A DNA stretch of 64,000 nucleotides from Gammaproteobacteria bacterium (GCA_963665145.1 OY762064.1:1480479-1544478), one strand, 5' to 3'; numbered from the stretch's first letter, positions 1 to 64,000 are shown. The notes: a model not told the origin generated them from the letters alone. A program made the numbers and translations.

Positions 1-1149
1 GCCGACGTGTTGGCCAAGGCGAAGCAACAGACCGACGCCGACGTGGTGCTGGCGCTGGCGCGCGAATCGGCCCGTACCGTGGAATGGCTGGCCGATGAAT
101 GCGGCGTGGCCCTGTCGCTGGTGGACAGCTTTCTCTACTCCGGACACAGCGTCAAGCGCATGCACGGCAGCCCCAACCGCACCGGAGCCGAACTGATGGG
201 CAGCCTTCTGGATGCCTGCACCGAGGCAGGCGTCGATTTGCTCACCGACGCCCGCGTCAGCAACCTGTTCGCCGATCCCGACGGACGAATCACCGGACTG
301 CGCTGCACCCGCCCGGACGGCAGCTTTGAGGACCTGGGCTGTAACGCGCTGGTCCTCGCCTGCTGCGGGTTCGCCGGCAACCAGGACATGGTGGCCGAGT
401 ATCTACCCGAAATGCGCTACGCCGAGTTCTTCGGCCACCCCGGCAACCAGGGCGAGGCCATTCAGTGGGGACGGGAAATGGGCGCGGCAATTGCGGACAT
501 TCGGGCCTACCAGGGCCACGGCGGACTGGCAAAGGGCTACGGCGTTCCGATCCTTTGGCCGGTCATCCTGGAAGGCGGCATACAAGTAAATCTGAAAGGC
601 CTGAGATTCTCCGACGAGTCGCTGGGTTATTCGGAACAGGCGGTCAACGTACTCGCGCAGCCCGAACACGTCGCGATTACCGTATACGACCAGCGCCTGC
701 ACGAATTGATGCATGAGTTCAACGACTACCGCGAGGCGGTCAGCGCCGGCGCGGTTCGGAAAGCGGCCACACAAGGCGAACTGGCGGAGGCATTCGGGAT
801 GCCGGCCGATGTTCTCGATCGGACGCTGGCCGATACCGCCGCCATGACGCGCGGCGAAGTCCAGGACCCCTTCGGTCGCGACTTCACCGGCAGACCGGAA
901 CTTTCGGCACCCTGGTACGGGGTTCGCGTGACCGGCGCGCTGTTTCACACCCAGGGCGGCCTCAGGGTGGATGCACGGGCGCGCGTGTTGCGTGAGGACG
1001 GCAGCCGATTCCCCAACCTGTTCGCCGGCGGGGGGGCGGCCCGCGGAATATCCGGACCGTCCCGCTGGGGCTACATCGCCGGCAACGGCCTGCTCACCGC
1101 CACCACATTCGGCCGCCTGGCAGGCGAGACCGCTGCCGGCGCAGCCTAG
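1..1149 (+). CDS. FAD-dependent oxidoreductase (FAD_binding_2 / flavocytochrome c / 3-ketosteroid dehydrogenase-like), 5' end outside window
   Basis: Open frame from base 1. Family-typical segments LVLACCGFAGN, GALFHTQGGLRVD and the C-terminal LFAGGGAARG...GNGLLTATTFGRLAG. The N-terminal GxGxxG is not in the window. Confidence 0.8.
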   Translation, partial: ADVLAKAKQQTDADVVLALARESARTVEWLADECGVALSLVDSFLYSGHSVKRMHGSPNRTGAELMGSLLDACTEAGVDLLTDARVSNLFADPDGRITGLRCTRPDGSFEDLGCNALVLACCGFAGNQDMVAEYLPEMRYAEFFGHPGNQGEAIQWGREMGAAIADIRAYQGHGGLAKGYGVPILWPVILEGGIQVNLKGLRFSDESLGYSEQAVNVLAQPEHVAITVYDQRLHELMHEFNDYREAVSAGAVRKAATQGELAEAFGMPADVLDRTLADTAAMTRGEVQDPFGRDFTGRPELSAPWYGVRVTGALFHTQGGLRVDARARVLREDGSRFPNLFAGGGAARGISGPSRWGYIAGNGLLTATTFGRLAGETAAGAA

Positions 1150-1221
1150 CAGTCCGTGGCAGAACCCCGCGTCGCGCCGAGACCGGGCAGGCGCGATTCG
1201 CCCGCCGTTATGATTCCCGCC

Positions 1222-3411
1222 ATGAACAGGAAACATGCATGGCTCACGGTTGCCGGCGTCGCGGTTGTAGCGTTGCTGGTGCTGGTGGGCTGGATGGCAA
1301 GCGACTATCGGCTCTGGGTCCGGTTCGCCACCTGGCCCCAGGATGCGTCCGATCCGGCCAATGCCAAGGAGTATTCGCCGCTTGCGCCCATCGCCCATGG
1401 CGACAGCCAGGCCCCCGATATCGCGCCGGACCCCGTGATACCGCAGGATGTTCTTGAGGAGGCTTGGGACTACGCGCAAAGCCAGCGCACCTATGCACTG
1501 CTGGTTTCCGTCAACGGGCATCTTCAATTCGAGCGCTATGACCGCGGGGCCAATGCGCGAACGCCCTACAATTCCCAGTCGCTGCACAAGAGCCTGACCG
1601 CGGTGATGCTGGGCGCGGCGATCCACAACGGCGCGGTCGAGTCCGAGCATCAGCCCGCGTCCTTCTGGCTGGACGAGTGGGCCCAGGATTCGCAGCGCTC
1701 CGGCATAACGCTGGCCAACCTGGCCTACATGGAAGGCGGCCTGGAACGCGGCCGATTCGCCGTCAGCCCGTTCGCGCCCGGTGCGCGACTGTTCCTGACC
1801 GGCCGCCTGGCCCGCGAAACGCTGACCACGCCCATGGCCGCGGCGCCCGGCGAGGAGTACATCTGGTCCAATGCCAGCGTGCAGGCGCTTTCCATCGCGA
1901 TCGAGAGGGCCGCCGGCCGGCCCTGGGCACAACTGCTGCGGGACTGGATCTGGGAGCCGATCGGGGCGGGGGAGGCCTGGGTGTATCTGGACCGCCCCGG
2001 GGGCAATGCGCGATCGTTCTGCTGCCTCATATCCAACGGGCGCAACTGGCTGCGTATCGGCGAGTTGCTTGCCGGCGACGGCGTCTGGAAAGGCCGCCGT
2101 CTGCTTGCTGAAGGCTGGGTTGGCCGCATGACGCAGGGCGCGGAGAGCAACCCCAATTTCGGCATGCAATTGTGGCGAAACGAACCCTACGCGCCGACCC
2201 AGCTGCGCATGTCGCAGCCTCGCATCGAAGTTCCGCGCGATGCGGCGCTGGCGGCGCCCGACGCCTGGTACATGGAAGGGCATTTCTCGCAACGCGTTTA
2301 CGTGGTGCCCTCGATGGGGCTGGTGGTGGTCCGCTTCGGCGAGGACCGCCTGGACTGGGACGACGCGGCGATGATGAACGGCCTGATCGAGGCGCTCAAG
2401 CCCGCAGCGCCGGTTTCTCTGAATATTCCGCGGCCGGACCATGCCTTCGGTGACCGGCCGGCGCCCCGGCCGCCTGATTACGGCAACCGGGATAACTGGG
2501 CCGTCCATCCCGATCCCGACCTGGCCGTCGCCCCCGAATTGGCAGCCGGCTTCTACATTCATCCCACCACCTGGCCGGGGCTTGAATGGAACGCCGACGT
2601 CGCGGATGGTGAAGCGCGGCCGGCGGTGGATGCGGTAGTCGCCTCGCAAGGCAGCGTGCTCGATGCCTGCTGTGCCGTCTATGCGCCCCGCTACCGCCAG
2701 GCTGCTTCGGCCTCGGTCTTCGACCCAGCGGGGAACGGGCCGCAGGCCTACGATCTGGCCTTCACCGACGTGGTGCGGGCCTTCAGCCACTTCGCCGAAC
2801 AGACGGGAGACCGGCCGATCGTCATGCTTGGCCACAGCCAGGGCGGCTTGCATACCAGGCGCCTGGTCAGCGACGTTATTTTGCAGGATCCGGAACTGAA
2901 GAAGCGCCTGGTGGCGGCCTATGTTGCGGGTATTCCCATCCCGCTCGGCAGCTATAAGGATGAACTCGATGGATTTGAGCCCTGCCGGGACGACGGCGAC
3001 ACCGGCTGCATCGTCTCCTGGGTTACCTATGGGCCCACCGCCGACGCCCGCGCGTATCAAGTGTTCACGTCCACGCGCTTCCCGCAATACCGGCGAGACG
3101 ACGGCGGGCTGGACGTGCAATGCAACAACCCGCTGAACTGGTCAGCCCCGGGCGAGTGGACGCCGGCTTGGGCCAATCGGGGCGCGGTGGCGCCCTCCCT
3201 CCCGGGGCAGGCCCGGCGGGCTTCGATCCCGGGCGTGACCGGCGCCTGGTGCGACCAGGGCATATTGCGCCTGGATCGAACACCGGCTGCGCCGTTCGAC
3301 ACGCTGTTGCTGCCGGGAGCAAGCTACCACTACTACGATGTTGCCTTGTTCCACGCGGCGCTGAGCGAGAACGCGGCGTTGCGCGTTCAGGCCTGGCGCC
3401 AATCCCAATAG
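1222..3411 (+). CDS. Fusion of an N-terminal beta-lactamase-family serine hydrolase and a C-terminal DUF3089-like alpha/beta hydrolase; N-terminal membrane anchor (start uncertain: 1156, 1210 or 1222)
   Basis: Hydrophobic N-terminus; SxxK motif S-L-H-K at 1579-1590; WYMEGHFSQRVYVVPS; then FYIHPTT, GHSQG (2830-2844), LVAAY, CNNPLNW, YHYYDVALF. Confidence 0.75.
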   Translation: MNRKHAWLTVAGVAVVALLVLVGWMASDYRLWVRFATWPQDASDPANAKEYSPLAPIAHGDSQAPDIAPDPVIPQDVLEEAWDYAQSQRTYALLVSVNGHLQFERYDRGANARTPYNSQSLHKSLTAVMLGAAIHNGAVESEHQPASFWLDEWAQDSQRSGITLANLAYMEGGLERGRFAVSPFAPGARLFLTGRLARETLTTPMAAAPGEEYIWSNASVQALSIAIERAAGRPWAQLLRDWIWEPIGAGEAWVYLDRPGGNARSFCCLISNGRNWLRIGELLAGDGVWKGRRLLAEGWVGRMTQGAESNPNFGMQLWRNEPYAPTQLRMSQPRIEVPRDAALAAPDAWYMEGHFSQRVYVVPSMGLVVVRFGEDRLDWDDAAMMNGLIEALKPAAPVSLNIPRPDHAFGDRPAPRPPDYGNRDNWAVHPDPDLAVAPELAAGFYIHPTTWPGLEWNADVADGEARPAVDAVVASQGSVLDACCAVYAPRYRQAASASVFDPAGNGPQAYDLAFTDVVRAFSHFAEQTGDRPIVMLGHSQGGLHTRRLVSDVILQDPELKKRLVAAYVAGIPIPLGSYKDELDGFEPCRDDGDTGCIVSWVTYGPTADARAYQVFTSTRFPQYRRDDGGLDVQCNNPLNWSAPGEWTPAWANRGAVAPSLPGQARRASIPGVTGAWCDQGILRLDRTPAAPFDTLLLPGASYHYYDVALFHAALSENAALRVQAWRQSQ

Positions 3412-3434
3412 CGCCAATTCCCGCTCGCGGAAAT

Positions 3435-3463
3435 TTCGCCGAATTGCGTGCGGCGTTTATACT
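3435..3463 (+). promoter_or_regulatory. Possible sigma70 promoter for the TBDR (TTCGCC-N17-TATACT)
   Basis: Good -10 box, weak -35 box, 17-nt spacer, intergenic position upstream of ATG 3520. Confidence 0.3.
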
Positions 3464-3519
3464 CCGCTTCGATCCGCTTGGGGAGGCGGAACTTTCTTGG
3501 ACTTGATCAGGGGACAACC

Positions 3520-5955
3520 ATGACCTTATCGCGTTTCATGCGCCCGGCGATTGCGCTCGGCGTCCTTTCCTTGCTTGCAACTTCATTGCCCGCGCAGGAC
3601 ATCGAGGAAATCGTGGTGACGGCGCGGAAACGCACCGAGTCGGTGCAGGACATACCGCTGAGCATTTCGGTGTTTGACGCAGAAGCCATCGCCGCGGCGG
3701 GAATCAAGGACATCGACGACATCGCCCGGCTCACGCCCGGCCTGGTGTTCGACAAGGGCTGGATCCCGCAGGACACGCGCCCGCACATTCGCGGCCTGCC
3801 CACCGACCGCGGCCGTGCTCCGGTTGGCATCCTGGTGGACGGCATCGACATCTCATCGGAATCGATGCTGACCTCCGGCGGCGGAATGCTGATGAACCTC
3901 AAGGTCATGGACATTGAGCGTATTGAAGTAGTCAAGGGCCCGCAAAGCGCACTGTATGGCCGCGTAGCCTTCGGTGGAGCGGTCAATTACGTGTCCAAGG
4001 GGCCCAGCGAGGAACTTGAAGCGGATTTCTCCGCTGATGTGGGCCAATACGGGCAAATGGAAGCCCGCGTGGGTGTGTCCTTCCCGGTATCGGAGACCTT
4101 CGGCGTGCGGATCAACGCCGTAACGGCGCAGCACGACGGCTATTACGAGAATGAAGTGTCAGGCGAAGGCATTGGCGGTTCGGACTCTACGGGATTGTCC
4201 GCCGCCGCCGCGTTGCAGCCGTCCGACACCTTCAGCCTGGACCTGCGCGTGGCGTATTCGTCGGACGAATACGAAATCCGCCCGCAGGCGCAGCAGGCCA
4301 GCAAGACCGGCCACGCCGACCCTGTGTTCCTGCCGCCGAATGCGGTCGGACTCCTGTCGCCGGGCGCATTCGGGCCGGTTCCCTACCCCGCGAACGTATT
4401 TGCGCCGCCGGCCGGGGCGATCACTTCGCTGGACACGATTACCGCCAGCCTGAACCCTTACACCGGTGAAGACTACGAAGGAAGCACCTTCGACTCGCTG
4501 CTGGTGCACGCAAGGGCGGAATGGGACCTGGGCGCGGCAAAGCTGAACGCCTGGCTGGGCAGCACCGCCGCCGAAACCACCCAGAACATGGATGTGGACT
4601 ACTACGGGGAGCCCTGGCAGCCGGTTTTCCTGCCGTCGCCCGGCGTCAACGAACCGTTGCCCGCGCAATTCCTTTTCGACCTTGAAACGGACATCGACCA
4701 GACCAACCTCGAACTCAGGCTCGGCGACCTGGAATCGGATGGATTCCGCTGGGCCGTGGGCGGACTGTACTGGAACGAGGAAGTGCGGCAGAAGAACGGC
4801 AACCTGATTGTGCTGATGTTCGTTCCGTTCATTTCCGCGGGCCAGAACGTGGCCGCGCAAAGCCCCATCACGAAGCGCGACGAGGGCCGCGATACCGATC
4901 ACTGGTCGGTATACGGAATGCTCGAATACGACTTCAACGACAAGCTGACCGGCTCGGTGGAAGCCCGCTACTCGGACGAGTCCACGGATTCGTACTGGAC
5001 CGTGGGCGGTAACGGCATGATCGGCGCCGCGTTTGCGGGACCGATCCCGGTCAACCACAATCCCACCGCCGAGCGAGGCTCCGAGGACAGCTTCTTCACG
5101 CCGCGGTTTACGCTGGAATACCAGTACTCCGACAACATACTCACCTACGCTTCCATTGCCAAGGGCGTCAAGCCCGGCGGCGTGTCCACGATTGCAAGCC
5201 CGAACCCCGTTACCGCGCGCTTCGCGCCGGAGGAATTGTGGAACTACGAGGCCGGATTCAAGAGCTCGCTGGCGGATGGCCGCGTAACGTTCAACGCTGC
5301 GGTGTTCTTCATGGACTACGAGGGCAAACAGACGGTCAGTCTTGAGCCCAGCGCGACCGCGGCCACCGGCTTCGACCTGGTGGTGGGCAATGCGGGCGCC
5401 GCGGAAGTCAAGGGCTTTGAGGTGGAAGGGGCACTTGCAATCACGCAAGAGCTGGTGATTCGTGGCGGATATACGTGGCTGGACAGCGAGTACACCGACT
5501 TTGTGAGCCTCACCAATAGCTCACTTACCATCGGGCTGGTCGGCAATTGCACGCTGGAGCAGACACCTGCCGGGTTTTACCTCTGTTCGGTCGACCAGAC
5601 CGGGTACGAGATGGAGCGCGTGCCACGCCACAACCTCAACCTTTCCGCCAGCTACACCCGCGCCGTCGGCAACGGCATGAACTTCCAGCTCGACCTGCTG
5701 ATGCAGTACCAGAGCGAACGGGGCATCGCCGCCGGACGCCGCAACGTGTTCGACTCCTGGGTCAACGTCGATGCACGCATCGGCCTGCAGGCGGAACGCT
5801 GGAGCCTGTTCGCCTACGTGGACAACGTAACGGGTGACGATACGGTGCGCACCGCGCAGAGTTCGGGCGATTTCTTCGCCCTGGGCAACCTTTCGACCGT
5901 TATCTTCGCTCCGGACAAGCGCCAGGCGGGATTGCGCTTCAGCTACTCGATGTAG
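3520..5955 (+). CDS. TonB-dependent receptor
   Basis: Signal peptide; TonB-box/plug IEEIVVTARKRTESVQDIPLS; ERIEVVKGPQSALYGR; C-terminal YVDNVTG...GLRFSYSM. Confidence 0.92.
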   Translation: MTLSRFMRPAIALGVLSLLATSLPAQDIEEIVVTARKRTESVQDIPLSISVFDAEAIAAAGIKDIDDIARLTPGLVFDKGWIPQDTRPHIRGLPTDRGRAPVGILVDGIDISSESMLTSGGGMLMNLKVMDIERIEVVKGPQSALYGRVAFGGAVNYVSKGPSEELEADFSADVGQYGQMEARVGVSFPVSETFGVRINAVTAQHDGYYENEVSGEGIGGSDSTGLSAAAALQPSDTFSLDLRVAYSSDEYEIRPQAQQASKTGHADPVFLPPNAVGLLSPGAFGPVPYPANVFAPPAGAITSLDTITASLNPYTGEDYEGSTFDSLLVHARAEWDLGAAKLNAWLGSTAAETTQNMDVDYYGEPWQPVFLPSPGVNEPLPAQFLFDLETDIDQTNLELRLGDLESDGFRWAVGGLYWNEEVRQKNGNLIVLMFVPFISAGQNVAAQSPITKRDEGRDTDHWSVYGMLEYDFNDKLTGSVEARYSDESTDSYWTVGGNGMIGAAFAGPIPVNHNPTAERGSEDSFFTPRFTLEYQYSDNILTYASIAKGVKPGGVSTIASPNPVTARFAPEELWNYEAGFKSSLADGRVTFNAAVFFMDYEGKQTVSLEPSATAATGFDLVVGNAGAAEVKGFEVEGALAITQELVIRGGYTWLDSEYTDFVSLTNSSLTIGLVGNCTLEQTPAGFYLCSVDQTGYEMERVPRHNLNLSASYTRAVGNGMNFQLDLLMQYQSERGIAAGRRNVFDSWVNVDARIGLQAERWSLFAYVDNVTGDDTVRTAQSSGDFFALGNLSTVIFAPDKRQAGLRFSYSM

Positions 5956-5981
5956 CCTGGGAACGAGGGCTTCCAGCCCTC
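5956..5981 (+). repeat. 26-bp REP-like hairpin element, copy 1 (CCTGGGAACGAGGGCTTCCAGCCCTC)
   Basis: Begins immediately after the TAG. Stem GAGGGC/GCCCTC. Related copies at 9085, 9114, 34660, 35754 and 51891. Confidence 0.7.
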
Positions 5982-5994
5982 AATGATGATGCTG

Positions 5995-6020
5995 GAAAGA
6001 GGGCGGAAACGCCCTTTTTC
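5995..6020 (+). terminator. Intrinsic, probably bidirectional, terminator between convergent genes
   Basis: GAAAGAGGGCG-GAAA-CGCCCTTTTTC: GC stem, GAAA tetraloop, T-run. Confidence 0.7.
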
Positions 6021-6021
6021 C

Positions 6022-7014
6022 TTATGGGGATGCGGCGTGGTCCGTGGATTCAATCGAGGGCGGGACGCCCTCGATCCCAGACTGCTCCAGCCGGTCCAGG
6101 AAGGCACGCACGGCCGGCGCGGACGCTTCTCCGGCCTCGATCGGCAGGATATGGCCCGCTTTCTCGTAACCGTGGTATTCCACCTCGGCGTTGTTGAGAA
6201 ATTTCATGAAGCGCTGGGCCTCGTCGCTCGGCAGGACCTGCGACTGGCTCCATAACAGCAACACCGGCTGGGTGATCCCCGCCAGCACCGCCTCGGGATC
6301 GCCGGTGCGGTATTGCTGCAGGCTCAAGGCCCCCTCTTCCTGTGCCCCGACGCGCCTGGCCATGTCGTAGTACTGCCGGACCAGCGCCTCGGGAGCTGCC
6401 GATGGATCGTGCCAGGTGCGCTCAAAGAAGGTCTCGAAATAACCGTACGGGAAGTGGTACTTGTATAGCAGCCGCCGGAACGGATTGGAGTCCGGCTGGT
6501 TCGGCCCCTTGCCGGGTTCGCGCGGCAGACCGGCGGCATTGGCCAGGATCAGCGCGGGAATGCGCTCGCCGTGCCGTGAGGTCATGCGAAACGCCGAAAT
6601 ACTTCCGATCGAAGTGCCGCCTGCGTAGAAACGTTCAATGCCCAGCTCGTCCATCAGGCCCATTGCGAGGTCGATCACCCGGTCGATCGAGTAGTCGCCG
6701 CCGGGATCGGAACCGGACAACCCGTAACCGGGAATGTCGAAACTGATCACGCGGTAGGCGTCCGCCAGCGCATCGGTCCAGTCATCGAACATGCGCAGGT
6801 TGCCGGCGTGGCCGTGCAACAGCAGTACGACCGGCCCGCTGCCGACGTCCCGCACGTGCAGTTCAACCCCGTCCACCTCGATGAAACGGGAATCCTCCAG
6901 CCGGTACTGCTCGATCAGCGCGTCACGCGAAATCTTCGACCAGCGGCTGGCCCAAAGGAAAGTCAGCAGCGCGGCAAGGACCGCCAGCCCGGCGATTGCC
7001 AGGAAAGCCTTCAA
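6022..7014 (-). CDS. Alpha/beta hydrolase with N-terminal anchor or signal
   Basis: GPVVLLLHGHAG; nucleophile elbow GTSIGS; C-terminal AGHILP. Start overlaps the upstream stop (ATGA at 7011-7014). Confidence 0.88.
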   Translation of the reverse strand: MKAFLAIAGLAVLAALLTFLWASRWSKISRDALIEQYRLEDSRFIEVDGVELHVRDVGSGPVVLLLHGHAGNLRMFDDWTDALADAYRVISFDIPGYGLSGSDPGGDYSIDRVIDLAMGLMDELGIERFYAGGTSIGSISAFRMTSRHGERIPALILANAAGLPREPGKGPNQPDSNPFRRLLYKYHFPYGYFETFFERTWHDPSAAPEALVRQYYDMARRVGAQEEGALSLQQYRTGDPEAVLAGITQPVLLLWSQSQVLPSDEAQRFMKFLNNAEVEYHGYEKAGHILPIEAGEASAPAVRAFLDRLEQSGIEGVPPSIESTDHAASP

Positions 7015-8168
7015 ACGGCTTCCAGCGCCTGCAAGAGATCGTTGATCTGGTCTTCGACATCTTCGATGCCCAGCGAAAGCCGCAGCAGGTTACCGGTGAT
7101 TCCGGCAGCCTTGCGCGCCTCCTCCGTCATTGAGGCATGGCTCATCAGCGGCGGATGCCCCGCCAGGCTCTCGACGCCTCCCAGGCTCTCGGCAATGGTG
7201 AACAACTGCAGCGCGTTCAGCATCCTTTCCGACGCGTTCTCGTCGCCGTGAAGGTGCAGCGAGACGACCGCACCGAAGCCATCCATCTGCTTTCCGGCAA
7301 GCTCGTGTCGCGGGTGATCCGCAAGACCCGGGTAGTAGACCTGCGCGACCTTGTCGTGCCCCTGCAATTCGCGGGCCACGCGCGCAGCGTTGGCGAACTG
7401 CCGCCGGACCCGAAGTTCCATGGTCTTCAGTCCCCGCAGCGCCAGGTACGAATCCAGCGGAGCGAGCACACCCCCGGTGCGATTGCGGACCCGTTGCAGG
7501 CGGCCGGCGAGATCGCTGTCGGAGACGGTCAGCGCCCCGCCCAATACATCGGAATGGCCGGCGATGTACTTGGTAATCGAGTGCATGGAAATATCCACGC
7601 CCAGGGCCAGGGGCCGGGTGGCCAATGGCGTGGCCAGGGTGCTGTCCACACAGCTCAAGGCGCCGTTCGCCGCGCACAACTCCGAAACGGCCTTCAGATC
7701 GGTAATGTGCATCAGCGGGTTGGAAGGCGTTTCCATCCACACCAGCCGGGTGTTCTTGCGCCATGCCGCCTGCACCGCTTGCGGCCCCTCGTTCTGATGA
7801 ACGTAGCTGACCTCGAAACGCCCTTCGCCCGCAACCCGCAGCATATTGAAACTGCCGCCGTAGACGTTGGCCGGTCCGATGATGTGGTCGCCGGGCTCAA
7901 GCAATTCCAGCACCGCCGAACTTGCCGCCATTCCCGATGCGAAGGCTAAAGTGCGGGTGCCGCCCTCCAGTTCCGCCAGGGCCCGCTCGAAGGCATCGCG
8001 GGTGGGATTGGAAATGCGGCTGTAGATGTGTTGCGGCTGCTCCCTCATCGCCTCGTAGGCAAAGGTGCTGCTCTGGTGAATGGCAGGCATTACTCCGCCG
8101 GTCTCGGCGTCGTGGGTGTTGCCTGCGTGCACGCAGCGCGTCGAATTTCCTTGCGGTCTGGTCTTCAT
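7011..8168 (-). CDS. metB: PLP-dependent trans-sulfuration enzyme (cystathionine gamma-synthase/lyase family)
   Basis: YSRISNPTR, WMETPSNP, PLP-lysine motif HSITKYIAGHSD, AESLGGVESL, LLRLSLGIED. The exact reaction (synthase versus lyase) cannot be resolved from sequence. Confidence 0.8.
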   Translation of the reverse strand: MKTRPQGNSTRCVHAGNTHDAETGGVMPAIHQSSTFAYEAMREQPQHIYSRISNPTRDAFERALAELEGGTRTLAFASGMAASSAVLELLEPGDHIIGPANVYGGSFNMLRVAGEGRFEVSYVHQNEGPQAVQAAWRKNTRLVWMETPSNPLMHITDLKAVSELCAANGALSCVDSTLATPLATRPLALGVDISMHSITKYIAGHSDVLGGALTVSDSDLAGRLQRVRNRTGGVLAPLDSYLALRGLKTMELRVRRQFANAARVARELQGHDKVAQVYYPGLADHPRHELAGKQMDGFGAVVSLHLHGDENASERMLNALQLFTIAESLGGVESLAGHPPLMSHASMTEEARKAAGITGNLLRLSLGIEDVEDQINDLLQALEAV

Positions 8169-8215
8169 AATCGTCCTCGAAGCGGCATTATGCCGGTTTG
8201 CACGACAATATCTCC

Positions 8216-9115
8216 ATGACGATTCTGCGGACCACGGACTCTTGCGCCGCTAATCAGCGGCTCAAGCTCGGCGAAATGCTGCGGCGCGGCGCGCGGCGCT
8301 TGCGGCCCGTCAGCGACAGTCCGAGGCTGGATTGCGAATTGCTGCTGGCCCACGCGCTTGGCGTGGATCGCGCTGCCTTGTATGCGCAATCCGAAGAGGC
8401 ACTGAGCTCGCGCTGCCTGCAAGCCTTCGATGGGATGCTGGGCGAACGGATCCGGGGGCGACCGGTTGCTCAGATCCTCGGCTACAAGGAGTTCTACTCG
8501 CTGCACTTCGAGATCACACGCGAGGTGCTTTCGCCACGGCCGGAGACCGAGTTGCTGGTTGAAGTGCTTTCCGAGGCCATGGGCGAGAAAGGACGGCACC
8601 CGCACCTTCTCGACCTGGGCACCGGCAGCGGCGCCGTGGCGATCTCTTTGGCGCGGCTGCTGCCTCAAGGCCGCATCACCGCAACGGATATATCGGCAGC
8701 TGCGCTCGATGTGGCTACGGGCAACGCGGCGAGGCTGGCGCCGAAACGGATCCACTTCCTGTCAGGCTCCTGGTACGAGCCGATCGATGAGCAATGGCGG
8801 TTCGATGCCATCGGCTGCAATCCGCCGTACGTGGAATCAGATCTTTGCGGGCATCCGCCGCTCAAATTCGAGCCGAATGAAGCGCTCGACGGAGGCCCGG
8901 ACGGTCTGCGCCAACTGCGAGCGGTGGTCGCTGGGGCGCCGGCGCATCTCAAACCCGGCGGCATTCTGGCGGTGGAGCACGGCGCACGGCAGGGCAAGGC
9001 CGTCAGGGAGATGATGAGACAGGCCGGACTCGGGGCGCCGGTCACTCATCGCGACCTGGCAGGGCACGAGCGGGTTACGGAAGCGAGGTCCGGAAGCCCT
9101 CGGTCCCGGCGGTGA
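8216..9115 (+). CDS. prmC: Release factor glutamine methyltransferase (HemK/PrmC)
   Basis: SPRLDCELLLAHAL, PVAQILGYKEFY, PRPETELLV, DLGTGSGAVA, NPPY, ALDGGPDGL, DLAGHERV. Confidence 0.92.
   Translation: MTILRTTDSCAANQRLKLGEMLRRGARRLRPVSDSPRLDCELLLAHALGVDRAALYAQSEEALSSRCLQAFDGMLGERIRGRPVAQILGYKEFYSLHFEITREVLSPRPETELLVEVLSEAMGEKGRHPHLLDLGTGSGAVAISLARLLPQGRITATDISAAALDVATGNAARLAPKRIHFLSGSWYEPIDEQWRFDAIGCNPPYVESDLCGHPPLKFEPNEALDGGPDGLRQLRAVVAGAPAHLKPGGILAVEHGARQGKAVREMMRQAGLGAPVTHRDLAGHERVTEARSGSPRSRR
9085..9110 (-). repeat. REP-like element copy (GCCGGGACCGAGGGCTTCCGGACCTC)
   Basis: 21/26 identical to copy 1 by manual alignment; tandem with the copy at 9114. Confidence 0.6.
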
Positions 9116-9139
9116 GGACAGGGTGTCCTCCTTCCCGGG
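9114..9139 (-). repeat. REP-like element copy (CCCGGGAAGGAGGACACCCTGTCCTC)
   Basis: Starts immediately after the metH stop. Stem GAGGAC/GTCCTC carries a compensatory change relative to GAGGGC/GCCCTC. Confidence 0.65.
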
Positions 9140-12816
<3,677 letters not shown>

Positions 12817-12820
<4 letters not shown>

Positions 12821-13683
12821 GGCGGTGGAGCTGCGGCGGCCAGGCCCAGCGCCTCACATATCGCCGCGGTCAGCGGGGCGCGATTCATCGTGTAGATGTG
12901 AAACCTCGTCACGCCCTGTTCGGCAAGGTCACGTACCTGGTCCACGGAAAACCCATCGGCGACCCGACGCAAGGCCTCCGGGTCGTGCTCCAGCTCCTCC
13001 AGGCGCTTGCGCAGCCGACCCGGGACTTCAACGTGGGTCTTTCCGGCGAAGGAGAACACCTGCTTGAAGTTGTGCAGCGGCATGACGCCGGGCGCCAGAA
13101 GATGCTCGATTCCGGCGGCCGCAAAGGCGTCTCGCAATCGGTAGTACTTGCCGTTGTCGAGGAAAAACTGCGTGATGGCCAGGGTGGCCCCGGCGTCCAG
13201 CTTCTCCTTGACGAAATCCACATGGCGCCGAAGCTGCGCAGGATCGCCGGCGCCGTGCTCGGGATGGGTGCCCACCATTACTTCCCGCATCCCGGCGGCC
13301 CTCACGTCCTTTACCAATTGCACAGTCGACGAATAGCCGCTTTCCTGCGCCGCCTGCGGGATGCCGCCCGGAGGTATGTCGCCACGCAAGGCGATCATGC
13401 GGCGCACGCCTTCGGCAACGTAATCGCGAACGATCTCCCTTATTTCCTCGCGCGTGTGCGACACGTAGGTAAGGTGCGGGGCACAGTCCACGCCATTTTC
13501 CCGGCGAATCCGCCGCACCCATTGGGCGGTTCCCTTGCGCGTCGATCCGCCGGCCCCGTACGAGACGGTGCAATAGAACGGCCCATACGGCAAGAGCTGC
13601 GCAAGCGAGGTTTCCAGAAGCGCAGCCATTTCTTCCGAACGTGGCGGAAAGAACTCCAGCGAAACTTTTGCAGGTGGGTTCAT
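12817..13683 (-). CDS. metF: Methylenetetrahydrofolate reductase
   Basis: [42 protein letters not shown]. Stop overlaps the metH start. Confidence 0.93.
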
Positions 13684-13690
13684 GGAAATT

Positions 13691-13786
13691 CCGGGGCGTG
13701 GACATTCGGCGCAGCGCGCATCATACTCACTCGCTCGCCAATTTCACCCGGCAACTCCCCTGCGCGGTCACACAACCACGCCCCGG
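13691..13786. repeat. Perfect 11-bp inverted repeat in the metF/MFS divergent intergenic region
   Basis: CCGGGGCGTGG at 13691-13701 and CCACGCCCCGG at 13776-13786. Confidence 0.6.
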
Positions 13787-13813
13787 TCGCTGCCAGGCAA
13801 ACGGCCGCCCGGC

Positions 13814-15034
13814 ATGTCCAAGTCCGCATTATCCACACCCGCTTACCGCCGTTTCCTGATCGGCAGCACGATCACTACCCACGGCCTGTGGATTCTGCGG
13901 CTGGCGTTGGGCTGGCAGGCCTGGCTGCTGACGGAATCGGAGTTCTTCGTGGCCGCCGTCGCGTTCGCCGCTTACTTCCCGGTGGCCGTGCTGGGACCGG
14001 TCTTCGGAGCGTTCGCCGACCGCTGGGACCGGCGCAAGGCCGCGCAGGTATTCAACCTGCTCAATACCGGCATCACCGCCTGCCTGTTCGGGCTGTCCAG
14101 CTTCGGCCTGATGACGCCGGCGGCATTGTTCCTGCTGGCCATGGGCTTCGGGATATTCAGCGCCGGATATACGCCGATGCGCCTGGCGTTGATGGCCAAC
14201 CTGGTGCCCTCCATGCAACTGGCCAGCGCCGTCGGATTGGGGGCGGTCAGTTTCAACCTCGCCCGCGTCATCGGGCCCGTGTTCGGCGGCTACCTGATCA
14301 AGTTCTTCGGCGTGGCGCCGGCCTTCGGCCTGAGCTCAGCCACCTTCTTAGGCATGGGCTGGGTGCTTTGGGGCATGAAGCTGCAGCCCGGCACACGCGA
14401 CCTGGAACGCCAGATCGGGCTGGGCCGCCTATTGAGCGACGGCGTCAAGTACACCCTCGGTCATCCTGCGATCCGCTACTACCTGGTGCTGGTGCTGATC
14501 GGCGCAACTTTTGGCCGCGCCCTGTTCGAACTGATGGCCCCCTACGCCGCCGACGTATTCGGTCGCGGCAGCGACGGGATGTCCCTTTTGATTTCCTCTT
14601 TCGGGGTCGGCGCCATAGGCGGCGGCCTGTGGGTGGCCCGCAACAAGGAACTGCGGCAGCTGCGCAAGTCGGCTGCCGTATGCACCGCGCTGACCGGTCT
14701 GCTGATCATTTCCTTCGGCTTTACCGGCGATTTCTGGCTGGCGATGCTGCAGCTGCCGATTCTCGGCTGCGTACTCACGATCTGCGGCGTAGGATCGCAG
14801 ACGCTCACGCAGACGGTCGTCGAAGAGAAGTACCGCGGCCGCGTGATGAGTCTTTGGAGCGTCGTGGCCTTCGGCGGCGTGGCATTGGGCAGCGCGACGC
14901 TGGGCGGCTGGGCGCAGTCGATCGGACTGACCACCGCTACCGTCTACTGGGGCGTCGTGGCGGCATGCCTGGGATTCGTCGCCCTGCTGGCGCTCAAGCG
15001 GGTCCCCGAGCCGGAAGCGGCCGGCGCTTCCTGA
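13814..15034 (+). CDS. MFS transporter (H+ antiporter / MFS_3-like)
   Basis: About 12 hydrophobic segments; GAFADRWDRRK motif A; YRGRVMS. Confidence 0.88.
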   Translation: MSKSALSTPAYRRFLIGSTITTHGLWILRLALGWQAWLLTESEFFVAAVAFAAYFPVAVLGPVFGAFADRWDRRKAAQVFNLLNTGITACLFGLSSFGLMTPAALFLLAMGFGIFSAGYTPMRLALMANLVPSMQLASAVGLGAVSFNLARVIGPVFGGYLIKFFGVAPAFGLSSATFLGMGWVLWGMKLQPGTRDLERQIGLGRLLSDGVKYTLGHPAIRYYLVLVLIGATFGRALFELMAPYAADVFGRGSDGMSLLISSFGVGAIGGGLWVARNKELRQLRKSAAVCTALTGLLIISFGFTGDFWLAMLQLPILGCVLTICGVGSQTLTQTVVEEKYRGRVMSLWSVVAFGGVALGSATLGGWAQSIGLTTATVYWGVVAACLGFVALLALKRVPEPEAAGAS

Positions 15035-15036
15035 CC

Positions 15037-16245
15037 CTATTCGTGACGCAGCGCTTCGATCGGGTCCAGCATTGACGCGCGGCGTGCTGGCCAAAGTCCG
15101 AAGACGATCCCGATCAGCAGGCTGCAGCCCAGCCCCACGGCTATCGATTCCGCCGCCACCACGGTTTGCCAGTTGAAGAACCGGGCAAGCAGCACGGAGG
15201 CGCCCCACCCGCCTGCCACGCCGAGCAGGCCGCCGAGCAGGCAGAGCAGCGAGGACTCCACCAGGATCTGCGACATGATCGCGGCGCGCGTGGCGCCGAT
15301 CGCGCGGCGCACTCCGATCTCGCGGGTCCGCTCGGCCACCGTCACCAGCATGATGTTCATGATGCCGATTCCGCCCACCACCAGGCTCACGCCGGCGATC
15401 GCCGGCAGCAGCAGGGCGAAGATGCGGGTGGTCTCCTCCTGCACTTCCAGGAACTGCTTGCGGTCCAGGATGCCGAAGTCGTTGTCCTGACCGGGCCGGA
15501 TGCGATGCTCCCGGCGCAGTATGCGCTCGACGTCCACCAGCGCCTGTTCCACCGCCGATCCCTGGCGGATCTGCACATCCATGCTCTCGAGGCGATCGCT
15601 GCCGGTGACGCGGTACTGCGCGGTGGAAAGCGGCACCAGCACGTCGTCGTTGGGATTCTGCATGCCCACCGACCCGGTCTCCTCCAGCACGCCGATGACT
15701 TCAAACGGAACGCCGCCTAGCAGCACCGATTGCCCCAGGAGCGCTTCCGCCGTGGTTTCCAGCTTCTCCGGCACCTGACTTCCCAGCACCGCCACCCGCA
15801 AGCGCGCATCTTCTTCCGCCGCAACGAACATGCGCCCGGAGGCGATCCTGTAGCGGTGCAACTCCGGATACTCGATGGTGGATCCCACCAGTTCCACGCG
15901 GGTGTTGCGGTTGCCGAACTCGAATTGCAGGCGCTGGGTGATCTTGGGCACGACCTTCTCAAGATGCCGCGCGTCCTTCCGCAACGCAACGGAATCGTCC
16001 GAACTGAGGCTGCTGTTTTCCAGCGACACGCCCCAGAACCTGCGCTGCGAATTGGTGACCGCGAGAATGTCGGCCCCCAGCGCCTCCATCTGCTCCTCGA
16101 CCGCCCGCTGCGCGCCGGTACCCAGCGATACCATCGTGACCACCGCGGAGACGCCGATGATCATGCCCAGCATGGTCAGCAGGGCGCGAAACAGGTTGGC
16201 GCCGATCGACTCGAGCGCCTGGCGCAACACGTCAAGAAAATACAT
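15037..16245 (-). CDS. ABC transporter permease, MacB/FtsX family
   Basis: RALLTMLGMIIGVSAVV, VGGIGIMNIMLVTVAERTREIGVRRAIGA, LDPIEALRHE. Confidence 0.92.
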   Translation of the reverse strand: MYFLDVLRQALESIGANLFRALLTMLGMIIGVSAVVTMVSLGTGAQRAVEEQMEALGADILAVTNSQRRFWGVSLENSSLSSDDSVALRKDARHLEKVVPKITQRLQFEFGNRNTRVELVGSTIEYPELHRYRIASGRMFVAAEEDARLRVAVLGSQVPEKLETTAEALLGQSVLLGGVPFEVIGVLEETGSVGMQNPNDDVLVPLSTAQYRVTGSDRLESMDVQIRQGSAVEQALVDVERILRREHRIRPGQDNDFGILDRKQFLEVQEETTRIFALLLPAIAGVSLVVGGIGIMNIMLVTVAERTREIGVRRAIGATRAAIMSQILVESSLLCLLGGLLGVAGGWGASVLLARFFNWQTVVAAESIAVGLGCSLLIGIVFGLWPARRASMLDPIEALRHE

Positions 16246-16329
16246 CGCCCGGAAAGCCTAGCGGAAACCGCATCGCCTGCAAGAATAGCCGATAATCGAA
16301 AGCTGAAGCGGCACGATTGGAGAATGCAA

Positions 16330-17637
16330 ATGAAACGCCTGGCGCAAGTCCTGGCCTGGGGCCTTGCTCTGCCATTTCTCGCCGGCCCTGCGATTGCCGC
16401 GCCCGAAACGCCGCCGAACATCGTCCTGATCCTTGCCGACGATCTAGGCTACGGCGATATCGGCGCGTATGGCGCCAGGCTGATCAAGACGCCGAACATT
16501 GACCGATTGGCGGAAGAAGGCGTTCGATTGACGGGCTTCTACGCCAGCAGCAATGTCTGCACTCCTTCGAGGGCCGGACTGCTGACCGGGCGTTACGCGG
16601 TGCGGGACGGGCTGGCCGCCCGGACCGTGACCATCAATGACACGCGTGGACTGCCGCCCGGCGCGACCACGATCGCAAGCCTGCTGAAAACCCACGGTTA
16701 CCGCACCGCCCTGATCGGCAAGTGGCACCTCGGCCACCATTCACAAGCGCAACGACCCAATGCACAGGGGTTCGACCTGTTCTACGGACTCCTGCATCCC
16801 AATGACGATCACCAGCCGCTTTACCGAAACACCCGGGCAAGCACGGAGCCCCTGGTGCAAAGCGCACTGATGCGGCGCTTTACGGAGGAAGCCGAACGGT
16901 TTATCGGCCAGAGCGACGATCAGCCCTTTTTCCTGTACATGTCGCATACCGCGCCGCACATCCCGCTGGCGCCGTCTCCCGGGTTCGCCGGTTCTTCCGA
17001 GGCGGGCGCTTACGGCGATGTCGTCCAGGAGCTGGACTGGAGCGTCGGACGGTTGCTGGACGCCCTTGAGAGCAAAGGCATCGCCGAGAACACCCTGGTG
17101 ATCTTCACCAGCGACAACGGCCCGTTCCCGGAAGGCAGCGCCGGGGGCTTGCGCGGCGGCAAGGCCACGGCCTGGGACGGCGGTTATCGCGTACCGTTCG
17201 TTTCACGCTGGCCCGGGCGCATCCCGGCCGGCAGCACCAGCGGCGTCATTGCCATGAACATCGACCTGCTGCCGACCATGGTGGCGATCGCCGGCGCATC
17301 AAAGCTTGATCCCGCGACCCTCGATGGCCATGACCTGCTGCCGGTCCTGACCGGCAAGTCGGACGAATCGCCGCATGAGGCCTTGTATTTCTTCAACCAC
17401 GACCGCATCGCCGCGGTGCGCACGCAGGACTGGAGAATGGTGGTCCGCGCCGATTACCGCAACATCGAGCGGCATCTGCCGGAACACGATGTCCTGCTGC
17501 TGTTCGACATGCGCAAGGACCCTCAGGAAAGCTACAGCCTCGCGGCCCACCGCCCCGACAAGTGGGGCGAACTGCAAGCGCTGCTGGAGAGCGGGCAGCG
17601 TAAGCTTGAGTCCCCGGCGCAAGAACCCTCGCCCTGA
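16330..17637 (+). CDS. Secreted arylsulfatase-family sulfatase
   Basis: Signal peptide; PNIVLILADDLGYGD; formylglycine motif CTPSRAGLLTG; GKWHLG; IFTSDNG. Confidence 0.92.
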   Translation: MKRLAQVLAWGLALPFLAGPAIAAPETPPNIVLILADDLGYGDIGAYGARLIKTPNIDRLAEEGVRLTGFYASSNVCTPSRAGLLTGRYAVRDGLAARTVTINDTRGLPPGATTIASLLKTHGYRTALIGKWHLGHHSQAQRPNAQGFDLFYGLLHPNDDHQPLYRNTRASTEPLVQSALMRRFTEEAERFIGQSDDQPFFLYMSHTAPHIPLAPSPGFAGSSEAGAYGDVVQELDWSVGRLLDALESKGIAENTLVIFTSDNGPFPEGSAGGLRGGKATAWDGGYRVPFVSRWPGRIPAGSTSGVIAMNIDLLPTMVAIAGASKLDPATLDGHDLLPVLTGKSDESPHEALYFFNHDRIAAVRTQDWRMVVRADYRNIERHLPEHDVLLLFDMRKDPQESYSLAAHRPDKWGELQALLESGQRKLESPAQEPSP

Positions 17638-19235
17638 GTTCCTGGGACTACATCGTCGTGGGCGCCGGTTCGGCGGGTTGCGTGCTGGCCAACCGCCTGT
17701 CGGCGAATCCCGACAACCGGGTCCTGCTGATGGAGGCCGGGGGCTTCGACCGCTCGCTGTATATCCGCATGCCGGCGGCGATCATTCGCGCCATCGGCAA
17801 TCCGAAGATCGACTGGTGCTATCAGGCGGAGCCCGACCCCAGCCGCAATGACCGTATTGATCTATGGCCGGCCGGCAAGACCCTGGGGGGCAGCAGTTCC
17901 ATCAACGGCATGCTCTACGTGCGCGGCGCCGCAGGAGATTTCGATCGGTGGGAGGCGGAAGGCTGCGAAGGCTGGAGCTACGCCGACGTTCTGCCCTTCT
18001 TCAAGCGCATGGAAGCCACGCCCCTGGGGGACGACCGCTATCGAGGCCGAACGGGCCCGGTACGCACCGCGGCCCTGAGAACCACCCATCCGCTGGCCCA
18101 CACCTTCGTGCGCGCGGCTGCCGACGCTGGCATCTCGGTGAACGAGGACTACAACGGCGCGCTGCAGGAAGGCGTGGCCTTTACGGAAGTCAACCAGCAG
18201 CGGGGGCGCCGCTACAACGCGGCCCGGGCCTACCTCCACCCGGTGCGCCATCGCCGAAATCTGACGGTCCGCACCCATAGTGAATGCCGGCGGCTGGTGG
18301 TCGAGAACGGCCGCTGCGTCGGCGTGGAGTATCGAAGAGGCGCCGAACTACACCGGGTCGTTGCCCGTTGCGAGGTGATCCTGTGTGCCGGCGCCATCGC
18401 TTCTCCCAGACTCCTGATGCTGTCGGGAATCGGCCCGGCCGATCAGTTGCGAGAAGCGGGCATCGACGTCGTTCAGGACCTGCAAGGCGTAGGGGCGAAT
18501 CTCCAGGAACACCCCGAGGGCATGGTCGGTATCGACGTGAACGTGTCCACCTACAACACCGAGATCAACAGCTGGAAGATCGTCCTGCACGGGCTGAACT
18601 GGCTGCTGTTCGGGCGCGGGCCCGCCACCAGTCCCTACCCGCATGCGGTCGCATTCATTCGCTCCACACCGGACCAGCCACGCCCGGACATCCAGGTGCA
18701 ACTCGGTCCCTACGCGTTCAGCTTCTCGGAAGAAGGAGTCATTCCCTATGACCGGCCGGCCATTTCCGCGGCCATCAATATCTCCTATCCCCGGTCGCGG
18801 GGCAGCATCCGGCTGCGTAGCGCGGACCCGGAAGCGCCACCCGTCATTTCTCACGCGCTGCTGGCTGACGATGACGACGTGGACCGGCTGATCAAGGGCT
18901 GCCGGAAAGTAAGAGAGATACTCAACGGCCCGGCATTCGCACCGTACCGCATCGGCGAGCGCCTGCCGGGTCCGGAGGTGCAAAGCGACGCCGAGTGGCG
19001 CGACTATCTGCGCCAAACCGCGTTTCTCGGCTATCACCCCAGCGGCACCTGCAAGATGGGCAACGACGCGCTGGCGGTCACCCGGCCCGATCTCACGGTG
19101 CGCGGCATCGACGGGCTTAGGATTGCCGACGCGTCGGTGATCCCCAGTCTGACCAGCGGCAACACCAACGCCACCGTGATGATGATCGGCGAACGAGCAG
19201 CGGACTTCGTCCACAATAGGGGCCGCAGCCCATGA
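17634..19235 (+). CDS. GMC oxidoreductase (choline dehydrogenase-like); probable CTG start
   Basis: WDYIVVGAGSAGCVLANRLS, GKTLGGSSSINGM, YHPSGTCKMG, SGNTNAT. An in-frame stop at 17607 leaves CTG 17634 as the only near-cognate start that keeps the first Rossmann strand. Confidence 0.88.
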   Translation: MSSWDYIVVGAGSAGCVLANRLSANPDNRVLLMEAGGFDRSLYIRMPAAIIRAIGNPKIDWCYQAEPDPSRNDRIDLWPAGKTLGGSSSINGMLYVRGAAGDFDRWEAEGCEGWSYADVLPFFKRMEATPLGDDRYRGRTGPVRTAALRTTHPLAHTFVRAAADAGISVNEDYNGALQEGVAFTEVNQQRGRRYNAARAYLHPVRHRRNLTVRTHSECRRLVVENGRCVGVEYRRGAELHRVVARCEVILCAGAIASPRLLMLSGIGPADQLREAGIDVVQDLQGVGANLQEHPEGMVGIDVNVSTYNTEINSWKIVLHGLNWLLFGRGPATSPYPHAVAFIRSTPDQPRPDIQVQLGPYAFSFSEEGVIPYDRPAISAAINISYPRSRGSIRLRSADPEAPPVISHALLADDDDVDRLIKGCRKVREILNGPAFAPYRIGERLPGPEVQSDAEWRDYLRQTAFLGYHPSGTCKMGNDALAVTRPDLTVRGIDGLRIADASVIPSLTSGNTNATVMMIGERAADFVHNRGRSP

Positions 19236-19300
19236 CGCCGATCGACACGGCGCTCAAGGCGTCAACTATCGGGCCACTGATACAACAGAGAAGGTAGAAC

Positions 19301-20194
19301 ATGGTAAACAGACGCACTTTTGTCACCGCCGCGGCAGGCGCGACCGGCACTCTCCTCGGCGCCGGGGCGCTTCAGGCCCGGGCTCCCGGTTCAATCAGCC
19401 CGCCGGTCAGTCAGGTTGTCTCCGAGTTCCTGTATTTCGATGACCCGGTGGAGGAGTTTCGCGCCCACATGCGAATGGGACGGGACCTGGTTGCGGAGCA
19501 GGGGAGCACTCTTACCTGGTATCACTGGCTCGTTTTCGTCATTCCGGGTGGACGGCGCCCGGAACCATTGTTGCGGTACGAAGGGATGGAGTTCAGCTAC
19601 TTCCGGCATCTCGGCAACAACAACTACCGTATCCATGCTCACAACGTTTCCTTCCCGCGGGACCTCAAGACCAATGCATTTACCCAAACGGTCACGAATC
19701 CCATAACCGGTGAACGTGTTGACGTGCCGGTGTCATCGCTGCTGCACGATCCGGGGACCATTGGAGGGCCTACGGGCTTCCGCAACCTCAACGGCGACGG
19801 TTCCGCCCAGAACCCCTTCCGCCAGTTTCGAGTTGAAAACGACCTCATAAAGCTCGATGTCGTGCGTAGCGCCCCACCCGATTGGCCGGCAACCCATATC
19901 GAAAACTCCTGCAGTTGGGTGGAATTCGACCTGTTCGCAAACGAGACCATTACGTCGCTCCCCGTTCACTTTTGCGGCCATTACGCGTACGAACATCCCA
20001 AGTGGCTGAAGATGCCCGAAGGCATGGGCCACCTGGCGGGGTTCTGGGACGGCAAGAAGCTCAACTCGGTAGCGGAATTGCCTCGGGAGTTTCTTGACCG
20101 AATGGAGCGCGAGTATCCGGAATTGCTGGAGCCGCGCTGGGGGGAATTCGAGCGTAAGATATCTTTCGACCTCAGCATTCCGGGAGCAGCATAA
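19301..20194 (+). CDS. DUF1838-like protein with Tat signal (paralog 1)
   Basis: NRRTFV signal; EPLLRYEG; NPITGE; C-terminal KLNSVAELP...YPE shared with the other paralogs. Confidence 0.7.
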   Translation: MVNRRTFVTAAAGATGTLLGAGALQARAPGSISPPVSQVVSEFLYFDDPVEEFRAHMRMGRDLVAEQGSTLTWYHWLVFVIPGGRRPEPLLRYEGMEFSYFRHLGNNNYRIHAHNVSFPRDLKTNAFTQTVTNPITGERVDVPVSSLLHDPGTIGGPTGFRNLNGDGSAQNPFRQFRVENDLIKLDVVRSAPPDWPATHIENSCSWVEFDLFANETITSLPVHFCGHYAYEHPKWLKMPEGMGHLAGFWDGKKLNSVAELPREFLDRMEREYPELLEPRWGEFERKISFDLSIPGAA

Positions 20195-20721
20195 TGACAA
20201 ACGCGATCAGCAACAGGAGGGCAGAACAGTTCCCGAGCCTTGCGATGCCGCTGGTAGCGCTGATGCTGCTGTCGCCGATCGGCGCTGGAGCCGATGAAAG
20301 CGGCGTCGTGCGCTTGTCGGAGCCCGTCGAGGCAACCGACACGCACGAGACCTTCGGCGCCAGCATGCCGGAAGCGGGACACGCAATGGCGCTTGCCGAC
20401 TTGCTTGCGGACGCTGACCGTTACCTGGACCGCGAAGTCAAGGTCACGACCCGCGTTGCCCAGGTTTGCCAGAAGAAGGGATGTTTCTTCATCGCGGAGG
20501 ACGAAAGCCATACCGCGCGTGTGTCGTTCAAGGACTACGGCTTCTTCGTACCCTCGGACATCAGTGGGCGAACCGTAACCCTGGCGGGCGAATTACAGCG
20601 CAAGGACTTGTCGGCCGAACAGGCCGACCATTACAACGAGGACATGAAGGCCGAGTCCACCGTAAAGCCCGGGCCGCAATACGAGATCGTGGCCACCTCA
20701 GTGCGCGTGCCTCGAGCGTAG
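20194..20721 (+). CDS. DUF4920-like exported protein (OB-fold-like)
   Basis: Signal-like N-terminus; VCQKKGCFF and VSFKDYGFFVP. TAATG overlap with the upstream gene; the start may be later. Confidence 0.7.
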   Translation: MTNAISNRRAEQFPSLAMPLVALMLLSPIGAGADESGVVRLSEPVEATDTHETFGASMPEAGHAMALADLLADADRYLDREVKVTTRVAQVCQKKGCFFIAEDESHTARVSFKDYGFFVPSDISGRTVTLAGELQRKDLSAEQADHYNEDMKAESTVKPGPQYEIVATSVRVPRA

Positions 20722-20728
20722 CGTGAGC

Positions 20729-21988
20729 TCAGGCATCCCATAGCATACTGACCGGCATCCCGAACAATCCGGAGCCTGTCTTCTGAACATGCTCGCCGTC
20801 ATGCAGCACGATCCCGCAGACGAAACTCTCGCCGGCGACCTCCCTCAGCCGCTCGAGTCCCCGGAAGTCCCGAGGCCGCAAGGTCGCGCCGGCTTTGACT
20901 TCAATACCAACCATTGTGCCGGGCGAGCGTTCCAGGATCAGGTCCACTTCCACGCCATCCTTGTCCCGATAGTGGCTGATCGTTGCCGTCTCTGGGGACA
21001 GTGCGACGGCCTTGGCAAGCTCCGCATAGACAAAACACTCAAGTAGCGGACCCAAGGACTGGCGATTCCCCGCAACTTCCCTTGTTCCCGTCCGCCGGAG
21101 TGCAGCCAGCAATCCGGAATCCAGAAAATGCAGCTTCGGCGCCTTGACGAGCCGTTTCAATCCGCTACGGCGCCAGGCGCGCACGCGTCGCACCACAAAC
21201 ATGTGCTCAAGCAAGACAAGCCAGCGGTCCACCGTCTTGCTGTCGACGCTGAGCCGAGTTCCGAGTTGAGACATGTTGAGAAGCTGGCCGGCCGATACAG
21301 CTGCATGGTCGACTAGCCGGACCATTTCATCGAGCTTTGTGACAGCGGCGATGTCGGAAACATCGCGCTCAGCCAGCGAACGCGCATAGGCGCGAAACCA
21401 GGCCCGGCGGCGCGCAGGCACGGGGCGCGACAGCACTTCGGGAAAACCGCCGGCGACCACCCTCTCGATCAGGTCGTCTATCACACCCTTGGCCGCAAAG
21501 GCCGGAAAGTCACCGGAGAACGCACGCTCGAGAAACCGGGATGGTCCGGTGGCGGCAATTTCGGCTTGCGAGAATGGCAACAGTTCGATGGTTTCGACGC
21601 GGCCGGCCAAAGAATCGGGAGACATCGATCCCTTGAAGAGATCGACTGAGCCCGTAATCAGGTAGCTTCCGGGGTGGGGATTTTCGTCGACCCTTTTCTT
21701 GAGAGCGAGAATAAGTTCCGGGGCGCGCTGCACCTCATCGAACGCAGCAAACGGCAGGCCTCGCACGAGACCCATTGGATCATCCCGGGCGAACTGCCTG
21801 AACTGAACATCGTCCAAGGTGATGAAAGGACGGTTCTCGTCACGGGCAATGCGCTGTGCGAGCGTCGTCTTGCCGGACTGACGCGGTCCAACGATGGCGA
21901 CGATGCGGGTGTCCGTTAGCGCCGTACGAATCGGCTCCTCGGCGTGCCGCTTCACAAATGATTCGATTTTGGCCGGCCGGTTCGGCAT
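20729..21988 (-). CDS. AAA-family ATP-binding protein with DUF4143 C-terminal domain
   Basis: Walker A GPRQSGKT; FDEVQRAPE; LITGS; SLAGR; PKLHFLDSGL; HYRDKDGVEVDLILE; IEVKAG. Confidence 0.88.
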   Translation of the reverse strand: MPNRPAKIESFVKRHAEEPIRTALTDTRIVAIVGPRQSGKTTLAQRIARDENRPFITLDDVQFRQFARDDPMGLVRGLPFAAFDEVQRAPELILALKKRVDENPHPGSYLITGSVDLFKGSMSPDSLAGRVETIELLPFSQAEIAATGPSRFLERAFSGDFPAFAAKGVIDDLIERVVAGGFPEVLSRPVPARRRAWFRAYARSLAERDVSDIAAVTKLDEMVRLVDHAAVSAGQLLNMSQLGTRLSVDSKTVDRWLVLLEHMFVVRRVRAWRRSGLKRLVKAPKLHFLDSGLLAALRRTGTREVAGNRQSLGPLLECFVYAELAKAVALSPETATISHYRDKDGVEVDLILERSPGTMVGIEVKAGATLRPRDFRGLERLREVAGESFVCGIVLHDGEHVQKTGSGLFGMPVSMLWDA

Positions 21989-22016
21989 GGTGTCTCGTCC
22001 GCTCCGGATTGGTTCT

Positions 22017-22052
22017 CCGTCTGATTCGGACTATAACACCGTCTATTTCGGA
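22017..22052 (-). promoter_or_regulatory. Two 14-bp direct repeats (22-bp period) around an extended -10-like box upstream of the ATPase gene
   Basis: CCGTCTGATTCGGA (22017) and CCGTCTATTTCGGA (22039); TGtTATAGT on the minus strand at 22030-22038. Confidence 0.45.
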
Positions 22053-22176
22053 ATGCCTGCTAACGCTACACCTTACGCAACGGCATAGCGCCCTCGCCGA
22101 ACGGCGCCACGCGCCTCATGACTTCAGCAGCGCCGCCGGATCTTCAGTCGAGTCTCCTGGGTTCGCAGGTCCGCCG

Positions 22177-23115
22177 CTACCCGCCGAACGCATCCAGCGC
22201 GGCTTCAGGGTCCTCCACCACATCGGGGTGCAGCCGCCGCGTGTAGGCCAGAAAATCCTCCGGCAAATCGTCGATCGACCTGGCCCTGGCGCCGTGGCCG
22301 TTCGAAGACGTGTGACCAGGAACGTCGCCCATGTGCATCCACGGCCGCCAACTGGTCATCGCCGAGTAGTTCACGAGAGCGTCTACCCGGGTCAGGTTCG
22401 GGTCCAGCACGTCGTCAAGCGGCGCGGACCAGACCGTGGATTCCTTGTAGAACATGTTGGGAATGTCGCTGTCAGTGGGCCGGACACGGCCGTGTTCCTC
22501 GTGACGCAGAAGCAGCGTGCCGTCCCGGACATATTCCGGATGAATGGACTTGGTCATTTGCACGGCTGCGGCCGGTGAGAAGGCCTCCTGCGTGGTGCCC
22601 TCCTGCGGCTCGAACTCCTCTCTTTCATCGAGGCGAACGGCAAACCGGGTGGTGGTGGGACCGAATCGGAATGCGGGCACCTCCACTTCCCGGTTCGTGA
22701 ACGGCATCACCAGTGTATCCAGCAGTTCCCAGGTCTCGAAATCCGTGTAGTGGGTGATTTCAAGGACAAGCGCTTCGAACAGGTCATCGGAGACTTGCCG
22801 ATAGCGGCCGAACACCGCACTGATGAGCCCGCAAAGCGGTTCGATACGCCCCCGCGATATGGAAAACCTCTTCGCCCGCAGCCAGCCGATTACGAGTTCG
22901 GAATCCAGGCTGCCGCGCATCTTGACCAGGGCGCGCAGAAGGTCCGGTTCACGGGTGAGGTCAAGTTCCCCGGCTGCCGAGGCGCGTAACGGAAGCATTC
23001 CGGGACCCAGCAAGGCGGCGCCCGCAAGCAGCGATTGGCACAGGCGTCGGCGGGTTGGCGACACGCCGGGGCCGGGTTCGGAATGAGGTTGAATCGGGAA
23101 CTGGATGAGCGACAT
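22177..23115 (-). CDS. DUF1838-like protein with Tat signal (paralog 2)
   Basis: TRRRLC signal; LDLTREPD; MPFTNREVEV; WRPWMHMGDVPG. Confidence 0.68.
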   Translation of the reverse strand: MSLIQFPIQPHSEPGPGVSPTRRRLCQSLLAGAALLGPGMLPLRASAAGELDLTREPDLLRALVKMRGSLDSELVIGWLRAKRFSISRGRIEPLCGLISAVFGRYRQVSDDLFEALVLEITHYTDFETWELLDTLVMPFTNREVEVPAFRFGPTTTRFAVRLDEREEFEPQEGTTQEAFSPAAAVQMTKSIHPEYVRDGTLLLRHEEHGRVRPTDSDIPNMFYKESTVWSAPLDDVLDPNLTRVDALVNYSAMTSWRPWMHMGDVPGHTSSNGHGARARSIDDLPEDFLAYTRRLHPDVVEDPEAALDAFGG

Positions 23116-23124
23116 GGCGTCTCC

Positions 23125-24303
23125 TCAATTTTCGAGCCCGGCCAGGACCAGGTTGGGCAGCGTGGAAGTGAGCCAGTCGGGATGGAAATAGCCCAGGCGC
23201 AGGATCACGAGCTCCTCATCCGGTATGACATACATGGTCCGGAAGCCGCCGCCTTCCAGGAAGAAGACTCCATCTGCTTCGATCGGCGGCCCATGGGGAG
23301 CGGACTGTTCCCTGTCCTGCACGTACAGCCGGATTCCGCCCGGGGGATTGCCCGCCCAGATCTGGTAGCCGTAATTCGGATAGATGGCCGATCCGGTGGT
23401 CATCTCCTCCACCCAGCCGGCAGGCCAGAGCTGACGCCCCGATACACGGCCATCCGAGGCCAGTGCGTCGCCGTAGCGCAGCCAGTCTCTTGGAGTGGCG
23501 CGGTAGCAGCAATAGACCGCCGGCATGCCGCCGGGCCGGTCCATGTAGAGCTGTGCCGGACCTGCGCCAAGAGGCGCCCAGAGCCTGCTGTTGAAGTAGT
23601 CTTCGTAAGCCTCGCCGGTCGCGCTTTCCAGCACTGCTCCCACGAGCTGGGCATTGGCGTTGGAGAAAGCGAAGAACTCGCCCGGCACGTTCTCAAGATC
23701 GAAGTCCAATGCCGCCGCGCGAAAATCGGAGCCCAGTGATATCCGGGCGTTCTTGCTGTATGGATCCGGGTCTCCGGCCAGCGGCGGGTTCTCCAACCCG
23801 CTGAGATTCCGCAGCAACTGGCGCACCGTGATCCCGCCGCGCGCATCGTCGCGCCATTCGGGAAGATAGCTGCCAACCGGATCGTCAAGCGATTCGATCG
23901 CCCCTTCCTGAATCGCGATTGCGACCAGCGGGGACAGCAGCGACCGGGTCATCGCGCGGCCGGTGAACAGCGAGTCGGGCCCGATGTCCTGCCAGTACTG
24001 CTCGATCTGCACTACCCTCCGGTGCAGCACCAGCAGCGCGACGCTGTGATGTTCCTCCGCCCAGGCCGCCGCCGCATCCAGAGCGCCGGCGTTAATCGTG
24101 AGCTCCCCCGTTCCAGCGACCGGAAAAAACTCCCGCGGACTACCCGGAACCTCGACTACCGGCTGGTAATAGCTCGCCGGCCACTCTCCGGGATCTTCCG
24201 GCAGCGTATTCCAGCGATACCAGAAACGCCAATCCACCAGCAGAGCCGCCGCCACCACAACGATGGCTGCGGCAATGCTGAGGGCACGGGCTACCCGGCG
24301 CAC
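23125..24303 (-). CDS. Beta-lactamase-family serine hydrolase homolog lacking the SxxK motif
   Basis: Co-linear with the N-terminal half of the 1222 protein, but A-M-T-R replaces S-L-H-K (Ala 23953-55, Arg 23944-46). Confidence 0.78.
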   Translation of the reverse strand: MRRVARALSIAAAIVVVAAALLVDWRFWYRWNTLPEDPGEWPASYYQPVVEVPGSPREFFPVAGTGELTINAGALDAAAAWAEEHHSVALLVLHRRVVQIEQYWQDIGPDSLFTGRAMTRSLLSPLVAIAIQEGAIESLDDPVGSYLPEWRDDARGGITVRQLLRNLSGLENPPLAGDPDPYSKNARISLGSDFRAAALDFDLENVPGEFFAFSNANAQLVGAVLESATGEAYEDYFNSRLWAPLGAGPAQLYMDRPGGMPAVYCCYRATPRDWLRYGDALASDGRVSGRQLWPAGWVEEMTTGSAIYPNYGYQIWAGNPPGGIRLYVQDREQSAPHGPPIEADGVFFLEGGGFRTMYVIPDEELVILRLGYFHPDWLTSTLPNLVLAGLEN

Positions 24304-24331
24304 AGCGATACTCTCTCAAGCGCTGGCAAGA

Positions 24332-25246
24332 TCAAGGAAGAGGGGCTTGGCGCACAGCCTCAGCGAATCGCCGCAATTCCGCATTAAAACGCTCAGGCTG
24401 CTCGACAAACACCGAATGCCCGGCTCCTTCGTACAGGGAGAGGCTCATGTTGTCATAGCCGGCGGCGAGCTGGGCCCCGTCGTCAAGCAGTAGCGGGTTG
24501 TCCTCCTGTCCCAGGCAAAACAGCACCGGCAATGAGATTTGCTCGACCAGGTCCTGGTTGTCGAGTTGGCGCTGCATCATGGCGCGCCGGACATAGGCAG
24601 GCAACATCAGGCCGATCGCCTGAAACAACTGCCTCTCGCGCTCGGGCAGGGGCGACGCCGTCAGCAGAGGAATCACCCGTTCGCCGGCGCGGATATAGTC
24701 AATCAAGTCCGGACTCTGCTGCAGTTCGCGGATACGCGCAAACTCCGCAGCGCCCGGATCGTCGTCCGTCGGCATCCGAAAAGGCTTCAGGGCGCCCTGA
24801 CCGCCGGTCAAAATGATCCCGGTGATGCCGTTGACGCCGAACTCGCGGAAATAATCCATCGCCACCAGCGTGCCGTAGGACCAGGCGACCACCACCGGCC
24901 GTTCAATATCGGTGGCCGCGATCACGGCGGCGACATCCCGAGCCCACACTTCGGACCCGCTGTACGCCTCCGTGGCCCAGGGCTTGCCGGACGCCCCATG
25001 GCCCCGCAGGTCGAAAGCCACGAGGAAGTAATCATCAGCAAGATCGGAGTCGAGCTGGTGAAAGAAACTGTAATGGCTTTGACCGAAGCCGTGGATCAGC
25101 AGTATCGCTGGATTGGCCGGGTCTCCGGCCGTGACCACGTTCAGGGGCACGCCGCCGGCGCCCTCCACGGTTTGAAATTCCCAGTCCGCCAGGCAATGCT
25201 GAGCAAACGCGAGCGCAGCCAGCGCCATGAATCTTCGCAAAATCAT
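24332..25246 (-). CDS. Secreted alpha/beta hydrolase (esterase / non-heme haloperoxidase-like)
   Basis: Signal peptide; ILLIHGFG; FDLRGHGAS; elbow AWSYG; GAGHSVF. Confidence 0.85.
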   Translation of the reverse strand: MILRRFMALAALAFAQHCLADWEFQTVEGAGGVPLNVVTAGDPANPAILLIHGFGQSHYSFFHQLDSDLADDYFLVAFDLRGHGASGKPWATEAYSGSEVWARDVAAVIAATDIERPVVVAWSYGTLVAMDYFREFGVNGITGIILTGGQGALKPFRMPTDDDPGAAEFARIRELQQSPDLIDYIRAGERVIPLLTASPLPERERQLFQAIGLMLPAYVRRAMMQRQLDNQDLVEQISLPVLFCLGQEDNPLLLDDGAQLAAGYDNMSLSLYEGAGHSVFVEQPERFNAELRRFAEAVRQAPLP

Positions 25247-25357
25247 TAGTCGTCCTCTTCACATCCCGGATTCACCGACCGCAACTCGGCCAGGAAGCAT
25301 TCAGGATAGTCGCCCGGGCCGAACAGGTGGCCGAGCCGATGGCGAACCTGGTGGGTA

Positions 25358-27760
25358 CTAAAAACTCGCGGCCAAGGTCACGCCAAAGGTGCGCGGCTCG
25401 GGCAGCGTCAGCTGGTAGCCCAGCGTACCCGTCAGGAAACTGCCCGTGGTGCGCTGCGATGAAAGCACGGAGTCGTCATCGGTCACGTTTTCGACCCAGA
25501 AGGTAACGCTGTAGCGATCGTTGCGCCAGCCACCGCGAAGATTGTGCAGCATCGCCTCCTCTGTCTTGGCAAGGTTGATCACCCAGGTCCAGGTTGACGA
25601 TTGATACCAGGCATCCCAGCGGGCGAACCACTCGCCGTCGCCAGTCCAGATGTTCTCGGCGGGCATATTGAAGTCCAGAGCAAGTGTCGCGGCATGATCG
25701 GGCGAGCGGGCCACCTCCAGGCCACTTGCATCAGCGCTGCCATAGACCCGTCTGTTCTGGTTATCCTGATAAACCTTGATGTCGCTGCTGTTGTGGTTGT
25801 AGGACGCGGTGCCGCGCCAGTTCTCGCTGAACGCCCAGCTTCCCGCCAGCTCAAACCCCCAGATGTCGGTGCTGCCGTTACTGTCGTAATCGACCTGTGC
25901 GCCGAGCCGGTCCGACCCCTGAATGAAACGGCCGTCACCATTGCTGTCCACGTCTCGGGTGAAACCCCTAAAGCGCTGGTTTTGCCATTGCATGAAATAG
26001 ACCGCCCCGTTCAGGTAGCCTCTGCCGCCGGCGAGGGTGTGCTTGCCGCCGAACTCGAAGGAGTCAAGCTCGGCCTGCAGGACTTCGTAGCCGATTCCTT
26101 CCGCCGCGTTGAACGCCGGAAACGCAATCGTCGGCTCCAACTGGATGACCTCGGGATTGAAGCCGCCCGGATTGTTGCCCTTCGAATAGCTTGCATAAAG
26201 CAGGGTGTTGTCAGTGAACTTGTAGTCCACGATGATCCGCGGCAGCTCCGCCTCGAAATCGGCGGCCAGGTCGACCTCAGCCCCGCCGAAGGGCTGCGCC
26301 GTACCGATGGGATCGTTCGGATCGAGCGGCATGGCCTCCTGAATCACGGAGGACGCGTTCGCAAGCGCTTCCTCTTCATACCGGAACTCCAGGCTGACGG
26401 AAAGTTGCTCGGTAATGTCATAAGCCACGCTGCCGAATATCGCCTGGTTTTCGACGTTCTGGGCGATGACTGGAGTGGGCGAGAAAAGGCCGCGGCCGCC
26501 TCTTCCGCTAATCGCGCCGACCGTCGGGTCGAAGCAGAAGGGCCCACCACCGGGACAGGGGAAGGCGGTTAAACCCTCCTGGCCGTACGTCAGGTCGAGA
26601 TAGTAGGCGCCCACCATCCAGCGCAGCCTTTTGTCCTGGGGCGAGGTCAGGCGCAGTTCCTGAGACCACGACTCGTCCTTCCATCCCACGTAGACCTGAA
26701 GTTCGTCCGTGAGGAGTTCGCGCAATTCTGCCGTGTCCTCGCGGTACTGACCCGTCACTGAGCTCAGCGTGTAGCCGCCGATGTCCCAGTCAATATTCAG
26801 GCTGGTGAGTTCGGTAGTGCGATCAAGTCCCATGTTGTCCTTGTAGACCGTATCCTCCACAGGCGACGTGTCGATGGCGATGCCGTTGGAGATCAGGTCA
26901 CGGCTCAGCGTTCCGCAGTAGTAATTGCTGGTCCCCATAACACCGTTGGTGGTGAAGGGTCCGCAATTGTTGTTCTCACCCTTGACCAGAAACTGAACGG
27001 CCAACCCGTCGTCGTCCTCGGTTCGCACATGACGCAGCTTGATGGAGAGATCTTCCGTCGGCGTGGCGTAGAGAGTCACGCTGCCGGCGTTCGTCTGCTG
27101 GGAGCCCAGATCACCGCCGGTGGGGTGCTCGTTTTTCCAGGCCCCGTCGTAGGTGTAAAACCTGCCGGACGCCCGGAAGTACAGTCGGTCCTCAACGATC
27201 GGACCTTCGGCGCTGACCCACACGTCCGCGCGGCCGCTGTCGCCGAGGATCAGGTTGATGTCGCCGCCAAAGTCATCGCCCGGCGTCCTGCTGATGAAAT
27301 TGATCGCACCGCCGAAGGTAGCCCGGCCGAAGAAGGCGCTTTGCGGGCCTTTCACGACCTCCACGCGCTCGATGTCGTTCATGGACAGCCACTGGCTGGT
27401 TCCCGGCAGATAGACGCCATCCACAAAAGCGGACGATGTCTGCGAGCTGCGAACGCTCGAGGGGGGGTCGATGGCGCGGAACCGGATCGCCGGATTGTTG
27501 CGGTTACCGGTGTGGTTGCTCATGTGCACGCCCGGAACGAACTGCAGCATGTCTTCGACATCCGTGATCTGCTGCTCCCTGAGCTGCTCAGAGCTGAAAG
27601 CCGCGACGCTCAGCGGGATGTCCTGAATCGACTCGTCGCGCTTGCGCGCCGTCACCACGATTTCCTCAAGAGCCAGGTCTTGCGCCATGACTGCCATATC
27701 GGCAACTAGCAAACTCAGTACGGCACCACTCAGCAAAAGACGATTGTGCAGACTATGCAT
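25358..27760 (-). CDS. TonB-dependent receptor
   Basis: RBS GGGAGG; LEEIVVTARKRDESIQDIPLS; ERVEVVKGPQSAFFGR; C-terminal WVENVTD...GVTLAASF. Confidence 0.92.
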   Translation of the reverse strand: MHSLHNRLLLSGAVLSLLVADMAVMAQDLALEEIVVTARKRDESIQDIPLSVAAFSSEQLREQQITDVEDMLQFVPGVHMSNHTGNRNNPAIRFRAIDPPSSVRSSQTSSAFVDGVYLPGTSQWLSMNDIERVEVVKGPQSAFFGRATFGGAINFISRTPGDDFGGDINLILGDSGRADVWVSAEGPIVEDRLYFRASGRFYTYDGAWKNEHPTGGDLGSQQTNAGSVTLYATPTEDLSIKLRHVRTEDDDGLAVQFLVKGENNNCGPFTTNGVMGTSNYYCGTLSRDLISNGIAIDTSPVEDTVYKDNMGLDRTTELTSLNIDWDIGGYTLSSVTGQYREDTAELRELLTDELQVYVGWKDESWSQELRLTSPQDKRLRWMVGAYYLDLTYGQEGLTAFPCPGGGPFCFDPTVGAISGRGGRGLFSPTPVIAQNVENQAIFGSVAYDITEQLSVSLEFRYEEEALANASSVIQEAMPLDPNDPIGTAQPFGGAEVDLAADFEAELPRIIVDYKFTDNTLLYASYSKGNNPGGFNPEVIQLEPTIAFPAFNAAEGIGYEVLQAELDSFEFGGKHTLAGGRGYLNGAVYFMQWQNQRFRGFTRDVDSNGDGRFIQGSDRLGAQVDYDSNGSTDIWGFELAGSWAFSENWRGTASYNHNSSDIKVYQDNQNRRVYGSADASGLEVARSPDHAATLALDFNMPAENIWTGDGEWFARWDAWYQSSTWTWVINLAKTEEAMLHNLRGGWRNDRYSVTFWVENVTDDDSVLSSQRTTGSFLTGTLGYQLTLPEPRTFGVTLAASF

Positions 27761-27855
27761 GGTTTTTCCTCCCAATTAGTCCTGATCACGCTGCGTCAAC
27801 GGCAATTGTTGCTGAATAAGCATCGCTTTATTTATGGCTCTTAGCCACGATTTGC

Positions 27856-27884
27856 ATTCTAGGCAATGAATTGAACAACTGCAA
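27856..27884 (-). promoter_or_regulatory. Sigma70-type promoter TTGCAG-N17-TAGAAT for the TBDR
   Basis: Located in an AT-rich intergenic patch with exact 17-nt spacing, about 95 nt upstream of ATG 27760. Confidence 0.55.
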
Positions 27885-27948
27885 ATAACCATAAAGTTCA
27901 AACAGTCGGCTGTACGCTTTCCTTGCCGGGTTCAGCGGCCTTTGATGC

Positions 27949-28854
27949 CTATTCCTGCCGCTCGCTTTCCATTTCGTCCATGTACTCCTGTATTTCGTCC
28001 CTGGGATCCTCCCAGTTGTCGATATCGAAGATTTCCGGTGTTTGTGCTTCGAGATTGGCCCGGTAGGCCGCCGGAATCTGATCGAAACTGTCGATCTTGG
28101 CGCCGTATGCGCGCCCCCAGGTGCGCCCGGGACGTTGGCCCATGTTGTGCCAGGGCTGCCAGCTCACCAGGTTCTGGAACTGAGTGTGAGTGTGCACGCT
28201 CGGCCTTGAGCGATCCGCCAGCTCTCTAAGGCTGGCGAAGTGCACATAGTGGGAATCCCAATACATGATTTCGCCGGAGGACTTCTCGGGCCACTCGTCC
28301 GGCTGGAAAGGATTGCGATGGCTGATGTTCATCTCCGTGGCCAGCATCACGGTGTCGCCGAACACCTCGATGTTGAGAAGTTTGGTGGTTGCTTCTCGCT
28401 CCGGCGGCAGCACCAGTCCGTTCGGGCCGTATTCCGCCTTTAGCGGACCGCCCAAAAACGGCAGCACCTCGATAACCTGGCCCGTCACGGGATTGGTCCA
28501 GGTCTCAAGCAGCTCAGACGAATCGAACCTGGTATAGGCGCCGGACTCGTAGACCCTCACGTCATAGTTCCCGTTCGCCATCGGCCGCCATTTGCTGACA
28601 TTGAGATTGGACATGGTCATCCAGGGCTCGATATTTCCTCGATGGTGGTAGGCGTAGATATGGAGGCGGAAGAACGAGTACACGGTTTCCTCTGCCGTCG
28701 AGCCGACTACCGAGGCAATAATGCGGCCCCTTTCTGCAGGATCATCCAGGTCCAGGCCGGGGATTGCACCCCTCGCGGCTGCCGGCGGCCAGGCGACGGC
28801 TGTGCCCAGGGCGCCGAGAATTGCGCTGCGCCGGCTAAAGGCAAATGGGTTTAT
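27949..28854 (-). CDS. DUF1838-like protein with Tat signal (paralog 3); probable ATA start
   Basis: The frame is open upstream of GTG 28683 and encodes FSRRSAILGALG...PGLDLDDP. AGGAG lies 9 nt before ATA 28854. Also NPVTG and WQPWHNMGQRPG. Confidence 0.68.
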   Translation of the reverse strand: MNPFAFSRRSAILGALGTAVAWPPAAARGAIPGLDLDDPAERGRIIASVVGSTAEETVYSFFRLHIYAYHHRGNIEPWMTMSNLNVSKWRPMANGNYDVRVYESGAYTRFDSSELLETWTNPVTGQVIEVLPFLGGPLKAEYGPNGLVLPPEREATTKLLNIEVFGDTVMLATEMNISHRNPFQPDEWPEKSSGEIMYWDSHYVHFASLRELADRSRPSVHTHTQFQNLVSWQPWHNMGQRPGRTWGRAYGAKIDSFDQIPAAYRANLEAQTPEIFDIDNWEDPRDEIQEYMDEMESERQE

Positions 28855-28893
28855 GGATTTTCTCTCCTGGCAGGCTTTTGCGGAAGGTCAGGA

Positions 28894-30063
28894 TTACCAG
28901 TTCCGCCTGCTGGTGAAATGGCGCGACGCGTCCGCAGCGTCCACGGGCTGATAGGACGCCTGCGAATTGGGGCCGTCGCGCGGCACATACCGCTCGTAGA
29001 CTGGCCGCAGCATCTCCATCGGAACGCCGGGCGGAATGGAACGTGAGCGGCGGAATGCCGCCATCGGGATGCTTGTCCGCACGAACTCCTCGTGCACCGA
29101 CCGGGCGCGCGCCGCGATCGTTCCGCGCGGATCGAAGATGGCCGTGTCGCCTGAACCCGAGAACTCCGGAAAGCCCGGTTGCTCCGGCGAGACGGACTGG
29201 TTGCAGACGACGCTCCAGAGCCGGTTGTGCCGCGCGATGGTCTGGGCCCCGGTAAGACTGTAGCCCCCCGAGGACGAGCTCAGGCGGATTTCCAGACCCT
29301 TCATGGCGAGCGCGCGGATCACGTCCGGCTGGCTGGGCGTGATCGAGCAGGAAATATTGCCGATTTCGGTGCGCGCCACCTGTAGCACGGCATCCTCGCC
29401 GTACATCTCGCGGTAGCGATCGAGCACATCGTAGATCCCGGTCGTAAAGATGTCCCAGCCGGGAATGAAACCGCGAATATTGTTGGTCTTCCAGTGATTG
29501 GCGACCACGTTGCCCTCGGGGCCGATCAGCACGCCGTTGAGCAACAGGTGGCCCGGCCAGTCCGGGTCTTTCGCATAGGTGCCGAACGTGATGTAGCAGC
29601 CGTATTCCTTCGCTTTCTTTCCCAGCGCCTCGGTTTCCGGTCCCGGTATTTCGATGGCCACGCGCAGCACTTCTTCGCGGGTCCATGGATTCCAGCCCAT
29701 GATCGGCTGCTCGTGGAAGCACACCAGGTCCTGCGGGCCCCCAAAACCATTCGCCTGGTCTATCAGTTCGAGCATGTGGTCGAGATTCGCCTTCATCTCG
29801 GGTTCGGGATTCGCCGTGTCGCGAACCGCGCGCATGATGGACTGCACGGCAGTCACGCGCAGCGTGTCCTTGCGCAGCGGCACGCGCTCGTAGTTGCCGT
29901 CCGCGGCCACGCTGACGGCTCCGCCGCCGCCTGCCGCCGCGTCTTCAGCCCTTGCAGCCCCGCTTCCCAATGCCAGCGCCACCGCGCCGGCCGAACCGGC
30001 CGTCAATATCTCGCGGCGGCGTGGAGATTCCGGAGAATCGTTCCTGTCGAGCTTGTTACCCAT
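28894..30063 (-). CDS. Nitrilase-fold carbon-nitrogen hydrolase homolog with Tat signal
   Basis: PRRREIL signal; LRVTAVQS; CFHEQP (Glu); HWKTN (Lys); RALAMKGLEI; GSGDTAIFDPRG. Confidence 0.75.
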   Translation of the reverse strand: MGNKLDRNDSPESPRRREILTAGSAGAVALALGSGAARAEDAAAGGGGAVSVAADGNYERVPLRKDTLRVTAVQSIMRAVRDTANPEPEMKANLDHMLELIDQANGFGGPQDLVCFHEQPIMGWNPWTREEVLRVAIEIPGPETEALGKKAKEYGCYITFGTYAKDPDWPGHLLLNGVLIGPEGNVVANHWKTNNIRGFIPGWDIFTTGIYDVLDRYREMYGEDAVLQVARTEIGNISCSITPSQPDVIRALAMKGLEIRLSSSSGGYSLTGAQTIARHNRLWSVVCNQSVSPEQPGFPEFSGSGDTAIFDPRGTIAARARSVHEEFVRTSIPMAAFRRSRSIPPGVPMEMLRPVYERYVPRDGPNSQASYQPVDAADASRHFTSRRNW

Positions 30064-30066
30064 GGT

Positions 30067-31074
30067 TTACTCCCTTTCGTTGAATTCGCTTAAAGGACCG
30101 ATCTTGCGGTCCAGAAATTCCTTGACCGCACGTCCTGTGGCTTCCGGCATCGAGATATGCAGAAAGTGCCCGCCGCCTTCGAAGATGATCTTCTCTGTGC
30201 TCTCGGCGTTCTTCATCGCATCCGCGAAGAGCTGGGCGGTTTCGGGCGATAGCGCCCTGCTCGCGCCGCCCCACATCACCAGCGCCGGCGCACGAACCCG
30301 GGCGAGCACGCGCTCTGGATTGCCGCGTTCGTACATCTGCCAGGCAATGAACCCTTCACGGTCGCGGCCGATCATGTTCCAGTAGTCGGTCTTTCGCCGG
30401 ATCAGCTCCTCGGTGATGTTGCTGTCGTCGTTTACCGACAGGCGAAGGTTCGCAGCCATCTCCTCGGTCGTAAACCTTTTCGGCACAAACACGGCCGACG
30501 TATTGCGCACCCGCTCCATTGTCCCCCCGCGACCGCCATATTCGATGCCGGCCGAGTTCTGCAGCACCAGGGCGGTCACGCGATCCGTGCGGGTGCCGGC
30601 GTACCGGAACGCCACCAGTCCGCCATAGGATGTTCCGGCGATCGCGAAACGATCGATTCCCAGGTGGTCCATCAGGCTGTCCACCAGCGTCAGGAACCGG
30701 TCGATAGAGTAGTTGCCGCTCGGCACCGGGCCCGTCAGGCCGAATGCCGGCAGATCGAAGCGCACGACCCGGTAGTCGTCGCCGAGGATTTCCACCCAGC
30801 CGTCGTAATCCTTGAGATCGCCCGTCGAACTGTGCATCAGCAGGACCGTGGGACCCGATCCCTGGTCCTTGTAATGGACCCGAATACCGTCATTTCCTTC
30901 GAGCACGACGAATCTGGAGTCCTCGTCCGCATACCTGGCCACGATCTCCTCATAAGTGATCGTGCCGGCCGACTCGGGTTCGGCAGCGGCCCAGGATGAC
31001 CGGGCGAATGGCGCCAGCGCGCCAAGGGCCGCAAAACAGACCAGCAGCACGGGCCAGTTGAAACGCGGCCTCAT
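30067..31074 (-). CDS. Alpha/beta hydrolase with signal or anchor; paralog of 6022-7014
   Basis: DSRFVVL, GPTVLLMHSS, FDLPAFGLTG, GTSYGG, GGHFLH. Confidence 0.85.
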   Translation of the reverse strand: MRPRFNWPVLLVCFAALGALAPFARSSWAAAEPESAGTITYEEIVARYADEDSRFVVLEGNDGIRVHYKDQGSGPTVLLMHSSTGDLKDYDGWVEILGDDYRVVRFDLPAFGLTGPVPSGNYSIDRFLTLVDSLMDHLGIDRFAIAGTSYGGLVAFRYAGTRTDRVTALVLQNSAGIEYGGRGGTMERVRNTSAVFVPKRFTTEEMAANLRLSVNDDSNITEELIRRKTDYWNMIGRDREGFIAWQMYERGNPERVLARVRAPALVMWGGASRALSPETAQLFADAMKNAESTEKIIFEGGGHFLHISMPEATGRAVKEFLDRKIGPLSEFNERE

Positions 31075-31078
31075 GCCG

Positions 31079-31924
31079 TTAGCCTTCCAGCGCGCCCGCG
31101 GGGTCCTCGTAGATTTCCGGGTGCCGGGTCCTGATGAGTTCCTCAAGTCGCTGCGGCATGGCATCGAACGACGAAACCTTGCGCCCGAAACCGCGGGAGA
31201 CGTAGTCGCCGGGCCGATCGCCCATCCCCATCCAGGGCAGGTAGCTCAAGATATCGTTGAAGTGCCAGGTGGCGGGCGCATTCAGGACCTGGGGATTGGC
31301 CACGTCCTCAAGCAAGCCGTGATAGGTGCTCCAGTCGTTGCCCCGAAATGGCCGGCCGGCCTCGGGCGTCTCCGGTTCCATGCGGAATATGGCGTCGTCC
31401 CGAACCCATACGTCGTCCCCCTCGATCACCGCGGGACCCAGAGGATGGATGCGAATGCTCCTGAAGCCTTCCCCGGCCGGCCGCTCCTTCGGGGACTCAT
31501 CGATGCTGCGCACTTGCGTCGCCGGGCGGGCGGGGAAATAGCTGACCTCGTCCTCCTGGCCCGTAAACGGGTTTTTGAATGTTTCCAGGAATTCGCCGGT
31601 TTTCAGATCCGTGTAATAGACCATGCTGATGGCCGTCGTCTCGTAGGCTCCCTGGTCGTCGAAATCCCGCGTCTTGAGAACCGCGCCCACATGAACGTTC
31701 CACAACGGCGTGGAGATCTTGTCGATCACGGCCATCCTCAGCAGCTGCGCCCACCAATAGACAAGACTGTCGTCCATCGTGTGCGCCAGCTTGCGGGTGA
31801 TCATGAGCGTGTGGTGCGGATTGGATGGATCCAGATCCAGCATCTGCGCGCGCGCTGCCGGGACCCTCACCAGCGGCGCGGCGGCGGCAGCGCCGATAAG
31901 GCCCAAGGCCGTTCTGCGTTTCAT
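31079..31924 (-). CDS. DUF1838-like protein with Tat signal (paralog 4)
   Basis: MKRRTALG; LDLDPSNP; NPFTG; YLPWMGMGDRPG; HPEIYEDP. Confidence 0.7.
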   Translation of the reverse strand: MKRRTALGLIGAAAAAPLVRVPAARAQMLDLDPSNPHHTLMITRKLAHTMDDSLVYWWAQLLRMAVIDKISTPLWNVHVGAVLKTRDFDDQGAYETTAISMVYYTDLKTGEFLETFKNPFTGQEDEVSYFPARPATQVRSIDESPKERPAGEGFRSIRIHPLGPAVIEGDDVWVRDDAIFRMEPETPEAGRPFRGNDWSTYHGLLEDVANPQVLNAPATWHFNDILSYLPWMGMGDRPGDYVSRGFGRKVSSFDAMPQRLEELIRTRHPEIYEDPAGALEG

Positions 31925-32050
31925 TTCTTCTCTCCCAATTTGCCGATAGCCAATGTCGATGAACACGTGAGCATCACGCAGTCACCTCCAGACCCCCGTG
32001 CATCCTATACCGAATCAAGCGTCCCCACCCCAGACGCCAGCCTCCATTTG

Positions 32051-33520
32051 TCAGAGCCGGTCCGCCACCTCCAGCGCAACCCTCTCGGCGGACTCCATCG
32101 CCCCTTCCATGCCCCGATTCATGGTGGCGGTGTGCTCGCCGCAGAAGTGAATCCGGCCATGCGGCCGGGCCATGCGGGGTAGCAGTCCCTGCACCTGTCC
32201 CGGCGCGAAGATCGCCCAATCGCCCGCATTGTGAGGATCGAGCCACCAGGAATGAAAGCCACCCGGTTCGAGCGTGCCCTTCGCGGCCGGACGCAGCCGC
32301 TCGATTTCACGAATCACCCAGGCCTGCGCCTCGGCGGACCCAAGGCGATCGAGCTGATCCGCCACCCAGCCACGGGTGTTGACCACCAGTCCGGTGACTT
32401 CGGCAGGGTCCTCGCCGAAGCGCTGCGCGGCCACCACGCCCAGCCGGCCGTTGGTCCACATCGACGGCGATAGCCCATCGTCTTTCCAGAACGGGCGCCT
32501 GGGCACCAGGAACACCAGGGTATTGCGCATGTACTGGAGCGTGCCCACCGCTTGCCGCTGAACGCCCTCAAGAGGCGGCGAGACGGCAATGTCCCTGACC
32601 TTTGAGAACGGCGCCGAACACACCATAAAGGGTGCGTCGAACGAGTCCCCGCCGCGGCACCTCACGCGAACGCCGTCGACACGGTCCTCGATACTCAACA
32701 CTTCCTGTCCGAACCGGATTTCCCGTGTGAGTGCGCCCGCCATGGCCTCCGGCAGGCGCTGATTGCCGCCTTCCACAGCGTAGGCCGCAGGCCCGATTGC
32801 GGTCTGCTCTCGTATCCAGCGCTCGTTGAACAGATACATCAGCGCCGAAACGTCCCAGGCGGACGTCCCATAGTAGGGGTTGGTGTCGTACGCCGTGCGG
32901 ACCTCACCGTCGCTCAAGCCCTGTTCCAGGAAGTAGTCGTGCAGAGGCACATCCAGAGAGCCGAACTTCGGGTCCACCCAGGCCGAGGACGCGGGCAGGG
33001 GATTGCGTGAGGCAGTTCGCGTAGCGATCAACTCCCAGGGCATCCTGTCGCGGGACCCTTCGGCGAATGGATTTCGCAGGGACGCCGCCCATTCGGCCCG
33101 GCTCAGCAGCGCTTCGTCATGGACCAGTTCCGGCGGCGGTCCGCCGAACAGGCGCGCGGCGTAGTCCACCAGTGGCACATCGAGCCTCCGCGCCATCGAG
33201 ATCATCCGTGCGTATCCGCTCGCAATGGTGTTGCCGCCCACCTCGGGGTGGCCGGGAAGGTCATAGAGGGTATGTACGCGTCCGCCGACCCGCGAGCGGC
33301 TCTCGATGACCTGTACCGACGCCCCCAGTTCCTCGAGCAACAGCGCCGTGTAGAGACCGGAAAGCCCGGCGCCGACGATTAACACGTCGGTCGCCGCCGA
33401 ATCCGCGCCGGCTTTGGTTCGTTCCGCCTGCCTGGCGCCTGCTGCCGGCGCCCGGGCAGCGAATCCCGCGAAACCCGCCAGCGCAAGCACACCGGTACTG
33501 AAGGCACGTCGATTCAGCAT
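32051..33520 (-). CDS. Flavin monoamine oxidase / L-amino acid oxidase family protein with Tat signal
   Basis: NRRAFS signal; VLIVGAGLSGL; SRVGGRV; RIHFCGEHT; GMEGAMESAER. Confidence 0.88.
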   Translation of the reverse strand: MLNRRAFSTGVLALAGFAGFAARAPAAGARQAERTKAGADSAATDVLIVGAGLSGLYTALLLEELGASVQVIESRSRVGGRVHTLYDLPGHPEVGGNTIASGYARMISMARRLDVPLVDYAARLFGGPPPELVHDEALLSRAEWAASLRNPFAEGSRDRMPWELIATRTASRNPLPASSAWVDPKFGSLDVPLHDYFLEQGLSDGEVRTAYDTNPYYGTSAWDVSALMYLFNERWIREQTAIGPAAYAVEGGNQRLPEAMAGALTREIRFGQEVLSIEDRVDGVRVRCRGGDSFDAPFMVCSAPFSKVRDIAVSPPLEGVQRQAVGTLQYMRNTLVFLVPRRPFWKDDGLSPSMWTNGRLGVVAAQRFGEDPAEVTGLVVNTRGWVADQLDRLGSAEAQAWVIREIERLRPAAKGTLEPGGFHSWWLDPHNAGDWAIFAPGQVQGLLPRMARPHGRIHFCGEHTATMNRGMEGAMESAERVALEVADRL

Positions 33521-33648
33521 GAAAAAAATGACCTGGCTGCCTGACTGGGACTCTAGCATGCAGCCGAAAGGCCCTGGCCAATTGCAAACGGCCTTCGGCC
33601 TGTCTAGACTCGCGGATTGGGAATACGCGCATCAACCGGGAGGCCCCC

Positions 33649-34659
33649 ATGCCGCACCATTTCGACTCACCATTAAGTCGCCGCAATGTACTCGTCGGGG
33701 GCGCCGCTCTTGCGGCGGCTTCGGCATTGCCTGCCTGCGGCGGCACGCAGGAACAGGAACAGGCGCAGGAACCGGCTCAGGATCGGATCGACTACGACTG
33801 GATGAACCCGATGGATAACCTTGAAGCGTACTTCAAGCTGACAAGTTCGCTTAAGGACCGGGACTGGGCGCAAGGCTGGTACTCGGGCCTGGTCTTCGGC
33901 ATGCTGCCGAACCAGACTCCGGATGCGCTGTTCGGCCTGGAAGGCTTCGGCATGGGCTACACGGTGCGCCAGGAGAACGGCGCCTTCGCCAGCTTCTGGA
34001 AGGAAGTGGGTTTCTACAAGGACCTCAAGACCAACGAGATTATCGAGACCTGGGAGAACCCCTACACCGGGGAGACCAACAAGGTCATGCACATCCACAA
34101 TCGCATGGTCAAGGGCGTGTTCGGCCCCAATTTCCGCTCCCAGGCGCCGGTTGGGGACCAGACCGGAGAAATGTTCTTCAAGTTCCCCAACTACCGGGCG
34201 TCCGACGACCCCAGCAATCCCTTTGTCCTGAACTGGCAGACCATCGGCGATCAGACGTCGGTGTGGCTGGACTTCCGCGGCGTGGTGCCCAATCTGCTCG
34301 ACCCCGAGGTCTGGGTACGGGAGTCCACCGGCGAACTCCTGCCCGTTTGCGAAATGTTCGAGTACGTCTGCAACGACGACGATCTCCGTAATCCCTCCCT
34401 GGACCGCGTGAAGCACAGCGGTTCCTGGATCCGCCTGGCCCCCTGGCTGCCGTGGCAGATGATGGGCCGGCACGAAGGCCGCCTGTTCTACCGCTGCACG
34501 ACCCGGGGCCTGGACAATCTCGAGCAGCTCCCGCCGAACATCCTCACCTACGCGCAGAAGAACTATCCGGAATACCTGGTCCAGGAAATCAATGAGGACC
34601 AGCCAAGCGAGTCGTCGTTCGAGGTCTACATGAAGGAGAACGAACCGGCCCCGATGTAA
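33649..34659 (+). CDS. DUF1838-like protein with Tat signal and lipobox (paralog 5)
   Basis: SRRNVL...LPAC; DALFGLEGF; NPYTGE; WLPWQMMGRHEG; QLPP...YPEY. Confidence 0.75.
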   Translation: MPHHFDSPLSRRNVLVGGAALAAASALPACGGTQEQEQAQEPAQDRIDYDWMNPMDNLEAYFKLTSSLKDRDWAQGWYSGLVFGMLPNQTPDALFGLEGFGMGYTVRQENGAFASFWKEVGFYKDLKTNEIIETWENPYTGETNKVMHIHNRMVKGVFGPNFRSQAPVGDQTGEMFFKFPNYRASDDPSNPFVLNWQTIGDQTSVWLDFRGVVPNLLDPEVWVRESTGELLPVCEMFEYVCNDDDLRNPSLDRVKHSGSWIRLAPWLPWQMMGRHEGRLFYRCTTRGLDNLEQLPPNILTYAQKNYPEYLVQEINEDQPSESSFEVYMKENEPAPM

Positions 34660-34681
34660 CGGGGACGAGGGCTTCCCCGGC
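34660..34681 (+). repeat. Truncated REP-like copy (CGGGGACGAGGGCTTCCCCGGC) filling the gap between convergent stop codons
   Basis: Shares the core ACGAGGGCTTCC with copy 1; alternative stem CGGGGA/TCCCCG. Confidence 0.5.
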
Positions 34682-35728
34682 TTATTCGTCGGCGGCGGCT
34701 TCCTTCGCGGCGGCTTCCTCAAGGAGCTCCTCAAGGCGGAGTTCGAGGTTCTTGCCACGGAGGTTGCGGCCGACGGTGACGCCGTCGGTGCTGACCAGGA
34801 AGCTGGCCGGGATGGCGTTGACGCGATACATCTCCGCCACCGGGCTCTCGAATGCGAGTTCATCGGACACGTTGAGCCACTCGATGTTGTAGTCCTCCTC
34901 GGAGGCCTGGCGCCATGCCTCACGATCGTCGTCCAGGTTGAAGGCAAGTATCTCGAAGCCCTGGTCGTTGAAGCGCTTGTAGGCGGCCTTCAGGTGTGGA
35001 ATCTCGGCAATGCACGGGCCGCACCACGAGGCCCAGAATTCCACCAGTGTGAACTTGTTCTGGGCCACGACGTCAAACAGGCGAATTTCTTCGCCGTCCA
35101 GATTCAGCGCGGTGAAATCTCGGATTGCCGCGGCGAGTTCCTCCACCCGCTTTGCCGTGAACACCTTGAGCAGTTGGAGCGTCTTGTTCTCGCCCAGCAC
35201 GGTTTCCAGTTCTTCCATGACCTTTACCTGCTCTTCGTCCTCGCCGTCCTGCCAGGCTGCCCTGAGAGCCAGCAGCCGGGCGACCGGATCCTGATACTTG
35301 AGATAGATGGCGCGCAGGGACTCGGTCGCCGCCTCGCCGGGTTCGTCCAGTGCCGTTCGGATCAATTCGTCGTAATTCCCGCCACTGAACGCCAGAGAGT
35401 CCCTGGAGGAATCCCACAGGACCTCGTGCTCGCCGCCGGGTTCCACGATCCCGCGCACCTTGAAGCGGTCCGCCGCCTCACCGGCGAGCAGATTCAGCTC
35501 GATAAGCAGGGGCTCGGATAGCGGAATCTTCATGGTGGCGTCGCCATCCTTAATGACGGCGATTCCCAGCACTTCGAAGCCCGCGTCCGTGCGCGGGTCG
35601 GAGTAGCCGATTTCGATCAGCTCACCGTCAAACCGATCCAGGCCGCTCGCCGTTACGGTGATGTTGCTTTCTGCGGCAAGCGCTGCGCCTGCCGAAAAGC
35701 ACAGGCCGAGCAAAAGTAGTTTCTTCAT
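34682..35728 (-). CDS. Exported TlpA-family thiol-disulfide oxidoreductase (redoxin)
   Basis: Signal peptide; TLVEFWASWCGPCIAEIPHLK; FEILAFNLD; IPASFLV. Confidence 0.88.
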   Translation of the reverse strand: MKKLLLLGLCFSAGAALAAESNITVTASGLDRFDGELIEIGYSDPRTDAGFEVLGIAVIKDGDATMKIPLSEPLLIELNLLAGEAADRFKVRGIVEPGGEHEVLWDSSRDSLAFSGGNYDELIRTALDEPGEAATESLRAIYLKYQDPVARLLALRAAWQDGEDEEQVKVMEELETVLGENKTLQLLKVFTAKRVEELAAAIRDFTALNLDGEEIRLFDVVAQNKFTLVEFWASWCGPCIAEIPHLKAAYKRFNDQGFEILAFNLDDDREAWRQASEEDYNIEWLNVSDELAFESPVAEMYRVNAIPASFLVSTDGVTVGRNLRGKNLELRLEELLEEAAAKEAAADE

Positions 35729-35753
35729 GGTTGTTCTCCTATTTGGGAGTAAG

Positions 35754-35779
35754 GAGGGCTGGATGCCGTCCTTCCCAGG
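35754..35779 (-). repeat. REP-like copy (CCTGGGAAGGACGGCATCCAGCCCTC)
   Basis: 23/26 identical to copy 1; intergenic, downstream of the giant TPR gene. Confidence 0.7.
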
Positions 35780-35808
35780 ATGATGCGTTCCACATTAGCT
35801 GCATGGTA

Positions 35809-38800
35809 TCAGGGGGTCGCCATAGCGATCGTTTGTGCTTCTTCCTCTTCGTCAGGCAAGAGCGCCTTCTCCGCCGCTTCCTCACGCTCGATCCGCTCCT
35901 GCAAGTCGCTGGCGTAGTCGGTATCTTCAGACCGCTGGGCGATCGTGTGCAGGACGCGCATCATGCCCAGGCCCCGGTCAAGACCGTGCTCCCGCACGAG
36001 CTCAAGCAGTCGCGCCCCCTCGTCGGAGTCCTGGTACAGTCGCAGCAGCGTCAGCTGTTGCTGCCAGGGCAGCCGGCCTTCCTCGAAGATTCCGGCCACC
36101 AACTCAATGGGCATTGATCCTCCGCCTGCCTCCGCCAGGGACGCCAGCATCACCAGGCTCTCGGCGCTCAAGGGGCTCCCGGCGGCTTCAACACTCTCCA
36201 GGATGCGCGCCAGAATATCGCTGTCCGCTTCCGGACCGACATCACGCAATTGGCGCATCCCCAGGGGCACGAGCAGACGAAGCGCCTCATCCTGGCTCAC
36301 CTGGCCGGCAGCGAGCCAGCCCAGTAACGCATCGCTTGCGGCCCCTATCCATTCCGAAATGCCCGGCCAATCTTCCTCACCCATCGGGAACAGTCGTTTT
36401 TGCCTTCTAAGCACTTCCTGCGCTGCGGTAAAGCCTCGGTCGTCGTATTGGTACGGTTGGGTCACTGCCGGCAAACCGTAAAGCAGACTGAGGGTGCTTG
36501 CGGCCTGGGCTCTCATGAACCGTTGCGGGTTCCCAAGTTCTTCCTCGGACAGTGCGCCTGGACCTGCTTCCATCAGCATGGCGCCCAGAATCCCGGTGGC
36601 GCCGTCAAGATCGCCCGCACGCGCGTAAGTCCGCGCCAATTCCGCCGCCTTGGCCGCACCCGATTCGTATAGCTTTTCCGGCAGGTCCAGAACGCCCGGG
36701 AACCGGCGCCTTGTCTGCGCGATAGCTTCCTGAGGCGTGTACACCTTCTCCAGGGAAGCGAGCAGGTATGCGTCGAACAGCAACTCGGCGCCCGGAATCT
36801 CCTCCGCGCGCCGGGCGAGAATCAGAACCGAATCGAGGACTTCCCGCGCTGCCTCTGAAGGCAACCTCGCGGATACTTCCGTGATCAGCTCGAGGAGATT
36901 GGCTGGGCTCGGCGGCGCTCCCGGCATGCCGAAAAAGAAGCGCTGCTGTTCGGCATACTCCTTGTGCTCAATCCTGCGGGCCGCCACCAGCCTGTAGTAA
37001 TCCACCGCCTGCTGCACGGCGCCGGCTGTCGCGAGAACTCGGGCGGCAAGCAAAAGCTGGTGGGGTGATGGATCGGACATTGCGGCCAGGCGGTTTTCGA
37101 ACTCTTCCAGGCCTCCCGGGCCAAACTCGACCTTTTTCTGATCCCTCAGCAGCATCCACAACGTAAACTCGTGATCCGTGATCCGCCCAACATTCAAACG
37201 CTTCCACAGCTCTTGCAGGCGCAGGTCCTCATCGGACGCGTTTGCGAGGTACTCATAAAGCTGACCGAATCCCGTTCGCGTCCTGTCCGGCATCGCGCGC
37301 AGGAAACCGTCGATTTCAGCGGCTCCGTAAGGAGCCTCCGCTATGGCGTCAAACAGCATGCGCGGCTGGGGAGCCTCTTCGCCCATAGCGTCGCTCGTCT
37401 GAGCCCTTGACGATACAGCCGGAACCATAATGAAGGCTGCCCCACTGAAGAACCCGCCACTCGAATTTGTCGTTGCCTTCTTCCCCGGCTGGGGCATCGG
37501 AGAATTCAACAGACGGCTGGCCAGGAAGGCCAAAGGCGTATTCCCCGGAGGAAGTCCGTAGGGAGAATTGCGAGGCGCCAGTAAACTCCGCCACGCCTCG
37601 CGAAGTGCCTGCCTGCCATCGTCGTGATCGCCGGCGTTCAGCGCCTCGCCCAGACGCTGAACAGGGCCTTTCCGCCTTTGCTGTGTTCCGGGCGCTCCGA
37701 GCGCCATAAGGCCGGAAGATTGTGAAACGGATCCCGACGCGGCCTCGATTGTCTGCATGCTTTGCAGCTTTCTGATGATATTGCCCAACGACCCGGGCGA
37801 CCTCGATTGCCGAATCATTGCCTGCTGGGCGATAGCCGGGTCGCTGAAATCCGGTCCACCGTCCGCAGCCACCTGCAGCGCTTCCTCGAACCGTTGCTGC
37901 GAACGGAAGAACAGGAAATGCGCTAACCGCCATGCATCATTGTCCGACGTGGCCTGGTACTCCTCGGCGATCGCTTCACCCGCGCGGTCCGCATTCCCCA
38001 GGTTGAGCCACACATTGATCTGATCGGCCCGGTAGCGGGAAGGATCGGGATCCAGGCTCAGCATCTTGTCCAGTACTCGATCCTGGCGGCCCAATCGCTC
38101 CGCAGACGGCAATCGATAAGAGAAACGCGACGAGAATTCCCGTTCGTAAGCGGCACGGGCCAGTTCAAGGGGCACCGCTTCACCGGCCAGGATCTGTTCC
38201 AGTATTCGTGAGCGGGTGCGCTCCAGGGCTTCATCCAGACCGGGCGCGTAGAAGCGCATCGGGAAGCCTTGCGGCGACGGCATGTTCTCCTCCATCTCGA
38301 CGATCAGCCGAAATGCTTCGTCTGTCCGGCCGGCATACATGGCCTCAAGGAACGGTCTCGCGTCGGGCAGGTTCGGCCAGCGATTTCCAACATAATCGGA
38401 TACGCGGTACAGCACTTGCGCGTTTTCCTCGCGGGCATCCACAACCATGACTGCCTGCGCGACTGTATAGAGCGCGCTATCGTCATTGGTCTCGAGGCCG
38501 GACAGAAATTCAATGACCATGTCCGCAATTTCGCCGCGCTGCCCGGCGGTCAGTTGTTCCTTGAGCAGCGGGCGAAACGCATCGAGAGCGCCGCCGAAGC
38601 CCCGGAATATGCCCCCGCCGCTCGCCGAGCGCTCCAATGCGTTCCGGAAATAACGTATCCGGTCTTTTGTGCTGCCCCGTTCCTGGAGGTATTTCCAGAA
38701 GCCGCTGGTGTCATTGAATCCGAGCGGATTTGTCGGCTGATCTCCGGGGCTGGGATCCAGCAACAACTCGATTACCTTTTCCGGCGGGACCAGGGGCTGA

Positions 38801-41800
38801 CCCGCCACCTCCTCGGCCTTGAGCAGCATGTCCAGGTTTGATCCGACCAGCGACTTGAACGCGTCGGGTTCCTCCAGCAGCTTGGACGAAGTAGCCAACG
38901 CCAGGCGCCGGAACTCGGACTCACCGAGCAGCCCCAGCGCATAGCCCAGCCCTTCGCGGAACTTGCCGTCCAGGATCCGCTCGCCGAGCAGCGTTTCCAC
39001 TTCGTCGGTGGCGCCGTCCAGGCGCAGCAGCTGCAGTTGCGTCTCGAAGTCTTCCCGTTTCCCGGCCAGGGCCAACTGCCTTCGCAACGGCGACAGTGCA
39101 GCCAGCGCGCTGTCCTCCTCGTCGATAGGTACGCCTTGGGGCAGCGGCCGGCCAGCCTCCCCATAAGCCAGAACCAGGTGTTTGGCAAATTCCTCGTCTC
39201 CGGCAAAACGATCCAGCAGCTTGCGGTCGGCATAGTGCGCCAGGTCGGGATCATCAAGGAAGAAGCCGACCTTGCGGATCAACCGCGCCGTGCGATCCAG
39301 ACGGGCATATCGCGCGAGCGGGAGCAGCTCGTCTTCGGCACGATCCAGCACATTGCCCAGTTCCGTCTCGAACAGGGCCTTCAGTTGTGCAGCCGCGGCT
39401 TCGGACTCGTCCGCATCCTCAGGCCAGCTCAGCAACAGCCCCTGCTCCAGCGAGGCATAGTGCTCGCGATACTCGCGCGACACGGTGGTGTCGGTGCGCT
39501 GGTTCATGATCGCCTGCCAGGAGTTCGGGTCCACCGGACGGGCGCCCGCTGCCAATACCGTGGACTGACGGCGCAATACGTCGCTGATGGCCTGCATGTA
39601 GCGCTTGAAGGCCACATCCTCGCGGCCGATCACCTCATAGAGAAAGCCTGTCTTGTGCAAAAGGTCCAGGCTGTCGCGATTGACGTTCAATGCGCGGTTG
39701 TAGAACACCCGCGACTGTTCGTCGTAGCCCGACTCTTCGAAGATCTCCGCCTTGGTCCGATCAATGTCGATCATCCCGGTGATGTCGTCGATCATCTCAA
39801 AGGCCCGCTCGGCGCCGGAGACGTCCTCCTTGGCCAGCAGCGACTTGCCGACGTCGATATACACTTCCGGCGGCAACTGCTGGCGCAATCCCACCAGGCG
39901 GCGGCCATACTTCAACTGCCGTTCGATGTCCCCGCCGCCGGTGCTGAATCCGCCGAAGCCGGTGTTCGGCGTGGCCATCGTCAGCAGCTCGCGCAACACC
40001 GCCGGGCGCCGCAAGCCCGCTTCGGCCAGGGAGTTCTCAAGCGCCACGAACGAGGCTTCCGTATCGCCCTTCTCCCGGGCAATGTCCGCCAGCAGTTCAT
40101 ACAGGTAGAACTTGTTGGCCCGCCCGGCGATCCGCTCGAGGATCACCCGTTTCGTCCAGTCCAGCGTGTCCTGCACCTCCGGATCCGGTTGCTGGAAGAA
40201 AGTGGTGGTGCCGATCAGGTTCAGCAGGCCGTCCACCGCCACCACGAACTCGTTGTCCTCGACGGCGTTTTCGGCGAAGAACTGAAGGATCGCGACTGCT
40301 TCATCCGAACGCCCGTTGTTGTCCATCTCATCGGCCAGCAGCAGCAGGTTGTCGCTGTTCTGAGGCTGCTCCACCAGCGCCCTTCGGTACGCCTCAACCG
40401 CCCGGTCCGCAAACCCCGCCATAGAAAAAATGCTGGCCTCGAACTCGCCGGTCACCGACTCCTCGTCAACCTGTCGGAGCTCGCCGATCCAGCGCTGGAT
40501 CTCCTCGACGCGCTCGTTGGTCTCGGTGGCCAGATCGAAGGTCAACAGATTGATGATGATGCTCTTGATGTGATCGATGCGGTTTTCCGGGTCGATCTCA
40601 TACAGCCTGCGCAAGGCCTTGTCGTGCGACGGATAGTCCTCCAGCAGCATATAAACCTGCGCCAGCAGTTGCTGGTGGCCGACTTCGTCCTCGCCCATCT
40701 CCACGGCATACTCGTCGATGATCTCGGTGGCCGAGAGCTTGTCTCCCGACTCGGTGTAGATCCGAACCAGCAGGTTCATGTGGTTGCGGTTGGCCGTGCC
40801 CTCGATCAGCATGCCTTCGAGTTCCACCGCCATGTCGCCCAAGGCGCCCAGCTCGGCCGCCAGCAGCAACAACTGGCTCTCGGCAAAACTGCGCCGCGCC
40901 GGACTCTCCACGCCCACCCAGATATCGCGCCACAGGTCCAGCGCCTCCTGCTTGCGGTCCACCAGCGTATACAGCCAGGCCAGACGCATCTGGTCGTCGT
41001 AACCCAGCTCGCCGCGCGTATCTCGGATGGCCTCGAATACCCGCAGCGCCTCCTCCGGACGGCTCAAGCGCTCGTAGGCGTCCGCCAGGTCCACCAGCTC
41101 TGCGGCGTCCGCAGGCAGAAAATCCTCCAGGCGCACCAGCGCGTTCAGGGCCGGCTCGTCCTGCCCCCGGTTGAGCCAGGTCTCGAACAGGAACAGCAGC
41201 GCACCCACATCCGGCCCATGGGCCTGAAGATGGCCCTCGACCATCTCCACGCTCTCGTCCACAAAGCCCATCTCCAGCATCAGCCGTGCGCCTTCGACCA
41301 GAACCCCGGCGCTGGCGGCATTGCGCGCTTCCAGCGTCTCCCAGACGGCCAGCGCGGCTTCGTTGTCCGCCACGTTGAGATAGTGCGCCGCCAAACCGTC
41401 ATACCACTGCACCTGGTCGGGCTCGGCATCCATCATCCGGCGATACTCACGGACCATGGCGTCGGTGTCGCCGGCGGCCTCATACAGCGCCACCAGGCGG
41501 CGGCGCTCGGCAATGTCGGCTTCCGATCCCTCCAGTTGCTCGTACAAGCGGATGGCCTGGTGGTAGTCCTCGGTCTCGATCAGGGTCTCCACCCGGAGAC
41601 GAAGCAAGTCCTGGTCATCGGGGTCGCGTTGCGCCAGGTCTTCAAGCAACAGGTCCTGTTCGCCCGCGGTACGGTAGGACTCCGCCAGCAGGCTCAAGGC
41701 ATACAGCCGGTCGGCGCGCACCGGCGCGGTCGCGTAACCCAGCCAGGCCTGCTCGCGGGCCAGATCGTGCGACTCGGCCTTCAGCGCCCACTCGGATAAG

Positions 41801-42468
41801 CGCATGTGCTGCTGATAGAGCTTGCCTGCCTCGGCAAGCGGCTGATACAGCGCAATCGCCCGATCGGGGCGGCCCAGCAGCGCCAGCACGACGGCAGCCT
41901 GGTTGCGGAAGTCCTGGTCGCGCTGCGACGCCAGTTCTTCCAGGGTCTCGACATTGCGCGCACTGACTTCCATCATCGCCAGGCGCACTCGGATCAGCCA
42001 TTGCTCGTCGCTCTCCCCGTAGGCCTCGGCGGCGCGCTGATACCAGTCCCTCGCAGAGTCCTCTTCCCCGCCCGCGTCCAGCAGGCGGGCCTTCAACAGC
42101 AGTGCTTCGCGGGTGGGGGAGCTCTCAAGCGCCTTGTCCGACGAGACCACCGCCTCCTCGATTGCGCCGTCGCGCCATTGCAGGTGGGCAATCGCCAGGT
42201 GACAGGCGGCCTGACCTTCGGGACTCAGCGCCACTCCGCGTGCGTAGGCCCGCAAACGCGCTACCGCGCGGTCGATACCGTCGCCACTCAGAACCGTCTC
42301 GCGATACACCGCGGCGAGCTTGTCGGGATCGAAGCGCTCTGCGGTCTCCAGGGAAGCGATGAGTTCGGAAAGAGCGGTGGCGGCGTGGGCCGGTGGGGGA
42401 GCAATGAGGAAGGCGCAAACGACCGCGAGCGCGAGGCCCTGGGAAAGCGCGCGTCTTGCAGAGGTCAT
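35809..42468 (-). CDS. Giant (~2220 aa) exported TPR / alpha-solenoid protein
   Basis: Signal peptide from ATG 42468; many TPR-like helical pairs (e.g. AVEAYRRALVEQPQNSDNLLLLA, SRVFYNRALNVNRDSLDLLHKTG); no catalytic motif recognised. Confidence 0.75.
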   Translation of the reverse strand: MTSARRALSQGLALAVVCAFLIAPPPAHAATALSELIASLETAERFDPDKLAAVYRETVLSGDGIDRAVARLRAYARGVALSPEGQAACHLAIAHLQWRDGAIEEAVVSSDKALESSPTREALLLKARLLDAGGEEDSARDWYQRAAEAYGESDEQWLIRVRLAMMEVSARNVETLEELASQRDQDFRNQAAVVLALLGRPDRAIALYQPLAEAGKLYQQHMRLSEWALKAESHDLAREQAWLGYATAPVRADRLYALSLLAESYRTAGEQDLLLEDLAQRDPDDQDLLRLRVETLIETEDYHQAIRLYEQLEGSEADIAERRRLVALYEAAGDTDAMVREYRRMMDAEPDQVQWYDGLAAHYLNVADNEAALAVWETLEARNAASAGVLVEGARLMLEMGFVDESVEMVEGHLQAHGPDVGALLFLFETWLNRGQDEPALNALVRLEDFLPADAAELVDLADAYERLSRPEEALRVFEAIRDTRGELGYDDQMRLAWLYTLVDRKQEALDLWRDIWVGVESPARRSFAESQLLLLAAELGALGDMAVELEGMLIEGTANRNHMNLLVRIYTESGDKLSATEIIDEYAVEMGEDEVGHQQLLAQVYMLLEDYPSHDKALRRLYEIDPENRIDHIKSIIINLLTFDLATETNERVEEIQRWIGELRQVDEESVTGEFEASIFSMAGFADRAVEAYRRALVEQPQNSDNLLLLADEMDNNGRSDEAVAILQFFAENAVEDNEFVVAVDGLLNLIGTTTFFQQPDPEVQDTLDWTKRVILERIAGRANKFYLYELLADIAREKGDTEASFVALENSLAEAGLRRPAVLRELLTMATPNTGFGGFSTGGGDIERQLKYGRRLVGLRQQLPPEVYIDVGKSLLAKEDVSGAERAFEMIDDITGMIDIDRTKAEIFEESGYDEQSRVFYNRALNVNRDSLDLLHKTGFLYEVIGREDVAFKRYMQAISDVLRRQSTVLAAGARPVDPNSWQAIMNQRTDTTVSREYREHYASLEQGLLLSWPEDADESEAAAAQLKALFETELGNVLDRAEDELLPLARYARLDRTARLIRKVGFFLDDPDLAHYADRKLLDRFAGDEEFAKHLVLAYGEAGRPLPQGVPIDEEDSALAALSPLRRQLALAGKREDFETQLQLLRLDGATDEVETLLGERILDGKFREGLGYALGLLGESEFRRLALATSSKLLEEPDAFKSLVGSNLDMLLKAEEVAGQPLVPPEKVIELLLDPSPGDQPTNPLGFNDTSGFWKYLQERGSTKDRIRYFRNALERSASGGGIFRGFGGALDAFRPLLKEQLTAGQRGEIADMVIEFLSGLETNDDSALYTVAQAVMVVDAREENAQVLYRVSDYVGNRWPNLPDARPFLEAMYAGRTDEAFRLIVEMEENMPSPQGFPMRFYAPGLDEALERTRSRILEQILAGEAVPLELARAAYEREFSSRFSYRLPSAERLGRQDRVLDKMLSLDPDPSRYRADQINVWLNLGNADRAGEAIAEEYQATSDNDAWRLAHFLFFRSQQRFEEALQVAADGGPDFSDPAIAQQAMIRQSRSPGSLGNIIRKLQSMQTIEAASGSVSQSSGLMALGAPGTQQRRKGPVQRLGEALNAGDHDDGRQALREAWRSLLAPRNSPYGLPPGNTPLAFLASRLLNSPMPQPGKKATTNSSGGFFSGAAFIMVPAVSSRAQTSDAMGEEAPQPRMLFDAIAEAPYGAAEIDGFLRAMPDRTRTGFGQLYEYLANASDEDLRLQELWKRLNVGRITDHEFTLWMLLRDQKKVEFGPGGLEEFENRLAAMSDPSPHQLLLAARVLATAGAVQQAVDYYRLVAARRIEHKEYAEQQRFFFGMPGAPPSPANLLELITEVSARLPSEAAREVLDSVLILARRAEEIPGAELLFDAYLLASLEKVYTPQEAIAQTRRRFPGVLDLPEKLYESGAAKAAELARTYARAGDLDGATGILGAMLMEAGPGALSEEELGNPQRFMRAQAASTLSLLYGLPAVTQPYQYDDRGFTAAQEVLRRQKRLFPMGEEDWPGISEWIGAASDALLGWLAAGQVSQDEALRLLVPLGMRQLRDVGPEADSDILARILESVEAAGSPLSAESLVMLASLAEAGGGSMPIELVAGIFEEGRLPWQQQLTLLRLYQDSDEGARLLELVREHGLDRGLGMMRVLHTIAQRSEDTDYASDLQERIEREEAAEKALLPDEEEEAQTIAMATP

Positions 42469-42482
42469 TACTGCATCCACCC

Positions 42483-44978
42483 TCAGCTCGGCCAGCGGCG
42501 GTAGGTGATGTCCGCCAGGTAGGCGAGCAGGGCCGCCAGCAGCAGCCACGGCCACAGCCGCGTGACGTCGCCTGCCTGCAGGCCGCCGCCCGCGCGAATC
42601 TGCGCCGCGTCGCCGCCGGTCAACACGGCTCCGCCGGTTAGCGCCGCCAGTTCTTCCAGGTCAAGCGCCCGCGCCGGATCAACCTGGGTTTCGCCGAAGC
42701 GGTCCGAAAACGGCGCCAGCGCAATGCGCTGCGCACCCGGGCCTCGGTTCGGCCGCACCACAAACCGTATCGCTTCTTCAGGGGCGAAGGAAAAATCCGC
42801 CTCAAACAGTCCGGGCGCCGTCTCGATCAATGCGGGAGAAGCGTCGGAAACTTCGTCGCCGGCGTCATTCACCAGCAGCGCGACCGGCGCCAGCAGCGGG
42901 TCGTTGTCATACCTGCGGACGCTCAATTGCGCCCGCTCGCCGCGGCGCTTGAGCTCCAGCTTGAACGGTTCCTGGTCCGAGGCAGTGCGGGCCACGATGC
43001 GGCCCAGGAACTCGGCGTAATCCGCCCATTCGCGCCAGCTCTCGGTGCCCTGGCCGGCCGGCTCGGTCATCAGTGCCGTTACCCGGCCGAGCCCGTACCG
43101 CCAGGACGACAGCACCGGGTAGCGGGCGCCGGCGACCCGTAGCAGCATCTCCGCTCCGTCGCGCGGTTCCACCTGTGCATAACCGTCCAGCGGCGGCAAT
43201 GAAGAGGAATCCACCGGGCCCCACCAGCCCTGACCGCTCAGTCCGTCCAGCGAAAAGCTGCCGCGCTTGTAGCGGACCGCCTTGCGCACCGTGGGGCGCT
43301 TGAGTATCAGTTCCACAAGGCCGAACTGATTGCCCACGCCATAGAAACGGCCCTGGCCCCAGTTGGCGATGTCGGACATGACCAGGTTGTGGCCGCCCTG
43401 CCCCACAAGAATGGTGGACACGTTGATGTTGTCGCGCGAAATGCTGCGCACCATGGCCTCGTAGTTGGCGTCCTCAACGCCCGCGTCGGTCACCAGGATG
43501 ATGTGCTTGAAACGGGTGTTGATGTTCTTGAGCCCGTAGTAGGCCTCCTGGATCGCCGGAAACAGCACCGTGCCGCCGATGGCCTTCATCCGGCCGATGG
43601 CGCGATCGATCTCGATCTTGTTGGACGCCGGCTGCATCGGCACCGCCCAGTGCTTGGCGCCGTAGAACTCGACGATTCCGATGCGGTCGTGGGGCTGCAG
43701 CCGGCGCACGGCAATACGGGCGATCTGCTTGGCCAGCTCGATGCGGGTCCCACCCATGGAGCCGGAGGTGTCGAGAATCAGCGCCAGCCCCACGCTGGGG
43801 TCGCTGATGTCGTCTTCGCCGGTGATCTCGACCGGGAGCAGGTCGGCGACCGGCGTCCCGAAATAGCCGCCATCGGCAAAGGAAGCCTCGCCGCCGCTCA
43901 TCATCAGCCCCAGTCCCCGGTCCACCACGGCGGCGCCCAGGTTCGCCTGGAACTCCTCGGAAAGCATGCGTGCAGGCACGTCGTCCAGCATCACCAGCTG
44001 ATACGGCTCCAAATCCGTATCGCCGCCTGTTTCCGCAGGATCGGCCGTGTCGATTTCATGCCCTGGGCCAAGAATCTCCGCCAGCCTCTCCGACGCGCCC
44101 TCCTGGCGTGAACCCAGGTAGAGAATGCGCAGCGGCGTCTGTATCGCGGCGACCGCCTGCAGGCGATTGTTGCCGGGATCATCGCCGGCGCCCGATGCGA
44201 CCACCAGTTCCGCCGTCACGTCCAGAAAACCCGGGTCCCCGGCCTCGAAGTCCACCTCAACGAAGTGCCGGCCCTCTCCCTGGAAGGGTTCGGACCGCGC
44301 CAGTTCCTCTTCGCCTGCCTTCAGCACCAGTTGCATCTCGGCGTTCGCTCCCATGACCTCGGCCATGCCCCGCAACGATTCACCGGGGCGGGCGGCGCCG
44401 AAGCTCAGCCTGGCGGGGAAGGGGTCGGAAGAAGAAGCGCCTGGAATGAACACATGCACAGGTATGTCCCGCTCGGCCAACTGCGCGGCCGCCCCAGGCC
44501 AATCGCGGCTGGTGGCCAGCCCGTCGGAAATCAGGACCACCGATCCCCGTTGCGCCCGCGGGATCGACTGGGCCGCAATCTCCAGGGCCTGGGCAAGCGG
44601 CGAGGCGTCGTTCGAGCCCGGCACAATCCGCCTCGCACCGGTATCGTCCCCGGGACTCTCAGCGCCGCCCTCGCCCAGGCGAATCATCGTGGCGTCGCCG
44701 CGCTCGTCCAATTCAGACAGCAGCGACGTGGCCGCCTGGGCCCCACGGCTGCGTGCCGGCGGAGGCATGCTGGCGGTCTCGTCGAGCACCACCACGTGAC
44801 GCTCGTCCTCCACCTCAAGTACCGCCACGGGCTGCATCAACGCCGCAATCAGCAGCACGAACAAGAGCGTTCGAATTGCCCCATGCCAGGGCGTGCGAGG
44901 CCGGGAGGGCCAGAACCACAACGCCGGCACGGCCAGCAGCAACAGCGCGGCGAGTGGATAGGTAATGGAAACGGTCAT
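42483..44978 (-). CDS. Membrane-anchored VWA protein with a GATase1-like domain
   Basis: N-terminal TMs; LDETASM / LISDG; YQLVMLDDVPA...GGEASFADGGY; MIDAS DTSGSMG...VTDAG; SWRYGLGRV; C-terminal TM. Confidence 0.8.
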   Translation of the reverse strand: MTVSITYPLAALLLLAVPALWFWPSRPRTPWHGAIRTLLFVLLIAALMQPVAVLEVEDERHVVVLDETASMPPPARSRGAQAATSLLSELDERGDATMIRLGEGGAESPGDDTGARRIVPGSNDASPLAQALEIAAQSIPRAQRGSVVLISDGLATSRDWPGAAAQLAERDIPVHVFIPGASSSDPFPARLSFGAARPGESLRGMAEVMGANAEMQLVLKAGEEELARSEPFQGEGRHFVEVDFEAGDPGFLDVTAELVVASGAGDDPGNNRLQAVAAIQTPLRILYLGSRQEGASERLAEILGPGHEIDTADPAETGGDTDLEPYQLVMLDDVPARMLSEEFQANLGAAVVDRGLGLMMSGGEASFADGGYFGTPVADLLPVEITGEDDISDPSVGLALILDTSGSMGGTRIELAKQIARIAVRRLQPHDRIGIVEFYGAKHWAVPMQPASNKIEIDRAIGRMKAIGGTVLFPAIQEAYYGLKNINTRFKHIILVTDAGVEDANYEAMVRSISRDNINVSTILVGQGGHNLVMSDIANWGQGRFYGVGNQFGLVELILKRPTVRKAVRYKRGSFSLDGLSGQGWWGPVDSSSLPPLDGYAQVEPRDGAEMLLRVAGARYPVLSSWRYGLGRVTALMTEPAGQGTESWREWADYAEFLGRIVARTASDQEPFKLELKRRGERAQLSVRRYDNDPLLAPVALLVNDAGDEVSDASPALIETAPGLFEADFSFAPEEAIRFVVRPNRGPGAQRIALAPFSDRFGETQVDPARALDLEELAALTGGAVLTGGDAAQIRAGGGLQAGDVTRLWPWLLLAALLAYLADITYRRWPS

Positions 44979-44990
44979 CTCTGGTTGACC

Positions 44991-46712
44991 TTAGGGAATC
45001 ATCCCGCGCTGGTACGCGTACCACTCGAAGGCCAGGAGCGCCAGCGCCGCAAGGATCAACAGGAGGGCAAGAAGCGACGGACCAGCAAGGCCGGCCCCTG
45101 TCGGAGAGAAAGCGGGCAGTTCCACACCCTGCTGTCCGCCAGTCACGGCGGTGCTCAACAGCGACACCGCATAGCTTTGTTCAGCGCCGGCCGATTCAAG
45201 CATGCCGGCCCGCCGCGGCGCCAGCTCTGCGCCAAGCATGCGGGTCGCGCTGTTCCCCGGACCCGCCAGGGCGAATTCCAGGGATTCCTCGGCTGCGAAC
45301 CGGCCCGCGGCAAGATACGCATAGACGGGGTCTTCCTCCGCCAGCCAACGCGCGGCGCGGGAAATGAACAGCGGGAAAGCGCGCGACGCCGTGAAGTTGA
45401 AGCGATCGTCGAGCAGTTCCAGCCACACGGATATATTCCTGGACTCGTCGGGCGATGCCTGGACGCCCACCGGACGGCCCGCCTCGGCAGCCAAGCCCGC
45501 GCCGTCGATCAGGTACAGGCCCAGACCCTGCAGGCTGTCGCGCAGGGCCAGTTCCGCATCCAGATCGCCGGAGAATCGAATATCGAAGGCGGCCTCCTGC
45601 TCGTTCATGGGCGCGAACTCGAGCGCAGGCAGATCGCCGCCAAACGACTCTCCAGCCTGCCGAAACACCAGTTCGGCATCGTCTTCAGCCAGCAACAGGC
45701 CAGGGTCCGCGCCGACCGCGTCCGCCACAACGGGCCCCAGCATGGCCGACACGGCCACCTTGAGTTCGCGACGCTCGGGCAGGCGCAACTGCGCCATGTC
45801 GTCGGCCGGCAAGGAGTCGGACTCGGCGACCCGGGCCTCGAGCAAACCGCCGGCAGCCGGAACATCACGTATCGCCACGCCGTCGGGTGGAACGTTCTCG
45901 ATGTCGAAACCCTCAAGAGGCGCACCGTCAAGGGTGAGCACCATGTCGCCGGGGACCGTGCTCAGGTTCCCGGTGGCGGCCATCCGCACCAGCACGTCCA
46001 CCGCGTCCCAGCGCCCGGACACGGCGGTTCCCAGGCCCATGCCGACGATGCCGCGGTTCGGTCCCAATTCGTCGAATCCCTCGGCGCGTTGCAACTGCAC
46101 GTTTTCCCCAAGCCCATCAATCGCCTCGGCGCTCACCGGCGCGCGGCCGTAAATCACGAGCCGCACCGCGTCCGAATAAGCACCCGGCAACGCCAGGAGG
46201 TCAATCTGTTCCTGCACCGCGGACGGCGCACCCTCGGGCTCAAGCCCCTCGACCCGGCGGTCAAAAAGCAGGCCATCCTCGCCTGCGTTCAGCAGCTTGA
46301 GGTTCCAGGCCCCGCCCCAGATGACTTCCCGCCGCTCCGCCGGCAGATTCCGCAGGTCGTCGCGCACCCTTTCAATGGCGCGTTCGAGGTCGCCCGGGGC
46401 GGACATGTGAGCCGATCCGTCGAGGAACAGCACGTGGTATTGGCCGCTCTCCGGGTCCTCTACGCGGGGTTCGGCCAGGCCCAGCCAGAGCAGCCAGCAG
46501 ATCAGGAGGCTCAACAGGTACGCCAGCCAGTGGCGGAAACGGCGGCGGAATACGCGCACCGGTGCATCGCGCGCCGCTTCCCGCCAGAACATGGCGGTGG
46601 GCACGCCGATTTCCGTGTAGCGGATGCGCAACTGCTGCAGCACATACAGCAGCCCCGCCAGGGCGGCGGCGCCCCCCAGCAGCAACGGCAATGACAGGTT
46701 GGTGAAATTCAT
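44991..46712 (-). CDS. BatA-like N-terminal double-TM / VWA-like protein
   Basis: LLLGGAAALAGLLYVLQ...VPTAMFW; LFLDGSAHM; C-terminal TM ALLAFEWY. Confidence 0.72.
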   Translation of the reverse strand: MNFTNLSLPLLLGGAAALAGLLYVLQQLRIRYTEIGVPTAMFWREAARDAPVRVFRRRFRHWLAYLLSLLICWLLWLGLAEPRVEDPESGQYHVLFLDGSAHMSAPGDLERAIERVRDDLRNLPAERREVIWGGAWNLKLLNAGEDGLLFDRRVEGLEPEGAPSAVQEQIDLLALPGAYSDAVRLVIYGRAPVSAEAIDGLGENVQLQRAEGFDELGPNRGIVGMGLGTAVSGRWDAVDVLVRMAATGNLSTVPGDMVLTLDGAPLEGFDIENVPPDGVAIRDVPAAGGLLEARVAESDSLPADDMAQLRLPERRELKVAVSAMLGPVVADAVGADPGLLLAEDDAELVFRQAGESFGGDLPALEFAPMNEQEAAFDIRFSGDLDAELALRDSLQGLGLYLIDGAGLAAEAGRPVGVQASPDESRNISVWLELLDDRFNFTASRAFPLFISRAARWLAEEDPVYAYLAAGRFAAEESLEFALAGPGNSATRMLGAELAPRRAGMLESAGAEQSYAVSLLSTAVTGGQQGVELPAFSPTGAGLAGPSLLALLLILAALALLAFEWYAYQRGMIP

Positions 46713-47620
46713 ATCTCGATGCTGCCCGCCTCGAAGGCCGCGGCAAGCTGCGGCAGCACGTCCTCATCCGTATTCAGCCGCAGAAACGCAGCGCCACGAC
46801 CAGTGGCGAACTGCGTGAGCCGCTCATTGAAATCGTTCACGATGGCGCGATAGCTGGCGAGGATGGCGGGGTTAAGCGACACGTCCACGGCCTCGCCGGA
46901 CTCGCAGTCGCGTAACCGAACGTCGCCGCGCATTTCACGGCGGCCCGCCGGATCCAGGTCGTGGTTGCCGATCAGTTGCACCAGGAGCAGCTTGTGGCGG
47001 CTTTGGCCCAGTGACTCAAGGACCGCATCCAGTCCCGCCGGATCGTAGAAATCGGAAATGACCACCAGCAGTCCACGCCGCAGGCCAAGGCTTCCGACGC
47101 CGTTCACGGCCTGGGCCAGTTCGGTAGCGCCCTGCTCGTCGAGCACCGCCAGGCGCTCGGCTACTCGCATCAGCCGGCCGTGCCCGGAAGCGTTCCTGAG
47201 TTTCATTTCCAGGTCGCCGGAGAACGAGAACAGCCCCACGCTGTCATGCTGTGAAAGGCTGATCGAACTCAGGGCCAGCGCCACCTTGAGGGCCACGCCG
47301 ATCTTCGGCGCGGCCTCGAAATACATGCTGCTCGACCGGTCCACCAGCAGGTAGACGGGCAGTTCCTGCCGCTCCTCGAACACCTTGACCACCACGCGGC
47401 CAAGGCGCCGGTAGATGTTCCAGTCGATGGTGCGGGTATCGTCGCCGGGCACGTAGGCCTTGTAGTCGGCGAACTCCAGTCCGGCGCCCTTGTCCTTCGA
47501 GAGCTGCTCGGCGTGACGCCCGCCGCTGATGATCCGCCGCGCCCACAGGCTGAATCCCTGGAGCGCGGTCAGGAACTCCGTGTCAAAGATTTCCTCTACG
47601 GTAGGAGCCGCTGCCGGCAT
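46709..47620 (-). CDS. DUF58-family protein (MoxR-associated, VWA-like)
   Basis: GLEFADYKAYVPGDDTRTIDWN; LLVDRSSSM; VVISDF. Confidence 0.9.
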   Translation of the reverse strand: MPAAAPTVEEIFDTEFLTALQGFSLWARRIISGGRHAEQLSKDKGAGLEFADYKAYVPGDDTRTIDWNIYRRLGRVVVKVFEERQELPVYLLVDRSSSMYFEAAPKIGVALKVALALSSISLSQHDSVGLFSFSGDLEMKLRNASGHGRLMRVAERLAVLDEQGATELAQAVNGVGSLGLRRGLLVVISDFYDPAGLDAVLESLGQSRHKLLLVQLIGNHDLDPAGRREMRGDVRLRDCESGEAVDVSLNPAILASYRAIVNDFNERLTQFATGRGAAFLRLNTDEDVLPQLAAAFEAGSIEI

Positions 47621-47646
47621 GGGCCTGTCTCCCGGCGGTCAGCAGG

Positions 47647-48668
<1,022 letters not shown>

Positions 48669-48672
<4 letters not shown>

Positions 48673-50183
48673 TCGTCTTCCTCCGGCGCTTGTTCGCCAT
48701 TCGTTCGCTGTGCAATGAAATAGTTTCGTACCACGTCCCGGCTCAACGGCGGGATCTCGCGGTGCAGGGTGTGGCCGACCGAGCCGTCGCGGGCGGGCCG
48801 ATCCCGGGCGAGCGCCGGCTCGGCCTGATGCTCTTCGGCGCGGCCCTGTTCGCTCTGAATCTTCATGCGTCCGGGATTGACCTTGCCCTGCAGGTAGTCG
48901 GGCAATGGCACGCCCAGCAGCATCGCGGCCACGCCGCGGGTCTTCTTCAAGCCGCCGGGGCCGCCGCGGCCGTTCAGGTCGTCGCGCTCCTGATCACTGT
49001 CGGCGGAAGGAGTCAGGGACCGGTTGACGGGCGCCTTGCGCTGGTTGATCAGCGGCTTGCTGGCGGAACCCGCCTTCTGCTCCTCGTCTTCCTCCTCGTC
49101 GCCGTAGTCGGAGTCGCCTTCCGGTTCCGGCTGCTGGGTCTTGTCCTGGGCCGAAGCATGATCCGATGCCGCCATGCGCCCGCCGGACATTTCGCCCTTG
49201 CCGCCCTGAAGGCCCGCAGATTCCTTCGGCTCATCGGGAGGGTCCTTCGGCGGCTCCCTGGGTTTTTGCTTGGACTCCTTCTTCCTGGACTCTTTGTTGT
49301 CCTGCTCCTGCTGTTCCGAGCGCTGACCCGAGGCGCCCGACTGGGCCTGACGCGCCTGGTTGCTGCGCTTGGCATCCGAGCCGGCGGCGCTGCGGTCGGA
49401 GGACTGGCGCCGGGTGGAGAGTTCGCGCATCTCGAGCTCGCTCGGACGGGCCTCCGCCTGGGACTTGGGGACCTCGACTTCCGTGTTGCGCCTGGCTGCC
49501 ATGGAGGTGGGACGCGGGCGCAATGGATCGGGCAGAACCTGCGTCAGGACCGAATCGTCGCGCAGGTCGCCGGGAATCGCCTCGGCGACCAGCGTCTCGC
49601 TCAAAGCCGCCTCGGAGGCTGAATACTGGCCCATCCACAGGGCGGCAGCCAGCAGCACGGCAGCCAGCAGGCCCAGTTTGCGGTGAGGCGGCATGAGGTC
49701 CGGGCGACGGATCACGAGCGGCGGCAGCTTGCGTTCCAGGGCGGTCTTTGCATGACCCCGGGCGTCCTCCACGGCCGCTTGTTCAAAATCGCTGCGATCG
49801 GCTTTGCGCAGATACTGGTCCGCCGCCTGAAGACGGTCCTTGAGGCCCAGTTCGCGGTCGTAGAGCGCCAGGCACATCCGCCGGTCGACCCGATGGCGCG
49901 CAAACTCAAACAGCACGCAGGCCGCAACCGCAAGGACGGGCAAGGCCAGGGCCGTCACTATCGTCATCAAGAATCCGAAAGGCCACAGGCTGGCTGCCGC
50001 CACTGTGTCGATCAATACGCAAAGGAGGATGGCGCCGCTGACGCACAGCGCAGCGGGGAACAGAACCTGCAGGTACCGGTCGCAGGCGCAACGCAGCACC
50101 CAGCGCTTCAGCCGCCTGGCGCCCGCCGCAGCAAGCTGATTCAACTGGCTGTGCAGACTATCGGGCGATGGACCTGCGACCAT
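48669..50183 (-). CDS. Hypothetical membrane protein with a long polar low-complexity region
   Basis: Three N-terminal TM-like segments; Q/S/E/K/P-rich central region; C-terminal EIPPLSRDVVRNYF. Coupled to moxR by an ATGA overlap. Confidence 0.65.
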
Positions 50184-50213
50184 GGCGCCTACCCTTTGTG
50201 AAAAGAGAAGGGA

Positions 50214-51746
50214 CTAGCGGCCGGCTTCCACCAACAGAGGATCGTCCTTGTCCAGCAGAGGCTTGAGACGCTCCATGCCGGCCCGGGCGCTTTCCTTGAT
50301 CACCGGCGGGCCTTCTACCAGCGGCGACGCCGCACGCTCATAGCTCGAATAGGCGCGTCGGTGGCGACCCAGCGCCTCGTATACGCGGCCCAGCTCGTGG
50401 CGTACCAGGCTTTCCTTCTCGGGATCGCCGCTGAAGCCGGCCGCCAGGAAGTACTTCCAGGCCTGTTCCGCATCGCCCGCCTGCAGATAGCGGTCGCCCA
50501 GGACCAATTGCAGGTCCTGGCGCAGCGCGGGATCGTCGGAGCGGGAGATGTATTCCAGGGCTTCCTCGGCCAGCGCCATGATCAGGTCCGAGCGCGCGTC
50601 CCGGTCCTCCGCGACGAACAGCGGCTCCAGCGTCTGCTTCAGCCAGTCCGCCTTCATCCGCTCGATGGTCGCGGTGAGACGGTAGCCAACGGCTTCCATC
50701 TGCTCTGCTACGGATGCTTCCTGCTCAAGCCCCAGCGCAAACAGCAGTTCGGCCGCCTCGGCGACGTTGCGGTCCTCGGGGTTGCTCTGGTGGTACGACC
50801 GCAAGGCTTCACGGTCTCTGGAAACGGCTGCGGAATAGAACTCAAAATCGGCCTCGGAGTAATTGGTGTTCACCACCGGCTCCAGCGCCAGATAGCCCTG
50901 CAGCGGATTGATCTCCAGCTTGAATGCGGTCCACAGGCTCAATCCGGGCACGACCAGCCAGTCGGACGAAAGGCCCGGGTCCTCGGAGAAGTCGGCAGGG
51001 AACAGCGCGGCCATGCCGGAAAGCGGTATACGTTGATCACCGCTGCCGAACTGGATGTCCGGCACGTCACCGAACGGATAACCCAGCCCGCCGGCCAGCG
51101 CCGCATTGACGTAACTGTGATATCCCGCGGTATTGAATGCCATCAGGGAACGATCCTTTTCGCCGATGCTCAAAGGCGCGAGCACCCGGCCATCATCCGT
51201 TGTGCGCAAACCCGTGATGATCGATTGCGCCCATAGCCGGGCGTTTGCTACGTCGGCCTCTGCGGCAGGCGTAAAGGAAACTTCACCTTCGGACAGGTTC
51301 ATGCCCAGCGCGAACTGCCGCAACACCGGGCCGCCCAGGATGGCCGACACGTCGACGTCCTTCAGTTCGACCGAGTATTGGCCGCTCAGGTTCTTCAGAA
51401 ACAGCGTGCATTCGGACGATGCCTGGACGCCTTCCTTTGGCACTTCAATGCGCAGTCCGTCAGCCAGGATCTTGATGGTTTCCTCGCCTTCGCCGAATTC
51501 CACGGCGCCGAGAATGCAGTTGTAAATCCGCAGTGGCTGATCATCGTTGTAGTCGAGCACCAGGTGCGTTTCCTTGTGGAACTTCTCGGTACTGAGCACC
51601 ACGCGCACCAGGACATGATCGCCGACCACCCTGGCCTCGGCAGTGCCGCCCTGGGAGGCCCCATCCTGCGCGGCTGCCGGCTGCGCCAGCCATGCGAAGG
51701 ACACGAAAAGAAAAACGGCCGCTGACCGCAGTGGATTCAGTCTCAT
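50214..51746 (-). CDS. Exported protein with two retropepsin-like lobes (degenerate catalytic motifs) and C-terminal TPRs (paralog A)
   Basis: RBS GGGAG; signal peptide; HLVLDYND and ILGGPVLRQF; MAFNTAG and VVPGLSLW; TPR LVRHELGRVYEALG. Confidence 0.6.
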   Translation of the reverse strand: MRLNPLRSAAVFLFVSFAWLAQPAAAQDGASQGGTAEARVVGDHVLVRVVLSTEKFHKETHLVLDYNDDQPLRIYNCILGAVEFGEGEETIKILADGLRIEVPKEGVQASSECTLFLKNLSGQYSVELKDVDVSAILGGPVLRQFALGMNLSEGEVSFTPAAEADVANARLWAQSIITGLRTTDDGRVLAPLSIGEKDRSLMAFNTAGYHSYVNAALAGGLGYPFGDVPDIQFGSGDQRIPLSGMAALFPADFSEDPGLSSDWLVVPGLSLWTAFKLEINPLQGYLALEPVVNTNYSEADFEFYSAAVSRDREALRSYHQSNPEDRNVAEAAELLFALGLEQEASVAEQMEAVGYRLTATIERMKADWLKQTLEPLFVAEDRDARSDLIMALAEEALEYISRSDDPALRQDLQLVLGDRYLQAGDAEQAWKYFLAAGFSGDPEKESLVRHELGRVYEALGRHRRAYSSYERAASPLVEGPPVIKESARAGMERLKPLLDKDDPLLVEAGR

Positions 51747-51890
51747 TGATCTGTCTCCCGACTCACTCAAGATACATCTACCGATGTCCCCGTTGGATGG
51801 ATGCGCCGCCTGCACGAAACGTTGCAATCCTTGCCGCGGGGACCACTTGCCATTGAACCACTATTAGGTTACCTGAACCTTGCGTAAGGC

Positions 51891-51912
51891 CCTGGGAAGG
51901 AGGGCTCCCGGG
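51891..51912 (+). repeat. REP-like copy (CCTGGGAAGGAGGGCTCCCGGG) abutting the stop of paralog B
   Basis: The first 16 nt match the consensus CCTGGGAA[CG]GAGGGCT. Confidence 0.55.
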
Positions 51913-53448
51913 CTAGCTCTCATCTTCTTCCGCCAGCACCGGATCGTCCGGGTCAAGCCGGGGCCTGATCCGCTCCATTCCGGCCCGGGCGCTTTCCTGC
52001 ATCTCGGCCGGCACTTCAACCAGCGGCGACAGCGCGCGCTGATAACTGGAATACGCCCGGCGGTCCCGGCCCAGGGCCTCGTAGGCGCGTCCCAGCTCGT
52101 GGCGCACGATGCCGTCGAATTGAGGATCGCCGTTGAACCCGGCGGCCAGCAAAACCTTCCAGGCCGCCTGCGCGTCGCCCTCATGCAGGAACCGATCGCC
52201 CAGCATCAATTGCAACTGCTGGCGCAAACCCGGATTGTCGGAACGGGCAATGAACTCCATGGCTTTCTCCGCCACCGCCACGATCAGCTCCGAGTAAGCG
52301 TCGCGTTCTTCCGATTGAAAGAGACTTCCTGCAACCTGGCCGAGCCAGTCGGCCTTCATCCGCTCCAGTGTCGCGGACAGACGGTATTCCACAGCCTCCA
52401 TTTGCTCTTTGACCGAAGCATTTTCTTCAAGCCCCAGTGCGAACAGCACTTCGGCCGCCTCCGCCACGTTGCGGTTTTCAGGATTCTCCCGAAGATACGT
52501 CTGCAACCCACTTCGGTCCCTGGCCGCAGCGGCCGAATAAAACGCAAAATCCGCCTCGGAGTAGTTGCTGTTGCGTACCGGCTCCAGCGCCAGATAGCCC
52601 TGCACCGGGTTGATCTCCAGCCTATAGGCCGTCCACAGGCTCAGGCCCGGAACCACCAGCCAGTCGGGAGCAAGTCGCGGGTTCTGCGCAAAGTCCACCG
52701 GGTACAGCGCAGCCATTCCCGAAAACCCAAGGCGCTGACCGCCCACTCCGAAAAAGAGGTCCGGCAGGTCCCCGGACGGATGACCCAGCGAGCCGGCCGT
52801 TTCCGCGTTGATGTAGCTGTGGTAACCCGCGATGTTGAAGGCCATCAGCGATCGTTGCCCGTCGCCATACGTGACCGGCGCCAGTACGCGACCGCTCTCG
52901 GTAGTCTCCAGGCCCGGAATGATCGTCTCCGCCCAGAGTTGGGCGTCCAGGATGTCCGCCTCCTCCGCAGGGATGAACGATACGCGGCCCTCATCCAGAT
53001 TCATGCCCAGTGCAAAACGGCGCAGCACCGGGCCGCCCAGGATCGCCGCCACGTCGATTTCCCTGAGCTCGCTGGAATAACGATTGGTCAGGTGGGCAAG
53101 CAAGTTCGTGGTTGCTCCGCTGGGCACTACCCCGTCCCTGGGTACCTCCACACGCAGGCCCTCCTCGGACAGTATCTTGAGCGTCTGCTCATTCTCGCCG
53201 AAACGCACCGCCCCGAAAATGAACCGGAAAATCTCCAGGGGGGTTTCCGAAGCGTAGTCCAGCAGGAGGTGTGTTTCCTTGCGAAACGCCTCCGTGCTCA
53301 AGACCACGGGTACCAGCACGTAATCTCCCAGCACCTTGGCCTCCGCGCTGCCGCCTTCTGGTCCGGCTTCCTGCCCTGCGGCGCCCACCGGCAGCCATGC
53401 GCAAGAGCAGACTACAAACACCACGAACCAATTGCGGAATTTCGTCAT
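51913..53448 (-). CDS. Tandem paralog B of the retropepsin-like/TPR protein
   Basis: Co-linear with paralog A (KETHLLLDYAS, AILGGPVLRRF, SLMAFNIAGYHSY, WLVVPGLSLWTAY, ESARAGMER). Confidence 0.62.
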   Translation of the reverse strand: MTKFRNWFVVFVVCSCAWLPVGAAGQEAGPEGGSAEAKVLGDYVLVPVVLSTEAFRKETHLLLDYASETPLEIFRFIFGAVRFGENEQTLKILSEEGLRVEVPRDGVVPSGATTNLLAHLTNRYSSELREIDVAAILGGPVLRRFALGMNLDEGRVSFIPAEEADILDAQLWAETIIPGLETTESGRVLAPVTYGDGQRSLMAFNIAGYHSYINAETAGSLGHPSGDLPDLFFGVGGQRLGFSGMAALYPVDFAQNPRLAPDWLVVPGLSLWTAYRLEINPVQGYLALEPVRNSNYSEADFAFYSAAAARDRSGLQTYLRENPENRNVAEAAEVLFALGLEENASVKEQMEAVEYRLSATLERMKADWLGQVAGSLFQSEERDAYSELIVAVAEKAMEFIARSDNPGLRQQLQLMLGDRFLHEGDAQAAWKVLLAAGFNGDPQFDGIVRHELGRAYEALGRDRRAYSSYQRALSPLVEVPAEMQESARAGMERIRPRLDPDDPVLAEEDES

Positions 53449-53614
53449 CAGATTTGCATTGTCAGGAGATCAGGCATGCGGGAATTCTAAGATATCCGCT
53501 GCCGGTCCACTCCCAAAAACAACATCCCCGCGGAACCGGGGCGTACTGTCGGATCGGCAGGCCGCACCCTGACCGACCCGTAGCCGGATATCCAGTTGGC
53601 GATCGAAAGCGTCG

Positions 53615-56600
53615 CTAATCCGGCGTATCCATCTCCCAGTGCAACTCCAAAAACAGCACTTGGCCGCGCGCGTCCCAGCGAATGGGATCGTAGGGCTGTA
53701 TCAGGCGCGCAGAACTGTGCGACAGGGAGCGTGGCGCCGCCCGGTCGAGGACATTGGTGCCCCCGGCGCGAAGCCGCAGTCCGTTGTCGAACAGGTAGGT
53801 CACCGTGAGATCCACGGTAGTCAGCGAAGACACATCCAGATCCAGTTCCTCGTGCCGCTCCATACAGCGGGTTCCGGGAATAGCGGTAAAGTTGAACGGA
53901 CAGGTGAAAGCGTTTTGGTACACATAGCCGGGTGTGTAGTAAACAAACAGATTGGCCGAAACGCGGCCCCACACCCATTGCAAGGAACTCTGCCACTTGT
54001 AGCGGTCCGGACCATTCTGCGTGCCGAGATCGGATTGGATCAGCGCATCGGGGCTCACCTGCCGGAAGTCCTTGAGAAAACGTGTATACCCAATACTCGG
54101 AGTGAAATTGCCGTATCGCGTGTCAAAGGAGTATTCCAGTTCCGTGGACAGCAGATCGTTGTATTCCGCGGCGATGTTGATGCGCCGCGAATACACCTTT
54201 ACCAGGTCGCCGCGCTCGTTACGCTCCGCCACCAGGGGATGATTCAGTACGTACTCCGGATTTTGCGCCAGCCACAGGCCGCTGCTGCGAATCCGGTTGG
54301 TAAAGTCCGTCCTCGACCAGTCGGCGCTCCATCGCAGCCCTGGAACAGCTTCGGGCGCCCAGTCTATTCCTACCGTCCAGTGATCCGAGTGCTCCGATTG
54401 GATGTCCGGAGAGAGCGGCAGGCTCTGCTGCAACACTCCGTGGCCCCAGGTGATTTCGGTGGGTCCATCCGGATCGTAGGGATCGATTATGGTCTGGAAG
54501 AAGTTGCTGGCGTAGGCGGTAGGCCTGCGGTCCGGGTCCCGGGCGTAGAACTGATCCGACCAGTTGGGGGCGCGGAACGACCGCGACCAGCGAACCCGCA
54601 TGGTCAGGTCTTCCAGGGGCTTGTACTCGAATCCGGCGCGCGGAGTCGTCCGGCCCGCTCGGGCCGTTCCCAGGGTCGCGGTCACGTTGCGGTGTATGCA
54701 CCGGTCATCGAACCAGACAAAGTCCGCCACGAACGGGTCCCAGTAGGCATTTCTGCACGGCACGCGCAGCTGGTTCCAGTCGCCGCCGAATGCTCCCAGC
54801 GACTCCTGCACGTCGTAGCGCGCTCCCAGCGTCAGGATCAGCGACCTTAAGCCCGGTCTTGCGTTCTCCGGGCCGAACAGCGGAAGGCCCAGTTCGCCGT
54901 AATAGGCCTGGGTATCCCGGGACGGCCGCTTCAGGCCCACGTACAACGCTGAGTCGGTGGCCCATTCGCTCTCCGGCGGCACGAACGTCGAGTTATAGCT
55001 GCCGCTTGAGTAGAAAATGATGTTCTCACGGTATTCGCCGCCTATGGAGTAGGTAATCTCCCCGCCCCAAAGCCGGAACAGCCGCCCCCGAAGGCTGGCG
55101 TTGTATTGCCGCGTGTCGGTCACGCCCGCGTAGGGGGTTTCGTATTGCGTCAGCAGCGAATCGAACGAACCCTGAACCGTGCCGTTGCCGAACACGTTCA
55201 GGGCACGTTCCGGGTCGGGACTCGACAAGGCCTCGTAATAGGCCTCCGCCGTAGGGTCCCATACGCTTCTCTCGGCATAGGCGCGTAGACCGTAGTCGGT
55301 ACGCCAGGACTTGGTGCGGGTGGCGTCCACCAGCAACTCGTGGTCCGCACCGAGATTCCAGATGATCCCAAAGCTCAGATTGCGGGTTTCGTTCTCCGCA
55401 AAATCGTATTGCGCGGGCAGCAGGCCGTCGTTGGACTCGTTTGCCGCGGCGTATTGCACCATCATCGGCTCGCCGAAGGGATTGTAGGCATTGCTGGCCG
55501 GCACCAGGAACCGGCCGTTTATGCGGCGGTCGTATTCCTGGTAGGCCTCGTTTATGGACCAGTTGACATCCGCGAACACCCGCAGGTTGTCGGTAATGTA
55601 CTGCTCCAGGTTCAGGCTCAGCGAACGGGTGGAGGAGTCCAGGCCGTTTTGCGGGGGCAGTTCGTCCAGCGGCGTGGGCGCAGTGTCGCCCGGCTGGTTC
55701 GTGAAAGTGTAATAGTCGCCCACCGTGGCGCCGGCGCCGCTTTGGTCCGCGGGCAACTGGTAATAGGTGTTTTGCCAAAGGGGCGGGCCTGAATTCACGC
55801 ACCAGTAAAAGGGCCGCCCGGTGGGACGGAGGTTTCTGAATTTGCAGGCCACCCCGGGCTGGGTCTTGTCCGTGATGCGCCGGTCGAATTCCGCGCCGTA
55901 CAAACCCCGATAGTCTAGGGTGGTCCAGCCGGTTTTTTCGTTGGTGATCGGCAGGGATGTCGAGCGCGTAAGGATTGCGGTTACATTGCCGCTTCCCCAG
56001 GCGTAGCCGCCGGTAATGGTGGCCCTGGTCTGGTCGGCGTCCGTGGAGCTGTACTCGTGACGGTAACTGGCGGCAAGACCGCTGTAGTTTTTCTTCGTAA
56101 TGAAGTTCACGACGCCGCCGATGGCATCCGAACCGTAAACCGTCGAAGCGCCGTCCAACTGAATATCGACCCGCTCAATGGCCGACAGCGGTACGTTCAG
56201 GAGATTCGCCAGGTCGTCCTCCACGCCGCCAACGCCGGCAATACGCCTTCCGTTGAGAAGAATCAGCGTGTTGGGACTGCCCAGGCCGCGAAGATTGAGC
56301 GAGGAAATGCCCAGACCGTTCCCGCGGAAACGAATCGAGTCCTCGCCGGGCAGAAAGACCTGGTTATTGTTCGAAGTGCTGCTGGTTTGCGTGGTCATGG
56401 ACGAATACGTCCAGGGCAGCTTGCGGAAGAAATCCTCCAGGGTGGATACGCCGCGCGCGGCAATCTGCTCGGCGGTGAAGCTGTAAATGCGAGCACTCGG
56501 GTCGCCGCCGATCAGGCGCGACCCGGTCACGACCTGGGTTTCGAGTTCAAGCGCGTCGGCTTCCTCCTCGACGGAGGCTACGACGCTGGCCTCTTGCTCC

Positions 56601-56698
56601 TCCTCGGCCTCCTCAGCCTGCTGGGCCTGACTGAAAACCGGAACGGCAAGAATGAAAAGAATGGTCGCCAGGTAGCGGCGAATGGATAAAGCGTGCAT
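53615..56698 (-). CDS. TonB-dependent receptor (~1030 aa, no N-terminal signalling domain)
   Basis: RBS GAGGAGG; LETQVVTGSR; ERVDIQLDGASTVYGSDAIGGVVNFIT; RAGGTNVLDRAAP...DPIRWDARGQ. Confidence 0.92.
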   Translation of the reverse strand: MHALSIRRYLATILFILAVPVFSQAQQAEEAEEEQEASVVASVEEEADALELETQVVTGSRLIGGDPSARIYSFTAEQIAARGVSTLEDFFRKLPWTYSSMTTQTSSTSNNNQVFLPGEDSIRFRGNGLGISSLNLRGLGSPNTLILLNGRRIAGVGGVEDDLANLLNVPLSAIERVDIQLDGASTVYGSDAIGGVVNFITKKNYSGLAASYRHEYSSTDADQTRATITGGYAWGSGNVTAILTRSTSLPITNEKTGWTTLDYRGLYGAEFDRRITDKTQPGVACKFRNLRPTGRPFYWCVNSGPPLWQNTYYQLPADQSGAGATVGDYYTFTNQPGDTAPTPLDELPPQNGLDSSTRSLSLNLEQYITDNLRVFADVNWSINEAYQEYDRRINGRFLVPASNAYNPFGEPMMVQYAAANESNDGLLPAQYDFAENETRNLSFGIIWNLGADHELLVDATRTKSWRTDYGLRAYAERSVWDPTAEAYYEALSSPDPERALNVFGNGTVQGSFDSLLTQYETPYAGVTDTRQYNASLRGRLFRLWGGEITYSIGGEYRENIIFYSSGSYNSTFVPPESEWATDSALYVGLKRPSRDTQAYYGELGLPLFGPENARPGLRSLILTLGARYDVQESLGAFGGDWNQLRVPCRNAYWDPFVADFVWFDDRCIHRNVTATLGTARAGRTTPRAGFEYKPLEDLTMRVRWSRSFRAPNWSDQFYARDPDRRPTAYASNFFQTIIDPYDPDGPTEITWGHGVLQQSLPLSPDIQSEHSDHWTVGIDWAPEAVPGLRWSADWSRTDFTNRIRSSGLWLAQNPEYVLNHPLVAERNERGDLVKVYSRRINIAAEYNDLLSTELEYSFDTRYGNFTPSIGYTRFLKDFRQVSPDALIQSDLGTQNGPDRYKWQSSLQWVWGRVSANLFVYYTPGYVYQNAFTCPFNFTAIPGTRCMERHEELDLDVSSLTTVDLTVTYLFDNGLRLRAGGTNVLDRAAPRSLSHSSARLIQPYDPIRWDARGQVLFLELHWEMDTPD

Positions 56699-56704
56699 CT
56701 GTGT

Positions 56705-56725
56705 TCCCTCCTCATACAGGAGAGA
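56705..56725 (-). promoter_or_regulatory. 5'-UTR hairpin that sequesters the Shine-Dalgarno of the 53615-56698 TBDR
   Basis: mRNA UCUCUCCU-GUAUG-AGGAGGGA: 8 paired positions (one G-U) covering AGGAGG. Confidence 0.45.
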
Positions 56726-56817
56726 CTTAACGCACGCCCGACGAATCCCTTTTTGCTTAGCAGCAAACTGCCGGGTGTGCGGTGGCCGCCCCTGTCCCTG
56801 ACATTGCGCTTGATTTG

Positions 56818-56826
56818 AGTATAGCA
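56818..56826 (-). promoter_or_regulatory. Extended -10 element (TGc-TATACT), possible internal promoter
   Basis: Minus strand TGCTATACT in the 306-bp intergenic gap; no recognisable -35. Confidence 0.35.
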
Positions 56827-56956
56827 CCTGGCCTGCGCGCGACGCGGAGCAGGCTGCCCTGGCATTAACGGGTAGAAAAATCCGGGAGCGAGGCGCCAAT
56901 TCTGAGCCTGGGACAATAGGCTCGCCCACTGTCAGGGCTGGCGCCGCCGCTCCCGG

Positions 56957-56996
56957 TATCGCCGGTCACCCCCGCGCTGCGTCAGGACCGGCGATA
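56957..56996. terminator. 11-bp stem-loop right after the signalling-TBDR stop (terminator or RNA stabiliser)
   Basis: TATCGCCGGTC / GACCGGCGATA with an 18-nt loop. No downstream U-tract on the minus strand, so termination is uncertain. Confidence 0.45.
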
Positions 56997-57004
56997 AAGA
57001 AGAG

Positions 57005-60000
57005 CTACATCTCCCAGTTCAGGTCGACGAAGAACACCTGTCCGCGCGCATCCCAACGAGTCGGGTCGTACGGCAGGCTGGAACCAAAAACCGTAGCCGG
57101 TGCGGCCTTGTCAAGAATGTTCCGGCCCCCGACCCGTATCCGCAAACCGTTGTCCATGCGGTAGGTCAGCGTGAGGTCGACTGTCATCAGCGAAGCCACA
57201 TCGATACTCAGCCACTCGTAGGGAATATCCTCACAACGGTTGCCGGGAATCATCTGGACTGCGTAACTGCAGTACCGTGCGCGTTCGTGGACGTATCCCG
57301 GCGTGTAGTACACGAACAGGTCAGCCGCGAACCGGTTCCACAGCCAGCTCAGCGAACCTTCCAGCTGGTACTCGTCGGGCCCGAGTTGCGTTCCGGCAAA
57401 ATCAATCCTGCTTGTCTCTTCATCGCTGATCTGAATGTAGTCCGCCAGAATGCGCGCGTAGCCAATGCGCGGCGTAAACTGGCCATAGGCGGTTTCAAAG
57501 CTGAATTGCAGGCTGGTATCCAGGATTTCACTGAATTTCGCGTTGACGTTGATCGGCTGGAAGAGGATCGAAACGATATTGCCTTGCTCGTCCCGCGTTA
57601 TCAGTTGTGGATGATTCATCACCAGTTCGGGACGTTGTTGCGCCATGAATTGAATAGAAACGGAGTCTTCGATCCGGTTGGTAAAGTCCGTCTTGGACCA
57701 ATCGACGGTCCAACGAAGCCCCGGAATCGCCCGCGGCGCCCAGTCGAACCCCACGGAGTACGTGTCCGAAAACTCATTCTTCAGATCCGTGTTGTAAACC
57801 TGCCTTATCGCACCTCCGAACGGAAGCGATATTTCGGTCGGCCCATCGGGATGATAGGGGTCCAGGCCCGAGTAGCTCGTCCTGAATCGAGTATCGGGCG
57901 AGCAAAAGGAAGTCGGCGGCGGATCGATACAGGTCGCAAACTGATCGCTCCATACCGGCGGGCGGAAGGAACGCGACCAACGGGTGCGCAGGGTGAACGA
58001 TTCCGCCGGCTGATAGCGCAAACCCACGCTGGGGCTTGTGCGGCTGTGCTTCAGGGTATTGACATTGAGGTCGTGCACGACATCCGCGTAATGAAAGCGA
58101 AATCGGCGCTGCTCGTAGATCTGCCAACCCAGGTCCGGATGCCAATAGGAATGGAGGGTTGGGTCCAGATTCTCGAAACGCTGGTACGGCCCTCTGGTGC
58201 CCATGTACGACGAGCCCGCCTGTTTGTTTTCGTCGCGCCTCGCCTGCAGGCTCAGCATCAGCGACCGCACGCCGGGGAGCGAATTCTCCGGGCCGATCAG
58301 GGGCAGGACCAATTCAGCGTAGTAAGCGGTAATTTCCCGCGAAGGACGGTCCACGCCAATCGCCTCCCCCGAGTCCACCACTCTTTGCAAATCAATTCCC
58401 GCCAGGTTGGCCGTTGTGTCTTGAACGCGGTAAATTGTGTTTTCCCGGTACTCGGCGCCAGCGGAATAGGACACCGGGCCGCCCCATAAATCGAACAGGT
58501 TGCCGCGCAAGTAGAGGTTGTACGCGCGAGTCTCACTATCCCCCTTGATGGGTCCTTCGGCAACGGTAAGCAACTCCTCAAATGCCGATCCCTGGGCATC
58601 TCCATTACCGAATACGTTGATTGCCCGGTTCGGGTCGGAACTGGACAGCGCTGCGTACCAGCCGTCCGCTGTAGGATCCCAACGCGGACGCCGCGCTTTG
58701 GCACGCAACCGGAAGGTCTCCCTCTCGGACTTGGTGCGCGTAACTTCGAAATTCAACTCGTGCGCGCCGAACTCCCAAATCACTCCGAAGTTGACGTTTC
58801 GCTGCTTGGTTTCCGATTCCGTGAATTGGGTAGGCAGCAGACCTTGCTCAAATTCCCTGATCGGCGCGTATTGCACTGCCATGGGCTTGCCGAACGGGTT
58901 GTAGGCGTTGCTCGTCGGAACCGGAATATAGCCGGTGATGCGGCGAGAATATTCCTGGTACGACCCGACTTTGGTGTACAGAATGTCCGCGTAGATTCGC
59001 AAGTCGTCCGTCAGGTATTGCTCAAAGTTCAGGTTCAGGGAGTCGGTGCTCGAATCGGCGCCGTTTTGCGGATCAATCTGGTCGTATGGATGTGGCGGGG
59101 ATTCCGTCCTTTGGAAAACGACAAAGTCGTCAACCGTCGCGCCGGCGCCGCTGTGCCCCGCCGGTAGCTGGTACATGGGAGTTCGCCGCTTGCACCTTAT
59201 GGTAGCCGGCTGAGAAGCAAACACCGGCGAGTATTCACATGCCACGCCGGGCTGACCGGTTGTGATGCTGCGCAAGTCGAACTCGGGGCCCAACGAAGAG
59301 CGGAGATCCAAGGTGGTAAAACCAGTCTTGTTGTTCGTGATCGGATCGGACGTATCACGCGACAGGATGGCGGTAACGTTGCCGCTGCCCCAAGCGTAGC
59401 CGCCCGTAATGCTGGCCTTGGTCTGGTCTGCATCGGTGGAACTGAATTCCTGCCGGTAATCGACCGACAGGCCCGAGTAATTCCTCTTGGTGATGAAATT
59501 CACCACGCCACCTATGGCGTCTGAACCGTACACCGCCGAGGCGCCATCCAACTGGATGTCCACCCGTTCAATGGCCGACAGCGGAATGGTAAGGATGTTG
59601 GCGAAGTCATCTTCTTCGCCGGTTCCTGCAATGCGTCGGCCGTTCACCAGCACCAGGGTGTTGGCCGAGCCCATATTGCGCAAGTTGACCGTGGAGATGC
59701 CCAGCCCCAGCTCGATGTATTCGCCTTCCTGGTCGGTGCCTTGATAAAATTCGCTGGTATTGGTCTGCGTGGTGATGGAAGAATAGGTCCAGGGCAGGGT
59801 GCGGAAAAACTCCTCAAGTGTGGACACGCCGCGCGCCGCGATATCCTCGGAGGTGTAGCTGAAGACACGGGCGCTGGGGTCGCCGCCTTCCAGGCGTGAC
59901 CCGGTCACAACCTGTTTCTCAAGTTCGATCGGCTCTTCCTCTTCCGCCGCGGCGGGTTCTTCGGGCGCCGCTTCAGTTTCCGCGCCCTCATCCTCCTGCG

Positions 60001-60325
60001 CCTGCTGCACGAGAACAACGTTTTCGGAGGTGTACTCGTACTCGAGTCCCGTGTCGGTCAACAGGGCGGCCAGGGCTTCCTCGAATCGGTACTCGCCCTT
60101 GAGTCCCTCAACTTCGACCTGCGCGCCGACCTGATCGGGCAGCATGATCTGGACGCCTGAGGAACTGGCCAGTTCCATTAGCGCCGGACCAGCCTCCTGG
60201 GGCTCGATTTCCAGGGTCAGCACTTCGGCATCCTGCGCCAGGACGCCGGGCGAGCCAAAGAAAAGCGCTGTAATGGCTACTGCCGGTACGGCATAGGGTC
60301 TAACTGTGTCCAGGATTTTCTTCAT
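57005..60325 (-). CDS. TonB-dependent receptor/transducer with N-terminal STN signalling domain
   Basis: LEIEPQEAGPALMELASSSGVQIML...EEALAALLTDTGLEYEY (STN-like); LEKQVVTGSR; same plug as the neighbouring TBDR; directly downstream of fecR. Confidence 0.92.
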   Translation of the reverse strand: MKKILDTVRPYAVPAVAITALFFGSPGVLAQDAEVLTLEIEPQEAGPALMELASSSGVQIMLPDQVGAQVEVEGLKGEYRFEEALAALLTDTGLEYEYTSENVVLVQQAQEDEGAETEAAPEEPAAAEEEEPIELEKQVVTGSRLEGGDPSARVFSYTSEDIAARGVSTLEEFFRTLPWTYSSITTQTNTSEFYQGTDQEGEYIELGLGISTVNLRNMGSANTLVLVNGRRIAGTGEEDDFANILTIPLSAIERVDIQLDGASAVYGSDAIGGVVNFITKRNYSGLSVDYRQEFSSTDADQTKASITGGYAWGSGNVTAILSRDTSDPITNNKTGFTTLDLRSSLGPEFDLRSITTGQPGVACEYSPVFASQPATIRCKRRTPMYQLPAGHSGAGATVDDFVVFQRTESPPHPYDQIDPQNGADSSTDSLNLNFEQYLTDDLRIYADILYTKVGSYQEYSRRITGYIPVPTSNAYNPFGKPMAVQYAPIREFEQGLLPTQFTESETKQRNVNFGVIWEFGAHELNFEVTRTKSERETFRLRAKARRPRWDPTADGWYAALSSSDPNRAINVFGNGDAQGSAFEELLTVAEGPIKGDSETRAYNLYLRGNLFDLWGGPVSYSAGAEYRENTIYRVQDTTANLAGIDLQRVVDSGEAIGVDRPSREITAYYAELVLPLIGPENSLPGVRSLMLSLQARRDENKQAGSSYMGTRGPYQRFENLDPTLHSYWHPDLGWQIYEQRRFRFHYADVVHDLNVNTLKHSRTSPSVGLRYQPAESFTLRTRWSRSFRPPVWSDQFATCIDPPPTSFCSPDTRFRTSYSGLDPYHPDGPTEISLPFGGAIRQVYNTDLKNEFSDTYSVGFDWAPRAIPGLRWTVDWSKTDFTNRIEDSVSIQFMAQQRPELVMNHPQLITRDEQGNIVSILFQPINVNAKFSEILDTSLQFSFETAYGQFTPRIGYARILADYIQISDEETSRIDFAGTQLGPDEYQLEGSLSWLWNRFAADLFVYYTPGYVHERARYCSYAVQMIPGNRCEDIPYEWLSIDVASLMTVDLTLTYRMDNGLRIRVGGRNILDKAAPATVFGSSLPYDPTRWDARGQVFFVDLNWEM

Positions 60326-60355
60326 GGTCCCCACCTTCTAGTGAAAGTTCGCTGG

Positions 60356-61429
60356 TCAACTGCCGGCGCCACGCGCCGGAGTCGTGCTCTCCGAACCGGT
60401 TATCACGATCCGGTCATAGTGCTTCGTAATCTCGATAGGCAGTAGTTGCTCCAGCGCGTTCAGCGCCGAGTCAAGCTCTTTGACGTTCACCGCTGCATAA
60501 ACGCTCATCTCCATCACCGCCGCGTCCTCGATGAGAATCTTCTTGCGGGTATAGCGGTTCAGTTCCTGGACGACCTGGTACAGGGGTTCCCGGTCAAACC
60601 GCAACATTCCGCTGCGCCAACGTCCAAAACGCTCCATCGATTCGGGCTGAAATGCCTTCAACTGGTTGCGGTTGACGTCGAATTCAACCACCCAGCCTTC
60701 CTCCACCCGGTGCTGCCCGGGTGCGTCAATGACTGCAGTCTGCCCGGCGGAGGCCACCAGCGGCGCCGCCCCGATGGCCTCATCAGTTAGCGGGTGCATT
60801 GCAACCGTCCCCTCAAACACCGCAAGCTGATAGTGCTCGGGATGCTTGCGGACGTTGAAGGCGGTGCCGATGGCCGTTAGCGAGCGGACACCCAGCTCGA
60901 CCGTAAAGGGACGTGCCGGGTCTTCGGCCACCTGGAAGTAGGCTTCCCCACGCTCCAGCAAGATCGTGCGCGACTGTTGCGTGAAATCCACCACCAGTTG
61001 CGTGCCTGTGTTCAGCGTGATGGCGCTGCCGTCCTTAAGATCAATGGTCTTCTGTTCGCCTACCCGGGTGAAGTGGCGCTCCAGGTGACTCGGGTCCGGG
61101 GCGTTCCAGACAGTGAAATAGAACGTGGCAATGCCCGCTCCCACAAGCAGGCTGGCGGCGATCCCAAACGTAGCCCGCCGCTTCCGGCCGCGCGCCTGGC
61201 TGAGACCCCGGGGATCGCGGGCGACCGCCTCGATATCCGCGTCGCCGGCCAGCTCTTCCATGCCGGCCAGGGCGTCCAGCGTGCCCAGGTATTGCTCACG
61301 GTACCTGGAATCCGCCTTGGCACGGGAGCGAATCGCCGCCGCCTCGGCTTCGGATAGCCGGCCTGACCACAAATGGACCAAAGATAGCTCCGTGGCGCCG
61401 TTCATGATTTCTCGAATGTTCTTCAGCAC
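60356..61429 (-). CDS. FecR-family anti-sigma / transmembrane sensor
   Basis: Central TM; TRVGEQKTIDLKDGSAITLNTGT; LERGEAYFQVAEDPARPFTV; WRSGMLRFDREPL. Confidence 0.9.
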   Translation of the reverse strand: MLKNIREIMNGATELSLVHLWSGRLSEAEAAAIRSRAKADSRYREQYLGTLDALAGMEELAGDADIEAVARDPRGLSQARGRKRRATFGIAASLLVGAGIATFYFTVWNAPDPSHLERHFTRVGEQKTIDLKDGSAITLNTGTQLVVDFTQQSRTILLERGEAYFQVAEDPARPFTVELGVRSLTAIGTAFNVRKHPEHYQLAVFEGTVAMHPLTDEAIGAAPLVASAGQTAVIDAPGQHRVEEGWVVEFDVNRNQLKAFQPESMERFGRWRSGMLRFDREPLYQVVQELNRYTRKKILIEDAAVMEMSVYAAVNVKELDSALNALEQLLPIEITKHYDRIVITGSESTTPARGAGS

Positions 61430-62025
61430 AGTTTGCTCCCCGCCTTGTCCATGCGCCGCTTCGCCTTGCGAATGCGCTTCATCGCTTGCGCAATCGCGTT
61501 CTCCACCTGTTTCACCGTCATACCCATCTCCAGCGCAATGTCCTCGTAGCGCAGGTTGCTGAAGCGATGCAGAACAAATGCCTGCCGCCAGGTCGGGCGC
61601 ATTTCCATAATCACGCTCTTCATGACTTCCAATTCCATCTGCGCGGCAACGATCTGCTCCGGAGTGCGCTCATCGACCGGTTCGACCTCGGGTCCCGCCT
61701 GCTCACTGGAGTACGTCCTGCGCAAGGTCGACTTGCGCTGCAGATCCACCAGCATGTTGTTGGCCATGGTCAGCAGGTAGGCACGGTTGCTGCCGGTCGA
61801 TTCGGACGTCTTCTTCTCAAGGGCCTCTACGCTCATCAGCCGGGTGAACAATTCCTGGATCAGTTCTTCGATATCCTGGTCCGGGACCAGCCGCCCTTTA
61901 AGGAACAGGCGCAAGGCCCGCGCGTGCTCCTCGAAGAGCTGCTCGACAAGCCGTCTGCGCCCTTTCCTCTCGCGAGTAGCCAGGTCGATGACGTTGTCAT
62001 TCGCCCGTGTGTACGCAGCGTTGAT
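61423..62025 (-). CDS. ECF sigma-70 factor (FecI-like); probable ATC start
   Basis: LFEEHARALRLFL, DIEELIQELF, AYLLTMANNMLVD, region 4 QAFVLHRFSNLRYEDIALEMGMTVKQVE. AAGGAGG lies 6 nt before the in-frame ATC 62025. Confidence 0.88.
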   Translation of the reverse strand: MNAAYTRANDNVIDLATRERKGRRRLVEQLFEEHARALRLFLKGRLVPDQDIEELIQELFTRLMSVEALEKKTSESTGSNRAYLLTMANNMLVDLQRKSTLRRTYSSEQAGPEVEPVDERTPEQIVAAQMELEVMKSVIMEMRPTWRQAFVLHRFSNLRYEDIALEMGMTVKQVENAIAQAMKRIRKAKRRMDKAGSKLC

Positions 62026-62141
62026 GGAAGTCCTCCTTAACTCAATTAACGGATAAGAATAACTTTCCCCTGAGTTTGGCCGGAGGAATCTGCCGGGAGG
62101 GAGGGATTGCGGCCCTGGCATGCGAACCTGAACAAACGCCA

Positions 62142-62378
62142 GGTCAAGGCGCCGAAGGCGTACTTGCGGAACTCGACCTGTACGCCCGCAAGGGAAACGA
62201 GCGGCTGGGCATCGAAGTCAAATTATCGTCGGCACCGGCAGTCACGCCTTCCATGCGTCATGCTCTGCGCGACCTGAACCTCGACGAACTCATGGTCGTG
62301 CATGCCGGTGATTCCTCCTGTCCGCTGGCCGAGCGAATTCGCGCCGTATCGGCACACGGGCTGATTACCGACCTGTAG
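62142..62378 (+). pseudogene. C-terminal remnant of a DUF4143-type AAA ATPase
   Basis: AELDLYARKGNERLGIEVKLSSAPAVTPSMRHALRDLNLDELMVVHAG resembles DUF4143 ATPase C-termini; no ATPase domain upstream. Confidence 0.65.
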
Positions 62379-62389
62379 CCGGCAAGGAG

Positions 62390-63661
62390 CTATTGCCGGA
62401 TACGGTCCAATTGGCTCTGCAGAATCTCCCGGAATCGGGTAACGCCATCCTTCCCTTCCAGCGATTCCAGTGTGGCCTCGAGCACATTCTCGGCTTCCGC
62501 CGCATCGCCTCTTGATGCCAGCAGCGAGGAGTAACTCAAAGCCCCTCCCCACGAGCCCGGTTCCAGCTCGTAGGCTTCACGGGCGTATTGCAGGGCCAGG
62601 TCCTGGTGCTGCTGTTCGGGCGATTGCTGAAGATACCGTGCGGCTGAGCGCAGAGCCCCGGCCCGGTTCACCCCCGGTCGGCCGAGCCTCTCGTTGACAT
62701 GGGAAAGCAGTTCCTCCCAGAGTCCGGCAGCTGCAAGGTATTCGCCCCGTGACCGGGCGGCCAATGAGTCGTATAGCAGCTCGCTGTCCGGCTCAAGCGC
62801 CGCAATGTAGCCGGCGGCGCGCTTCAGCGATCCGTTCAGGTCATCCAGATGGGCAAGATATTGCTCTTCGCCTTTTTGCGCCGCGTCCAGCGTTGCGTAG
62901 TAATTGATCTCCAGCACCAGGCGGGCCAGCGTTATCTCCGGGGCCACGTCGAGGAACTCGTCATAGTTGTCGATGACGAATTCCACCAACCGGTCGCCAC
63001 GCGGTTTCTTTTCCTTGTAGTGCGCAATCAGAGTGAAATCCCGCGGATTGATGAGTTCGGAATAGCCGCGAACCTTGAAATACTCGTCCGCCGCCCGGTC
63101 GATCGCGTCCTTGCGCTGGTAGCGCGCCATCATGTCGCCCTCGAACAGCGCCAGGTCCACTTGCGCGGCCCACAGGTAGTCCTGAACAAACGCAGAATCC
63201 CGCTCGCCTTGCCCGTAGCGGGCCTCCAACCCCGAAAAGCCCGAATCCACGCCCTCGATCAATTGCCCGGCCACCTGCACGAACAGGCTCGGCGGCAGCG
63301 CTCCCACGGCCCGACCCACCACCGTGCCGTCGGCATTGAGATACAGGTACGTGGGGTAGGCGCCCACCTCGTATCGCTCGGAAATGGCCGGCCCGCTGAT
63401 GGACTCGTCCTCGGCGTCCAGCTTCACGTTGACGAAGCGCGCGTTGTAGTACTCGCCCACTTCCTCGCGCGGAAACACCACCGCGTCCATGATTTTGCAG
63501 GGCCCGCACCAGGTGGTGTACACGTCCACGAAGACGTGTTTGTCTTCTTCTTCGGCCCGGGCGAGCGCTTCTTCGAAACTGCCCTCGACGAATTCAATGC
63601 CGCCGGCCAGGACAACGACAGGCGCCAGACAAGCGGCAATCGCTGAGAATACCCTTTTCAT
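62390..63661 (-). CDS. Exported thioredoxin-domain protein with helical/TPR-like C-terminus
   Basis: Signal peptide; IEFVEGSFEEALARAEEEDKHVFVDVYTTWCGPCKIMD; AYPTYLYLN. Confidence 0.85.
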   Translation of the reverse strand: MKRVFSAIAACLAPVVVLAGGIEFVEGSFEEALARAEEEDKHVFVDVYTTWCGPCKIMDAVVFPREEVGEYYNARFVNVKLDAEDESISGPAISERYEVGAYPTYLYLNADGTVVGRAVGALPPSLFVQVAGQLIEGVDSGFSGLEARYGQGERDSAFVQDYLWAAQVDLALFEGDMMARYQRKDAIDRAADEYFKVRGYSELINPRDFTLIAHYKEKKPRGDRLVEFVIDNYDEFLDVAPEITLARLVLEINYYATLDAAQKGEEQYLAHLDDLNGSLKRAAGYIAALEPDSELLYDSLAARSRGEYLAAAGLWEELLSHVNERLGRPGVNRAGALRSAARYLQQSPEQQHQDLALQYAREAYELEPGSWGGALSYSSLLASRGDAAEAENVLEATLESLEGKDGVTRFREILQSQLDRIRQ

Positions 63662-63695
63662 TAGCGGGGTCCGTTCAAGGTTTCGCGGAGTGACA

Positions 63696-64000
63696 TTAGA
63701 ACAGGTCGTAGCTCTTTCGTACCTCGAGGTGGATAACACGGCCGCGCGTATCAACACGGCGCGGGTCCCACGGCGTCCCGAAACCGTCGAAGAAGGGGAA
63801 CTCGCTATTGGTGACATTCCGCGCTCCCGCATACACTTTCCAGCCGCTGTCACCGAACTCGTAACTGCCGGTAAGGTCGAAGGTCAGGTAGTTCTCCACG
63901 CGGTCCTGCGGAGAAAACGTCAACCCTGCATAGCTGCTGGAATAATTGGCCGTCAGATTCAACGTTGCATTGCCCAGCGCCCAGTTCACGTAACCGCTGC
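63696..64000 (-). CDS. TonB-dependent receptor, C-terminal fragment (gene continues beyond window)
   Basis: YLTFDLTGSY, YAGARNVTNSEFP, DPRRVDTRGRVIHLEVRKSYDLF; same C-terminal style as the two neighbouring TBDRs. Confidence 0.85.
   Translation of the reverse strand, partial: SGYVNWALGNATLNLTANYSSSYAGLTFSPQDRVENYLTFDLTGSYEFGDSGWKVYAGARNVTNSEFPFFDGFGTPWDPRRVDTRGRVIHLEVRKSYDLF

Follow-up and report, generated by a model that had tools for sequence, protein, structure and literature searches.

What do five members of an uncharacterised protein family do in an island of nutrient-breakdown genes? The window analysed here, 64,000 nucleotides from a sponge-associated gammaproteobacterium with a 2.95-Mb genome (GCA_963665145.1, OY762064.1:1480479-1544478), includes a 15-kb island in which such genes lie beside oxidases and hydrolases (Table 1). 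Relatives of this genome carry the name Candidatus Foliamicus. A sequence-only reading of the window had described the five proteins as DUF1838-like, after a family without assigned function. The Pfam entry is indeed a 'protein of unknown function', none of the five matches an NCBIfam model, and in the literature searched, on Foliamicus as well, DUF1838 appears only as an ORF in the gene-cluster tables of two papers, with nothing functional. Weak Pfam matches in 63 family members comprised nothing but DUF1838 and Tat-signal models. The 14 model organisms that served as controls lack the family, and this partly accounts for its having gone unstudied.

Table 1. Genes of the island, numbered from the first nucleotide of the window.
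Feature	Coordinates	Strand	Evidence
Exported sulfatase	16324..17637	+	Pfam Sulfatase, E = 4e-68; Sec-type signal and CTPSR formylglycine motif read in translation
GMC flavoprotein, choline dehydrogenase-like, without signal peptide	17634..19235	+	Pfam GMC_oxred_N/C
DUF1838 paralog 1, leader MVNRRTFV...QARA	19301..20194	+	PF08894, E = 5e-6
Exported DUF4920 protein	20194..20721	+	PF16267, E = 1.8e-20; signal peptide seen
DUF1838 paralog 2, leader TRRRLCQSLLAGAALLG	22177..23115	-	PF08894, E = 9e-13
Beta-lactamase-fold protein (AMTR)	23125..24303	-	PF00144, E = 4e-28
Exported alpha/beta hydrolase abh1, elbow AWSYG, catalytic His present	24332..25246	-	Pfam Abhydrolase_1/6
TonB-dependent receptor	25358..27775	-	Pfam Plug and TonB_dep_Rec_b-barrel
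DUF1838 paralog 3, leader FSRRSAILG, ATA start	27949..28854	-	PF08894, E = 1e-19
CN hydrolase, own Tat leader (SPRRREIL)	28894..30063	-	PF00795, E = 1e-15
Exported alpha/beta hydrolase abh2, GTSYG elbow	30067..31074	-	Pfam; public gene call of 335 aa
DUF1838 paralog 4, leader MKRRTALGLIG	31079..31924	-	PF08894, E = 5e-19; public call of 281 aa
Flavin amine oxidase, own Tat leader (MLNRRAFSTGVLALAG)	32051..33520	-	PF01593, E = 8e-45
DUF1838 paralog 5	33649..34659	+	PF08894, E = 1.5e-38; TAT_signal

Five old paralogs of one family

All five proteins score above the curated gathering threshold of PF08894 (25 bits), with 26.8, 49, 71.6, 69.4 and 133.3 bits for paralogs 1-5, and thus belong to one family as first proposed. 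The weakest match, that of paralog 1, is confined to the N-terminus; against the profile of the paralog-5 subfamily, hhalign aligned this protein over its full length (263 columns, 98.7% probability). In length and motifs (NPxTG, PWxxMG) the five agree with the Pfam family, and their architecture is predicted to fit it as well, except that the NPxTG motif, once ascribed to every paralog, reads MPFTN in paralog 2. Pairwise identities of 19-23% and subfamily-specific polar positions bear out their strong divergence. DUF1838 has neither an assigned function, an NCBIfam model nor a solved structure, and membership is silent on mechanism.

The paralogs fall into five separate, well-supported clades that are common to Steroidobacteraceae, Caulobacteraceae and other Gammaproteobacteria. 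The clade of paralog 1 includes Steroidobacteraceae members, that of paralog 2 unites Steroidobacteraceae with a gammaproteobacterial metagenome-assembled genome (L020), and paralog 4 forms its own clade. This distribution indicates that the five genes are old paralogs and not products of local duplication. Close relatives that have lost the amine oxidase and paralog 3 still keep the other paralogs.

This genome encodes 22 DUF1838 genes, and each of the 22 genomes sampled from the genus likewise shows an expansion of the family. Paralog 2 matched one of 250 genomes in an even, class-wide sample, too few to be informative. Six of the 22 genes occupy a span of ~36 kb where 0.27 would be expected (Poisson estimate ~4e-7 per span of that size, ~5e-5 allowing for all such spans); the clustering exceeds chance. 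Nine co-directional minus-strand genes, from the amine oxidase to paralog 2, form an array with gaps of 3-188 nt, in which abh2 follows paralog 4 after 4 nt. The plus-strand unit opens with the sulfatase, followed by the GMC flavoprotein, paralog 1 and the DUF4920 gene, the last two overlapping at stop and start. Paralog 5 is oriented divergently from the amine oxidase. A search of the island's intergenic regions for a shared operator or Fur box found none.

Export signals

A twin-arginine leader had been noted on each paralog. The arginine pair is present in all five (NRRTFV, TRRRLC, SRRSAI, KRRTAL and SRRNVL in paralogs 1-5), followed in each case by a hydrophobic stretch read by eye, and the same genome encodes TatC (PF00902, E = 3.8e-66). 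The pair also occurs in 76-77% of 168 aligned DUF1838 members. The Pfam TAT_signal model exceeds its cut-off for paralog 5 only. Tat export of the five paralogs is plausible from these leaders. Three DUF1838 paralogs of this genome carry Sec-type signals, so that Tat export, and with it the argument for a cofactor, is not universal in the family.

Paralog 5 combines its Tat leader with a lipobox (ALPAC) and a Q/E-rich linker; the lipobox is restricted to its closest clade. Paralog 3 has no ATG, GTG or TTG upstream of its leader, and an in-frame ATA lies 8 nt past AGGAGA (28854-28852, minus strand). Its orthologues L015-L017 have ATG at this position, and the ATA recurs in three independent metagenome contigs.

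A conserved module with a dead beta-lactamase-fold protein

The neighbour of paralog 2 had been taken for a serine hydrolase, an assignment that its sequence contradicts. AMTR replaces SxxK and FSN replaces YxN, and the catalytic Ser, Lys and Tyr are absent. By these motifs the protein is a conserved pseudoenzyme and not an enzyme: AM[TS]R recurs in 113 of 120 homologues, and five other beta-lactamase-fold paralogs of the genome keep SxxK. Its N-terminal hydrophobic stretch is a probable membrane anchor.

The AMTR gene lies 9 nt from paralog 2. A DUF1838 gene adjoins it in six of six independent look-ups selected on the AMTR protein alone, and the two co-occur across genomes. Orthologues of abh1 stand beside the AMTR protein in four of the six look-ups, and a TonB receptor adjoins in 4/6 independent contexts. 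TonB receptor, alpha/beta hydrolase, AMTR protein and DUF1838 form a conserved module, the strongest of the functional links. Paralog 2 belongs to this core module, which is widely conserved and unstudied.

Neighbourhoods vary outside the module. The proposed link to a receptor-fed degradation pathway is mixed: a receptor recurs in the module, but in this genome only 2 of 38 TonB receptors have a DUF1838 gene within 5 kb. Five of nine amine-oxidase matches and four of nine CN-hydrolase matches are found within that distance (~7.5% expected), and the orthologous amine oxidase adjoins paralog-5 types in five of eight independent lineages. MFS carriers flank four other DUF1838 paralogs of this genome, and further paralogs adjoin FAD_binding_4, FMO-like and SnoaL genes. 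In L061, cytochrome c and FAD_binding_4 genes lie beside a DUF1838 gene.

Pfam matches and signals read in the translations show the neighbours to be exported oxidases and hydrolases, in support of the earlier reading, apart from the signal-less GMC protein and the pseudoenzyme beside paralog 2. The best PDB relatives of the amine oxidase are L-amino-acid and monoamine oxidases. Glu117 and Lys192 of the CN hydrolase align with formamidase, and Cys239 was assigned by sequence reading in a region unaligned to any solved structure. Unbiased clustering also returned recurrent neighbour 'families' for the commonest subfamily. Judged by the coordinates of their representatives, these are, except for the alpha/beta hydrolases, apparently shadow ORFs overlapping the DUF1838 gene itself.

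Fold and conservation

The AlphaFold model of paralog 5 (pLDDT 90, pTM 0.83) comprises about ten long beta strands with flanking helices, and the predicted beta structure can be read as a barrel. For paralogs 1-4 a similar fold would follow from the alignment, paralog 5 being the sole model. The top Foldseek matches have probabilities of 0.97-0.98, TM-scores of 0.27-0.43 and identities of 7-12%, and these weak matches include the lipid- or haem-binding barrels LmcA, nitrobindin Rv2717c, LprG and a haemophore. The best TM-score of 0.43 is normalised to the 161-residue 2FR2 and is 0.24 when normalised to the query; no match to lipocalin/calycin or nitrobindin barrels reaches 0.5. LmcA (7N3V), nitrobindin Rv2717c (2FR2) and lipocalin/calycin proteins are likewise all-beta, with long antiparallel strands, and belong to the cell envelope, but the usual criteria do not place them in one fold with DUF1838, and no sequence relationship links them to it. 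PDB searches by sequence, family profile and fold returned no relative of DUF1838. Only leader regions matched other Tat proteins, MelC1 and similar proteins being the only profile matches.

Family-wide conservation is confined to turn and aromatic motifs (D125, N137-P138, W269, M272, G277). Paralog 5 and the core subfamilies retain the polar residues E119/H148/N151/S226/E235/R262, which are replaced in paralogs 1-4, and polar positions conserved inside a subfamily differ between subfamilies.

Proposed function and alternatives

We tentatively favour, as a possible rather than a probable reading, that DUF1838 proteins bind ligands in the periplasm as partners of exported catabolic enzymes and of transporters. 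The paralogs would leave the cytoplasm already folded via Tat; paralog 5 would become a lipoprotein and the other four would stay soluble in the periplasm. They would act as small-molecule-binding partners, not as enzymes of one shared chemistry. A substrate or intermediate imported by a TonB-dependent receptor could be bound by a DUF1838 protein and handed on, either to an exported oxidase or hydrolase encoded nearby or to an MFS carrier of the inner membrane. Paralog 5 goes with an orthologous amine oxidase. While family membership, export signals, the predicted paralog-5 fold, old paralogy and conserved gene neighbourhoods are shown directly, binding of a ligand, its transfer to partners and physical complexes of any kind are inferred. 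The earlier idea of a periplasmic ligand-binding or catalytic family survives in its single family, plausible Tat export and divergence; its cofactor argument is weakened by the Sec-type paralogs. Several points count against binding partners: polar positions conserved within subfamilies would equally fit active sites, a non-enzymatic binder has no obvious need for Tat, neighbourhoods vary outside the core module, and close relatives have lost the amine oxidase and paralog 3.

The most serious alternative, which we consider rather unlikely, is that these proteins are themselves enzymes, barrels that need no cofactor and act, for example, as hydrolases, isomerases or cyclases or in imine processing; each subfamily would have its own active site and use the product of the neighbouring enzyme as substrate. 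Many polar residues are invariant in the paralog-5 subfamily (E98, E119, H148, N151, D208, S226, E235, R262, Y281, R282), the genes sit in catabolic operons at about 1:1 or 1:2 with enzymes, and the FAD_binding_4, FMO-like and SnoaL neighbours would suit such a role. Polar conservation across subfamilies is, however, nil save for the turn-forming Asp and Asn, and no barrel enzyme appears among the fold matches. A dead hydrolase-fold protein and MFS carriers as partners suit binding better.

It is improbable that the paralogs are Tat escorts or obligate structural subunits that carry signal-less partners such as the GMC protein to the periplasm. FAD glucose and sorbitol dehydrogenases offer a precedent, their GMC-type subunit being escorted by a small subunit with a Tat signal. 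The gene of the signal-less GMC protein lies 65 nt ahead of paralog 1, flanked in its unit by genes for the exported sulfatase and the exported DUF4920 protein. Its likely start is a CTG overlapping the sulfatase stop (CTGA), and orthologues in five lineages likewise begin directly at the Rossmann strand. These are signal-less in lineages without an adjacent paralog-1 type, and the protein, which resembles choline dehydrogenase (NCBIfam 560 bits, under the 605-bit cut-off), is therefore probably cytoplasmic. The pairing with paralog 1 is confined to a close clade, and hitchhiker export of the GMC protein is not supported. Tat leaders are found on the amine oxidase and CN hydrolase themselves, Sec-type signals on the alpha/beta hydrolases and sulfatase, and a hydrophobic N-terminus on the AMTR protein; the three Sec-type paralogs would be ill-suited escorts.

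Least likely of all, by a shade, are Tat-exported carriers of a cofactor such as non-covalent haem b that take electrons from nearby periplasmic flavoproteins, as cytochrome c does from NicA2-type amine dehydrogenases: folded export, the frequent flavoprotein neighbours (amine oxidase, GMC, FAD_binding_4, with cytochrome c in L061), the weak matches to nitrobindin and a haemophore, the near-invariant W269-M270-x-M272 and a Cyt-b5 domain on two eukaryote-like homologues would fit, but no His/Cys ligand set is conserved across subfamilies, some paralogs are Sec-exported, the TM-scores are too low for shared function, fusion to Cyt-b5 points to a haem carrier other than the barrel, and Streptomyces members of 248 aa with a 232-position domain would, by their lengths, leave little room for a signal peptide.

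Comparison with known systems

SusC/SusD polysaccharide utilisation loci and the TonB-dependent 'CUT' loci of Xanthomonas combine a TonB importer with exported degradative enzymes and accessory binding proteins, as the island may do, with MFS carriers elsewhere in the genome. Unlike SusC/SusD loci, the island has no SusD-like lipoprotein in a Pfam scan of the receptor's neighbours (hydrolases and DUF1838 only). It has no glycoside hydrolases; its enzymes comprise an amine oxidase, a CN hydrolase and hydrolases of the esterase type, and its accessory proteins would be Tat-exported DUF1838 barrels and the dead beta-lactamase-fold protein.

Known Tat hitchhiker helpers are the gamma subunit of FAD glucose dehydrogenase and MelC1, the 'caddie' of Streptomyces tyrosinase. 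Paralog 1 beside the GMC gene repeats their pattern of an RR-leader protein next to a signal-less flavo- or metalloenzyme, but here all other neighbouring enzymes have their own signal or hydrophobic N-terminus, and the GMC-paralog 1 adjacency is clade-limited. D-aminopeptidase DAP and Pab87-type peptidases join a beta-lactamase-fold domain to beta-barrel domains, and AMTR and DUF1838 would pair such a penicillin-binding-fold unit with small beta-barrels in trans. In DAP and Pab87 the barrels are fused and Ser-x-x-Lys is intact, whereas here the genes are separate and the nucleophile is gone; no DAP/Pab87-type entry is among the 50 best fold matches listed.

We speculate, with more doubt than attaches to either ligand binding or barrel enzymes, that DUF1838 barrels and the dead beta-lactamase-fold protein constitute an undescribed periplasmic capture-and-hand-over layer. 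Equally doubtful is its placement between TonB receptors and exported oxidases/hydrolases or MFS carriers, with barrel subfamilies dedicated to particular partners. If real, such a layer would join ABC/TRAP binding proteins and SusD-type lipoproteins as a third class of substrate-binding component in the periplasm. Receptor, hydrolase, dead penicillin-binding-fold protein and barrel, optionally with amine oxidase and CN hydrolase, offer a starting point for finding the function, and this gene set may show how nitrogen-containing organic matter is handled in the periplasm of marine and host-associated Proteobacteria.

Other observations

Fusion proteins suggested that DUF1838 proteins might form heteromers, an idea set aside as too thin: P0178 is the only clear two-domain protein in which two types that occur as adjacent pairs are joined. 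A second, shorter DUF1838 match is present in most of the homologues 484-507 aa long. Paralog 5 is covered by RNA contigs from relatives.

Five divergent DUF1838 proteins with twin-arginine leaders

The window encodes five proteins (paralogs 1-5) of DUF1838 (PF08894), a catalogued family without an assigned function. ORF listing, translation and Pfam matching bore out the five DUF1838-like genes of the sequence-only reading. All ORF translations exceed the 25-bit cut-off of the family (E = 5e-6, 9e-13, 1e-19, 5e-19 and 1.5e-38 for paralogs 1-5 in order), and with pairwise identities of only 19-23% they are as highly diverged as had been proposed. The Pfam match of paralog 1 is confined to the N-terminus. 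Against the paralog-5 subfamily profile, however, it aligns along 263 columns (98.7% probability), and based on this full-length alignment and the Pfam matches we consider all five to be true members. The shared motifs described earlier are largely present, namely PWxxMG in paralogs 2-5, KWLKMPEG in paralog 1 and a (Y/H/T)PE/D segment near the C-terminus, but NPxTG occurs in only four of the five, as paralog 2 has MPFTN instead.

In each translation an RR leader precedes a hydrophobic stretch, and the same genome encodes TatC, in agreement with the predicted Tat export. Paralog 5 additionally possesses a lipobox (ALPAC) and a linker rich in Q/E. This combination, with ALP[AG]C as the lipobox and Q/E/D enriched in the linker, is limited to the closest clade; orthologues further away (~70-79% identity) keep the RR pair in an ordinary Tat leader and lack the cysteine. 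There is no ATG, GTG or TTG upstream of the leader of paralog 3. The in-frame codon, 8 nt after AGGAGA, is ATA, and the same ATA is found in three independent metagenome contigs. Orthologues at loci L015-L017 have ATG at exactly this codon. Because ATA stands in place of ATG and no paralog-3 gene was found in several closer relatives, either this copy is translated weakly, from a near-cognate start, or its decay is at an early stage.

Genome-wide expansion of DUF1838

The 2.95-Mb single-contig genome, in which the window occupies C1:1480479-1544478, encodes 22 DUF1838 proteins, of which 18 have RR leaders (five of these with a lipobox), three have Sec-type leaders and one is cut at the contig start. 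Six copies occur within ~36 kb, compared to 0.27 expected. The sixth, just before window position 1, is very divergent (leader MNRRDMMRAG) and adjoins a beta-lactamase-fold/DUF3089 fusion and another TonB receptor. The expansion is genus-wide (22/22 genomes, 5-39 matches each) but unevenly distributed in the order (8 of 20 genera); the family was absent from all 14 model organisms checked. The relatives carry the titles Candidatus Foliamicus or Foliamicaceae and isolate names that resemble sponge metagenome bins, and several runs containing the sequence are labelled sponge metagenome.

A FastTree phylogeny combining the 22 paralogs with 54 homologues of other lineages resolved paralogs 1-5 into five separate clades (97-100% local support). 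Steroidobacteraceae or other Gammaproteobacteria are represented in the clades of paralogs 1, 2 and 4. The paralog-5 clade includes further gammaproteobacterial MAGs and a single Rhodospirillales-labelled MAG, and its sister group is Caulobacteraceae; only the paralog-3 clade is confined to Foliamicaceae within the tree sample. Five well-supported clades, most of them common to other lineages, indicate that the paralogs are ancient subfamilies inherited together rather than products of local duplication.

A conserved pseudoenzyme in a widespread gene module

Pfam matches and motif reading place nine genes in one tight co-directional array on the minus strand, with paralog 5 divergent from the amine oxidase gene.

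Features of the window and related loci (window coordinates, or contig coordinates where prefixed C1; array genes numbered in array order)
Feature	Position	Strand	Gap to next (nt)	Remarks
Sulfatase		plus		Sec-exported
GMC flavoprotein		plus		choline-dehydrogenase-like, signal-less
GMC start region	17634-17660	plus
Paralog 1	19301	plus		follows GMC
DUF4920 protein		plus		exported, follows paralog 1
AAA_14/DUF4143 ATPase	20729-21988	minus		between paralogs 1 and 2
Amine oxidase (array gene 1)		minus	126	own Tat leader
Paralog 4 (array gene 2)	31079	minus	4
Alpha/beta hydrolase abh2 (array gene 3)		minus	3
CN hydrolase (array gene 4)		minus	39	own Tat leader; Glu, Lys and Cys present
Paralog 3 (array gene 5)	27949	minus	173
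Paralog 3 ATA codon	28852-28854	minus
TonB-dependent receptor (array gene 6)		minus	111
Alpha/beta hydrolase abh1 (array gene 7)		minus	28
Beta-lactamase-fold protein (array gene 8)	23125-24303	minus	9
Paralog 2 (array gene 9)	22177	minus		last of array
Paralog 5	33649	plus
Paralog 5 lipobox and linker	33649-33780	plus
ResA/TlpA-like thioredoxin-fold protein	34682-35728	minus		exported, convergent with paralog 5
Sixth clustered DUF1838	C1:1479206-1480612
MFS_2 carrier beside DUF1838 159373	C1:157880-159400
MFS_2 carrier beside DUF1838 1962765	C1:1963652-1965190

The ATPase gene looks like a lineage-specific insertion, since paralogs 1 and 2 are directly adjacent at L006-L010 in relatives. In most close relatives (L005-L017, L021) the ResA/TlpA-like gene likewise adjoins paralog 5. 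Ahead of its Rossmann strand, the GMC gene lacks any ATG, GTG or TTG codon. If the DYIVVGAGSAG strand is to be retained, the sole plausible start is a CTG that overlaps the stop codon of the sulfatase gene (CTGA); starting at the listed GTG would remove this strand.

The neighbor of paralog 2 had been taken for a serine hydrolase, but this beta-lactamase-fold protein has AMTR at the SxxK position and FSN at the YxN position. SxxK is intact in five other beta-lactamase-fold paralogs of the same genome. AM[TS]R occurs in 113 of 120 database homologues (48-100% identity), and DUF1838-linked homologues in Caulobacteraceae and in further gammaproteobacterial MAGs have AMTR or AITR as well. Judged by these residues, the AMTR protein represents a highly conserved pseudoenzyme clade.

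As an independent test, six distant homologues on long contigs, including Congregibacter and Lysobacterales, were picked by the AMTR protein alone. A DUF1838 gene adjoins it in all six contexts, and a TonB receptor is adjacent in four, as is an abh1-type hydrolase (4/6). Among 41 relatives, the 17 genomes with an AMTR orthologue (≥61% identity) all have at least 18 DUF1838 matches, and the 12 without DUF1838 have no AMTR-protein match at E ≤ 1e-60. This adjacency and co-occurrence indicate that receptor, hydrolase, dead fold and putative barrel form a real and widespread module, whose three other genes adjoin paralog 2 in the window. No description of it was found in the literature searched.

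Predicted fold and conservation

An AlphaFold2 model of paralog 5 from a 63-sequence alignment is confident (pLDDT 90, pTM 0.83); in it, about ten long beta strands, which we read as a barrel, lie between an N-terminal helix and C-terminal helices. Foldseek returned nothing convincing from the PDB. The best matches were LmcA (TM 0.27-0.32) and nitrobindin Rv2717c (TM 0.43, normalised to this small target); outer-membrane barrels and PsbO ranked next. When the PDB was searched by sequence and by profile, matches were confined to the leader region. Paralog 5 is thus predicted to be a beta-rich protein, probably a soluble barrel, without a solved relative.

Near-invariant positions over 168 family members (D125, N137-P138, W269, M272 and G277) are turn formers and aromatics. 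The polar residues E119/H148/N151/S226/E235/R262 persist in paralog 5 and a few core subfamilies but are replaced in paralogs 1-4. Such a constant scaffold, on which the polar residues vary, is consistent with different specificities; this pattern alone would be compatible with both binding and catalysis.

Putative roles beside exported enzymes and carriers

The sequence-only reading was confirmed as an observation, with three corrections. Its interpretation, periplasmic ligand-binding or catalytic proteins serving degradation fed by TonB receptors, is partly supported. The best-supported reading, which we propose tentatively, is that the paralogs bind ligands in the periplasm as partners of exported enzymes and carriers. 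An amine oxidase orthologue adjoins paralog-5 types in five of eight independent lineages. Within 5 kb of a DUF1838 gene in this genome lie 5/9 amine-oxidase and 4/9 CN-hydrolase matches, compared to ~7.5% expected, and only 2 of 38 TonB receptors. MFS carriers flank four paralogs elsewhere in the genome: two of one clade (159373 and 1962765) are each beside an MFS_2 carrier, and three apparent MFS carriers, one confirmed by Pfam (MFS_1), surround the pair 1213881/1215071. Other neighbors are FAD_binding_4, FMO-like and SnoaL genes.

That DUF1838 is a family of barrel enzymes ranks second and seems rather doubtful; the conservation pattern is compatible with catalysis, but the variable polar set argues against one common mechanism. 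The proteins could instead escort signal-less partners through Tat, as the GMC protein without a signal might suggest. However, GMC orthologues in five other lineages also have their start directly at this strand, none of them next to a paralog-1 type; the protein scores as choline-dehydrogenase-like; and each of the other neighboring enzymes has its own signal, except one that has a hydrophobic stretch at its N-terminus. Given that these orthologues start at the Rossmann strand and that the other enzymes have their own signals, we rank hitchhiking low, as possible but unlikely. A role as cofactor carriers is likewise possible but unlikely.

RNA contigs of relatives (~90-95% identity) cover paralog 5 in four metatranscriptomes, weak evidence that it is expressed. 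Two DUF1838 homologues (P0129 and P0134) have transit-peptide-like N-termini and a C-terminal cytochrome-b5-like domain, which may point to a connection with redox chemistry or with hydrophobic ligands.
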